Assembly (NCBI GenBank): GCA_040954595.2
Contig: CM082576.2
Coordinates: forward strand, 18,461,028-18,525,027
From: Balanoglossus misakiensis
Lineage: Eukaryota; Animalia; Hemichordata
Length of the DNA: 64,000 nucleotides
Direction: 5' to 3'
The notes under the pieces are model-generated. The model saw only the letters and a program-made list of their open reading frames with translations, was not told where the DNA came from and made no database searches. The position numbers and the translations under genes were made by a program. How positions within the stretch are numbered: the first letter of the stretch is position 1; each line of letters starts with the position of its first letter. Shown one piece after another: positions 1 through 64,000 of the stretch.

Positions 1-232
1 ACTATCACAGAGAAGGGGACGCTTTTCGGTATCATCACTGTCTTTGAAAATGATAAAAAATGGTACATCTTACAACATGACAATGTTCAAATGAGATTTG
101 AAATACGGATGGGTGTCTAAACCATAGTTCTTTATATTAGAAACATTGTTATTGCTTTATATTTGTATTATGGCATTAACTGTCCCAGTTTTTGTAAATT
201 AGGAGCTAAGGGGGCTTTTGTCTCATTTTCTT

Positions 233-349
<117 letters not shown>

Positions 350-881
350 GACAGTGTTTTATTCAGGATGGTATCAGCAGGGGGTATATGTCCCCCTTCG
401 CCAGAATATTTGAGGGTGATTCCACTCTGGCAAGGGGGAATGTTATATCTTCAACATGTGAGTAACATCATTTTAAAGGGCACTCAGGTGCCCCTTTGAC
501 AATTAAATTTCCAGGGGGTACCAACACATCAATAGGAGGTGAATCCAAATTGTCTTTTTGTTGTTGAAAATTCCTGGAAATGTTATGGACAGGCAATGTC
601 TATTTTCCCTGAGAGTGCCAGCACCGGTTTTGTATTTCTGTTTTCCTGTTGCCCTTTGGAGATCTTGCTGCTTTGTCTTGGAGAAGAGTGATTGTGTTGT
701 CTTTGTTTTCTCACAACATGATGTCATCATTTTGTATTCAAATTGGCGTACATGATCATGTTTTGGCTTCATAATTTTTCATTAATGAAGATTTCAATGT
801 TTTCCTTTTATATTACTGCTGTTTATGGTTGCATTTTGAGAATATTTTGATGAAAGAAATGTTGATTGTTGAATGTTACAG

Positions 882-980
882 AATCTAATCAATGCCGCAG
901 TGAAGGGTGATGTTGCAAAGATTCAGTCGCTGATAGCTGATGGATATGATGTCAATGCAAGGGGTAAATACCCAGGGCAG
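882..980 (+). CDS. N-terminal capping ankyrin exon (NLINAAVKGDVAKIQSLIADGYDVNARGKYPGQ)
   Basis: 99 nt between tacag and gtaag. An in-frame ATG at 873 could alternatively be the start codon. Confidence 0.8.
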
Positions 981-3900
981 GTAAGTGTTCGTATTGACCA
1001 ATGTTTTATACAGAGTCATCGCTCAGGGCTAGCGTTTGATATTTAATTTTTCACATGCGGTGCATGCAGGAACTTAAAAAAATTGTGTGTAACTGTATTT
1101 CAATTACGTGCAACAAAATAACGATAGACAGCCTGGGTTTTTGGTAAGTAACAACTTTTAATAGAAATATCTTTTTAAAATAACGAATTTTGTTGAAATA
1201 AAATGGATTCTTGGTGCAAACAAGATATTCCTAATGTCAATTCTTCCACAAAGATAAACTTACAGACACGGAGAGGTCTGCTGCAAGCAGTATTTTTAGG
1301 GGTCAACTATGGTGTTTCAAATTCTCTGTGGCAAGAACTAATTCTCAACTGGGGTGTTTTTCAAGGTCCATCGCACTATTCTGTTTGCAAATACATCATT
1401 GCAGTTTGCCACGCCGCTTTCTATAGCACCCCTGATGCTGTTACTGTAGTAGCACTAGCTGAACCCCTGAAATGTTCCAGGACCACTTCAACTGTTCACA
1501 TGTAATATTTTATGCCAGCATTTGAGCAGAGACGTTTCAGAAACATTTCAATGGTTATGAGTGACTGGCTTTTCACACAACAGTAACACTGAATCAACTA
1601 GATATCTATGAACTTCCAAAATACCACACACTCCCAAAATGATATCACAACACCACATTTAGATTGTGCAAAAACAGACCTACACTAGCCCACAAATATA
1701 AATAACCTCAATTCAGCGCAGACTTTTTCATCAACAGTTCCAGTTTTACCTAGTGTGAACATGGTATCAGTCTACAGTTTGGTTCAATGTGGTTCAACCA
1801 CATACAGTAATACCTGTCGAAATGGAACATGCCGTATCTGGAAAACTGTCTATAATGAACACGTTTTCCTGTCCCCTTGACATAGAACCACGTGTTAAAA
1901 GAACCTTTACAAACCAGAAACGTCTGTAAACTGAACAATTTCTTCTGTCCCTTTGGATTAGACAGGTTTTACTGTACATGTGTTTTGGTCATAGAGAATT
2001 GTCACTCAACCTTAGAAAATACTATTATTATGATCTTTCAGATTGAAATCAATATCAGTCTATTACTGAAATAACACACCATCGTAATCGAAACCATTAT
2101 TACAATAGTGACTGAAGCTCATTGTGATGAAATTCCTAGAGTTTCCTCATCAAAAGATCAAGCAGTTGACTCACATTGCAAGTATCAGATTTGTGATGTC
2201 ATTTTTATTCCAACATTAAACGTCTTTATTCCAGAATGATTCCACAGCATTGCATGCAGCGTCCTTCAAAGGTAAATTGGATGCTGTCAGGATGTTGATT
2301 AGCCATGGTGCAGATGTCAATGCGAAGGATGAGGTACGTGAACTGACTTATCACTTTATTATGGATAATGTGGCCACACAATTGGATAATAAAAAAATGC
2401 CTTTGAAAAAGACCTAATTACAACACTCTTATTTTCATCCAAAATTACTTTGCATGATCCAAATTCAATGGGAAGAAACAAGCTAACCCTGAACAAGAAG
2501 AGGGAAAGGCCAAAAAGTATTACCCATACTGATTTAGTTTTACTAACCATGATACCCTTGGGATCCAGCCATAGGAAGGACAGTGGGACACATTGCACTC
2601 TAAATTTAACAATCTTTACAATTTAGCCAAAGATGTTGAACCATAGTGTATTTGACACATTTGTTCCGAATGAATAAATATGTTCCAGAAAGTAAATTTT
2701 GATGCATTTTTTTGTGTTTCACCAAAGTTAACACATTTTTATTTTTTTTCAAGCCATCTCTGAAATTTTGCTGGCAATCTTTTTTTAAATCTTCCACATC
2801 CCCTCCATCCTTAGTTAAGCTATGGAGTCTAAAACATCCAATGTTAAAAACTATATGACCAGTCAAAGCGTTTTCCTCGCTGTTAGAATCAATTGAGATT
2901 CTTCACCGTCATTCTTTGATCTGTATTCATTTTAACAGTCGGCAATTTTCATTTTGTGTGTAGAAGGACTGTGCATTATCCTTTCAAATCAGTCAGTATG
3001 CCATTCTTGCTTGTTTTTTGCAATATGGCTGATACTTTTGATATTTGTTTATTTATTTGTAGGTTTGTTTGTTTGTTTGTTTAAAGAAACCTCATATTAC
3101 ATTTCAATTTTTGTGACATTGTTCCCATGCTTCTCCTTCATTACTTACAGGATGGAGTCACCCCTTTGAATGATGCAGCAGGGTTTGGTGGTGAAGGCTG
3201 TGTCAGATTGTTATTGGAACACAAAGCTGATGTTACCATACAAACCCAGGTAAATACCAACTTGACTTCTGCAGGTTAATCTATCAGTATGGAATGATTT
3301 ATTCATTCATTTTTTGTTTGTTTGTTTGTTTGTATGTTTTTTGTTTAAGGAAAATGACACATTACGTTTAATTTTTGTGACATTGTTCTCATGCTCCTCC
3401 TTCATTACTTACAGTGGGGAGACACCCCTTTGCACTCTGCAGCAAGGAGGGATGTTGGTGAAGGCTGTGTCAGATTGTTATTGGAACAAAAAGCTGATGT
3501 AACCATACAAAACAAGGTAAATACCAACCTGACTTCTGCAGGTAAATTCTAAAAGTATGAGCTTTCTCAATAGTGCCATTTCCTCTGTAGTTTTCTTAGT
3601 AAATTGTGTCTGGGATACAATGTATATATTTGTCCATTGCCCTTTGAATCAAAACTACTCCCTCCATTGGTCAGGTGTTGTACAGATAGACTGATGACAG
3701 TCCATGCCAATCCTATCACAGAACGTATCAGATAGGGTGATTGTCTGTCGGCCTCCAGCATCTGCCAACTCCTGTCTGGTACCTAATACAATTCATCATA
3801 AGGAGGTGCCATATAATTTGTCACTGTCCTTTGAATCAAAACTACTTCCTCTCGGCCAGGTGTTGTCCAGACACAGGCAAGTATTGATTCATTATGGTGA

Positions 3901-6900
3901 TGTGATTGTCTCTCCTATATCTGAGACATTTGATCTCCACTGTGAGCAATTTGGAGTTATGAGAAAGGGGGATTGTCTCCAGCATCTGCCAAAAACTGTC
4001 TTGTTGAACATAAGGATGTTGTTGTTTATTGCATTGTTTATCGTCAATCTTTTGTGGTTTAAATAATAATCTCATTATTGGCACAGCGATTTCTGTCTGT
4101 CCTTCTGTAGACAGATTTTGTTCCACTCATATCTTGAGAGAAATTGAATCCAATGATATGAAATTTTGTATGTAGCATTGTTATGATAAGTTCTAGATCT
4201 GATAAGATTTTGGTGGGTATGGCTTATTAATAAATTCTCCTTTGCATATTTGTGTGTGGTCGAACGTTAATTCACTACATACACATGTAGAATAACATAA
4301 ACAGTGTCTTGTATCAAACATAATTAATGGAAAAAGGGAAGCGAGAAAGAGAGAGACTTTGTCCCTTTAATATTCAGGAATTTACTTTTCTTGTATACGT
4401 ACACTCTTATAATGATTGTAAATCTTGAGAATGGCTATCAAGTTGACAACCCTCGCACAAGTACATCATGTACATAAACAAAAATAGTCTGGTTTGTGGA
4501 GCCTCCTCCCTTTTTTACAGGAAGTACTTTCAAAATATGTTTATGCAATCAGTCCACACTCATGCTCAGTTTTGTGTCAGAATTATAGTCATAGCAACAT
4601 TTTGAGTAAGACTTTACCAGAAGAACTTGTTTTCATTGCGGCTCTGATTGGGGCCGTTTTAAAAAGGGGTTTGTTTGGCAACTTTTAGGACCGAAGGACG
4701 GATGCGCAGCCATGGTCACATCACACATGTCAAGTTGGGGACTTGCTGGGGGCAGGGGTGCTTGTTGACGGTGCCGAGAGGAGTCGGCCAGTTTTAGCTT
4801 GTACTTCAGGCAGAATAGCACAGTGCCAACCCAATTTACCTTTTATAAACTTTATAAAATATAATACATTTTAACATTAAATTGTTCAGTCGGATGATTT
4901 TTTTCATCATAATGAGCAACACAGCGGCAGCATTTGGATTGCTCTTTCTCTTGGAAATAGCTCAAGCTTATAAAACATGAGGTCTGTGCGGCTCCACTCC
5001 TCAGCTTCTCATCACTGTCTGTCACTTACCCAATCATTTCAAAGGGGGTGATCAAGATGGCCAGAACAGCAAGTTTTAACCAACCAGGTTCCAGAACCTG
5101 AGAGAAGGTGCTAAAAGCATGCAATAGATATATTGATGAGATAAACATTGGGAACAATAGGATGAAGGGAAGTGTGACTGGTCCAATCTGTTCTGTTTTA
5201 GTGTGGGGCACGGCTGGAATGGTTACACAAATGTCCTTGAAAGTTAGTGCTACTGTGGCTTCCAATGTTATCTCTTATGAAGAGTTTTGATAATTTTGTT
5301 TGTTCTTTATATTACATGAAAAGAATGACTGCATTCATTGCATTTAATTTTGTTTGCCACACATTCCCATTGGCCACAGTGTCCACTGAAGTCTTTCTTT
5401 GGTTATTAGACTTTTTGATGCAGTGCGATGGAGAAAGGGAATCAGTGTTAACTTTCTTCAGATGGTTTTTTTTGGTGAAATTCAAGTTTTTTTTATTTAA
5501 ACGCTATTTATACAAATAACGAGTGACACCATTGCACAACTCTACTTGATATTGTTGGACCACTCAGTAGAAATTTATTTTAATGATGATTGATTTATCC
5601 CTTGTCACATACAATTTCTCTGTTATTTCCCCTTTGATCGACATCGTTCAGTCTGCACAGCTTGGCTACTTTGTGCTGAGAACAGTCTGATGCCCTCCTA
5701 CAGGAAATAAACATAGTTTGGTTAGCTCAGATGTTTGATCTGTTTCCACATAAATCTCCACATATCTCAAATTTTTCATCATATTGGAGATGAGATGTGA
5801 TTATTCAAAATTCTTCTGACAATTCTACTAAATGTCACTGTAGTTGTTTGCTAAATCTTCTTCTATATTGTGCAGGTTGCAAAAATAAATTGGTCCCATT
5901 CACTAACATCACATCACTGTCAGTTTTTTGATAGAAAATCATAAATAAAGTTCAGTTTAAAATTGGTGTATTGGTTATCCGTAATGTTATCTGTTTTGCA
6001 AGTTGTCAAATTTGAGTTTGTTTGTGAATTATTTATAGTAACTTTTCTTTCTGTATCAACTGGCAGATATTTTGTCAGAATTCTTTTAGCTCGTTAAAAT
6101 GCATGTATAAAACTGAATTACACATCTTGTGTGTAGAGTCGATACTGTTTCTGTTCAAATGCCATTTACTGTTGGTTAATATTATCCACAAGGGAGTTTG
6201 CGATTATTTGTCGTTTGTGTGTTTGTTCGATCGTTCATTTTAACAAAATAACCTCATGTTACATTTCATTTTTCTTCTCATCATGCTCCTCCTTCATTAC
6301 TTACAGAATGGAGACACCCCTTTGCATTATGCAGTAAGAGGGTGTCGTGGTGAAGGCCTTGTCAGATTGTTATTGGAACACAAAGCTGATGTGACCATAC
6401 CAAACAAGGTAAATACCAACATGACGTCTGCAGGTTAATTCTGTCAATGCGGATATATTTATTCATTTTATTGTGTGTTTGTCTATTTGTTTGTTTGTTT
6501 GTTTGTTTGGTTAAGGAAATTTCACATTACATTTCAATTTTGTGACATTATTCTCATGCTCCTCCTTCATTACTTACAGACAGGAGACACCCCTTTGCAT
6601 TATGCAGCAAGGAGGGATGGTGGTGAAGGCCTTGTCAGATTGTTATTGGAACACAAAGCTGATGTGACCATACAAAACAAGGTAAATACCAACCTGACTT
6701 CTGCAGGTTTATTCTATTGATGCGGATATATTTATTCATTTATTTGTTTGTTTGTTTGTTTGTTTGTTTGTTTAAGGAAATTTCACATTAGATTTCAATT
6801 TTTGTAACATTATTCTCATGCTCCTCCTTCATTACTTACAGGATGGAGACACCCCTTTGCATGATGCAGCAAGGAGGGATGATGGTGAAGCCCTTGTCAG

Positions 6901-9900
6901 ATTGTTATTGGAACACAAAGCTGATGCTAACATACGAAACAAGGTAAATACCAACCTGACTTCTGCAGGTTTATTCTATTGATGCGGATATATTTATTCA
7001 TTTATTTGTTTGTTTGTTTGTTTGTTTAAGGAAATTTCACATTAGATTTCAATTTTTGTAACATTATTCTCATGCTCCTCCTTCATTACTTACAGGATGG
7101 AGACACCCTTTTGCATTATGCAGCAAGGTTTCGTGATGAAGGCCGTGTCAGATTGTTATTGGAACACAAAGCTGATGCTAACATACAAAACAAGGTAAAT
7201 ACCAACCTGACTTCTATAGGTTAATTCTGAAAGTATTGAAATATTTTTTTGTTTTTTTTTTGTTTAAGGAAATTTCACATTATATTTCAATTTTTGTGAC
7301 ATTATTCTCATGCTCCTCCTTCATTACTTACAGGATGGAGACACTCCTTTGCATTATGCAGTAAGGGATGGTGATGAAGGCCATGTCAGATTGTTATTGG
7401 AACACAAAGCTGATGTGACCATACAAAACAAGGTAAATACCAACCTGACTTCTGCAGGTTTATTCTATCAATGCGGATATATTTATTCATTTATTTGTTT
7501 GTTTGTTTGTTTATGGAAATTTCACATAATATTTCAATTTTTGTGACATTATTCTCATGCTCCTCCTTCATTACTTACAGGATGGAGACACTCCTTTGCA
7601 TTATGCAGCAAGGAGGGTTGGTGGCGAATGCCTTGTCAGATTGTTATTGGAACACAAAGCTGATGCTAACATACAAAACAAGGTAAATACCAACCTGACT
7701 TCAGCAGGTTTATTCTATCACTGCGGATATATTTATTCATTTATTTGTTTGTTTGTTTGTTTAAGGAAATTTCACATTAGATTTCAATTTTTGTGACATT
7801 ATTCTCATGCTCCTCCTTCATTACTTACAGGATGGAGACACTCCTTCGCATGATGCAGCAAGGAGGGATGATGGTGAAGCCCTTCTCAGATTGTTTTTGG
7901 AACACAAAGCTGATGCTAACATACGAAACAAGGTAAATACCAACCTGACTTCTGCAGGTTTATTCTATTGATGCGGATATATTTATTCATTTATTTGTTT
8001 GTTTGTTTGTTTAAGGAAATTTCACATAATATTTCAATTTTTGTGACATTATTCTCATGCTCCTCCTTCATTACTTACAGGGTGGAGACACTCCTTCGCA
8101 TGATGCAGCAAGGAGGGATGGTGGTGAAGGCCTTGTCAGATTGTTATTGGAACACAAAGCTGATGCTAACATACAAAACAAGGTAAATACCAACCTGACT
8201 TCAGCAGGTTTATTCTATCACTGCGGATATATTTATTCATTTATTTGTTTGTTTGTTTGTTTAAGGAAATTTCACATTAGATTTCAATTTTTGTGACATT
8301 ATTCTCATGCTCCTCCTTCATTACTTACAGGATGGAGACACTCCTTCGCATGATGCAGCAAGGAGGGATGATGGTGAAGCCCTTCTCAGATTGTTTTTGG
8401 AACACAAAGCTGATGCTAACATACGAAACAAGGTAAATACCAACCTGACTTCTGCAGGTTTATTCTATTGATGCGGATATATTTATTCATTTATTTGTTT
8501 GTTTGTTTGTTTAATGAAATTTCACATAATATTTCAATTTTTGTGACATTATTCTCATGCTCCTCCTTCATTACTTACAGGGTGGAGACACTCCTTCGCA
8601 TGATGCAGCAAGGAGGGATGGTGGTGAAGGCCTTGTCAGATTGTTATTGGAACACAAAGCTGATGCTAACATACAAAACAAGGTAAATACCAACCTGACT
8701 TCTGCAGGTTAATTCTGAAAGTATTGAAATATTTTTTTTTTTTTTGTTTAAGGAAATTTCACATTATATTTCAATTTTTGTGACATTATTCTTGTAATAT
8801 ATTGATATATTATTGTGGGCTCATTCCTAGAGAGATTAGACAGACGCAGGACATGTTCAACTGAACGACAGCCGTGCTGCTTCTTTATTGCTAACTGCGC
8901 ATGCTCACAAGCACAGCCTCGTACACAGCACTTTTACATAGCAGTTAATATACCAATACATAACACTGCTTCCCCCTTGAAATTTGGGTAGCTTACATGG
9001 TAACACAACTCAACAGAAAACACTTCACAGATCAAGTTTTACAACAGGCTTTCTCACCCTCTGAGACCTTCTAAGAGGTACGCTTTCTGGAGTAGTATTT
9101 GAAACCTCTGTACTAACTTCATCTGTTTTGAAACTCTCAATAGCAACATTTGAACTTTGTTTCACTGGTGAATGATCAATGCTTTCAGAAGGAATATTTC
9201 TCTTAGTGTGTACAGCATCATTCTCAATGAAATCAGGTACAACAACTTCTGGTTCATTAACATAATCAGGTACATTGTCATGTGCTCTAATCAAATGATC
9301 AGTATGAACAAATCTCATCGAATGACCAACTCTAACTACATAACGTCGTGGTCCACACACTTTCACAATAGTGCCTGGGATCCATTTCTCCAGCTTCGAA
9401 TTTGGTCTTTTGTTTCGTACACGAACTCTATCATACATCTGAAAGGTTCTTTCATTGACAGACATGTCATGATATTGCTTTTGTTTTTCTTGTTTCTTTT
9501 CAACCATTTGTGCAAGATTAGGTTTAACCAAACTCAATCTGCTTCGCAAAATTCTCTTTACCATCATCTCAGCTGGACTGACACCAGTAACACTATGTGG
9601 TGTTATCCTATATCTCAGTAAGAAATTGGCAAGTCGGTGTTTCATGGACATTCCCTTTATACCATGAAAAACTTGTTTCAACAATGCCTCCTTGACAATT
9701 CTCACTGATCTCTCAGCTGCCCCATTTGACTGTGGGTGGTAGGGCGGAACTAAAGTATGCTTTATACCATTCTTACTCATAAACTCTGCAAACTCTGCTG
9801 AAGTAAATTGTGGTCCATTATCTGACACAAGTTCTTCAGGCAGACCATGATTCGCAAAAATCAAACGCAACTCATCAATTGTGCGGTCACTTGTGGTCGA

Positions 9901-12900
9901 AGTCATATGTTTCGCCTCAATCCACTTTGAGTGACTGTCAACTAATATCAAAAAGTAATCAGTGCCTTTCTGACAGAAATCAATGTGTACACGTTGAAAT
10001 GGACGTGTGGGCCATTTCCATGGTATCAATGGAGCACTAGATGGAGCACTCCTCACACTCTGACAAACAGTGCAAACTTTCACCGTTTTCTCAATTTCCT
10101 CATCCATTCGAGGCCACCAGACACATGTACGCGCAATTGCTTTCATACTACACACACCAGGATGTTCCCAGTGTAATTCGCTCAACATTTTCTCTTGGAA
10201 AACTGCTGGAATTATAACCCTGGTTCCCCAAAGTACACAGCGTTGTTCACATGATAACTCATGCCGTCTACTGTGATATGGTTTCATTGACTCGTCAATA
10301 CAATGCTCAGGCCAACCAGTCATTACAAACTGATGGACCCGACTCAATACTGGATCAGTGCATGTTGCTTTGGCAATGTCGGTTGCTGTAATCGGAAAAT
10401 CATCATCCACAGCCCTTACTGTATATATCCTACTCTCACTAGCTACATTAGAAATCTCATGTGGTAAACGCGAAAGAGCATCACAATTTGCATGATCTTC
10501 TGATCTCCTATACTCTATATCATAGTCGTAGGCTGATAATATCAATGCCCATCTCTGCATGCGTGCTGCAGCTAAAGTAGGAATAGCTGATTTTGGACCT
10601 AAGAGTGCCAATAACGGTTTATGGTCAGTAATCAAAGTGAACTTACGACCGTATAGAAACTGGTGAAATTTCTTCACTCCAAATACAATAGACAATGCTT
10701 CACGTTCGATCTGCGCATAATTCTTTTCGCTGGCATTCAAGCTGCGCGATGCATATGCAATAGGTCTCTCTTGACCATTATCCATCACATGGCTAATCAC
10801 TGCACCTAGTCCATAACTAGACGCGTCACAAGCTAGTCTCAGTTCGCGCTTTGTATCATAATGCACTAATAAAGCATCACTGGACAGACCATTTTTACAC
10901 AGATCATACGCCTTCTGGCAATCAGATGTCCATTTCCACTTGACATCCTTTTTGAGCAACTTGTGCAATGGTGCTAGTATAGTAGCAAGATCTGGCAGAA
11001 ATGAATGGTAATATTGAACCATGCCTAGGAAAGATCTCAACTCGTGAACATTTCTGGGAATTGGTGCTTTCTTTATAGCATCAACTTTCTCATCAACTGG
11101 ATGTAGCCCGTCGGCATTAATCCTGAGACCAAGATAGACAACTTCAGATTTTAGGAATTTACATTTATCCAATTTCAGATGAATATTGTGTCGATCCAAT
11201 CTTTCTAACACTTCATCAAGGATATGGAGGTTTTCTTGCCAATTTTCTCCACCAAGAAGTATGTCATCTTGTTTACATACACATTTTTCAACTCCTTGCA
11301 AAATTTGATCCATTTTTGCCTGAAATATCTTGGGTGCGGATTTTACCCCATAAGGCAATTTGGTATATGAATACAACCCTTTATGAGTGTTAATTGTGAG
11401 GTACCCCTGACTCTCCTTATCAACACTAAGTTGTGCGTATGCATGTGACAAATCAAGTTTTGTGAAAACTTTGGACCCAGCTAATTCAGCATACAAGTCT
11501 TGAGTAGTGGGAAGTGGATACTGCTCATCCTCTACAGCTTGGTTTATGGTAACTTTGTAGTCACCACATATTCTCACAGACTTGTCGGCCTTTGGAACTA
11601 CTACAATAGGACTGGCCCAATCCGACCTCTCGGTTTTTACAATCACGCCGTTTTTCTCGAGTTTTTCCAACTCTTTTTCGACTGCATCTTTCAAAGCATA
11701 AGGAACTCTACGTGGCTTGATAAACACAGGCTTTGCATTATCGCGAACAGTGATGTGCGCTTCAAACCCTTTCATACCCTCATAGCTGTCATCAAACAAC
11801 TGTGCATGTTTTGACAGAAGTTTATCAAGTTGTTTCTTTGCATTGCTCTGATTCGAGAAACTCGTGGCAGATGAATTGGTTACACTGAATATCTCACCCC
11901 AATTCAACCTGATCTTATTGAGCCAATTTCTGCCCAATAAAATAGGTTTTCTTACAACATTAGCCACTACCATGGGCAATATGACCTTTTGACCATTGTA
12001 TTCTACTTTGCAGCTCATTTCACCACAAATATCGAGCATTTCACCTGTGTAGGTTTTCAGTTTTACCTTGGAGGGAAAAAGAGGTACTTTCCTGAACTTT
12101 TCAGTGTACTCACTCCTGCTCATAATCGAAAAATCAGCAGCAGTATCTACCTGCATGTCGCATGTGACATTGTTTACTGACATTTTCACTGTGTAACCTT
12201 TTGTACTATTTTTGGTGGGATTGGCTGTGTTGGTAGAATACAATGAAAATACACCCATATTATTTTCATCTCCGCTACTTTCTGTAGCATCTAACTCAGG
12301 CATATATACATTATGCACTTTTCCCTTTGTCTTGGTTGACTGGGAATTTACACCTTTGACACCAGATTTTTCATTTACACTGGCATTACTGTGACAAACA
12401 GATGCAATGTGACCAACTTTCTTACATTTGAAACATTTAGCATCCTTAAATTTACACATTTGTGGGTTGTGCTCACCCCTACATCTATAACATAGTTTTT
12501 GTCCACTAGTCTTTGCCTGGGGTTTTCTGTAACCCTTCGAAAGTTTATTGACGACACCACTCTTGTCGCTGACACTGCTACTAGTACTGCTGGCAGGTCG
12601 AAACTCCTTTGCGTTCTTCTCCGCCATCTCCATGGACGTTGCTATCTGACAAGCACGGTCGAAGGTAAGGCCCTCTGTGTTCAACAGCTTGTTTTGGATC
12701 CTTACGTCATCCAGACCACAGACAAATCTGTCTCTCAAAGCTCGATTCAGAAAATCGCCATAGTTGCAGTGTATGGAAAGTTTCTTCAATGACACAATAT
12801 AGTCACTGACTGACTCACCAGGCTTCTGGTTACGAGTGCCAAAATGAAAACTTTCCGCTATCTCTAACGGTGCTGGGTTGTAGTGTCCCTCAAGTGCTTG

Positions 12901-15900
12901 GACGATTGCATTCAAAGGCTTGTCTTTAGGTTTGGTGGGCGCCAACAAATTACTGAGCGTAGAATACGCTTCCGGTCCGATTTTACTGAGAAAAATCGCT
13001 CGTTTTCTGCCTTGGACAACTGCATTCGCCTCAGCGTGTACTTCACCTGGAACTTCCACGATGTTGTTCGCCTCAAAGAACATTTCCATCCGCTCTACAT
13101 ACGAACTGAATGTCTCTCGATCTGGCGAAAACTCACCGACACTTCCAACAAACCCAGTTGCTGCCATTGCTAGTGTGACAAAGTTTGATTACCGCTCGTC
13201 CTGGTCACGTAGGAACTTTCACTTCGTAGTTCTCTGACAAAAGTCTAATGTTCTACTCTGGAATTCTCTCGTGCTACTCAGCGCACGTAGGAAGCCACCA
13301 TCCTCGTCGCCAAAATGTAATATATTGATATATTATTGTGGGCTCATTCCTAGAGAGATTAGACAGACGCAGGACATGTTCAACTGAACGACAGCCGTGC
13401 TGCTTCTTTATTGCTAACTGCGCATGCTCACAAGCACAGCCTCGTACACAGCACTTTTACATAGCAGTTAATATACCAATACATAACAATTCTCATGCTC
13501 CTCCTTTATTACTTACAGGATGGAGACACTCCTTTGCATTATGCAGCAAGGGATGGTGATGAAGGCCATGTCAGATTGTTATTGGAACACAAAGCTGATG
13601 TTTACATACAAAACAAGGTAAATACCAACCTGACTGCTGCAGGTTTATTCTATCAGTGCGGATATATTTATTCATTTATTTGTTTGTTTGTTCGTTTACG
13701 GAAATTTCACATTATATTTCAATTTTTGTGACATTATTCTCATGCTCCTCCTTCAGTACTTACAGGATGGAAACACTCCTTTGCATTATGCAGCAAGGAG
13801 GGTTGGCAAAGGCCTTGTCAGATTGTTATTGGAACACAAAGCTGATGCTAACATACAAAACAAGGTAAATACCAACCTGACTTCAGCAGGTTTATTCTAT
13901 CAATGCGGATATATTTATTCATTCATTTGTATGTTTGTTTGTTTAAGGAAATTTCACATTAGATTTCAACTTTTGTGACATTATTCTCATGCTCCTCCTT
14001 CATTACTTACAGGATGGAGACACTCCTTCGCATGATGCAGCAAGGAGGGATGGTGGTGAAGGCCTTGTCAGATTGTTATTGGAACACAAAGCTGATGCTA
14101 ACATACAAAACAAGATAAATACCAACCTGACTTCAGCAGGTTTATTCTATCAATGCGGATATATTTATTCATTTATTTGTTTGTTTGTTTGTTTAAGGAA
14201 ATTTCACATTAGATTTCAATTTTTGTGACATTATTCTCATGCTCCTCCTTCATTACTTACAGGATGGAGACACTCCTTCGCATGATGCAGCAAGGAGGGA
14301 TGGTGGTGAAGGCCTTGTCAGATTGTTATTGGAACACAAAGCTGATGCTAACATACAAAACAAGGTAAATACCAACCTGACTTCTGCAGGTTAATTCTGA
14401 AAGTATTGAAATATTTTTTTGTTTTTTTTTTGTTTAAGGAAATTTCACATTATATTTCAATTTTTGTGACATTATTCTCATGCTCCTCGTTTATTACTTA
14501 CAGGATGGAGACACTCCTTTGCATTATGCAGCAAGGAGGGTTGGTGGTGAAGGCCTTGTCAGATTGTTATTGGAACACAAAGCTGATGTGACAATACAAA
14601 ACAAGGTAAATACCAACCTGACTTCTGCAGGTTTATTCTATCAATGCGGATATATTTATTCATTTATTTGTTTGTTTGTTTGTTTATGGAAATTTCACAT
14701 TAGATTTCAATTTTTGTGACATTATTCTCATGCTCCTCCTTCATTACTTACAGGATGGAGACACTCCTTTGCATTATGCAACAAGGAGGGTTGGTGGTGA
14801 ATGCCTTGTCAGATTGTTATTGGAACACAAAGCTGATGCTAACATACAAAACAAGGTAAATACCAACCTGACTTCAGCAGGTTTATTCTATCACTGCGGA
14901 TATATTTATTCATTTATTTGTTTGTTTGTTTGTTTGTTTAATGAAATTTCACATTAGATTTCAATTTTTGTGACATTATTCTCATGCTCCTCCTTCATTA
15001 CTTACAGGATGGAGACACTCCTTCGCATGATGCAGCAAGGAGGGATGGTGGTGAAGGCCTTGTCAGATTGTTATTGGAACACAAAGCTGATGCTAACATA
15101 CAAAACAAGGTAAATACCAACCTGACTTCAGCAGGTTTATTCTATCAATGCGGATATATTTATTCATTTATTTGTTTGTTTGTTTGTTTAAGGAAATTTC
15201 ACATTAGATTTCAATTTTTGAGACATTATTCTCATGCTCCTCCTTCATTACTTACAGGATGGAGACACTCCTTCGCATGATGCAGCAAGGAGGGATGGTG
15301 GTGAAGGCCTTGTCAGATTGTTATTGGAACACAAAGCTGATGTGACCATACAAAACAAGGTAAATACCAACCTGACTTCTGCAGGTTAATTCTGAAAGTA
15401 TTGAAAGATTTTTTTGTTGTTGTTTTTTTGTTTAAGGAAATTTCACATTACATTTCAATTTTGTGACATTATTCTCATGCTCCTCCTTCATTACTTACAG
15501 ACAGGAGACACCCCTTTGCATGATGCAGCAAGGAGGGATGATGGTGAAGGCCTTGTCAGATTGTTATTGGAACACAAAGCTGATGCTAACATACAAAACA
15601 AGGTAAATACCAACCTGACTTCTGCAGGTTTATTCTATCAATGCGGATATATTTATTCATTTATTTGTTTGTTTGTTTGTTTTTTTGTTTGTTTGTTTGT
15701 TTGTTTGTTTGTTTGTATAAGAAAACACATTTCATTTCAATTTTTGTGACATTGTTCTCATGCTCTTCCTTCATGACTTACAGAAAGGAGACCCCTTTGC
15801 ATTTTGCAGCATATGTCATATAATTTTGTCATTGTCCTTTGAATCAAAACTGCTCACTCTGTCGGGTCAGGTGTTATACAGGCAGGTGTGGAAACGATTT

Positions 15901-18900
15901 GCATTCCTTTCTTTCTTTCTTTGTTAATCAATCAATTGTTGTTCTATTCATTGATCATCACCCCCCTGTATCATGAACATCACAAGGCAATGCATTGAAT
16001 TCAGCTCTTCCAGCTAGTGGCCGCACTTGCTTGATTTCCTGCGTGTGTCTCTGGGGATGAAAAGAATGCATATGCGTCTTTTCCTAATTTGCATATTTTC
16101 AATGGGTGTTCCAACGTGAGTAACCGTTCATTGACTTCCAGCTCGCATCGAATACACGTTAGGGACTGTTTTTACGGCTGGGGGGGGGCAAGTTTGGGTC
16201 ATCGATTTTCAAAATCAGGCCGACCCCCCCTTCACCCTGGACCAAAAAATGATGACCCCCCCTTTGACAGACCCAAAATATGATGACCCCCCCCCCCCCC
16301 CCCCCGCTGAAAACATTCGCCGTGCTGATCCTATGTACACTGTATGCAATAAAGGGAATGAGGCTCCTCACACCTCAATTATAAATTTCTTAAAGTAATT
16401 GAAGTATATATAATAGTATATCGTTGCAATAAAAAATATATGAACAAAATAAAATGACAAGTCAATACAATAGAAAATTTAAGAAAATTTTGTAAAATAC
16501 GGTGCTCAAAGTTGCATTCGAATGAACTCTAAAGCAAATTAACTCAATGTTAGGCAGGACAAATTTTAATTTTGCCACTCCACTCAAAGTAAACATCGGG
16601 GGTAGGGTGGGTAGAAGTCTGCCGTGGTACACTAGACAAACCAGCGAATAAATGATATGTGGCGAAGAATGGAGGGGGAGGGGTGTGCGAGGGGGTGTCC
16701 CCCTCCCACATAAGAAAATTTTGTAAAATATGTAGCTCAAAGTTGCATTTTTATGAACTCAAGAGCAAATTATCTCAGTGTTTGGGAGGACCTAAAATTT
16801 GACTTATAGGTGTGCGTGCCTCAATCATCTGATGAATGTATTCATCTATGAATGTGATCCATTTTCAGAACGTAGTGACTCCTTGTCAAGAGGCAGGAAG
16901 GAAGGCTGGGCGGGGTGCAGGCACCGATATTGCAAGAGCCTTTGTGGAATATCATTTTGACAATGAGAAAGTATATCAGGCAAGTATTGAGTTAGATTTA
17001 AAAGGGCAAGGTTACTCACTTTTGATAAAACAGTGAAATTGTGTCAGTTACCGACCACCTCTATATAGTGGCCACTTTGTTACAGTCCCTGTGCAGTTAA
17101 CATGGGCAATTATTGACTTGTATATACAGGCCACCTGTCTATTAAGGCCAATTTAGGAAAGTCACTCTGACTGGCCAATTTGGACTGTGAGATTTGGCTG
17201 TATTTCAGTTATTTACCAATTGGCTCTTTCTGTTGTTCTAAAAGATGCTCATTGACCAGTTTTATAAAGCTTACTGGCAACTCACACCTGACACATGGAT
17301 ATTTAAATCCATTTATTTTTTACCAAAATTATTTAACAATAGTGTCCATAATATGCATGGTGTGGTATAATTGTCATAATCCTGTACTTTACAGCTAGTT
17401 CATTTAAGCAATAAAACACCCCCAGCCATAGTATACCACTCGATTTTGACCAGTTCACGACATATACGCACTCGCTATCGCTCCTGCGTATATGTCGTGA
17501 ACTGGTCAAAATCGAGTGCGTATATGTCGTGAACTGGTCAAAATCGAGTGGTATACCATGGCTGGGGGTGTTTTATTGCTATTATATTATGCCAGTATAT
17601 TGAAACTTTGCATAAAACATTTTAAAAAGGCATTTTCTTTGACTATGCTATATGACTGTGGTATATGGCTAATATATCACAGTCACGTGTCGTGTCTCGA
17701 CCAATAAAATAGCGTGATTTACACCATCAATATACTGGTATAATATAATCAATCATATATGTTCTGTTTTCATCAATGAAAATACAGGCAGTTATAAACT
17801 CAGTGTATGACAGAGATGACAAAAGAGACCTGATCAACCATCATAAGGTACGTCATAATGTTGATAATAAATGGCTATGAAAACATATCATATCACTAGT
17901 GTATTTGAATTTATCTTCTATATTTATAACATGGAAAACATAAAACCAGACTGTCATATAAATTTTTAACTACATACTTATTCTATTGTGCCAGCTAGGA
18001 AGGCATTAAAGGGACATTACCTATAACTTTTGGCTTTATTTCCAGATTTTTTTCCTTTTGTGTACAAAATGCAATTTCATGTTCTTCTCCAAACTGCATG
18101 CTAATATGCCCAGTACTCAACTTGTGTATATTGCCTGTCTCTGTAACAACCATTGTTATTGTTGACTCATGAATTCTAGTCCGGACTTCAATTCAAATTT
18201 TGCAAAATAACAATGTTGAATATACACAAAGAGTACACAACTATCGAGGTGTGCGTCACAAAGAGATGACAAACTTATGCAAATAGAAGTTATGGAAAAA
18301 ATATGTTAAATTTGGCAGCTCATGAGGCTTTAACTATGCATTATTTCTATAGTGTTAATGATAGCTTCCACATCATAAGCACATCATAATAGTGTAGTTA
18401 ACAATGTAAATTATATTTTTTGATACTAGCGTTTTTATCAATATCTTTTCTGAAGCAAAATGTCATGTGACTTCTTTGAAGACATGGTGTTTAATTGAAA
18501 GGCATGTAAATTGAGTGTAAAAATTCCCAATATATATAACACATAACATATCTGTTCAAATTCTGACAGGTGTTTTCCCGCCAAAAAGAATTCACAGCAC
18601 TCATGAGACAACCTGGTGTCAAACGTAATACTACAAAGATTGTGTTAGCTGGATACGGTGCGAATGGCAAAACTACGCTCAAAGAATCATTGCAGCGGGT
18701 GTGTAGAAATCTTTGATTATAAATGCCAATTATTGCTGTTTTTGAGGAGTGAAGGATTTGTGCAAATATTAAAGTTTTCATGAAGACTACATTTCAGTGG
18801 AAATCAGGGTACATATTTTGTTGACCAACCAATTCTCCAAATATTTTATATTATTACAATATGATTGGCATTAATCAAGCTTGCTGATTGGCCCGAGTCG

Positions 18901-21900
18901 CGGTTTATATCCTCAACGAGAAGACCTGAACCCTGAACAGTGAATAACTAAAAAATAACCGAAATGGGACACATAGAACAGAACGCCTCGCCTCGCTCAG
19001 TGATTATTTCCCGCCAAATATGCTAAGTTTCACCTGGGAGGTCTTATATCCGGAATCAAATACTCTCGCTTGCCGTTTATAAGTTTACAACCTCTAAATT
19101 GTGAGAAAATCATCACTTATGTTCATATATTACAATGCAGAACTTTGTGCAAGCAAAATTGACTCGACGGTCAGAAGAGAAAGCACCTTTACCAGGGAAC
19201 ATGCAGTACACACCAACACCCGCCATAGATGTAGCCACATTATCCATACCCAAGATTGGCAAGTTCAGTGTGTGGGACTTTGCAGGACAAACAGAATACT
19301 ATGTCACACATAATATGTTCCTAAGAGTCGAGAATGCAGTGGTTTTATTGGTCTTCAAAATGGCTGAGGACAAGCAGGATGTAGTTTGGACACCAAGAAA
19401 ACTTATGCAACAGCAGAGACAAGAGGTGGGTTGTTGTTTTTTTGTTACTGATGATAAGTGATATTAATATTTTGGGCAATTATGGAATAAAGGTAAAGAT
19501 GAAACTCAGAAAGGGCACAGTGCATATATTACAATATTTTTTTTATTACTAAGCAGTGCATCAGTGAATTAGGTGGTGCAATATTGTGAATGAAATTAAA
19601 GTAAAGATGAATGGCACAGTATATATATTTGTGAAACATTTATCTCTTTTTGTTTTTATCCAGATTTAGGGACTGATTGAATATAATATGATTGATGACT
19701 TTATATTCTTCTTCATGTCTTTCTTTAATAGGTGACATCATGGCTTGCATTCCTTAAGGCAATCATACCACAAGATATGGATGAGGGTGGGAGTAAACCA
19801 AAAGTGATATTGATTGGAAGCAAGGCTGATTTGTTGAAAGCTGAACACAAGAAAGAAGGTATGTTCAGTACATGTTTAGATAAAAGGTGACAAGAGCGAG
19901 GGTATTCACACAATTGGGAGCCTGGTGTGGGAGTACACTCAATCTGATTAAAACCAGATGTAGTGTTGGGCGCTGTCTTTACCTTTGCTGATTCTTGGCT
20001 GTTCTGTTCGAAAGGGACACCCATACTACATCTGAACCTATGCAAAAGGAGATCTCATTACTATTCAACATTTTACCTATTCAGATAGTGTGATTGATGT
20101 AGAATTTCACCGGATGCTTTCAAAAAATACAAAACAGCACCAAAGTGGCCTCTTCTGTGTATATGTCCATACTTTGTAAATAAAAATATATCAAGAGATC
20201 ATTACTTTTTTCTTGATAGCTAAATTGGTGATGAGGGAAATACTCCAGACAGCTCAGAAGACCTTTGGCAAATACCTGAATATTCTTGATGAGACATTCA
20301 TACTGAATTGTCACAACTCGCAGCATAATGATATGCACAGATTGCGTGAATGTCTACGAAGTGCAAAGGTATGGTTTTATAGATATTCTGCAATGTGTGA
20401 CTGGATTGAACATGTTAATTCATTAGGGCCATATTTGACAAAGGCATGCTTTACATCACCTTAATACTCTCATGTAATGCATAGAGTCCAAGAAAGCCAA
20501 CTATCAGATAGTAATAACTGAACTCTTATCAGTGGGAAATAAGTCAAGGTTGTATACTTTTGACTTACCGGGTATCAGAACTGTCTAAAAGGGCGTTCTC
20601 ACTGGCACGTTTACACTGGTGCTACATCGGTGTAGATTTGACACCGACGGAAAAAAACAAGTGAGAACGCTTTACACCGGTGTTGGGCCGGTGTTAATTT
20701 GCGACAGCGATGGGTGGTGGGTCAGGGCCAGTGCTGGGCCAGCGCTCCGACGCAAATAATCAGTGAGAACGCAAAGATAAACAAACACCGTTCAAAAGCG
20801 CCACCCTGCAGTGCCTTTTGGGTATGTTTATTAGGTATAGCCCATTGTCTTTGGTCAGTTTCCATTGTTAAGTCAATCACACTGGATGCGAGTGGTTTTC
20901 AAACCATTCGCAGTTTGCCAGGTCTGCAACACTTCAGTCTGCTACCAACTTTCAGAAGGTTCTCTCGATCACCAAAAAGCCGAGGCATTTTCCATTTATG
21001 GATTAACATTCATTTACTTCTAAACATTATCAAAACTGTCACAAAGTCGTCTAGAACGTATATGCAGGTATATAAACTGCAACATGTTGCTGTAATGTCC
21101 TCGACATCCTCAATTTTGTTAGTTGCCGTGTTGCTAAACATGGCCATTTAGACAGTGTTTATTTCAAAACAGTGGCCAAAAGTTTAGTGTGTGGACGCAA
21201 GGAGATTCTGTGGGCTAATCCCCTGTGTTTGCAGAGAGTAAACACTGGCATAACACCGGTGTCCAAACTTTTAGTGAGAACAAGACTTTAAATAATGGGC
21301 TGTGTCTGTAAAGGGTGAATATCACTGTTGCCAGTATTGTTCGAGTTGCTTTTCTGAATGTTCATTTCACCAAACAACAGTATTATGGGGGTCATCGTTA
21401 AACCCCGGTGCGGGGTATAAAAGACCCCCCAAATCAGTGGCGAATCTTAATGCCGTTTGACTGACAACAGACAACACCAACGATCTTGGCTCTATGAAAA
21501 TCGGCCCAAACAGGTCCAAGCATAAAGAATTACACCACACAACGACAGTAGTTGGCTTTATAAACACACACAACATAAAGTTATCGACGAAAAAGTACAC
21601 GAGCTTATGAAACAACGATGATTTTGGGAGAAATCTGGTTTCAGTGCTTTTCAGAAGCGTCCCTGGGAAACAATAACCACGCCATTCAAACAGTTGTCAA
21701 TCGCGTGGAAGTGTGAAGTGTTCAATTATTTTCTGTGTACATGAGAGCAATTACACAGTCATTATGCACGACGACCACTCCCAAATAAACAACTATACAA
21801 ACACACGTTAATCCGAACCCCAGGACTTTCCGCACCGTGGTTTAAGACGTTTTTGAAACATCTCAGATGAAATACTGGCGTAAATTATCATGTGTGAATG

Positions 21901-24900
21901 GTTTAAGTGGTCCTGAAACGTCTCAGATTTGAGACGGCTTTGGTCAGACCTGAGCCAGTTTAAGGATTAACACCTCTCCGCAACCCATTGTTTGTGTGTG
22001 TGTACACAAGGCGACTTAAAGGATTAATGCTCTGTGTTTACTATTGGCAAATAGTGTCTATGAAATGTTTTGAATTTTACCCTGTCTGGACATGAACCTG
22101 GTATATGTCGCTGTGTTAATGTTACAGAGAGAAGAATACATACCAAAGTTGTGTGCTAAGATACTTGATGGAAGAAGCAAATGGATTGTGAGCAGTTTCC
22201 CGGTCATCAAATGGAAAACATATATAGAAAGAGTGAAAGAGTTGGATCGTTTCATTGATGAAGAGTTTCTAAAGAAAGCTACGCACTACCTTGGGGAGGT
22301 AAGTTTATTACAGAAATCGTTGCTGAAGACATTACCCCACTTGATCAGTAGGTTAAGAAATCCATGGAGGATACTGTAAAACAGGTTATTTCGCGAGCAA
22401 TAAATTTTCATGAAATATGCGAGAGCCCCCAAAAATGTGAAAATACAAAAGTCGCATAAAATGTTTTTTTTTTCTTAGATAACAATGCAGTTAGTGAAAT
22501 ACGAGAAAGCCAAAATTAATCCATGCATAACAGTTGCTTCTTTTGATATCGCGAAAATTTCCTGTCGCGAAAAGAACCTGTTTTACAGTATGAAGTCATA
22601 CTACAAGAAAATGTTCTCGCAAAGTTTGGAGAAAGTACAGTACTGCAATTATGTTTATCACAGAACAATTACTGATGAAACCTTTCCAAAGACCAACAGG
22701 AGTTCTGAAAGTTTTCTAGAAATTCTTTAAAACCTATCAATGCCAGGGTTCATCAAAAATAGGGGGCATCATTGACTTAAACATATAAACCATGGGATGT
22801 GAAAAACAAGTACTAATACAGAAACCAGAAATAACGCTGGAAAATTGGTTGACAGGGGGTGTGCTTGTGTCAACCGTTAAGTGCACTCTTTGTTTGATCA
22901 TGATTAGTGTCATACAAATTTAACCCTTAATAATAATAATAATAATAATACTTTATTTCAGACTTTAAAAAAAAGTCCATATACCCAAAAGAGAGAAGAA
23001 AAAAAAACACTAATGAAAATACTCTGGAAAATCTGAAACTGAGACACACACACACAAAAAAAAAACTCTGCAAAATTACATGATATACAATTGCTTTCGC
23101 CAATGTTTGAAAAATATGCTGTCAGTCGCTCTATCTGATGAACAGATCGCATCAAGTAAAACATTAGAAGAATTTTCGAGTCTACACTTAAAACTGTACA
23201 TATTGCGTCTAAAAACTTCACCAAGTGACAATACATGGTTTGTAGCAAACATACCCGATGCACTGCAAAATGGCGGAAGACCGAGAAGTCTTCTCCAAAC
23301 ATTATTGTACATAGTTTTAAATTTTTTCATCGGTTTAACTTTAAAGGATGCCCACAAACTGCAACAGTAAATATTACTACAATATGCCAAAAATACAACT
23401 TTCTTCACATCTTGACTACAATGTTGAAAATGTCTCAATAGCATGTTTGCTCTAACGCAAAATGCTCTTCTCTGTCGTTCAATATCTTCATTATCACAAC
23501 CATCACAAGATGGCCCAGATAGGTGTGTTCAGGTACAAACTTCAAAGTGATGTCATTAAGTTTAACCGAAGGAATTCTTTGAACGCTGATATTCTTCCCA
23601 TTAAAAAGCATGCACACAGTTTTACTAGAATTATAAATGATATCATAATCCTTGCCATAAATTTCACAAATTCTAAGAAGACGGCGTAGACCCTTAACAC
23701 TTGGACTGAGTAGAGTCATGTCGTCAGCGTAACCTGAAGTGTTAGCGCTGACACCACACATGGTACAGCCAACTTTGGCTTTACAGAGTGCATTGATAAG
23801 ATCATCAATGTAGACATTAAAAAGATAGGGAGAGAGTACTCCCCCTTGTCTTACACCGTTAGAAACAGAAAACAACTCTGAGGTTTCATTACCCCACAAC
23901 ACAGTAAACAATTGATTTCTGTACCAGTAATATAAAATTCGAACAGCATACAAGGGAACATTCCTGTCGATGAGCTTGTTAACCAGTTTAAAGTGATTAA
24001 CTCTGTCAAAAGCTTTTGAAGCATCCAGAAAACAAGTAAACACTGGTCCTCCATTGCTGGTGTAGTAGCTAATGATTTCTTTAAATGCAAATAAACACAG
24101 GTCAGTTGAATGTTCTCGCTTGAAACCAAATTGTAAATAATGAGAGGTAAGAAACTCCTCACAACGAGAAAGTAAAATATGCTCAAAAACTTAAGAGAAA
24201 ACAGTTGCTAGTGCTATCGGCCGGTAGTTACTGGCATCACTACAAAGCTTAGTTTTATCCTTAATAATTGGAACTAAAATAACTTTGATAGCCTCAGTTG
24301 GCAGGTAACCATGAACAATCATAGCATTAATACAACAAGTCAAAATGGGTAAAATAGAGGAGTCTGAGAATTTGAGGTGCTCAGCTGAAATATTGTCAAT
24401 GCCAGCTGTCTTGTCGTCAGGTAACTTATGTATAGCAGAAATTACTTCGTCTTCAGAAACATACATATCAGAAGAAAAGTTAACATACTTCATTTTCTCC
24501 TCGATGTCATTTTTACCAGTCTGAGCCTGGACAGAATTCAAAATATCACTGAAATGCTTGTGCCACATAATTGCAATTTCACTCTCACCAGTCGCTCCAC
24601 CTACAGTGTCAGAAAGTGGCGTTTTTCTGCTAGTTTGCTTTCTGACTTCCTTCCAGAAGTCGTTCTGTTTGTGGCAGCATAAATTGTCAGCCATCTTGTC
24701 AGCCCTATTTTGATTCTCAATCTTTTTACAAGCACGTAAAGCATACTTAAAACGAGCTCTGAAAGATTTCTTGGTTTCAAAAAGCGGGCCTTGTTTAGGT
24801 TTACCCCCATTAACCCATAATAAAAACATGGAACGGGCATAGTCGTGACTTTCTTTTACAAAATCGTTCCAGCCAGGTACAACATGAACTTTCTGGTGAA

Positions 24901-27900
24901 ACTTACGCCTAATGGTATATTTTGCAGCACAATTCAATGCGTCCACAATACTACTATAACAAGTATCAATTGCCTGTAAATGCGAAGGGTCTGTACAGTT
25001 CACATTAGTGCAGAATAACTGTTCGGATAAATTAATCTTATCAATCTTGGCTTTGGTACAAGGGTGTAGGCGGATATATTCTGCTGTGACAATTTTTTCC
25101 AATCAACTCGAAAATTACATTGCTTGAAGGAACTACTGCTGAATCTTTCATCGGCAGAAGTGTTGAAATGAACCTCTATTGAAACAGGAATATGGTCGGA
25201 GTCAACAACATTGCAAAGGCTCGAAATTGAAAGAACATTGCTATGAGAAACTTCAGTGGTAACACAGTGGTCAATCCATGAAGTACTGCCATGAGCATCG
25301 CTAATCTAAGTAAACGTACCAGAATCCCTGCCTAGCAGCTCAACATCAGAAACGATGTAACCAAATTGCTCACAATGCTCCATCAACTCACGGCCAAAGC
25401 CTGTATCAGTAGTTACATCAGCATTCCAGTCACCAATAAAAAAGACATTCCCAGTGTTAATATCAGAAACAATGGAATTGATTTTCGCCAAGTACTCACT
25501 GAACACTTCAAAATTATCATTAGTATTGGTGGGCAAATAACAGTTTACAATAACAAGTTTGTCAGTATCATTTTCTAAAACTAAACCAAGCAAGCGACTA
25601 TCAGCAAACTCAACAATACTGGCAAGTTTGCCAAGCGATCTACGCCAAAGAATTGCAACCCCCCCCCCCCCCGTACGGTCTACCAATACGGAGTTCAGAC
25701 GAATCAAAAGCAGATACTCCGAATGACATAAAATCCAGATGTATGTCATGTAAAATTGATAGCTCTTCCTTAGCAAGCCAGTGTTCTTGTAAAAGACAAA
25801 TATCATGGGTTTCACACAATTCATACACAGAATGAAAGCTTGATTTCACAGAGCGACAGTTAAATGACACAATCCGTAAACTATTTTTGCGTTTTGTCAT
25901 GGCGTCTGAGATTTATAGTATTTTCTTACAAGAGTATCCTGAGGCGTATTTACAGGATCAAGGGCAACTCTAATGTCTACATCAGATAATTCAACCATAA
26001 AAGAAGCATACATATCATACTTTGTTTTCAGTTTTGTACAGTTCACACCTACATCAAATTTGTCCGCAGCATAGCGCTCAACATTTTCACATGTTGTTGC
26101 TGGATTCAGCCGGGACACAAAAAGTGTACATACACGCCGCGGTCTTGCGCCTTGAAGGCCAGCTGTACTCAGCGCAGTTCCAATCACAGGCTGGGTTCTC
26201 TTAAGAGGGATCTGGGGGTGAAAGGCTTGACAGAGCCTTTTGCTGAGGATCTAGACAGGGATTCAAGACTGAGAAAAAAAACCAGAAAAGGCCCTCTGCT
26301 ATAAACATGTTTTTGTGGTCCATGTGTGTCACTAGTAGACCATGAGCCAGTAGGGGTTTACCTCCCCCCCCCCCCCGGGGGAATTTTTGAGACAATGTTT
26401 TTCTGAAAGCCTATCATATACTGAGTAAAATTCACTTTGTTTGCCATCTGGGCACCGGGGCGTTTTCGAGTTATTGGCTTCTAAATTATATTGGGTAACG
26501 TATGTAGAAAAGCCTAAAAGTGCATATAAATTGACGTAGGGGGGTAAATTAGTCTTGTAAAATACTGTCTCTCTGAATGTATACCTAGAACAACAGGGAA
26601 GTGTTTGGTATCAAAAGAAAGCTTAATAAACAAGCTTTCCATTAATTACAAAATTAAAGTGATATGACAAATCATGACATCATAGTGACGTCATAAGTCA
26701 AAATACCCTTACGAAAATGGTGTTCTGTTCACCTATAATTTGTATAAATGTGAGGTTTTGCAAAACACGTCTCTGAGCAATTGTACTGATGAAAACTGTC
26801 ATGTGTTTGGTATCAACAGAAAGCTGATTGAGTAAAGTATCTAATTATTGCAAAATATTGATATAATAATCAATTACGTCATCATTACGTCATACTTCCA
26901 AGTACCCTAACCAATTAGTGACTATGATGACAAGTTATTACCCTAGGAGATAGGTGCCTTTAAATAAAAAAATTGGTAAGGAAGGTTTGTGAAGTCCATT
27001 CTATGTAAAAAATGGTGCTGATTCCAAAAAAAGGCAGTCTTATTGACCCCACCCAAGACAAAATTGCCATTTTGGCACTTTTTAACCCAAAAAAGGTCAT
27101 TTTTAGAAAACACTAAAAACACACTGTTTTCGTCACATTCGAAGATCTGATGACATATGATATGCCTATTCTATGTAAAATTTGGTTGATATTACGAAAA
27201 AAGCAGTCTAACTGACCCCACCCAAGACAAAATTGCCATTTTGGCACTTTTTAACCCAAAAAAGGTCATTTTTAGAAAACACTAAAAACACACTGTTTTC
27301 GTCACATTCGAAGATCTGATGACATATGATATGCCTATTCTATGTAAAATTTGGTTGATATTACGAAAAAAGCAGTCTGACTGACCCCAAACGAGACAGA
27401 ATTGCCTTTTTGACCATTTTTTGCCCAAAAACGTCATTTTTAGACAAAACTTAAAACACACTCTTCTCTTCATATTGATTGATTTGATGATATATGGAAA
27501 GTCAATTCTATGTGTAAATTGGTGACTATAAAACATAAAGCAGTCTTTTTGACCCCAATCAATACAAAAATGCCATTTTTGGCCACATTTTTGAGGTCAA
27601 ATAAGGTCATTTTTACAAAAAAACTAAAAACAAACTGTTTTCTTCATATTCAGAGATCATGTGATATAATATAATTTCTGATTTTGTATTCAGAACGAAG
27701 AGGATACATGTTAACAATCTATCCGGAGCTGGTATAGATGTACTTAAAAAAATTATACCATGTATAACCGACTTATAGTATACAGTGTGAATACATGGAT
27801 CGTCTCGTTTTATTGTTGAGTTCCATTTTAGGCTAAATGTGCCTTTCAATATCATCAATTCAACTGATATCATATGGTATGACATTTTAAATATGCAAAT

Positions 27901-30900
27901 ATAACATCAAAACTCAAAAGGCAAAAACACCAATTATTTTGTTTTCTGAAACAGACAATTGTTGACTAGAAGATGGCTTAGTGGCAATTTTGTATTGAGT
28001 GGGGTCTTAATAAGACTGTTGCGTTGGTATCAGCATATTTTTTTGCAAAAAATGGACTTTCCATTCATAATCAAACATTTAAATACGAAGAAAACAGCTT
28101 GTTTTCATTTTTTCTTGAAATGACCTTTTTGACCAAAAATGGCCAAAATGACAATTTTGTAGGGCTGAAAAGAATTTTTTTTTTTGGAATCGGCTCCCAT
28201 TCAACAAAAATGGACCTTCTCCGTACATCATAAGATCTGAAAATAAAGAAAGAAGTTTTCAAACAGTTACCTTTTTTGAGCAAAGTGGCCAAAATGGCAT
28301 TTTTTCCCTCTGTGGAGTCAGTAAGAGTGCTTTTTTGGAAAAATCGCTACTTTTAAGATAGAATGGACTTTTATTTATTATTAGATCACCAAAGGGAAAC
28401 AAATAGCATGTTTTTAGTATTTTCTAAAAATGACACTTTTTGGGCAAAAAGTATTTTCATCTTCATTGAGATCAATAAGATTGCTTTTTCTAGAGTCAAC
28501 AGCAATTTTTCAATAAATGGACTTTTCATACATGATCAAATTTCCAAATATAAAGAAAAACGTTTGCTTATTTCTTAAAATGGCCTTTTTGGGCAAAAAC
28601 TTGCCAAAAAACGCACTTTAATCTTGAGTGGCGCCAATAAACCTACTTTTTTGAATACCTACCAAATTTTACACAAGGTGGGTATACAATACATTATCAG
28701 ATCTCCGAAAGTGAAGAAAATATATAAGTTTTGAGTGTTTTCTAAAAATGACATTTTTGGGGCAAAAAGTGGCAAAAATGGCACATTTGCCTTGAGTGGG
28801 GGTTAATAAGGCTGCTATTTCTGGAATCAGAACTATTTTACATAGCATAAACTTTTCATATATCACATGATCTCTGAATATGAAGAAAACAGTTTGTTTT
28901 TAGTTTTTTTGTAAAAATGACCTTTTTTGACTTCAAAAATATGGCCAAAAATGGCATTTTTTTGTATTGATTGGGGTCAAAAAGACTGCTTTATGTTTAT
29001 AGTCACCATTTTACGCATAGAATTGACTTTCCATATATCATCAAATCAATCAATATGAAGAGAAGAGTGTGTTTTAAGTTTTGTCTAAAAATGACGTTTT
29101 TGGGCAAAAATGGTCAAAAAGGCAATTCTGTCTCGTTTGGGGTCAGTCAGACTGCTTTTTTCGTAATATCAACCAAATTTTACATAGAATAGGCATATCA
29201 TATGTCATCAGATCTTCGAATGTGATGAAAACAGTGTGTTTTTAGTGTTTTCTAAAAATGACCTTTTTTGGGTTAAAAAGTGCCAAAACGGCAATTTTGT
29301 CTTAGGTGGGGTCAGTTAGATTGCTTTTTTCGTAATATCAACCAAATTTTACATAGAATAGGCATATCATATGTCATCAGATCTTCGAATGTGACGAAAA
29401 CAGTGTGTTTTTAGTGTTTTCTAAAAATGACCTTTTTTGGTTAAAAAGTGCCAAAATGGCAATTTTGTCTTGGGTGGGGTCAGTTAGACTGCTTTTTTCG
29501 TAATATCAACCAAATTTTACATAGAATAGGCATATCATATGTCATCAGATCTCCGAATGTGACGAAAACAGTGTGCTCTTAGTGTTTTCTAAAAATGACC
29601 TTTTTTTGGGTTAAAAAGTGCCAAAATGGCAATTTTGTCTTGGGTGGGGTCAATAAGACTGCCTTTTTTGGAATCAGCACCATTTTTTACATAGAATGGA
29701 CTTCACAAACCTTCCTTACCAATTTTTTTATTTAAAGGCACCTATCTCCTAGGGTAATAACTTGTCATCATAGTCACTAATTGGTAAGGGTACTTGGAAG
29801 TATGACGTAATGATGACGTAATTGATTATTATATCAATTTTTTGCAATAATTAGATACTTTACTCAATCAGCTTTCTGTTGATACCAAACACATCACAGT
29901 TTTCATCAGTACAATTGCTCAGAGACGTGTTTTGCAAAACCTCACATTTATACAAATTATAGGTGAACAGAACACCATTTTCGTAAGGGTATTTTGACTT
30001 ATGACGTCACTATGATGTCATGATTTGTCATATCACTTTAATTTTGTAATTAATGGAAAGCTTGTTTATTAAGCTTTCTTTTGATACCAAATACTTCCCT
30101 GTTGTTCTAGGTATACATTCAGAGAGACAGTATTTTACAAGACTAATTTACCCCCCTACGTCAATTTATATGCACTTTTAGGCTTTTCTACATACGTTAC
30201 CCAATATAATTTAGAAGCCAATAACTCGAAAACGCCCCGGTGCCCAGATGGCAAACAAAGTGAATTTTACTCAGTATATGATAGGCTTTCAGAAAAACAT
30301 TGTCTCAAAAATTCCCCCGGGGGGGGGGAGGTAAACCCCTACTGGCTCATGGTCTATAGTGTGGGTATAGCCCTGACATTGTTCCTAAATCACCAATGGC
30401 AATATTGTGGCGTTGATGAGTTTTTTTTTTGATCACTATAGCCGAAATGGTTTGGCCAGGCAAGGCTAGACTTGGCCTGGGTTTCGCGGTTTCCCTATGT
30501 ATGATCAGCCATGCACACATCTACATACTGGTATGTGTGTCACTAAGATATATGCACAATTTCATTTGAATAAATGTCTCAAAACATAAGTATTTTTCCC
30601 CATTGTTTATTCACAGATGTTCCAAATCGAGAGTACCCTACCAGATTCAGATGACGTCATTGTTCTTGATCCCCAATGGTTATGTTCTAGAATATTCGGT
30701 CCCATGCTGGCTCCTGAAATATTTGAGCAGTTTGCAAACCGCTTGCCGCGGAAGTCCTTACATATGAGAAGCGAAATTGAGGAAGTTTTCCATGGTCTGG
30801 CAGATATTGATTTGCTGATAAATCTTCTCAAAGAGTTTGCCCTTCTCTACGAGGTCATTTCTGAATCCAATACTGTAACTGGGTATGTAATACCTGGGTT

Positions 30901-31871
30901 GTTGGACACAGTTATGCCTGCAAATCAGTGGAAACAGGATGCTACTAATTTACTATGGCAGACGGTTCCAATGCAGAGATGATGCTGATAGTTTCTCGCC
31001 AGGATTTTTCCCCCGACTTCACGCCCGAATAGAATGCCATTTCCGAAAGATCAACCAACAAACAAGTGGTATATGGAAAAATGGCATCAAAGTGTGTCAC
31101 AATGCAGAAGGCTTGGTGTATATGACAAAAGGTTGGAGAGCTATCCATGTTTGTGTTAGAGCAGAGAAAGAAGAGGAAATCGGCGAATGCTACAAATTAT
31201 TAGAGACAATAACTGATATTGTCTATGAAGTGTTAGAGATCTGCTGTCCTGGTACAAGACTTGACATCCACGTGTTGAGTTCAGATTCTCTTCGAATCCA
31301 TCGCAACCCTGAAGATGTCACATTCTATACATTGAAGCAAATTCGGGAAGCAGAAGAGAGGAATGAGAAGGTGTACAACGAGGAGATGGTGATTTCAGAA
31401 GCAGCTACTGACTTGCTTTGTGCTGGGTATGATACAACCATCCTCCGACACAGTGGATATGAAAGTGATGTCAAGTGGATGCTGAAGGATGCCCTCAAGA
31501 TATTTTCTAATATCATGGATATCATCCGTTTATCCGGCAATGACTACAGGGCTATGGCAGACTTGATGGGGATCCCTCGCATGGAGGTGGATTCATGGCA
31601 ATACAGTGCATTGATTCAATCCCCCACACAACATGCTTTATCTGTTTGGTCCAAGGGCTGTGGAGGACAACAACGTGCAGGCCAACAGCCAACTGCAGAT
31701 AAGAAATTCTGTAAGAGCAATTTTTCCAACCTGGTTAAAATTTTTGAGCAAGAAAGTTGTGATGTCTACGCTGCCAGAGAAGAAATACATGAGATGTTCC
31801 GAAAACTTGGTGTGTCAGCTGATCATCATGATGTTGAAGGTGACATGGCTAATCTACATCTTACATCTTAA
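882..31871 (+). CDS. Multi-exon ROCO gene: ankyrin repeats - ROC GTPase - COR - death domain (DAPK1-like, no kinase domain in the window); frameshift in last exon
   Basis: Phase-compatible spliced exons: 882-980, 2235-2333, 21 cassette exons 3151-15602, 16869-16979, 17788-17847, 18570-18698, 19141-19425, 19732-19858, 20220-20368, 22128-22298, 30617-31871. Motifs: P-loop GYGANGKTT, T-P-A-I switch region, WDFAGQ (G3), SKAD (G4), COR LDPQWLC...FGP and FSPGFFPRL, C-terminal DYRAMADLMGI...SPT...L..W death fold. Confidence 0.88.
1805..1974. mobile_element. Tc1/mariner-pogo-type MITE
   Basis: TA|cagtaatacctgtc ... gacaggttttactg|TA: short imperfect TIRs with TA flanks. Confidence 0.6.
2235..2333 (+). 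CDS. Divergent ankyrin exon (NDSTALHAASFKGKLDAVRMLISHGADVNAKDE)
   Basis: 99 nt, ccag acceptor and gtacg donor, phase 0, canonical ankyrin consensus. Confidence 0.9.
8793..13488 (-). mobile_element. Full-length Ty3/Gypsy LTR retrotransposon (Mag-like), inserted in an ankyrin-cassette intron
   Basis: 173-bp TG..CA LTRs at 8793-8965 and 13316-13488, identical by eye. 5-bp TSD ATTCT at 8788-8792 and 13489-13493. PBS TGGCGACGAGGATGG (tRNA-Ser type) at 13298-13312. PPT at 8966-8978. Confidence 0.97.
9025..13167 (-). CDS. Gag-Pol polyprotein, 1380 aa (gag, two CCHC knuckles, protease, RT, RNase H, integrase)
   Basis: Uninterrupted ORF. CYRC..H and CFKC..GH knuckles, protease VDTAA, RT LPYG...KQDD, RNase H CDAS...TDHKPL, integrase H-H-C-C zinc finger and D..D(SDNGPQF)..E. 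Confidence 0.96.
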   Translation of the reverse strand: MAATGFVGSVGEFSPDRETFSSYVERMEMFFEANNIVEVPGEVHAEANAVVQGRKRAIFLSKIGPEAYSTLSNLLAPTKPKDKPLNAIVQALEGHYNPAPLEIAESFHFGTRNQKPGESVSDYIVSLKKLSIHCNYGDFLNRALRDRFVCGLDDVRIQNKLLNTEGLTFDRACQIATSMEMAEKNAKEFRPASSTSSSVSDKSGVVNKLSKGYRKPQAKTSGQKLCYRCRGEHNPQMCKFKDAKCFKCKKVGHIASVCHSNASVNEKSGVKGVNSQSTKTKGKVHNVYMPELDATESSGDENNMGVFSLYSTNTANPTKNSTKGYTVKMSVNNVTCDMQVDTAADFSIMSRSEYTEKFRKVPLFPSKVKLKTYTGEMLDICGEMSCKVEYNGQKVILPMVVANVVRKPILLGRNWLNKIRLNWGEIFSVTNSSATSFSNQSNAKKQLDKLLSKHAQLFDDSYEGMKGFEAHITVRDNAKPVFIKPRRVPYALKDAVEKELEKLEKNGVIVKTERSDWASPIVVVPKADKSVRICGDYKVTINQAVEDEQYPLPTTQDLYAELAGSKVFTKLDLSHAYAQLSVDKESQGYLTINTHKGLYSYTKLPYGVKSAPKIFQAKMDQILQGVEKCVCKQDDILLGGENWQENLHILDEVLERLDRHNIHLKLDKCKFLKSEVVYLGLRINADGLHPVDEKVDAIKKAPIPRNVHELRSFLGMVQYYHSFLPDLATILAPLHKLLKKDVKWKWTSDCQKAYDLCKNGLSSDALLVHYDTKRELRLACDASSYGLGAVISHVMDNGQERPIAYASRSLNASEKNYAQIEREALSIVFGVKKFHQFLYGRKFTLITDHKPLLALLGPKSAIPTLAAARMQRWALILSAYDYDIEYRRSEDHANCDALSRLPHEISNVASESRIYTVRAVDDDFPITATDIAKATCTDPVLSRVHQFVMTGWPEHCIDESMKPYHSRRHELSCEQRCVLWGTRVIIPAVFQEKMLSELHWEHPGVCSMKAIARTCVWWPRMDEEIEKTVKVCTVCQSVRSAPSSAPLIPWKWPTRPFQRVHIDFCQKGTDYFLILVDSHSKWIEAKHMTSTTSDRTIDELRLIFANHGLPEELVSDNGPQFTSAEFAEFMSKNGIKHTLVPPYHPQSNGAAERSVRIVKEALLKQVFHGIKGMSMKHRLANFLLRYRITPHSVTGVSPAEMMVKRILRSRLSLVKPNLAQMVEKKQEKQKQYHDMSVNERTFQMYDRVRVRNKRPNSKLEKWIPGTIVKVCGPRRYVVRVGHSMRFVHTDHLIRAHDNVPDYVNEPEVVVPDFIENDAVHTKRNIPSESIDHSPVKQSSNVAIESFKTDEVSTEVSNTTPESVPLRRSQRVRKPVVKLDL
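16869..16979 (+). CDS. C-terminal capping ankyrin-like exon (NVVTPCQEAG...KVYQ)
   Basis: tttcag acceptor. Probable GC donor cag|gcaagt at 16980; phase 0. Confidence 0.65.
17407..17580. repeat. Long hairpin/palindromic element with an internal 32-bp direct duplication (Crypton-like non-autonomous repeat)
   Basis: agcaataaaacacccccagcca...tggctgggggtgttttattgct arms; tgcgtatatgtcgtgaactggtcaaaatcgag present twice at 17485-17548. Confidence 0.6.
17788..17847 (+). CDS. Linker exon (AVINSVYDRDDKRDLINHHK)
   Basis: 60 nt, ag/gt boundaries, phase 0 on both sides. Confidence 0.65.
18570..18698 (+). CDS. ROC domain exon with P-loop
   Basis: VFSRQKEF...KIVLAGYGANGKTTLKESLQR; ag/gt boundaries. Confidence 0.9.
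19141..19425 (+). CDS. ROC domain exon (switch I/II)
   Basis: YTPTPAID...FSVWDFAGQTEYYVTHNMFL; 95 codons. Confidence 0.92.
19732..19858 (+). CDS. ROC domain exon (G4 motif)
   Basis: VTSWLAFLKA...PKVILIGSKAD; ends in phase 1. Confidence 0.9.
20220..20368 (+). CDS. ROC C-terminal exon
   Basis: Phase-1 start matches the previous exon; ...FILNCHNSQHNDMHRLRECL. Confidence 0.82.
20590..21288 (+). mobile_element. ~700-bp non-autonomous DNA element (PIF/Harbinger-like ends), copy 1
   Basis: Ends gggcgttctcact / agtgagaacaagac. Highly similar inverted copy at 48546-49243; the spurious ORFs at 20699 and 48850 are near-identical. Confidence 0.8.
22128..22298 (+). CDS. COR-A domain first exon
   Basis: REEYIPKLC...W..Y...DEEFLKKATHYLGE followed by gtaag. 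Confidence 0.85.
22374..22588. mobile_element. MITE with TA flanks
   Basis: TA|ctgtaaaacagg ... cctgttttacag|TA inverted ends. Confidence 0.7.
22928..26250 (-). mobile_element. 5'-truncated non-LTR retrotransposon (APE endonuclease + RT; RTE-X/CR1-L2-like), frameshifted
   Basis: ORF1 C-terminus (LFVSRL...YASF) overlaps the ORF2 start at ATGA 25897-25900. EN motifs SFNCRS, LQEHW, GRPYGG, GDWNAD, WIDH, SDH. RT motifs FLDASKAFD, GVRQGGVLSP, YADD. 3' end AATAAA followed by (TAT)n at 22928-22957. Broken into at least 5 ORF pieces. Confidence 0.92.
26336..30356. mobile_element. Non-autonomous foldback DNA transposon with >1.3-kb TIRs (Academ-like)
   Basis: Starts TAGACCATGAGCCAGTAGG and ends CCTACTGGCTCATGGTCTA. 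3-bp TSD TAG at 26333-26335 and 30357-30359. Inverted arms ~26336-27667 and ~28860-30356 contain ~169-bp subrepeats. No coding capacity. Confidence 0.88.
30617..31871 (+). CDS. Terminal exon: COR domain + death domain; frameshift at ~30941-30950
   Basis: tcacag acceptor. ORF 30617-30982 carries LDPQWLC..YVIPGLL; the continuation IYYGRRFQC...FSPGFFPRL... to TAA 31871 is in a different frame. Confidence 0.88.
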
Positions 31872-33289
31872 GATGATGACATCAACATCTCTGAAGCAGA
31901 CCATTGTGACGTCAGTATATCAATTTCTGATTAGTATGGCAAACGATGGCAGTATTTCCATGGAACTTGTTGCAATGTCTGAGAAATTTAACTGAGTAAC
32001 GTAATGTGTGTGTGCAAGGAAAAGGTTCCGTACACACATACTGTTATAAGCCCTGCAGAGAAATCAAAGCCAATACACCAAACCACCCTCCACCATTACT
32101 GTCTTCTCAATAACCAGGCTGTACAACGAGGAGATGGTGATTGCAGAAACAGCTACCAACAGGTGACACAACTAAAGATAAATGAATGGAATCTGTGACA
32201 TAGATCTAGCATGAGATAACAGAAAGTGAATTACCCAAATACAGTACAAGACCATCCTGCAGATACTGACCTATTTGAAGTGTATGTAATGGTTAATTAC
32301 AAATTAAATCACTCTAAGGAACATGATGTCATGTCAGCTTCACAGGATGGAGACACATGCAAATAAAGTGAGTCAATTACAATTATGAGAAAGTGACAGC
32401 TAAGAAATTGTCATGTTGAGTTTACAAACTGCAGCTAATGACATCAATGACCATTATAGCAAAATAAAGTTGATTTTTTAAAAATTCTAGTGATTTTTGT
32501 GATTTGTTGCAACATTTTTTATTCAAATTATTGTTTTCACCAAAAAGCTGTACAGTAATATTTTTAATCCTGATCATCAATATCTTCAGTAGAAACATTA
32601 CTTTTGTTTGTTGACAGATTTAGGAAATTCACTCTATGTTTTGCAGATGTTCATTTTGAGCCAAAAAAGCTGAAACATACATATCCTGTCAGTATACAAT
32701 GTCTCTGATTTGTAAAGCCAAATTAGTTTGTAAAGAGTTAGTTTGTTTCAAATTGCACTAACAATAATTCCAATAAGTTTAAGCAGAAATCTGAAACACT
32801 TGTTAAGAACATGTTCACAATGATTTTGTGTAATGTTCTGGACTTCAGTTTTGATGTGTACTATTTCCCAAAAGCAAATGACTAACCAAGAATATGCAAT
32901 TTAAGAGAGGTTGTCATACACTTCTTGCTTTCAATTACATTGAACACACTCTCAACATCTTTTTTCTATGTACACAAGTTGTCACTTCAAGATCATTCAT
33001 ATTAGGATTGAGAAACTATTTTCTTAATTTTGAATTATAAACTAATACAGACATCACCATTCACATTTTGCAGACATGCTATTTAGGTGGTCGACATATC
33101 TTTATATTTTTAGTATTAAAATGTGGGAAGAGTCACTTTGAAAACAGAAAAAAATTTGCTTTCTCAAAAATAAAAATTCTTCAAATTTTCTCAATACACA
33201 TTGAATGGTGGCCATCTTGATTTTAAAATTTGAATCAGTTTCGCTTTATCATTCAAAATTATGCCTGTTTAAAGGATATAAGAGTAAAA

Positions 33290-33472
33290 ATCTCGCCAAA
33301 ATGAATAAACGGTAGAGACCGATTATTCATTTTGACGAGTGTTTTACTCTCGTGTCTACAAGTGGGATGGAAGTTGTGGGTGGTCGAACGTTGATTCACT
33401 ATATATCCACAGTCTTGTATCAAACATAATTAACAGAAAAATGGCAGCAAGAGAGAGATTTTGTCCCTTTAA
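33290..33472. repeat. Dispersed repeat family with (tt)aaagggacaaa end (Kolobok-type MITE-like); other copies ~4250-4370, ~42658-42900, ~61977-62320
   Basis: Shared motifs aagggacaaagtctctct, tgtttgatacaagac, aatcggtctctaccatttattcattttg recur in both orientations. Confidence 0.65.
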
Positions 33473-35364
33473 ATGTTATTCCATGTATGACCTCATCTTG
33501 GATATGAATATTATCTGTTACCAATCCTTGCAATGCAGTTTCCATAACTGCAGTTTTACAGTTCTTTTTCATGAGGACTTGAGAAATGAATTATTTACTG
33601 CTTCTTCACAGCCAGAAAGATTCTTTATAGGTTTTTAAAATCCTTGATGTGTTCAAAATAAATCTTTTACTTTTGCAATCTTTTGTGTATATGTGTGTCC
33701 ATTGTTAGCATTCCCCCCCCCACCCCCCACCCCCCGAGTTGAACACGGGCTGCCAAATTATTGCAATACAAGACATGAACTATTCCTACTGCTTCTCATG
33801 TTTGGTTTTAATGTGCACTTTCAAAATCAGTCATATTCTCCTCAATACAACTTTAGATTATTCTTGCTTAAAACAAAGAATACAGAATTATTATTTACCG
33901 TAAAAATTTGAATGACAAAAATTGTCTCAAATTTGAAATTCAAAATGGCCGCTATAACTCCATGGTGAACATTGTTTATTTTTTTATGAAACCAAGGTGA
34001 TGAAAATCTTTTTTTTTTTCAAATCGACTTCATATACACTTTAATACAAAAACATGGAAGAGTTTGGAGGACTGATCTTTGTGAAAATAACCAACTTAAT
34101 GATTTTTTTTTTCACTCAACTACTGGAAAGTAAGCTGTGCTTTGATTGGTTGCTGACGGAGACAAATGTGTAGATAACCAATCACAACACAGCTACCTTC
34201 ATGATTGAGCATGTAGAAAGTGTAGTCTCCCTCAGAAATCGCCCAAAACATCGCTATTAATGCGAGCAGAGGATAGCATGTATGAACTTTGACATGAAAT
34301 TGGTAGTTACCCTGGTTACGACGTTGATTTGTGACTGGTACACTTTCCACCCTTTGAAGAAAGAAAAAAAGAAACAAGTTCTTTTCTGTGCAACACTTCA
34401 GAGTCACAAGTGATTTTCATCAAGAGAAACTTCTATCAGGCAAATTTTACTTGAAATGTTTGAAGAATTGGCACTGAGTTGATTTTATTTTGGAGTGAGT
34501 TAAGTACTCAGGGAGTCATCATTTGGTATCCCCAGGGGGGGTCTAGATGCTGTTTTCTGATGGGAGAGACAATTCATTCCAGTGGAATGTGACACTTAGG
34601 AAATAAATAGACCATAGCACCAAAAAGAACAATTTCAGAATAAAATCCCGCATAACATATCAGCTCACAATCAGAATGCAGATAAGTATATGAGATAAGA
34701 GAAATTCCAACAAATGTCTTCATATTTGACTTCCAGTCCAACTTGAGTGGAAATGGCATAAACTTCAATGATTTTGTGCCCTTGAGCAAGGCACTTTTTA
34801 TTCTCATTGATCTGGGGGGACTGACTTTGTATAGATGATTGTTCTAGTCATCCTATCCTAGGTAGACAACATTTCTGTGTTTGATATGGATGAATTTAAT
34901 AAATTAAAAACTGCATCGTTAGCCATTTTTGAATGCTGCTAAATAATAAATATATCCAGAATTTGATAAAACAATTCTATTTGAAATCCATTGTTTTCTT
35001 TGGCAATATATGACCATAATTTTGTCGCAAATATATAAATGGTATATATACAGTATTATATTATATCATGCTACCGTCCGCAATTCTGATTGGACGAGAG
35101 CTCAATCCAGCGATGCTAAAATACTCATAATGCACTGCTGGCAGAGCTAAAACGGGCCCCTGCTGAACTAGCATATGGCAGCAAAAACCACAGTCGCGCG
35201 TGTTTAAACCAAATAAATAAAACAACAATACTGTTGAATTAACGGACGTTTTATTTTGAAATTGCTCTGTGGAAATATTTTTCACTTTGCCACGCGCGAT
35301 GCCCGTCTTGTCACTTTTTGTCGTCTGCTTCATGTTTAATGCTCGATCCCGGCTGGATCCCGGC

Positions 35365-35510
35365 CTTGCCGTTGTATGGGCATGCGAACGATTCCACTTG
35401 TATGTATATGGTCAGAAATTCACCATTGTGACAGACCACAAGCCGTTGGTCCACATATACAACAATCCAATTTCGAAACCACCTGCCAGAATCGAACGTT
35501 GGGCACTGAA
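35365..35510 (+). pseudogene. Isolated Gypsy RNase H fragment
   Basis: LAVVWACERFHLYVYGQKFTIVTDHKPLVHIYNNPISKPPARIERWALK with no flanking pol or LTR. Confidence 0.8.
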
Positions 35511-38500
35511 GCCGTCGGCACAGAAATTAAAAAGAAGAAGAAGAAGAAAATGAGCACGAGTTACACGTCTATAAAATTTACAGCTTGTTGAAATTAGGAA
35601 GGTTACTTTTCAATATCAGTAGCGCGATACGAGACAAACAACCCTCTATATACCGATAAGAAGTTGTTACCATGGTGATAAAAATCTGTAAGACTGAGAT
35701 CTGTCAATTATTTTTTTTCATTCATGCATAAGAAATAGATCACTAATCGAAAAATTAAAAGTAAATCTTAATACTCAACAACAGGGTTCGGCCTTAATGT
35801 CAAAATTACTCTATTCTATAAATAGCTCTCAACGGTTAGATTTTTTGAAAGTAAATTATTGCTGATGGTTGGAATACTTAATTTTCAATCTCAGATTCCG
35901 TGAAAATATTACAAAATAATACAGGATAAAGTCGATGGCGTTTTAATTGTCACTAATGCATTCTATACGTCCCCTGGAGGTAACCCAGGGAGATTCCTGT
36001 ACGAAACAGGGATGGTGTCCCATTGTGAAGGTTGTCTATGGGAGGAAACTGATGGGCAGGCCTAGGGCTTTAGTTTTCCAGCTGAAAAATTAATGCGTTT
36101 CGTGTTTATTTATCTGTGATGTGCCTAAAGTACTCCAAACCTTCCGTTTCTACAGTCAACTTGTCGTCATATTTCATTTTTCTAAAATTGTGAAAAGAAC
36201 ACAAAACAATTTAAATTTGCTTCTCCAAGAACATTTTACTTCTGTTCTACAAAATAAAGGGGGAAAAATGTGTCATTTGTCTGTCGATGTTTATAGGGGC
36301 AATTTTCAATCCCTGGTTTTCGCATTAGTAGGTGCTCCTCCTAGTCAAACATTAGGCTAGTTGCGATGTTTAACCTACAGTACGTTAAAAACACACTCCA
36401 ATCACAACAGTTTACCACCTTAGCTAATCCTATAAAGGGTGCTAGGTATTACAGATAACGATAACGGCCGTGCCATGGTCTAGCTGCACACGGGTACAGT
36501 AGAGACTGTTTACGGTCAACTGGAAAGCAAGAGGCCGATCGCTCTAACCACTTCGACGCTCAATTCTCCCAAGCGCGCACAGGTGCAAGCTCTGGAATGC
36601 GATCGCGAAACTTCGGACAATGCTCTGTAAAGTAAGCCCTACAACGCAATCTCGCACAAAGAAGCTGTATTCACCTCACTATGATCTGAAATCAGCGTGT
36701 ATTGATTCTTACTTGCATTTGTCCTGCGAGGCAGGACCGTCTTGATGACGACTTTGACCTCAAGCAATCGTGATTGGAGGCGCAGCCGGCAGCATGCAAA
36801 ACAGTCATCCTGCATGCATGACCGGCTACCGTACCACGCGTCGGTCAATCCACTTGCGCACGGCTGGGGCGGCTCGGCACAGGCCTGTCTATAATTTTCC
36901 TATCAACTTGAGAGCGGATCGCTACTCAAAATAGGCGTTGAAATGTCTGAATTCGCGATCATCAAGTTTATAGATCGACATCGATACAAACCCAGTTCAA
37001 GCTAGACTGATCCCCGGAAATGAACGATGCGAAAATGTCCGCATTGTTTTAATTGCTGACAATCGCGATCGTGGCGTCGGTAATTTTTGAAGGGAGCTCA
37101 GATGCTTGTCGAAAATTCCACATGAAAGGAATACAAGTCGAATTACCAAAACTATAAATGATTGGCAGCATGTCTTGATACTTGGTGCGTCATGATTTGC
37201 AGGTAGAAAGTCCTATCTATTGCTATTGCGACATGGGCCTATAGGCGCGGCTATATGCACTGGTGAAGCTGTCGCGCCCGTGTACAGCAGCACGCACGCT
37301 CAGGCACAGTTACGTTAGCATTCAAATATCCAGATGACGGGCAACTTCAATAGCGTGGAGGCATTATACCTGATACATGGTACGTGTCTGGCGGTTTTTA
37401 AAATAAAAACATACTTGGAAAAATCTTTTACTGAATGGCGAAATATTGCTTGCCCGTCACTTGGAAATGACAACGCCGTGGGTCACATGGCCAGATCACG
37501 TGATTGATAGCAAAACAATTCTTTGACTGACTTTCTGCGTTTCCGTACGTTTCGATATTTCATCAAATCCGGGCATCACTGAAGTCAAGAGTCTGTTTAA
37601 GGTTTTTTAAGAGACGACATTATTGTACATATTATAATGCGATACATCTTTATTTTTGGCAGTTTTCTTTGAGTGGTGATTGTTTTTGACAAAAATGAAT
37701 GGTACATTAAAATAACACCAAAGTCATATCCTCGGGTGTGTAGTGTACTTCTTTATTCACTTTTATATGTGAGTATGTGTGCCTGTGTAATGATTTGTGC
37801 ATTTCTTTTTAATTTTTTATTACGAAGTGTTTTGGTGATTACGGTAGTTCTCTTTTTGAAGGATGTGGTGGCCCTGATAAGGGCCGTTTGGTATGTGTAT
37901 GCACTAGAGCATACGTCTCTGGGTTTCTACAGAGAGGCACTAAAAACTTCTTCGACAAAACGCCTCCACACATTGGTCCTCCAACGACTTGTTTTTTCCG
38001 TCAATACCCTGCGCTCAGACCTCCTCCTGTACTGCCTTCCTCGCCGACTCTTCCTGGTATTGGTTGACACCACTTTCGCTTCTGCGTCATATTTTATTGT
38101 TTTGTCAGTGATAAGCTTGCACAGAAACATTGTAAATTATCATGGGGAAAACATGAACACACTCGGAAATAAAATAAAACTTACCCAGTCCAGACAGGTG
38201 AGATCACTCCTGAATTTATAGGAGTTTTTTTTAATGGGATGCGCAACATTGTTGAAGCTCTCAACATAGTGTGTGTCTTTACACTAGAATGGAAAATAAA
38301 ATAAAATCTTTACAAAGAGTAGAGACTTTGGTTTTCCATAATCGCGTCTGCATATAGCTGACAAAAACTACAGCATAATCTCGGTACAAGAAAGCCTGAG
38401 AGAAATACTGCTATGCTCTATCTGCTGCATGGTGGTGTTCAAACACTGCACATTGTAACTACATGTACCTGTATTCTGAAATCGTGTTTCAAGCTAAACA

Positions 38501-40595
38501 TTGTCATTCAATACACATAGCTAAGCACACCTTCATTTACCTCATGCTATGTAATACTTAAAAAACTCACATCAACATAATTCTCTGGCTTCTTGTACAG
38601 CTGCGTCTTTCTAACTGCATGCCTCAGGAGGTCAGCTGCTTTCGATTGCCTGATTGGGCGGAACGATGCTTCGTAATTCGCGCTATTCCGACACCTCGAT
38701 TTTGGGTCACACCCAGCGTGATTATCCTACAGATCGAAAAGATAACATGTACCGTCTATTTGATGGAATTTAAGAAGCACAGTCACGGTTTTGTCCTGAT
38801 GTTGGCATCCACAGATAACTTTAAAAGAATGTGTGATGGCGATGGTTACATTTTCAACTATTTTATTTAATCAAAAAAGTTATTTTTGTTTCATTCAAAG
38901 GTAATTACCTGATAATGAGCGACAATATTGTCTAATTTTTTTCGGATTAGCGCCGCTGCTTCGGTTCGTGCCCGGGTTGTGTTGTCATTGTCCAGAAGGT
39001 GTTGTTTTGCCCGTGTCATGGCCCAGTAGCAATGTGTCTTTACATTGGCCCCTGTGGAGAGGTGAACACATAGTTGAATTTGTAATAATTGTTATCACAA
39101 ACGAAATGGCTTTACGTTTAATATCTCCATTTTCAAAGCTGCATAAGAGAAAAAAAAATTGTCAATGCATAAAACTGAACATGAAACAGAAACTCGTAAC
39201 CACAGATACCTGACCAAAAGTGAAAACTTAACATTGCGATTGAGAAAACATAAAATGTGTGTGATTTTACCTTTATCTGCAAGTTCAGGGTGCCAGGTTA
39301 CGTTCATGTTTCGTTGTGTCCCCGTGGTTACTCGTTTCATCTCTCGGCCTATTGCCTTGGTAACTGTAAAATAAAAACAAGCATTGATGTTACAGCTCCT
39401 CGCCTACGTGTACACGATGAAACAGAATCAATTAATGGTGCCTGGATTGATGCAACTCTGCCTTGAAAACAAACCTGAATACACATATTCACTTTCAAAT
39501 TATAAGTTTACAGATGATCAAAAGTCGTCAGCTAAAAATGTATGTGACGTCCTTATGTACATGTACTAAATTGGAGTGTTTTTGCTGCTACACCTTCCTC
39601 TGTCAAGTAAGAATGAAGCCTTACCATGCCATGTGTCGTTGCTGCTGATGGTATCTGGCCTTTCCTCTCGCAGGAATTTGTTTACAGACGCGTTGTTGTC
39701 GTGGCCATGAACTAAAATTGGAACCCCTGTAAATGTAATCATTTGCAATAGCCGGTTGTCAGTGTGACATATTTTCTTGCATAGAATTATAATTATCGTT
39801 TTATATGTGGTCCATGTACATGCCTCAAGTTTTGTAAAAACATTTAGCAAGGATTTTACTGATACTGATGGGAAAGCACCGTGTTAATACTATGTTTTAC
39901 CTTTTTCATCAGCCCAGTTATAAAATCGCCTGATCCCAACCATCTCGTGTCTTTGGGAACACGGGTCATCGTGCTTCCTGACCAACTTCTTATGGATGCA
40001 CTTATGGGTTCTAAAACAAAGAAAAATAGTTACAAATAAAGTTATTCGAATTTAATCCAAAATTGCCATATATTACAATAACAGTATACGTCAAAGCATG
40101 TGGCATGTCAGTTCGGAGAAGTGTGTTGATGCCAAACACAATACTCACTGTCGACAGAAATAGCGATGCGATTGAGTGCGTGTAAGGGTAACACATTACC
40201 ATACATATAACCATCATTGCCATAGAGATGAAAAATGTTATTTCTAACGAAAAGTTGTTACATACATGTCACCAAGTACAACTATGTCAGAGTTTTGTGC
40301 ATTCTTTCATGTACCGTGTCATGCATCGCTCATATTTTCAATCCCCAGCTTAATGGTGCGGTCTTCCGATGCGATTTCCTGAAATTGGATTCAAAAACAA
40401 AATGTATTAGGCCTATATGAACACACGGATAAAATGTGGCATGATAAAAATATCAAATAACATTTATTTAGTTGTTTTTGGGTGGTGAAATGTCATACCT
40501 CGTTTAATGCATCATCCCTGGATTTGACCGCTTCATTGTGGACAGTTTGTCGGTACTTCTCAAAAACTGAATAAAAAAAAAGACAGACGAGAAAT

Positions 40596-43500
40596 GGGCC
40601 GCCGCAAGGGAAAAGGGCCCTTATGCATGGATTTTTCGATTTTTATTTTTTGTCGTTTTTTGATAGTACCTGTGCTCCTCTTTTCATGTGTGTGCCGCTC
40701 ACTATGAACTTACACCTGGAAATGGCATTTGTGGCCCATTGAATGTGACATATGACCTTTGACCTCAGCCCACAAATAAAATTCACTGTTTTTGTTTCAC
40801 AATAAAGAGGTTTAAAAACCAAACATCTTTTCCCAACTACATGGAAGATCTGTATCCATTTATACCGTAGGTACTGACTAAATCAACTTTTTAGGGGGAG
40901 AGGGGGTGTCTGTCATTCCATTATATCATAGGGGTGGAAAGCACACAAGATGATGCTAGTTCTATTTAAAAATACATTTTATTAGACACCACAAGTGCCA
41001 AAACTCTACACATCACATCCTCCGAAAATATGAATATTTACATGACATTATTGACATAACTGTTGCCATGGCTACCAGCAGTCTCCATCTAAACTGTTGC
41101 CATGGCTACCTGTAGTGTCAGAACTCCAACCATTACATCACTGATATTGCTACATACAATTCTAACTATCATTTTTTTCAGATAACATTTAAATATTTAC
41201 AAGTTTGCATTTATTTTCAGTACTACATACATGCAAGAGTATTCAGTGGGTTTTTGGATTTACTCTTCAGGGCAAAATGCATGTCTAAATGGCTGTCTGA
41301 CAAATGGAACAATTTCCTTCTGTAACTCTCTCCATCTGGCTAAACTCATTCCTCCAGCAGGCAATACAGAGGGTTTTATATGTGGTGATGGAGGCCAAGT
41401 AGCATTTCTTTTGAGCAGATCTATACGGATTTCATCATCTGTGACTAATTTTCTAACATATACAGCACCAGGATCATTCTTGGTGAATCTAAAATGATGA
41501 TAAACACGAATTCCCTTCAATGGTTTGAGAAATGAAGAAAAAAATGAATCCCACTCAAACCATTGAAAGTTGGGATCAGAATTCCGACTGCCATAACATT
41601 TCACATTGTTTATTCGTGAACTTTTTGACACAATGTCTGCCAGCTGCTGAACTGTGTCAACATCACTTCTACGATACACTTGCCGAATCTTACCGAAACA
41701 AGCATCACAAATGCACTTTGTATGACCTGGTTCCAAGAAATGATAATTAATTTCGTCATGTTAACCAGTACTGGTACGGTAACAAAAATAATGAATGACA
41801 GTTTTGTTTTTATTCTGACCTCCACAGTTGTCAGCATGGCAATGACAACTCTTTTCACCCAATCCATGCTCCTCAAAATAATTGTGAAGCATGCTAACTA
41901 CATTATTGGCACCATGGCACTTTCTGTTATCAATGCCAATGGTCTCAGACTCATCAAACAGATAATTCATTTGAGATTGTTGACTATCATTACATATACC
42001 AAAGCAATTTACACGTAGTGGATTCAGAAAATACAGTGGACTAACTTGACGAGACTGATGGGGCAGCAGAAAACTCTGTGCAAAATCAAATGTATAATGA
42101 ACATTATGTAAATCATAAGAGCAAGGACTACATGGGGGCTGAACTTCAATGTCTCTGAGTTCATCCTGTGCCTTTCTAATGCACAAGTTCAGAAATTCTC
42201 TTTCATTTTGTGATTTCAAAATGTGTCCTGAGAATGCAATACTAGAGTTCAGTTTGTCTTCTTCTGTTGAGGCAAACTGAATTTCATTCCGGAAGTGTTC
42301 ACATTTGGCACACACATCTGTACGAGGTTCCATTCGCTGAATGTGTGGTACACACAATTTCCAGATATTTCGGAAAGTTGTCTCCCCCACAGGCTGCTTG
42401 GTTGGCTGACAAACATTACAGGCCTCCACATACTTCTTATACATATCAGCCTTGGTGTCACAGGATGGAAGATAAATTGGAGGCCTTCCATCTCTACCAC
42501 AAGGAGCAGCTGGCATAGGCAGACCATTGTCATCTGCATATCTGACCAGGAACTGAACAGCATCTTGCACTGTCTGTTTGGAAAAAAGAATAGTTAAGTC
42601 ACTCAAAATAAATTAGTGAACACTGAGAACACATATACAGGTTAGATAGCAAACCACCTAAAGGGACAAAGTCTCTCTCTCACTGCCCTTTTTTCCATTA
42701 ATTATGTTTGATACAAGACACCATTTGTTATTCTACGTGTGAATATAGGGAATCAATGTTGACCAAACACAACTTCCATCCCACTTGAAGATGCGAGAGT
42801 GAAAAACTGGCCGAAATGAATAATCGGTCTCTACCATTTATTCATTTTGACAAGATTTTTATTCTCATCCTGCAAAGTGGATGTTGTGTGTGGTCGAGCA
42901 CTGATTCAATGTCGGAGGGTCCATGTGAAAGTCTCAGTGTCAATTGGGCATGCTCCAAACTGTGGGTGAAAAATACTACTTCAAGATGGCCAGCATATGA
43001 AGCAGCTGTCAGGAGGAGGAGACAAGATATTGAGGGGCCCAGATACAGTATTACTGTATACACATGATGACTGACTGTGACAATGAGGGCAACAGTGTAT
43101 TTTTGATGACCTTGGGACTGAGGGCATAGGGAAAACAAGACTGTTTTAGTTGTGACTAGCAGTCCCGAGGTCATCAAAAATACACCGTTGCCCGAATATG
43201 TCAGTCATCATGTGTTTTATAACACACCAAACATGACACACACCACATCCAGGCAACAGTACCAGGCAGAAACTGATCGAAATCATGCCCTAGGGAACAG
43301 TTCGAAATGACTAAGGTCACGTGACGGCGTATTGACGAATCACGATCGAGTGTTCGCTGCATGGTGTGTTATAATAAATCCTGACGCCTTTGTTACGACT
43401 CAAGGCAACAATAAACCGAACCCTGTCTAATCTGGAAACCTGTCTGTACTGAGCACCTATTCCTGTCCCTTTGACATAAAAGCACATGTTTGCGTGATAA

Positions 43501-46500
43501 TAATAAACCATAAATATGAAATTTATTACCAAGTATAAGTACACTCTTATACACATTTACATGGTATAAGAATATACTTCTTAAAGATATTTGTTATGGC
43601 ATGCAGAAATGTAATACTTACTTCAAATGAATAGGCATTGGCTGGTCATTTTCCTCGACGACCATGATCTCTGGGTACCACACCATGGATTTTGTAGTGG
43701 GCCTTTAAATTCTTGAACCTTTTCTCCCCTATAATTAGAGTTATAGGATGATAATACTAACTAATACTATCCCAAGATTATGTCAAAACAATGACTTCTC
43801 TGTAGTTTAAATCTTCTCAAAATCGTTTGATACACATTTAAAAAGAAATTACTGTAAAGTTGTGTCTTCTCTTAAAAAATCAACATCAAGATTGTGGGGG
43901 CCAGGACACTTAGAAAACTCTTTGAGAAAAATCCCCAAGTAAACAAAGGTCATGTGAGGGAGGAAAAAGATGACATCATCATCCTTTATTGACTGTCACT
44001 GCTGCACTACGGTAAACTACGTGATGTGGGGAATCTATTAAAAATCAACAATCGGATGCAATAATTCACCTAACAATCCACATTTCGAGTACTCATGCTC
44101 GCACAGGGTGTGATGAGGATATCACGACGTGTAAATAAATCATTGGTGCCAACGTAAAAATACCCTGCCACTCACCCAAGTTGTGAATGTAACGCCAAAC
44201 TTTTTCACACACGCGTTGACCATCAAAGACGTAATCAAAGGACTGTCGCGCACGTTTACCACCACGGACAGGTTCTCCATGAACCTCACACTGTTCTAAC
44301 TTTGCAAGGATGAGAACATCAAGATGGTCTTTCTGGAATTCTGACATGTTCAAACGGTATTCCCACACCCTGTCCACAGCATAGTTCGAGTAGCACTGGT
44401 GTTTACAAACACACCCAGTCCGCATTACGGCCTCCACCGATGGCTTATCCAAGGCGTCACAGTCATTTCCTTCTTCGCGATCTTCTTGACCCATCTCTGG
44501 GTGTAACTGAGAGTACAGTCTCGCCAATTCGACTGGCTCTGCTTCAGGTACTGGCTCGTCTTCATCGCTATCGTCGTCGTCTCCCTGGTGGCAGTGATCG
44601 CGTACACTATCGGCTGAAACAGAACACTGGGAATTCTCCCTAGATTGCGGCGGACTAAATGTTTCGACCAACTCGTCGTGGCGTTCTTCGAGCAAAGTCC
44701 GCAGCTCGGCATTTAATTGCGGGTCGAGAGGTACCGAGAATGCCATGATTTTACGCAACGGGAAACATCAGTAGCACAGCGATTTCTGACTCTGACCTCC
44801 TTAGCGCTGAGGTCACGTGTATATGAACTGAGCAAAATGGCGGGAATAAAATTAGATACAATGTAAACGCTCTACGTGAGAAGTGTTTTTTGAGCTATAG
44901 ACAGCCAGAACGCAACGCCTTCATTAACATATGCAAATGCGGAATCTGATTCGAAAAACGAGACCGTTGCACTGAGCCCCGAAAAGGGTGTCTGAATTGG
45001 GTCATTTTTTTCCCCAACTTTGGTCATCAACCGCTACTAATGGCGATCGTTCTGAGTATTTTTGTTGGAATTATTTGATAGTACGTATATCGAACTATAT
45101 CTCAAGGAGTATTTCTGATGATTAATGCAGTAGTTTCAGAGAAATAACGAAAAGTACAGAGTAATGAAAATTCACGTTTTGGAAACATGCCTCGCTAAAT
45201 TCTTGAACGGACTGTTACACCAACTTGTTGTATAAATCCAATGGCATATTTATAAAATATAGGCATTGGTCCTTCTTACTGTGAAGTTTGTATACTTTCC
45301 GGGGCATATTAACGAAGTTATAACGGTTTTAATTTGTTTACTTTTTGCTGTGACGAGATCATTTTCAGTGGGAAATGGCGGGAGTTTACAGCGTAACCCA
45401 TTGTCGAGCGTTCAGTGCAGAATGTGTGTATATTGTTTACGTCCCACATGTACATGTAGTGTTGATAAATGCACATGTTGGAAATGAGTTCATTGTATAC
45501 CTTTTATTCTTGAAAATTATCGATGATCATCGAGATCTGCCTAAACTACGTTAGCACTGGCGGCTGCGTGTATGAATTGCAGGGTTGTGTGCTTACGGCG
45601 CGGCGTAACCCTGCGATGCCTCCACACCACAGCTTTTGGAAGAATAAAATACAGATTTCGTCGAATGTGGTGTTTCACAAAAAGAAAAACATTATTGAGC
45701 GACAACACAAACGTTTGTAAAAAATCAGTCCGGTTCTTTCAACTCCACAATCGCGTTAAACAGAGACTGCCAGCAGCGACTGGGATAATTGCGTATTTAC
45801 TAGTGTTTACATCAGCGGCCGGGAAACCTCGGGTCACGTAGGTCATGTGTCGACTTCCGGGTAAAATCACCCGTTTTTTAGCGAAAATTCTTGAACTGAC
45901 CGTTACACTTGTATCTTTACCAAATTTTTTTACACGGTCATTTAAAGTGTAGAAAAACCCACATAACCCTGAAATATGTAAACTTTCCGGGGCATATTAT
46001 GGATACTGGAAGCGAAAAACTGGACCATATTTTCGACCGCTAGAGTAACCTTCGGAAAATCGCCATAATATCAATATTTCAGTAAATAATTCTAAAATCC
46101 ATTTGGATGGCACGAAAGAAGACATGTCAGGAGAGGTTTTCGCTTTTACATGATTTAAAATAATGCACTCTAGCGAAAGTTACGGCAAGTTGAAAATGCC
46201 TCAAAAAACGGTCTGTGAGCGGCCATTCAAAATGTAACGGTCCTGATCTGGATAGGCGATAATATGCTAATGAGGGTGTTGCGTTCTGGCTGTAGAAATC
46301 GAATTCAGTGAAGAAATGACATAAATGTTCTGTGTTTCGTGATATACTTTGAATATCTTTTGTCATTTTCTCGAAAAAGTTGGGCAATATACTGAACAAA
46401 TCCATTTTCCTCCAGCGTGCAGGCGAATATTTGCATGTGAAAAGCACACATAGAACGTCACCTATTCAAATGCAAATTACTAAAAATGACGTACACTTGC

Positions 46501-46529
46501 ATAAGGGCCCTTTTCCCTTGCGGCGACCC
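40596..46529 (-). mobile_element. Complete Sola DNA transposon (probably Sola2)
   Basis: 32-bp TIRs GGG(C/T)CGCCGCAAGGGAAAAGGGCCCTTATGCA at 40596-40627 and 46498-46529 with one mismatch. 4-bp TSD AAAT at 40592-40595 and 46530-46533. Internal transposase gene. Confidence 0.9.
41260..44758 (-). pseudogene. Sola transposase, 3 exons, two in-frame stops
   Basis: Exons ~44746-44176, 43728-43622, 42573-41260. Motifs TDVCAKC, TFDFAQ (D1), ADNCGGQNKN (D2), GHTK..CD..FG (D3). TGA in exon 2 and TAA at 41761-41763. Confidence 0.82.
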
Positions 46530-48545
46530 AAATATTAGTGATGATTTGCCTACTTTATATGCCAGCACAGTCATGGGGTGACTGTGATGATGGTCGACAG
46601 TTAATACATTTGGAAAAAAAATTGTCTTGACATGTCTTTATATGCTGCAGTCATGTCTGTAACTCCATGGTCATACAATATATTGAAACAGTCTGAGAAT
46701 CAATGTAAGTTGACCACACTAAAAGTAGGACTGATCACAAATAAATATAAAACTAGATAGTTTCAGCTATAAGAAAGTGTAAGCTTACATTTCGTTCTAT
46801 ACTTGTCCTTCAACGACCCCATATTTGCACTGCTGGTTACAGTGTCATAAGTCCGCGTCCGTACGCCAGCTGACAACAACCCGTGTAACAATCTGTTGGA
46901 TAATGTTCATAGCATTTCAAAGTTACGACGCGAGAGCATAATACATTGACGTATTCTTGGTAAATAAAAGATGACAAAACAATATAAGTCCGTATCATAC
47001 AATGTCACTGTATTTACACTTACCTGTAGTTGACGAGTAGTCTCCCGTTCGGTAAATACGTCGAAGAATTCCAATTGAATCCGTGATCTTCCTCGCACTT
47101 GAAACTGACCCTCCCCGCGTGGCCCATCATAGTCGTGCGCTTTGAGGCAAGAGTTCCTCGACATGCTCCGGAGTGTGATTCGACAGTTTTTACGAGGTTC
47201 TGGACAGAGAGGGTCGTTGTCAAATACATCTGGTCCGTTCTATTGGACACCTCTGGTACACTGGTTCGTGGAAAGCATCTTCTTCTGGTTCGTCACGCAT
47301 ACCACCATTGCCGTTCGTTTCGTGACTCGTCAGGAAGAAATCAAGTACCGTTGATAACACGTCAAAATTTGTTGCCCTACCCTCCTTCATCAGAGTTCGA
47401 AGCTTTGAAATTTTACGTTGAATTGCTGTCTTATCTTCAGTAGTTGGGGCAACAAAATCAACATTTCCGCGGACAGTGTTATCCCGCACCCGACGTATGT
47501 GACGATCCCTGATTGCTTCCCTAGTCATGGAAGGACAAATCTCTGAACCCGGCATGTTTAAAAAAAACTCGAAAAATTAAAAAAAATGTTGACTGAAAAT
47601 CTAAAAATATATCAAATTGTAAATAAAGAAAAACTGCAAATGTTTAGTTTTTTTAATTTTTTATTGGTATTTTAAAAATGTTTTCCTGTTTTTTTGGTTA
47701 CTTTTTCATGAATATGCGAATTAGATATTACATATTCATGAGCACACACGCATTGCCGAGCTTAGGTGGTTTCCAAGGCTTCAGCCTCGTGGTTGCGTGG
47801 TTTCATGTGTGCATGGAGGTACTAGAGAGAAGGAGCGAGGACGGATTTTAAGCGGATTAACTCCCTTTCTTCTGAAGTGTGATAAGCTTCTTAAGTCTTT
47901 GTGTTTTTGTGTTGAAAGCGTCCTTTGAACCCACTGTGCGTTACCGCCGATTTTACAGTTAGGTTTGCAAGATCTACGGGGTAATATTTCTATGATATTA
48001 AAAACACAATGCGCACATCGCGGACGAGCGTACTACATATGCATGGTGACTTTTATTTACATCTAGGGGTGAAGTTTACGCATCACCACTACCGGAAACG
48101 TGTCAGGCGGACGTCTTGGAAGACTTGTGGCGTTATTTTTCTTCTTTGTACAACCAAAAAGCATGATTTTGAAATGTATATTATGAGTTTTTCGCAAACT
48201 TCCACAAAAAACAATAAGTTCTTAGGTTTTCTTTGAAAACCAATCTTCCCGATGCAAGTATTTTTGTTCGCGTGGGATGGTGTGGGATGCCCGATAGTCA
48301 CCATTGTAATTGCTAGTGCAGAGACTTTCGGCACAGCAGTTTGGTCTGGTTGAATATGCTAAATGTAAATCATGGAGACACGCCGCCAGCTATAATTTGT
48401 TTATCTACGCAAGCGCACAGCCTTTATGAACGCCTATCAGGTGATAAAAGGATGAGATCCTAATGATATCTGCAAACAGATTAAGACGCACATGGGGTTT
48501 ATAGGAAACAATAGCGTCCTCGCTCCTTCTATCTAGTACCTCCAT

Positions 48546-49243
48546 AGTCTTGTTCTCACTAAAAGTTTTGACACCGGTGTAATGCCAGTGTTTACTCTCT
48601 GCAAACACAGGGGATTAGTCCACAGAATCTCCGTGCGTCCACACACTAAACTTTTGGCCACTGTTTTGAAATAAACATCGTCTAAATGGCCATGTTTAGC
48701 AACACGGCAACTAACAAAATTGAGGACGTCGAGGACATTACAGCAACATGTTGCAGTTTCTATAACTGCATATGCGTTCTAGACGACTTTGTGACAGTTT
48801 TGATAATGTTTAGAAGTAAATGAATGTTAATCCATAAATGGAAAATGCCTCAGCTTTTCGGTGATCGAGAGAACCTTCCGAAAGTTGGTAGCAGACAGAA
48901 GTGTTGCAGACCATGCAAACTGCGAATGGTTTGAAAACCACTCACGTCCAGTGTGATTGACTTAACAATGGAAACTGACCAAAGACAATGGGCTATACCT
49001 AATAAACATACCCAAAAGTCACTGCAGGGTGGCGCTTTTGAACGGTGTTTGTTTATCTTTGCGTTCTCACTGACTATTTGCGTCGGAGCGCTGGCCCAGC
49101 ACTGGCCCTGACCCGCCACCCATCGCCGTCGCAAATCAACACCGGCCCAACACCGGTGTAAAGCGTTCTCACTTGTTTTTTTCCGTCGGTGTCAAATCTA
49201 CACCGCTGTAGCACCGGTGTAAACGTGCCAGTGAGAACGCCCT
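48546..49243 (-). mobile_element. ~700-bp non-autonomous DNA element, copy 2 (inverted relative to 20590-21288)
   Basis: Reverse complement of copy 1 with scattered substitutions. Confidence 0.8.
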
Positions 49244-50994
49244 ATATGATGTGTGGGCGGGCGTGGACCGAAACGGCGAGGTTTTGACGAAAATTCGGCA
49301 AAAAAATGTCAAAAATCTCCCCGTTTCGGTCCTTAAATGTGCCCAAAGCTCATAACACATTCAGAAAACGACGTTTGCGAGCGAATGGACAGAAGTTAAA
49401 ATAGTCTATGGTATTGTATCGCGACAGACATGTGCATCGTGTGGGCGGTACGCGGTACATCCGATTCATGTTGTTTTAGTCGATGCCTTCATTTCCTGCC
49501 AACGTAATCGTCGGTGTAAGACTGCTTTTTACGGTAAACTGTACAATGAAGGTAAGTTCTTATCAGCTATTTTCGGATTGCATGTGATGCGAGTTTCGTT
49601 CGGTACGTGCGATCGATAGTATGGCATGCAGAGGACGGCCTAAGTATAATCTCATTCTGGGTCATAGCAGTGGTGTTTTCTGGCAATTTTTGTCTGACAT
49701 TTTGCGGGCAATTTTCTGATCGACACGGAAAAAGAGCCCGTAAAAAGGAAAAGTACAATTAGCCAGAAAACACCACAGCTGCAGCTATGGACCCACGCCA
49801 CGCACAGTCTGACTTGGGCGGGAAAAACTTGTTTGTAGCATTTTCCTGTGCAACTAGGCCATATGTTAATTACTTGTTTGTTAAGTCTTGTAACACTCCT
49901 TTGTCTCAATTTATTGTGTAGCACACTGTTTCCAGTCTCCTTGTATTAACAAAGTGCAGGTGCAGGTGGTGTTTACAATGTGAGATTTGAACACTGCCAG
50001 GTTGGGGGTTGAAACCAAAGGGTCCCATTATTTTGGGAGAAGTGGTTCAACAACATTGTCAAGAAATGTGCATTTTTATGAGTGACAAATATAGATGATT
50101 GCCTTTCCATCAAAATTCAAAACTACAAAGTTATTGTTTATTAACATCAAGCAGAAAATTGAAAGTCTCAGCCACAGCTACAAGATTGGTTGTGGCCACA
50201 GCCTGAACACAGACATACAAATGCCATGCATTTGGTACTAAATTTTGGTAGCAAATGACAAGGAAAGAACATCTGATTTGGAAGTAAATTATACAATATA
50301 TTTACTCTGCATCAGAAGTCACAAAAATCTCCATGTCATTAGAAAAATATGCCATATTTCTGAATGTACGTGTAGTGTACAAAATATGTCCACACTGAGT
50401 AATCAAATTGCATGCACATACAGCTGGAAATACTTCACCTCTCAGTTATAATCAATATTCCAGCGTTTCAAAAAATGTGTTGCCATTTTTGTTTGTTTGT
50501 ACAATTTCAATATACGTTTATTTCTCTTGTAATCTTCCAAATTTGGTGCACAACCCCAATGATTTATGCAATATTCTTGTTCCCACTCTTTGATTGACAG
50601 CTTGGCTATGCTGTATGATTTCATCAGCTTTGTTCCTACTTTCACCTTAGCTTCTATATATTCATTTATTAACTTCTTATCATTGGGAAGGGCCTTCAAA
50701 GAATTTCGTGATTTATCAAATTATTCGACTTCTTTTGTCTCTCCAAGGACAAATATCAGACTGTCCATCGTGGTTGAAGAAGTATCACTAACTTTACTCT
50801 GAGATTGATGACTCTTCATGTGTGGCTGTTATCTTTGCTGTTGATTTGGCAACTTCTTTGATACTTGACTTGCCTGAATGCAAACAAGAAAACAACATTA
50901 AGGTTTAACAGCAATAATAATGAGTTTTTCTTAAAGTGATTTCCTTTTGGGCCACTTAAACTGACCTGGGGTTCCACAAGGTCAACATGAAATA

Positions 50995-51432
50995 TTGAAC
51001 ACCTATTGCCTGGCCATGAGGGCCATAGCGGCCGTTTATTACACCCGAGGGGCTGTGAGTTACCAGAATCATATGCGGCCGAGGGAAATAGCATATAATT
51101 CTGGTAACTCACAGTCACGAGGGGGTAAAAACGGCTGCTATGGCCCGAATATAGGCCAGGCTATAGGTGTTTTATAATAAACCTCATGCTAACAGCTGGG
51201 AAAATCTTGCAATTTTTTCTTGAGGCTGGCAGACGACATCTTCAGTGGTGGCCATTGTGTCAGACGACGCGACGCTGATTGACGTGACCGAGTCTGCGCA
51301 CTCACGCGGGTCACGTGACCGGTTTATATTTTTTCTGCTATTTCCCTAGCGGTTCATAGTCGATTCTATTTTCCTATCACGTGACGGATTCTGGCGAATC
51401 ACGGCACAGTATTAGCATGAGGTATATTATAA
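50995..51432. repeat. Hairpin-bearing dispersed repeat (Crypton-like non-autonomous element)
   Basis: aacacctattgcctggcc...gtgagttaccagaat / attctggtaactcac...ggccaggctataggtgtt inverted arms (~50998-51172), and ataataaacctcatgctaa / ttagcatgaggtatattat. Confidence 0.5.
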
Positions 51433-52878
51433 ATGTACATATATGTGGGTGTGTCATGTTTCATATCTTTTCCCGCTCACACACATTTATCTTTCCTTTC
51501 TAAAATAAAATTGAAATGACTATCTCCTGCACTGTGACATAACTATGTGCTTGGAATGTGGGCTTGCAGATTTATTTGGGGATGGTGGGGGGGGGGAGGA
51601 AATAAGAATGAGTGGAACCTTGAAATGAACAATCCCATACATGGTAACTTCACTATAGTAATAGTTACGTCCTTGAGTGCAGCAATTTTCCATACCATTG
51701 ACTTCCATCCTTTCTGCTTCAACTGTCTCCTCAGTGTGCTCTGTTTCCAAATCACAGTCTGTCATGTTGATGTCTTCCCCTGTACTATGCTGTGTCTGTC
51801 TTGTATCTTCTATTGGTATACTGCAACGGGTCTCCTCAGCATTGCTACCATGTAATGTTATGTTCCTTTCAGGTACACTTGTCGGCTCGATGTCATTCAT
51901 GTCCATGGTGATATCAGGGGCAAGTTTATCATCTTCTACTGAGAGGATGTGTTCATGGGAACCAGGATCAATCAACAAGTCATGGTCATCATCATCTACA
52001 CCAATTGGATGCTCTGGAATTTCCTCGGATTCTATAAGGCAGTATAAAATATTGACATTTTTTGTAGTGCTTATATTATATAGTGTTATTTCAAAATTTA
52101 TTACTGTTATAGACTAATCATAATTCAAAAATAATTTCAAACGTTCATTTAACTAAGCCGTTCCAGCCAGTATTTATGTCACTCAATTTTGCTAAATCAG
52201 GCGAGAAGCAACACATTTCGCCCATTAGATATACTTTCATTGAATTCATGTGGTATTGAAAGTTGAACATGGCTGGGTATATATAGGTCAATTAATTTTG
52301 ACAGGCTGAAGTGAAAGAAATTCATATTTTTGAAAGTAATGTTTCCCCCAAAATTATATGCATACAGATGAAGTCACTTATTTGGTTTGACTGTGATGTA
52401 ATATGCTCTTACGTCTGCTATCATCTTGAAAGCCTGTGACAGTGAGGCTACCACTTCTTTCACCATTGCTGTCATAGAGCTTTATCTTGTGGATTGGTAA
52501 AGCAATTGCTTCACTTCTTACTCTGTCCACACAATCTTACCAACACCTGTTGATATCACATTGTACCTTTTGCAGAGATTATTGTGTTGTATTGGGACTC
52601 CGTACGCCATGAAGTCTAGTCAACAGAGTGCCAAAACGAGGCAACTCACTTTATTACCATAAGTCAACATAGAGGGCAGTATTACAGATAGTAATGTACA
52701 AGGCATTCAAAGTAACATACATTACACGCCCCTTTTTTACAAATGGGCGACCGGTAATACAAGTGTGAACAATTCAGGATGTTTGACAATGTGAAGACAT
52801 TTTTCTTATAACTCGGGAAAGCACCAAAAAAGTTCAGAACAATAATACAAAGAAGTGGTATCTCAAATACAATGCAAG

Positions 52879-55800
52879 TCAATTCTTTATAACACAGAAA
52901 ACTACAAATCTAATTGAACTTTTCCTTTTGATACTCGGCCATAACGAGTAGTGACATCCGGTCGGATTTTCATGTTTGAGCTTTGTGTGGGCAGTAGTGT
53001 TGGGTGGGGTGGTATGTGGTGTGTCTGAAAATGTGGATTCAGAAAGACGGTTGGAAACTGGTACAGGTTTGGAACAAGATTCCTGTAGATATTCATCAAT
53101 ATCAGGTAAATCTGGTGGTGGTGGGTTTTCAGATGTTGGGTACATATGTCTGCGATTTCTTTTGTACACCTTTCCAGACTGACTTTCAACTAACACAGAT
53201 CTGGGCTGTGGAAGTGATTCCTTTACAACACCATATTCCCATTTAGCATGTGGGTTACGAAATCTGACTGGCTGACCTGGGACAGGCTGTGCAATATTAT
53301 GACGTGCTGTTCTGTCATAATAGTATTTCTGCTTGAGCTGTCTAGCTTTCAAGTGATTTGTCATGGGAGGGACTATATGAGGTTTTGTCAAGTTTTCCGC
53401 TGTGGGAAGTTTGGACTTCAAGATTCTGCTCTTAAGCAATTGACTGGGTGATAAACCATTTGTTCCATCTAGGGGAGTATTGCGAAACTCTAGCAATGAA
53501 ACATAGGGGTCTTGACCACTTTTATATGCCTTTTTCATCAGACGTTTGACTGATTTTACAGCATTTTCAACTTGGCCATTGGATTGTGAATAACCTGGGC
53601 TGATCTTGATGTGGTTAAATTCCCAATCATGAGCAAATTTACGGTATTCACGATTGTCATAACATGGACCGTTATCACTAATGACAGTATCAGGGATTCC
53701 TTCACGAGCAAATACAGATTTTGTTGCGGATATAACTGCATTCGCTGTTTTGTTTGGGAGCTTTATTACTTCTGGGAACTTTGAGTGATAATCAATAATG
53801 ACCAAATAATCATCTGATCCTAATTCGAACAAATCAGTACCAACTTTGGACCATGGGGTAGTTGGTATCTCGTGGGGGATCATCGGTTCTCGAGAACGCT
53901 TGGGACGAAATTCCATACAGACTGAGCATTTAGATATCATGTCTTCAATCTCGTTGTTGATACATGGCCAAAATAGTATTGAGCGGGCTCTTTGTTTTGT
54001 TTTTACAATTCCTTGATGGCTGGCGTGTAGTTTTTGCATGATTTCTGGACGCATACTTGCTGGAATAATGACTTGGTTGTTGCGGAACAATATTCCATGG
54101 GCATATGTTATTTCATGTCGATATGCATGATATGGTTTGACTTCATCAGAAACATACATTTTATTGTCGGGCCATTTTGAGGTGGCTAGGTCAATGACCT
54201 TCAACAGCGTTGGGTCACACGCGGTTTCTTCACGTAATTTCTCTAACTTCTGATCTGATATGGGCATTTGATTGATAATACTGAGAACTTCGCGTTCTGC
54301 ATCTGACTGTTGTGGAGCATCGATCGGGGCTCGACTCAGCGCATCGGGTATGAGCATTTCTTTACCGGGTTTATACACAATGTGTAGATCATATCTCAGA
54401 AGATTCATGCGCATGCGTTGTAAACGTGGACTCAGTTTATGCAGCGGTTTCTGAAATATACCGACAAGGGGTTTGTGATCGGTTTCGACAGTTGTTTTGT
54501 CTCCATATATATAATCATGAAACCGAGTACATGCAAAGAGAATTGCACTCATCTCCTTTTCGATTGTCGCGTAATTTACTTCTGCATTATTCAGTCTGCG
54601 CGAGGCGTAAGCAACTGGGTGTGAATCTTGGCTTATCATAGCGCCAAAACCTTTGTCACTAGCATCAGTAGAAATTGTGACGGGCTTTTTAGCATCGTAG
54701 AATTTCAGAACGGGAGCATTTGTAGCGACTTCAATCAATTTGTCAAACGCAGCATCATGTCTGGCTTCCCAGCTCCATTCTATTCCTTTTGCAAGAAGCT
54801 CACGTAATGGGGCTGTAAGTGCTGACAAATTTGGCACGAACTTTGCTAGATACACCATGATGCCGAGAAATGTCTGGAGCTCAGATTTGTTTTGCGGCTT
54901 GGACATTTCTGTGAGGGCTCGGATTCTTTCTGGACTTGGTTTCAGTCCTTCACTTGTCAGTAAGTGACCTGAGAATTCGACTTCGTCAACAGCTATTTCA
55001 CATTTGCTGCCATTGAGTTTCAATCCGGACTCGCGAACTTTGTCTAGGAATTGACAGAGGTTTTTGTCATGCTCGTCATCACAAGTAGCTTGTAGTAGCA
55101 TATCGTCTACAATGACTTCAATACCTTCTAAATCACCAAATTCATCTATCATGGCTCTTTGCCAAATTTCGCTTGCAGAGCTAATACCAAATGGCATTCT
55201 CTTGAACATATATCTACCCCAGGGGGTGTTGAACGTGGTTAGCTTGGAACTCGCGTCGCTAAGTTTGAGTTGCCAATAACCTGACGTGGCGTCGAACTTG
55301 GAAAAAATATTTGCGTCTGGCATTCGCGTTACGACGTCTTCTAACGTGGCGTTTGGAAAGTGCTCACGACGTATTGCTTTGTTTAATTCTTGTGGATCTA
55401 GGCATACGCGCACTTGGCCATTCTTTTTCATGACCACGGTGATTTGACTAACCCAATCGGTTGGCTCGGTGACGGGTTCAATTACATCAAGTAAAACCAT
55501 ACGATCTAATTCTGCTTTGACTTTGTCTCTCAATTTGTGAGGGATTTGTCTTGGTGGTAACTGAACTGGGGGTACAGTGGGGTCAATTTGTATGTCATAC
55601 TCACAGTTGTTCAGACAACCAAGGCCTTCGAATAAATCCTTGTTTTTGTCAAGTAACCTTTGGGCTTGTTTAGTACGCTTTGAGTGTGATTTTTCTGAAG
55701 CAGTTGAAATATTGCCATTCTGTTTGGGGACAGGACCACAGGTTTGTACATGAAATACCCTTTTCAAAAGATTCAACCTTTCACATGTTTCATGACCAAG

Positions 55801-57096
55801 GATGGGTACAACATTACCTGTAACAACTTGAAATGTGATGGGGATGGGCTTACTCTGTGTGATTTTGCCATTCACACCTTGTGTATTTACTTTCACTTTG
55901 AGCTGGACTTGGCCAATGGGCTTAATCACATGATTGCTGTATGATTTCAAAGTGATTTGTGAACGCTTCAAATGAGTGTGCTTAGGTACCAAAGATTTCA
56001 ATACAGACACTGGAATAATATCAACTTGTGAACCACTATCTAGTTTGAAGGATACATTGGTGTCTCCAATGCGACAACTTTGAGACCAGTCTTTTGATCT
56101 GCTATCAGTTTCAGTTTCAAGGGTTCTGACAGTTAGAGTGTCAATAGTGAACAGTGCGATGTCTTCATCACTGCTATCTGCATGCGTAACTGCTTTCACT
56201 GCACGCTGGCTACGTGGGTGCTGGCTTGACCTGGCTCGTGACATCGACTGCTGGGCAGGATGTTGTGTTGTGGGGCTGGCACAACGGTTGTTGGTACGCT
56301 GGGCAGTACCTCTACACTTACTTGCAAAGTGGTTTGGTTTTCCGCATTTCCGGCATGTTTTGCCATATGCTGGGCATTTTCTAGAATCGTGTTCATAGGG
56401 ACAGTTCGGACACTGCCTGTTCGGAGATTGCCTATTCCCCGCGGGAGGTCGACGCGTAAACTTCTGGTGGGACTTACCACGTGACTGTTTACCGCCTGCA
56501 CGCTTGACGCCGTGTACATCAACTGGACTATCGTTATCGATGAAAGAGAGTGATCTCATCTGATCTGCGGATAGTTCTGCTGCTTTGCAGGTGTTGACTG
56601 CATTCTGCAGTGTGAGGTCGTCAGTTCGTAGAAGTCTTTCTCGGACTTTCTCATCTCTGATTCCACACACTATGCGATCACGAAGAAATTCATCCGCCAA
56701 ATCTTGGGGTAAACTGCAGTCTTTGAGCAACGTGCGTAATGACGTCAAATAGTCCGTGAACGACTCGTTGATTTTCTGTTGTCTTGAGTTGAATAAATAA
56801 CAGTTTACGGTTATGTTTTTTCTTGGCTCACAATAACCGGCGAACTTTTCGATGACTGGATCGATTTTGTGTTCATCTCTGGGATCAGCGAACTCGAACG
56901 TGTCGAAGACTTGCCGCGCAGCGGTACCAGCTACATGTAGAAATGTGGCGACTTGTACGGCCTCTTCTTTTTTGTCCAGTTCTGCTGCCGTGGCGAACGT
57001 TTCCCAACTGCGACGAAACTCCTTCCAGTTTTGCGCAACGTTACCATCTAGGCTTAGATGTGCTGGAGGTTTCAGTTGAATGTTGGATTGAGCCAT
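52879..57096 (-). CDS. Gag-Pol polyprotein, copy 1
   Basis: ATG at 57096. CPNC..H and CRKC..NH knuckles, protease LDSGS, RT MPFG..IVDD, RNase H TDAS..TDHKPL, integrase SDNGP..E. Confidence 0.95.
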   Translation of the reverse strand: MAQSNIQLKPPAHLSLDGNVAQNWKEFRRSWETFATAAELDKKEEAVQVATFLHVAGTAARQVFDTFEFADPRDEHKIDPVIEKFAGYCEPRKNITVNCYLFNSRQQKINESFTDYLTSLRTLLKDCSLPQDLADEFLRDRIVCGIRDEKVRERLLRTDDLTLQNAVNTCKAAELSADQMRSLSFIDNDSPVDVHGVKRAGGKQSRGKSHQKFTRRPPAGNRQSPNRQCPNCPYEHDSRKCPAYGKTCRKCGKPNHFASKCRGTAQRTNNRCASPTTQHPAQQSMSRARSSQHPRSQRAVKAVTHADSSDEDIALFTIDTLTVRTLETETDSRSKDWSQSCRIGDTNVSFKLDSGSQVDIIPVSVLKSLVPKHTHLKRSQITLKSYSNHVIKPIGQVQLKVKVNTQGVNGKITQSKPIPITFQVVTGNVVPILGHETCERLNLLKRVFHVQTCGPVPKQNGNISTASEKSHSKRTKQAQRLLDKNKDLFEGLGCLNNCEYDIQIDPTVPPVQLPPRQIPHKLRDKVKAELDRMVLLDVIEPVTEPTDWVSQITVVMKKNGQVRVCLDPQELNKAIRREHFPNATLEDVVTRMPDANIFSKFDATSGYWQLKLSDASSKLTTFNTPWGRYMFKRMPFGISSASEIWQRAMIDEFGDLEGIEVIVDDMLLQATCDDEHDKNLCQFLDKVRESGLKLNGSKCEIAVDEVEFSGHLLTSEGLKPSPERIRALTEMSKPQNKSELQTFLGIMVYLAKFVPNLSALTAPLRELLAKGIEWSWEARHDAAFDKLIEVATNAPVLKFYDAKKPVTISTDASDKGFGAMISQDSHPVAYASRRLNNAEVNYATIEKEMSAILFACTRFHDYIYGDKTTVETDHKPLVGIFQKPLHKLSPRLQRMRMNLLRYDLHIVYKPGKEMLIPDALSRAPIDAPQQSDAEREVLSIINQMPISDQKLEKLREETACDPTLLKVIDLATSKWPDNKMYVSDEVKPYHAYRHEITYAHGILFRNNQVIIPASMRPEIMQKLHASHQGIVKTKQRARSILFWPCINNEIEDMISKCSVCMEFRPKRSREPMIPHEIPTTPWSKVGTDLFELGSDDYLVIIDYHSKFPEVIKLPNKTANAVISATKSVFAREGIPDTVISDNGPCYDNREYRKFAHDWEFNHIKISPGYSQSNGQVENAVKSVKRLMKKAYKSGQDPYVSLLEFRNTPLDGTNGLSPSQLLKSRILKSKLPTAENLTKPHIVPPMTNHLKARQLKQKYYYDRTARHNIAQPVPGQPVRFRNPHAKWEYGVVKESLPQPRSVLVESQSGKVYKRNRRHMYPTSENPPPPDLPDIDEYLQESCSKPVPVSNRLSESTFSDTPHTTPPNTTAHTKLKHENPTGCHYSLWPSIKRKSSIRFVVFCVIKN

Positions 57097-57413
57097 TTTC
57101 CTCAACTTCTGACACCATGTGTTGTATTGGAACTCCGTACGCCATGAAGTCTAGTCAACAGAGTGCCAAAACGAGGCAACTCACTTTATTACCATAAGTC
57201 AACATAGAGGGCAGTATTACAGATAGTAATGTACAAGGCATTCAAAGTAACATACATTACACGCCCCTTTTTTACAAATGGGTGACCGGTAATACAAGTG
57301 TGAACAATTCAGGATGTTTGACAATGTGAAGACATTTTTCTTATAACTCGGGAAAGCACCAAAAAAGTTCAGAACAATAATACAAAGAAGTGGTATCTCA
57401 AATACAATGCAAG

Positions 57414-60400
57414 TCAATTCTTTATAACACAGAAAACTACAAATCTAATTGAACTTTTCCTTTTGATACTCGGCCATAACGAGTAGTGACATCCGGTCGG
57501 ATTTTCATGTTTGAGCTTTGTGTGGGCAGTAGTGTTGGGTGGGGTGGTATGTGGTGTGTCTGAAAATGTGGATTCAGAAAGACGGTTGGAAACTGGTACA
57601 GGTTTGGAACAAGATTCCTGTAGATATTCATCAATATCAGGTAAATCTGGTGGTGGTGGGTTTTCAGATGTTGGGTACATATGTCTGCGATTTCTTTTGT
57701 ACACCTTTCCAGACTGACTTTCAACTAACACAGATCTGGGCTGTGGAAGTGATTCCTTTACAACACCATATTCCCATTTAGCATGTGGGTTACGAAATCT
57801 GACTGGCTGACCTGGGACAGGCTGTGCAATATTATGACGTGCTGTTCTGTCATAATAGTATTTCTGCTTGAGCTGTCTAGCTTTCAAGTGATTTGTCATG
57901 GGAGGGACTATATGAGGTTTTGTCAAGTTTTCCGCTGTGGGAAGTTTGGACTTCAAGATTCTGCTCTTAAGCAATTGACTGGGTGATAAACCATTTGTTC
58001 CATCTAGGGGAGTATTGCGAAACTCTAGCAATGAAACATAGGGGTCTTGACCACTTTTATATGCCTTTTTCATCAGACGTTTGACTGATTTTACAGCATT
58101 TTCAACTTGGCCATTGGATTGTGAATAACCTGGGCTGATCTTGATGTGGTTAAATTCCCAATCATGAGCAAATTTACGGTATTCACGATTGTCATAACAT
58201 GGACCGTTATCACTAATGACAGTATCAGGGATTCCTTCACGAGCAAATACAGATTTTGTTGCGGATATAACTGCATTCGCTGTTTTGTTTGGGAGCTTTA
58301 TTACTTCTGGGAACTTTGAGTGATAATCAATAATGACCAAATAATCATCTGATCCTAATTCGAACAAATCAGTACCAACTTTGGACCATGGGGTAGTTGG
58401 TATCTCGTGGGGGATCATCGGTTCTCGAGAACGCTTGGGACGAAATTCCATACAGACTGAGCATTTAGATATCATGTCTTCAATCTCGTTGTTGATACAT
58501 GGCCAAAATAGTATTGAGCGGGCTCTTTGTTTTGTTTTTACAATTCCTTGATGGCTGGCGTGTAGTTTTTGCATGATTTCTGGACGCATACTTGCTGGAA
58601 TAATGACTTGGTTGTTGCGGAACAATATTCCATGGGCATATGTTATTTCATGTCGATATGCATGATATGGTTTGACTTCATCAGAAACATACATTTTATT
58701 GTCGGGCCATTTTGAGGTGGCTAGGTCAATGACCTTCAACAGCGTTGGGTCACACGCGGTTTCTTCACGTAATTTCTCTAACTTCTGATCTGATATGGGC
58801 ATTTGATTGATAATACTGAGAACTTCGCGTTCTGCATCTGACTGTTGTGGAGCATCGATCGGGGCTCGACTCAGTGCATCGGGTATGAGCATTTCTTTAC
58901 CGGGTTTATACACAATGTGTAGATCATATCTCAGAAGATTCATGCGCATGCGTTGTAAACGTGGACTCAGTTTATGCAGCGGTTTCTGAAATATACCGAC
59001 AAGGGGTTTGTGATCGGTTTCGACAGTTGTTTTGTCTCCATATATATAATCATGAAACCGAGTACATGCAAAGAGAATTGCACTCATCTCCTTTTCGATT
59101 GTCGCGTAATTTACTTCTGCATTATTCAGTCTGCGCGAGGCGTAAGCAACTGGGTGTGAATCTTGGCTTATCATAGCGCCAAAACCTTTGTCACTAGCAT
59201 CAGTAGAAATTGTGACGGGCTTTTTAGCATCGTAGAATTTCAGAACGGGAGCATTTGTAGCGACTTCAATCAATTTGTCAAACGCAGCATCATGTCTGGC
59301 TTCCCAGCTCCATTCTATTCCTTTTGCAAGAAGCTCACGTAATGGGGCTGTAAGTGCTGACAAATTTGGCACGAACTTTGCTAGATACACCATGATGCCG
59401 AGAAATGTCTGGAGCTCAGATTTGTTTTGCGGCTTGGACATTTCTGTGAGGGCTCGGATTCTTTCTGGACTTGGTTTCAGTCCTTCACTTGTCAGTAAGT
59501 GACCTGAGAATTCGACTTCGTCAACAGCTATTTCACATTTGCTGCCATTGAGTTTCAATCCGGACTCGCGAACTTTGTCTAGGAATTGACAGAGGTTTTT
59601 GTCATGCTCGTCATCACAAGTAGCTTGTAGTAGCATATCGTCTACAATGACTTCAATACCTTCTAAATCACCAAATTCATCTATCATGGCTCTTTGCCAA
59701 ATTTCGCTTGCAGAGCTAATACCAAATGGCATTCTCTTGAACATATATCTACCCCAGGGGGTGTTGAACGTGGTTAGCTTGGAACTCGCGTCGCTAAGTT
59801 TGAGTTGCCAATAACCTGACGTGGCGTCGAACTTGGAAAAAATATTTGCGTCTGGCATTCGCGTTACGACGTCTTCTAACGTGGCGTTTGGAAAGTGCTC
59901 ACGACGTATTGCTTTGTTTAATTCTTGTGGATCTAGGCATACGCGCACTTGGCCATTCTTTTTCATGACCACGGTGATTTGACTAACCCAATCGGTTGGC
60001 TCGGTGACGGGTTCAATTACATCAAGTAAAACCATACGATCTAATTCTGCTTTGACTTTGTCTCTCAATTTGTGAGGGATTTGTCTTGGTGGTAACTGAA
60101 CTGGGGGTACAGTGGGGTCAATTTGTATGTCATACTCACAGTTGTTCAGACAACCAAGGCCTTCGAATAAATCCTTGTTTTTGTCAAGTAACCTTTGGGC
60201 TTGTTTAGTACGCTTTGAGTGTGATTTTTCTGAAGCAGTTGAAATATTGCCATTCTGTTTGGGGACAGGACCACAGGTTTGTACATGAAATACCCTTTTC
60301 AAAAGATTCAACCTTTCACATGTTTCATGACCAAGGATGGGTACAACATTACCTGTAACAACTTGAAATGTGATGGGGATGGGCTTACTCTGTGTGATTT

Positions 60401-61631
60401 TGCCATTCACACCTTGTGTATTTACTTTCACTTTGAGCTGGACTTGGCCAATGGGCTTAATCACATGATTGCTGTATGATTTCAAAGTGATTTGTGAACG
60501 CTTCAAATGAGTGTGCTTAGGTACCAAAGATTTCAATACAGACACTGGAATAATATCAACTTGTGAACCACTATCTAGTTTGAAGGATACATTGGTGTCT
60601 CCAATGCGACAACTTTGAGACCAGTCTTTTGATCTGCTATCAGTTTCAGTTTCAAGGGTTCTGACAGTTAGAGTGTCAATAGTGAACAGTGCGATGTCTT
60701 CATCACTGCTATCTGCATGCGTAACTGCTTTCACTGCACGCTGGCTACGTGGGTGCTGGCTTGACCTGGCTCGTGACATCGACTGCTGGGCAGGATGTTG
60801 TGTTGTGGGGCTGGCACAACGGTTGTTGGTACGCTGGGCAGTACCTCTACACTTACTTGCAAAGTGGTTTGGTTTTCCGCATTTCCGGCATGTTTTGCCA
60901 TATGCTGGGCATTTTCTAGAATCGTGTTCATAGGGACAGTTCGGACACTGCCTGTTCGGAGATTGCCTATTCCCCGCGGGAGGTCGACGCGTAAACTTCT
61001 GGTGGGACTTACCACGTGACTGTTTACCGCCTGCACGCTTGACGCCGTGTACATCAACTGGACTATCGTTATCGATGAAAGAGAGTGATCTCATCTGATC
61101 TGCGGATAGTTCTGCTGCTTTGCAGGTGTTGACTGCATTCTGCAGTGTGAGGTCGTCAGTTCGTAGAAGTCTTTCTCGGACTTTCTCATCTCTGATTCCA
61201 CACACTATGCGATCACGAAGAAATTCATCCGCCAAATCTTGGGGTAAACTGCAGTCTTTGAGCAACGTGCGTAATGACGTCAAATAGTCCGTGAACGACT
61301 CGTTGATTTTCTGTTGTCTTGAGTTGAATAAATAACAGTTTACGGTTATGTTTTTTCTTGGCTCACAATAACCGGCGAACTTTTCGATGACTGGATCGAT
61401 TTTGTGTTCATCTCTGGGATCAGCGAACTCGAACGTGTCGAAGACTTGCCGCGCAGCGGTACCAGCTACATGTAGAAATGTGGCGACTTGTACGGCCTCT
61501 TCTTTTTTGTCCAGTTCTGCTGCCGTGGCGAACGTTTCCCAACTGCGACGAAACTCCTTCCAGTTTTGCGCAACGTTACCATCTAGGCTTAGATGTGCTG
61601 GAGGTTTCAGTTGAATGTTGGATTGAGCCAT
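57414..61631 (-). CDS. Gag-Pol polyprotein, copy 2 (same translation as copy 1)
   Basis: Same translation as copy 1, offset by 4535 bp. Confidence 0.95.
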   Translation of the reverse strand: MAQSNIQLKPPAHLSLDGNVAQNWKEFRRSWETFATAAELDKKEEAVQVATFLHVAGTAARQVFDTFEFADPRDEHKIDPVIEKFAGYCEPRKNITVNCYLFNSRQQKINESFTDYLTSLRTLLKDCSLPQDLADEFLRDRIVCGIRDEKVRERLLRTDDLTLQNAVNTCKAAELSADQMRSLSFIDNDSPVDVHGVKRAGGKQSRGKSHQKFTRRPPAGNRQSPNRQCPNCPYEHDSRKCPAYGKTCRKCGKPNHFASKCRGTAQRTNNRCASPTTQHPAQQSMSRARSSQHPRSQRAVKAVTHADSSDEDIALFTIDTLTVRTLETETDSRSKDWSQSCRIGDTNVSFKLDSGSQVDIIPVSVLKSLVPKHTHLKRSQITLKSYSNHVIKPIGQVQLKVKVNTQGVNGKITQSKPIPITFQVVTGNVVPILGHETCERLNLLKRVFHVQTCGPVPKQNGNISTASEKSHSKRTKQAQRLLDKNKDLFEGLGCLNNCEYDIQIDPTVPPVQLPPRQIPHKLRDKVKAELDRMVLLDVIEPVTEPTDWVSQITVVMKKNGQVRVCLDPQELNKAIRREHFPNATLEDVVTRMPDANIFSKFDATSGYWQLKLSDASSKLTTFNTPWGRYMFKRMPFGISSASEIWQRAMIDEFGDLEGIEVIVDDMLLQATCDDEHDKNLCQFLDKVRESGLKLNGSKCEIAVDEVEFSGHLLTSEGLKPSPERIRALTEMSKPQNKSELQTFLGIMVYLAKFVPNLSALTAPLRELLAKGIEWSWEARHDAAFDKLIEVATNAPVLKFYDAKKPVTISTDASDKGFGAMISQDSHPVAYASRRLNNAEVNYATIEKEMSAILFACTRFHDYIYGDKTTVETDHKPLVGIFQKPLHKLSPRLQRMRMNLLRYDLHIVYKPGKEMLIPDALSRAPIDAPQQSDAEREVLSIINQMPISDQKLEKLREETACDPTLLKVIDLATSKWPDNKMYVSDEVKPYHAYRHEITYAHGILFRNNQVIIPASMRPEIMQKLHASHQGIVKTKQRARSILFWPCINNEIEDMISKCSVCMEFRPKRSREPMIPHEIPTTPWSKVGTDLFELGSDDYLVIIDYHSKFPEVIKLPNKTANAVISATKSVFAREGIPDTVISDNGPCYDNREYRKFAHDWEFNHIKISPGYSQSNGQVENAVKSVKRLMKKAYKSGQDPYVSLLEFRNTPLDGTNGLSPSQLLKSRILKSKLPTAENLTKPHIVPPMTNHLKARQLKQKYYYDRTARHNIAQPVPGQPVRFRNPHAKWEYGVVKESLPQPRSVLVESQSGKVYKRNRRHMYPTSENPPPPDLPDIDEYLQESCSKPVPVSNRLSESTFSDTPHTTPPNTTAHTKLKHENPTGCHYSLWPSIKRKSSIRFVVFCVIKN

Positions 61632-64000
61632 TTTCCTCAACTTCTGACACCATGTGTTGTATTGGAACTCCGTACGCCATGAAGTCTAGTCAACAGAGTG
61701 CCAAAACGAGGCAACTCACTTTATTACCATAAGTCAACATAGAGGGCAGTATTACAGATAGTAATGTACAAGGCATTCAAAGTAACATACATTACAATTA
61801 TGACCGGAAATGATGCAGATGAGGTCCTGGTTCCTATAGAAATAAACAGGTAAGGAGATTGATCAAACATTCTTTATATAACAGTTTACACACAACACCA
61901 ATGGCTAATGTAAGTACTATAATCTTGGACAATTTTTACAATAGAATTTTCCAAAATAAATAAGGATTTGCAAGCTGTTAAAGGGACAAAGTCTCTCTCT
62001 CTCGCTGCCCTTTTCCCATTAATATTATGTTTCATTCAAGACACTGTTTATGTTAATGTACATGTGGATATATACTGAATGAACATTCAACCACACACAC
62101 CTTCCATCCCGCTTGTAGACACGAGAGTGAAAAACCTTGCCAAAATGAACAATCGGTCTCTACCATTTATTCATTTTGGGCGAGTTTTTACTCTCATATA
62201 CAAGCATGGTGGAACTTGTGTGTGGTTGAACGTTCATTCACTACATATACACATGTACATTAACATAAATGGTGTTTTGTATCAAACACAAAAAGAAAAA
62301 GGGCAGCGAGTGAGAGACCTTTTTAGAAAGCCATAAAACATGTGGGATATCCGAGAATAGTTCTATTATTTGTAAAAATGGAGGTTGCTCGTCACAAAAA
62401 ATAACAGAACCTGCTTGACAGAAAAGTTCCATGAAAAAGACAGGGCATGTATAGATGTAATTTTTGATGCTTTGATACTATATTTTAGATTAGTTTTTCC
62501 TGTCCCAAAACACCATGCAATCTGTTGTATTATGTCTGCATATAATCAACAGTAATTGTTATTGAAAAGAAATAAAAGTGTGAGTTAAAATATTTGGGAC
62601 TAAATTGCACTGCAGATACCTTGAAATCATCCTGGGTATCAGAGTTAAAAACTCTATTGCTTCCTCATGTCTCTGCCACAATGCACCTTCTCCTGGCAGC
62701 AAGAAATCTGCAATCCTTTCATAGTGGCTTTGCAGTAGTGTTGGTCGTCGCAGTATTTCGTCCTCAGGGATTACTGTATTCTGACGTTTTGGGAGCTGCT
62801 TTTCAATTTTGCTAATTTCAGATTCTATAATTTGTGATGGATCTCTTTCTTTTGTCATCTCTTCTTCTGCACCTAGACGTATCATGGCATTACCTATGAT
62901 ACCACCTGGACGCTTGGAGGAAGTTGTTTTCGTCACTCTCCGTATTCGATTGAAAACTCGCTCCTGCTTTTCAGCATTTGTTGACCTCAGAGAAACCAAT
63001 CTCAGTTGATCAGGTAGATGGACGGTGATGTTATGGAAATACCGCCCGAACATCTTTCGTTTGGTAAGTTTCTTTGGCTTCTCAAATACCCTTTTGCACA
63101 ATATTCCATGCAAAAATACAGTGTTATACAATCGCAGAATCAGTCGTGGGCATCTGTCATTGTCATGTTTATAAGCAGTTTCGCTTATTTCAGCAAGCGT
63201 GTCAATAAGCTGACCGTGCTCAGTATTTATGTTGTTCTCGTGAAGATACTGGGACACCAGAAGGATAGCTTTGCGTGCATCACATCCCCGAATTTCGTCT
63301 TTACCACCATATGTTGCCTGAATAAAGTTCTGTAACTTTACTGCTTCTTCTTTATCCTTGGTTTGTGCTGGAATTTCTTCTAACACATTGTGGATGTGTC
63401 CCTTCAGGTCATGGAGTGGCTCTGATGGCAAAATTTCATATGCAGAGCAGTTTATTTCAGCAAATTTATATTCTGGAGTGAGATGGAGCAGTGCTGGTAC
63501 TCTCTGCATACCATGTAAAATTTCAGAGAGTTTAGATTGTAAGTCTGGCTTCTTTAATCCTTCAGTTTCTTCACCCCTAGCATCAAGCTCTCTCCTAAGG
63601 TCGGCCACTGTTAAGTTGGCAAATGGATGGGGAGTTTGCCGTGACTTTTCTCTACATATTGGGCTGCCCTTGATTAACAAGTTACGTTTCTCATCTATTG
63701 ACAGATATTTCAGATGGTAACATGCAGACAGATCATCATGTCTTCTTGACTCTATTCCACAGATGCACTGGTAGTGACCTCCTTTCTGGTGCTAATCCTC
63801 AAACTCCTGTGCCGGTCCATCGCCATGAAAAAATCGGTGGACATCTGTGTATTCCCTGGAACCTTCATCGGATGTTATTGGTCCTGTTGCACATTTTAGA
63901 TCTTCTACTCTGGTTTCAACATATGACAGCTGATCAACGTCATTGGAGTTGGATCGTCCCATTATATATAGATGTGGCTTCTCAACAAGCGAGTCAACGT

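Follow-up and report, generated by a model that had tools for sequence, protein, structure and literature searches.

Does an animal gene that carries its ankyrin repeats one per exon, upstream of a Roc-COR-death protein, encode an immune receptor whose sensor is rebuilt by shuffling of repeats? This question is raised by a 64,000-nucleotide stretch of the Balanoglossus misakiensis genome (the window; GCA_040954595.2, contig CM082576.2), which an earlier note had read as a candidate diversifying immune receptor. The 5' part of the gene and its array consist of the following features, in window coordinates.

882..980, forward strand: first exon in view, 99 nt in phase 0, with an ankyrin-like repeat that caps the N-terminus
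2235..2333, forward strand: divergent ankyrin exon (99 nt, phase 0; Pfam Ank E 3e-10)
3151..3516, forward strand: cassettes 1-2, exons 3151-3249 and 3415-3516, the most diverged of all units
6307..8682, forward strand: cassettes 3-12, period about 250 bp
8793..13488, reverse strand: LTR retroelement of 4.7 kb within intron 12, dividing the array
13519..15602, forward strand: cassettes 13-21
14013..14114, forward strand: cassette 15, donor AT instead of GT
15784..15815, forward strand: truncated 22nd cassette, an acceptor and about 10 codons followed by intron-2-like sequence

The 21 one-repeat exons claimed in the earlier note were confirmed. Between 3151 and 15602 each exon is 99 or 102 nt long, symmetric and in phase 0, and encodes one ankyrin repeat in a stop-free translation; the two of the 21 cassettes that were scanned matched Pfam Ank with E 8e-10 and 2e-5. 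Stop-free translation was rejected as proof of selection (probability by chance 0.16). One repeat per 99-nt exon is common among animal ankyrin genes, and we do not claim this feature alone as new. The proposed cassette length of about 240-270 bp holds for 18 of 20 spacings (238-273 bp) but not for the other two, which measure 2,892 and 4,938 bp. Similarly, introns described as nearly identical are so for most pairs but not for all, the identity among the 18 short introns ranging from 83 to 100%. TRF reports arrays at 6490-8792 and 13489-15682 with a period of 250 and scores above 3000, far beyond chance. Seventeen of the 21 exons are distinct, both exon indels are whole codons, and blocks have been duplicated in tandem, with 7683-8182 and 8183-8682 differing at 1 of 500 bases. 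The retroelement has identical 173-bp LTRs, a 5-bp target duplication and a single 1,387-codon frame encoding protease, RT, RNase H and integrase; from this domain order we take it to be of the Ty3/gypsy type.

Upstream of the cassettes, exon 882-980 aligned by tblastn to residues 10-40 of the relative P0001 with 58% identity, and on its own had no Pfam match. The window begins 881 bp before this exon with the 5' end out of view, and P0001 begins about 10 residues before its first repeat. A start-codon exon, which in relatives spans about 10 codons, was sought in 1-860, where weak candidates at 170 and 440 were not accepted. Downstream of the array lie the following features.

16869..17847, forward strand: two linker exons, 16869-16979 (GC donor) and 17788-17847
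18570..20368, forward strand: Roc GTPase exons 18570-18698, 19141-19425, 19732-19858 and 20220-20368 (tblastn)
22128..22298, forward strand: first exon of COR-A (tblastn with relatives P0001 and P0006)
30617..31871, forward strand: last exon, with the end of COR-A, COR-B and the death domain; frameshifted
31461..31817, forward strand: predicted death-domain fold, out of frame in the window copy (model pLDDT 82)

That the array feeds Roc, COR and death exons, as had been proposed, is borne out by splice compatibility, alignments, Pfam and structural matches. The eight exons between 16869 and 31871 splice together through AG/GT sites and one GC donor and are 40-60% identical to Ptychodera flava proteins. 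The P-loop GYGANGKTT is encoded in exon 18570-18698, and the Roc domain characteristic of Roco proteins was detected in 19141-19425 (Pfam Roc E 6e-8, above cut-off). COR follows directly after Roc, as in Roco proteins, and is broken by the frameshift in the window copy; Pfam matches to COR-B (E 8e-6) and COR-A (E 0.002) were both under cut-off, and a predicted model matches the RocCOR structure 3dpu (E 9e-6). For the C-terminal fold, the 12 best structural matches were all death domains, the best being that of MyD88 (Z 11.7, rmsd 2.4, 97 aligned). Foldseek also ranked death domains first, none at E <0.001, and Pfam Death reached just E 0.022 for 31461-31817. On predicted structure, the gene would thus have the C-terminal death domain of the DAPK group. 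A PDB sequence search returned overwhelmingly ankyrin matches and says nothing on the death domain.

The window copy is damaged, which had escaped the earlier note. A frameshift near 30947 in the last exon causes the spliced frame to stop at 30980-30982, and the product therefore lacks COR-B and the death domain. A reading of the frameshift as pure assembly error was rejected because a window-identical contig spans it. Contigs from one sample hold both frameshifted and in-frame forms (two of three runs, about 1/4 of each, with patchy cover; the contig depths are not copy numbers). The array includes two inactivated exons, one donor-dead and one truncated, and the donor-dead cassette 15 is likely skipped or mis-spliced. 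Core position 8 is Ser instead of Leu in 8 of 21 cassettes and position 19 is His or Arg in three; neither change occurs among 295 family repeats. Judged from these changes, the array appears to be in decay.

The suggestion that the array is reshuffled by unequal crossover or gene conversion found support in the cassette units. These are mosaics produced by recombination, with Rm 11 and incompatibility at 160 of 528 site pairs. Incompatibility grows with distance, a trend matched in 0 of 5000 permutations; the divergence among units 4-21 is independent of position (rho -0.004). Mean nearest-sister identity of the 21 repeats is 94%, whereas they share at most 67% with foreign repeats, which indicates that homogenisation is local. 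Derived alleles are unevenly placed: a 27-nt stretch carries just 2 of 46 (p 0.002), and framework helix columns 20-28 hold 2 derived residues. The pN/pS ratio of 1.3-1.5 is not significantly above 1 (8 synonymous among 46 alleles, p 0.59). Enrichment of changes on the binding face, using positions that we take from designed-ankyrin work, gave p 0.086 in the window for the six strict positions; p 0.01 was reached only once the inserted column was added.

A search for paralogues with similar arrays found relatives with variable arrays. The closest appear by sequence to be an expanded DAPK1-like family in P. flava; Pfam scans of the five closest relatives scanned (P0001, P0003, P0006, P0012, P0026) detected no kinase domain. 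P. flava models made up 15 of 21 matches in one search and all 10 in another, and six lie on one 23-Mb scaffold. In the tree, the window gene falls in a supported 16-row set with 13 P. flava rows, one from Glandiceps and a long-branch one from Amphiura, with no sister. This placement and an identity of 45-60% mark it as likely an acorn-worm gene. Among 165 relatives, 80 carry 1-26 ankyrin repeats. Of the 59 relatives with three or more repeats, 9 contain three or more that have a sister at least 75% identical; the other 50 show no homogenisation of this kind. The homogenised proteins, from P. flava, Glandiceps, Saccoglossus, Amphiura and two Branchiostoma species among others, appear to include several that were homogenised independently. 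A comparison of 56 recent sister pairs, drawn from 11 relatives, gave differences of 0.34 at binding-face positions versus 0.13 at other freely varying positions (protein-level p 0.0007, 10 of 11 proteins); the gene models behind this test are automatic, the pairs are not independent, and position 10 was added post hoc. C-terminal effectors vary as well, from the death fold of the window gene to CARD, CARD-kinase-caspase, GT4 glycosyltransferase and CARD plus death. A scan of metagenome contigs returned 139 pattern matches, with no relative among them.

We consider it probable that the window gene is a frameshifted copy of an ankyrin-Roc-COR-death gene with an amplified and scrambled array, in a family of intracellular sensors for cell-death or immune signalling. 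The proposal of a diversifying immune receptor is upheld in part, in its architecture, reshuffling and family, but not by the frameshifted copy, the decaying array or the pN/pS ratio. Units of exon plus intron that are nearly identical likely underwent unequal crossover and gene conversion, which would have amplified and scrambled the array. The homogenised introns would supply the homology for recombination, gain or loss of a unit would keep the reading frame, and selection may favour novel binding-face residues. In an intact copy, a ligand bound on the ankyrin arc would throw the Roc-COR switch, leading to death-domain clustering and adaptor recruitment. Diversification would most likely take place in the germ line, involving alleles and paralogues as well as the birth and death of genes, and occasional exon skipping would be secondary.

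The frameshift, the dead donor, the truncated unit, the retroelement insertion, the Leu-to-Ser change in the repeat core and the neutral pN/pS could all instead reflect a paralogue that is dispensable or dying, in which an exon-intron unit, once duplicated, underwent a runaway, minisatellite-like expansion by slippage and conversion without selection, in a family of non-immune scaffolds; this reading also fits the many P. flava models that are short and without an ankyrin part. We regard it as unlikely, since the framework helix has been kept from unit to unit, an in-frame form is present in the sample, and full-length models of several other species are homogenised likewise with binding-face enrichment. 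Still less probable is a system based mainly on splicing or somatic change, in which each cell would use a subset of ankyrin exons by Dscam-like skipping, or a rearranged array, and one locus would yield many sensors. Because phase 0 and the splice signals are common to all units, any subset of exons stays in frame, and donor-dead and damaged units would be tolerable if skipped. In 2 of the 9 pairs of related models that were compared, amphioxus isoform models differ by exactly 33 aa (one repeat) or 99 aa (three) in the same register, and the LRR exons of brown-algal ROCO genes are alternatively spliced according to the consulted part of PMC11378527. However, these isoforms are automatic models, in the two isoform pairs from P. 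flava it is Roc-region rather than ankyrin exons that differ, short introns whose splice sites share one consensus point to constitutive inclusion, and the DNA level accounts for all observed variation. That assembly error inflated the array is very improbable: the cassette count is that of the assembly, and two adjacent 500-bp blocks differ at a single base, but most exons differ, the mosaics share diagnostic changes at distant positions, and the retroelement sits with a clean target duplication within one intron.

The preferred reading, a recombining sensor array on a Roc-COR protein, has counterparts elsewhere, and published features support the comparison that the earlier note drew with ROCO genes of brown algae and NLR genes of fungi. 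As described in excerpts of Zambounis et al., 2012 (PMC3341825) and Teng et al., 2024 (PMC11378527), brown-algal LRR-ROCO genes likewise combine a Roc-COR core with repeats that each occupy one exon, have some of these exons inactivated, occur with numerous paralogues and pseudogenes, and vary on the binding face; positive selection and alternative splicing have been demonstrated there. The window gene differs in its ankyrin rather than LRR sensor, in exon phase (0 versus 2), in its head-to-tail homogenised introns and C-terminal death domain, and in that no reverse-strand spare exons were seen in the window. Fungal NLRs with strongly conserved ANK, TPR or WD repeats, in the sections consulted (Dyrka et al., 2014; PMC4986451), share ankyrin repeats >85% identical within a gene, inter-repeat recombination, variable concave-face residues and exchangeable effector domains, and show repeat-number polymorphism. 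The window array, at 94% over 21 repeats, lies within their range of at least 85% over 100 residues, whereas its Roc-COR GTPase takes the place of NACHT/NB-ARC, its sensor is N-terminal and its effector C-terminal, and every repeat has its own exon. The ankyrin-Roc-COR-death order itself is that of DAPK1 (Roco group 3; PMC6337361, in part) and of RefSeq 'DAPK1-like' models from Ptychodera, Saccoglossus, Glandiceps and Branchiostoma, and two exons of the window correspond in size to differences between P. flava isoforms; unlike DAPK1, whose group has an N-terminal kinase domain, the family is multi-copy, has no kinase detected in those five relatives and has 21 recent repeats in the window gene. 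Bacterial AP-GTPase counter-invader proteins, as excerpted from Kaur et al., 2021 (PMC8195603), also combine fast-evolving N-terminal repeats, Roc-COR and a C-terminal effector that varies, with caspase and GT4 among its forms, but are prokaryotic and exonless with an LRR sensor, and their function is likewise predicted. Searching titles and abstracts, with most subscription papers outside the scope, we found no animal ankyrin-ROCO exon array described, nor is the family described in the consulted parts of PMC9334734, PMC11310086 and PMC11463336.

Roc-COR repeat-shuffling sensors are thus already known in brown algae and predicted in bacteria, as are homogenised ankyrin sensors in fungal NLRs. 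Sequence comparison suggests that acorn worms, amphioxus and a brittle star likely have an overlooked family of fast-changing immune sensors. More tentatively, and as a doubtful extension, invertebrate deuterostomes might possess a hitherto undescribed family of NLR-like receptors with Roc-COR in place of NACHT. Their ankyrin sensors would consist of recombining one-repeat cassettes and be joined to effectors that can be swapped (death, CARD, caspase or glycosyltransferase); crossover would diversify the receptors among alleles, and skipping of cassettes or somatic rearrangement would do so inside a single animal. If the preferred reading is true, animal ankyrin-ROCO proteins would be a candidate class of variable intracellular receptors beside NLRs, sitting in the closest invertebrate relatives of vertebrates and masked by the 'DAPK1-like' label, and DAPK1/LRRK-type proteins would be linked to non-self sensing.

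The cassette array is real. As the earlier note had it, there are 21 phase-0 exons, either 99 or 102 nt long and each encoding one ankyrin repeat; they are spread over 3151-15602. Each lies between a conserved acceptor and donor (the two that were run through Pfam both matched Ank), and units with their flanks are 77-100% identical (mean 91%). The proposed unit length of ~240-270 bp and near identity of introns largely held, with spacing of 238-273 bp at 18 of 20 intervals and 83-100% identity among the 18 short introns, but two gaps are long, the first a 2.8-kb intron and the second an LTR retroelement. Identical LTRs, a target duplication and an uninterrupted frame suggest that this element inserted very recently.

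Features of the window (strand where stated)
882-980: older ankyrin exon ahead of the array
2235-2333: older ankyrin exon ahead of the array
8793-13488, minus: LTR retroelement within the array; identical 173-bp LTRs, 5-bp target duplication, one 1,387-codon frame
20590-21287 and 48546-49243: 700-bp element, two copies in opposite orientation, 96% identical
22950-25912, minus: LINE-like element in the intron between the COR exons; fragments of endonuclease and RT spread over several frames
26330-30360: 4-kb element, also in the intron between the COR exons; inverted arms of ~1.3 kb (93.5% identical), internal 169-bp tandem repeats; looks like a foldback transposon
41260-44767, minus: frames of 166, 283 and 224 codons; look like DNA transposon pieces
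52583-61796: two tandem LTR retroelement copies with a shared LTR between them, matching at 99.9% across 4.7 kb, a 1,423-codon frame each; tandem insertion or assembly duplicate

Downstream, eight exons (16869-31871) join in frame and are 40-60% identical to 'DAPK1-like' RefSeq models of the acorn worm Ptychodera flava. Two P. flava isoform differences, of 43 and 92 residues, equal window exon sizes (129 nt; 127 + 149 nt), which supports the exon model. A GC donor at 16979-16981 closes the first exon past the array, an exon that homology backs weakly. Roc scored above the Pfam cut-off and COR-A and COR-B below it; the predicted fold of the Roc-COR part matches RocCOR structures. For the final 146 residues (predicted fold at pLDDT 82), the 12 best structural matches among 48,161 chains were death domains, with MyD88 at Z 11.7, rmsd 2.4 and 97 aligned. 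The ROC, COR and death-domain architecture proposed earlier is supported. Sequence relationships make an acorn worm the likely source species. The gene is a Roco protein with DAPK-like domain order, and neither an NLR nor an LRR-ROCO.

This copy is broken. Its spliced frame halts at 30980-30982, and COR-B and the death domain run on in another frame. In X2, a sequencing run of one sample, a contig identical to the window across the break (depth 1031) places the lesion in the DNA; a second contig, five bases longer (depth 3200), would keep the frame, so this single sample also contains an allele or close paralogue that is in frame. The GT donor of cassette 15 is gone, a 22nd cassette is present but shortened, and Ser occupies core position 8 in 8 of 21 units versus 0 of 295 repeats of relatives. 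We read the window copy as probably a broken member, allele or paralogue, of a family of ankyrin-ROCO sensors that diversify in the germ line.

Taken alone, the window's sequence leaves diversifying selection unproven. Pairwise pN/pS among cassettes was 0.098/0.064, and the derived alleles (38 non-synonymous, 8 synonymous) did not depart from neutrality (p 0.59). Change was unevenly spread, with just 2 of 46 derived alleles in one 27-nt stretch (p 0.002); helix-2 columns 20-28 carry 2 derived residues, and variation lies in the hairpin and the end of helix 1. Enrichment at six positions that we take to be ankyrin binding positions gave p 0.086, and 0.01 once an inserted column was added. Neutral expansion of the array is possible if rather unlikely.

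The favored sensor family was examined through relatives. A profile search gave 851 representatives at E 1e-10; 172 proteins were retrieved and, after removal of 7 isoform duplicates or fragments, 165 were analysed. Separate searches gave 17 models from P. flava, with each isoform pair taken as one and some of those on small contigs perhaps alleles; six sit on a single scaffold. These searches also gave relatives from Glandiceps, Saccoglossus and Branchiostoma. Ankyrin repeats occur in 80 of the 165 (1-26 apiece), and 59 have three or more; at least three repeats have a sister that is 85% or more identical in 5 of these 59, and one that is 75% or more identical in 9. Homogenised arrays were found in Amphiura (26 repeats), P. 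flava (19), Glandiceps (16), Saccoglossus (16), B. floridae (9) and B. belcheri (7), and each of these arrays has a separate protein-level consensus. Recent sister pairs (56, drawn from 11 proteins) differed at a rate of 0.34 in binding-face positions 2, 3, 5, 10, 13, 14 and 33, but of 0.13 in ten further positions that vary as freely when old comparisons are made (p 0.0007; seen in 10 of 11 proteins), the pairs being non-independent, the gene models automatic and position 10 added after an earlier family result. C-terminal to Roc-COR, relatives carry CARD, CARD-kinase-caspase, a GT4 glycosyltransferase, or CARD plus death. The GT4 'conflict' glycosyltransferase ends an ankyrin-Roc-COR protein of Branchiostoma belcheri (P0044), which is thereby an animal parallel of the LRR-Roc-COR-GT4 design known in bacteria. 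In two pairs of amphioxus isoforms the difference is exactly one or three complete repeats; seven other pairs show no such clean difference. A splicing or somatic cassette system appears distinctly improbable. Two Branchiostoma lanceolatum models (P0028 and P0030, 90% identical) differ by two adjacent ankyrin repeats, which may reflect a change of copy number between alleles, splicing or the gene modelling.

The earlier note also supposed rebuilding by unequal crossover or gene conversion, and the array has the pattern that established knowledge would lead one to expect of both. The four-gamete test was failed by 160 of 528 informative-site pairs, at least 11 exchange points are required within the 244-column unit, and none of 5000 permutations spaced the incompatible sites as widely. 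Similarity among units 4-21 does not correlate with position (rho -0.004): the closest units to 7 are 13 and 17, to 8 is 18 and to 4 is 21. Whole blocks were duplicated too: 7683-8182 and 8183-8682 are the same but for a single base, and 7195-7700 has a second copy at 14365-14873 with 97% identity. We consider it very improbable that the array's length is an assembly error.

Passages of two papers on brown-algal ROCO genes describe shuffled exons that each encode a single LRR, some of them inactivated, together with alternative splicing and signs of positive selection (PMC3341825, PMC11378527); the window gene shares the Roco core, but its sensor is ankyrin rather than LRR. For fungal NLRs, the parts covered of another report homogenised ankyrin repeats, repeat-number polymorphism and concave-face selection, and put such repeats at an estimated 0.8% in metazoa (PMC4986451). 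A counter-invader role has been proposed for those bacterial LRR-Roc-COR proteins that carry variable effectors; in section 15 and the supplement of that source, animal Roc-COR fusions appear as listed architectures only (PMC8195603). The literature searched contained no description of an animal ankyrin-ROCO version. The suggestion of an animal ankyrin counterpart to these algal and fungal systems is partly supported. Provided that the inference of a diversified sensor family holds, the gene would work like NLRs and LRR-ROCOs.
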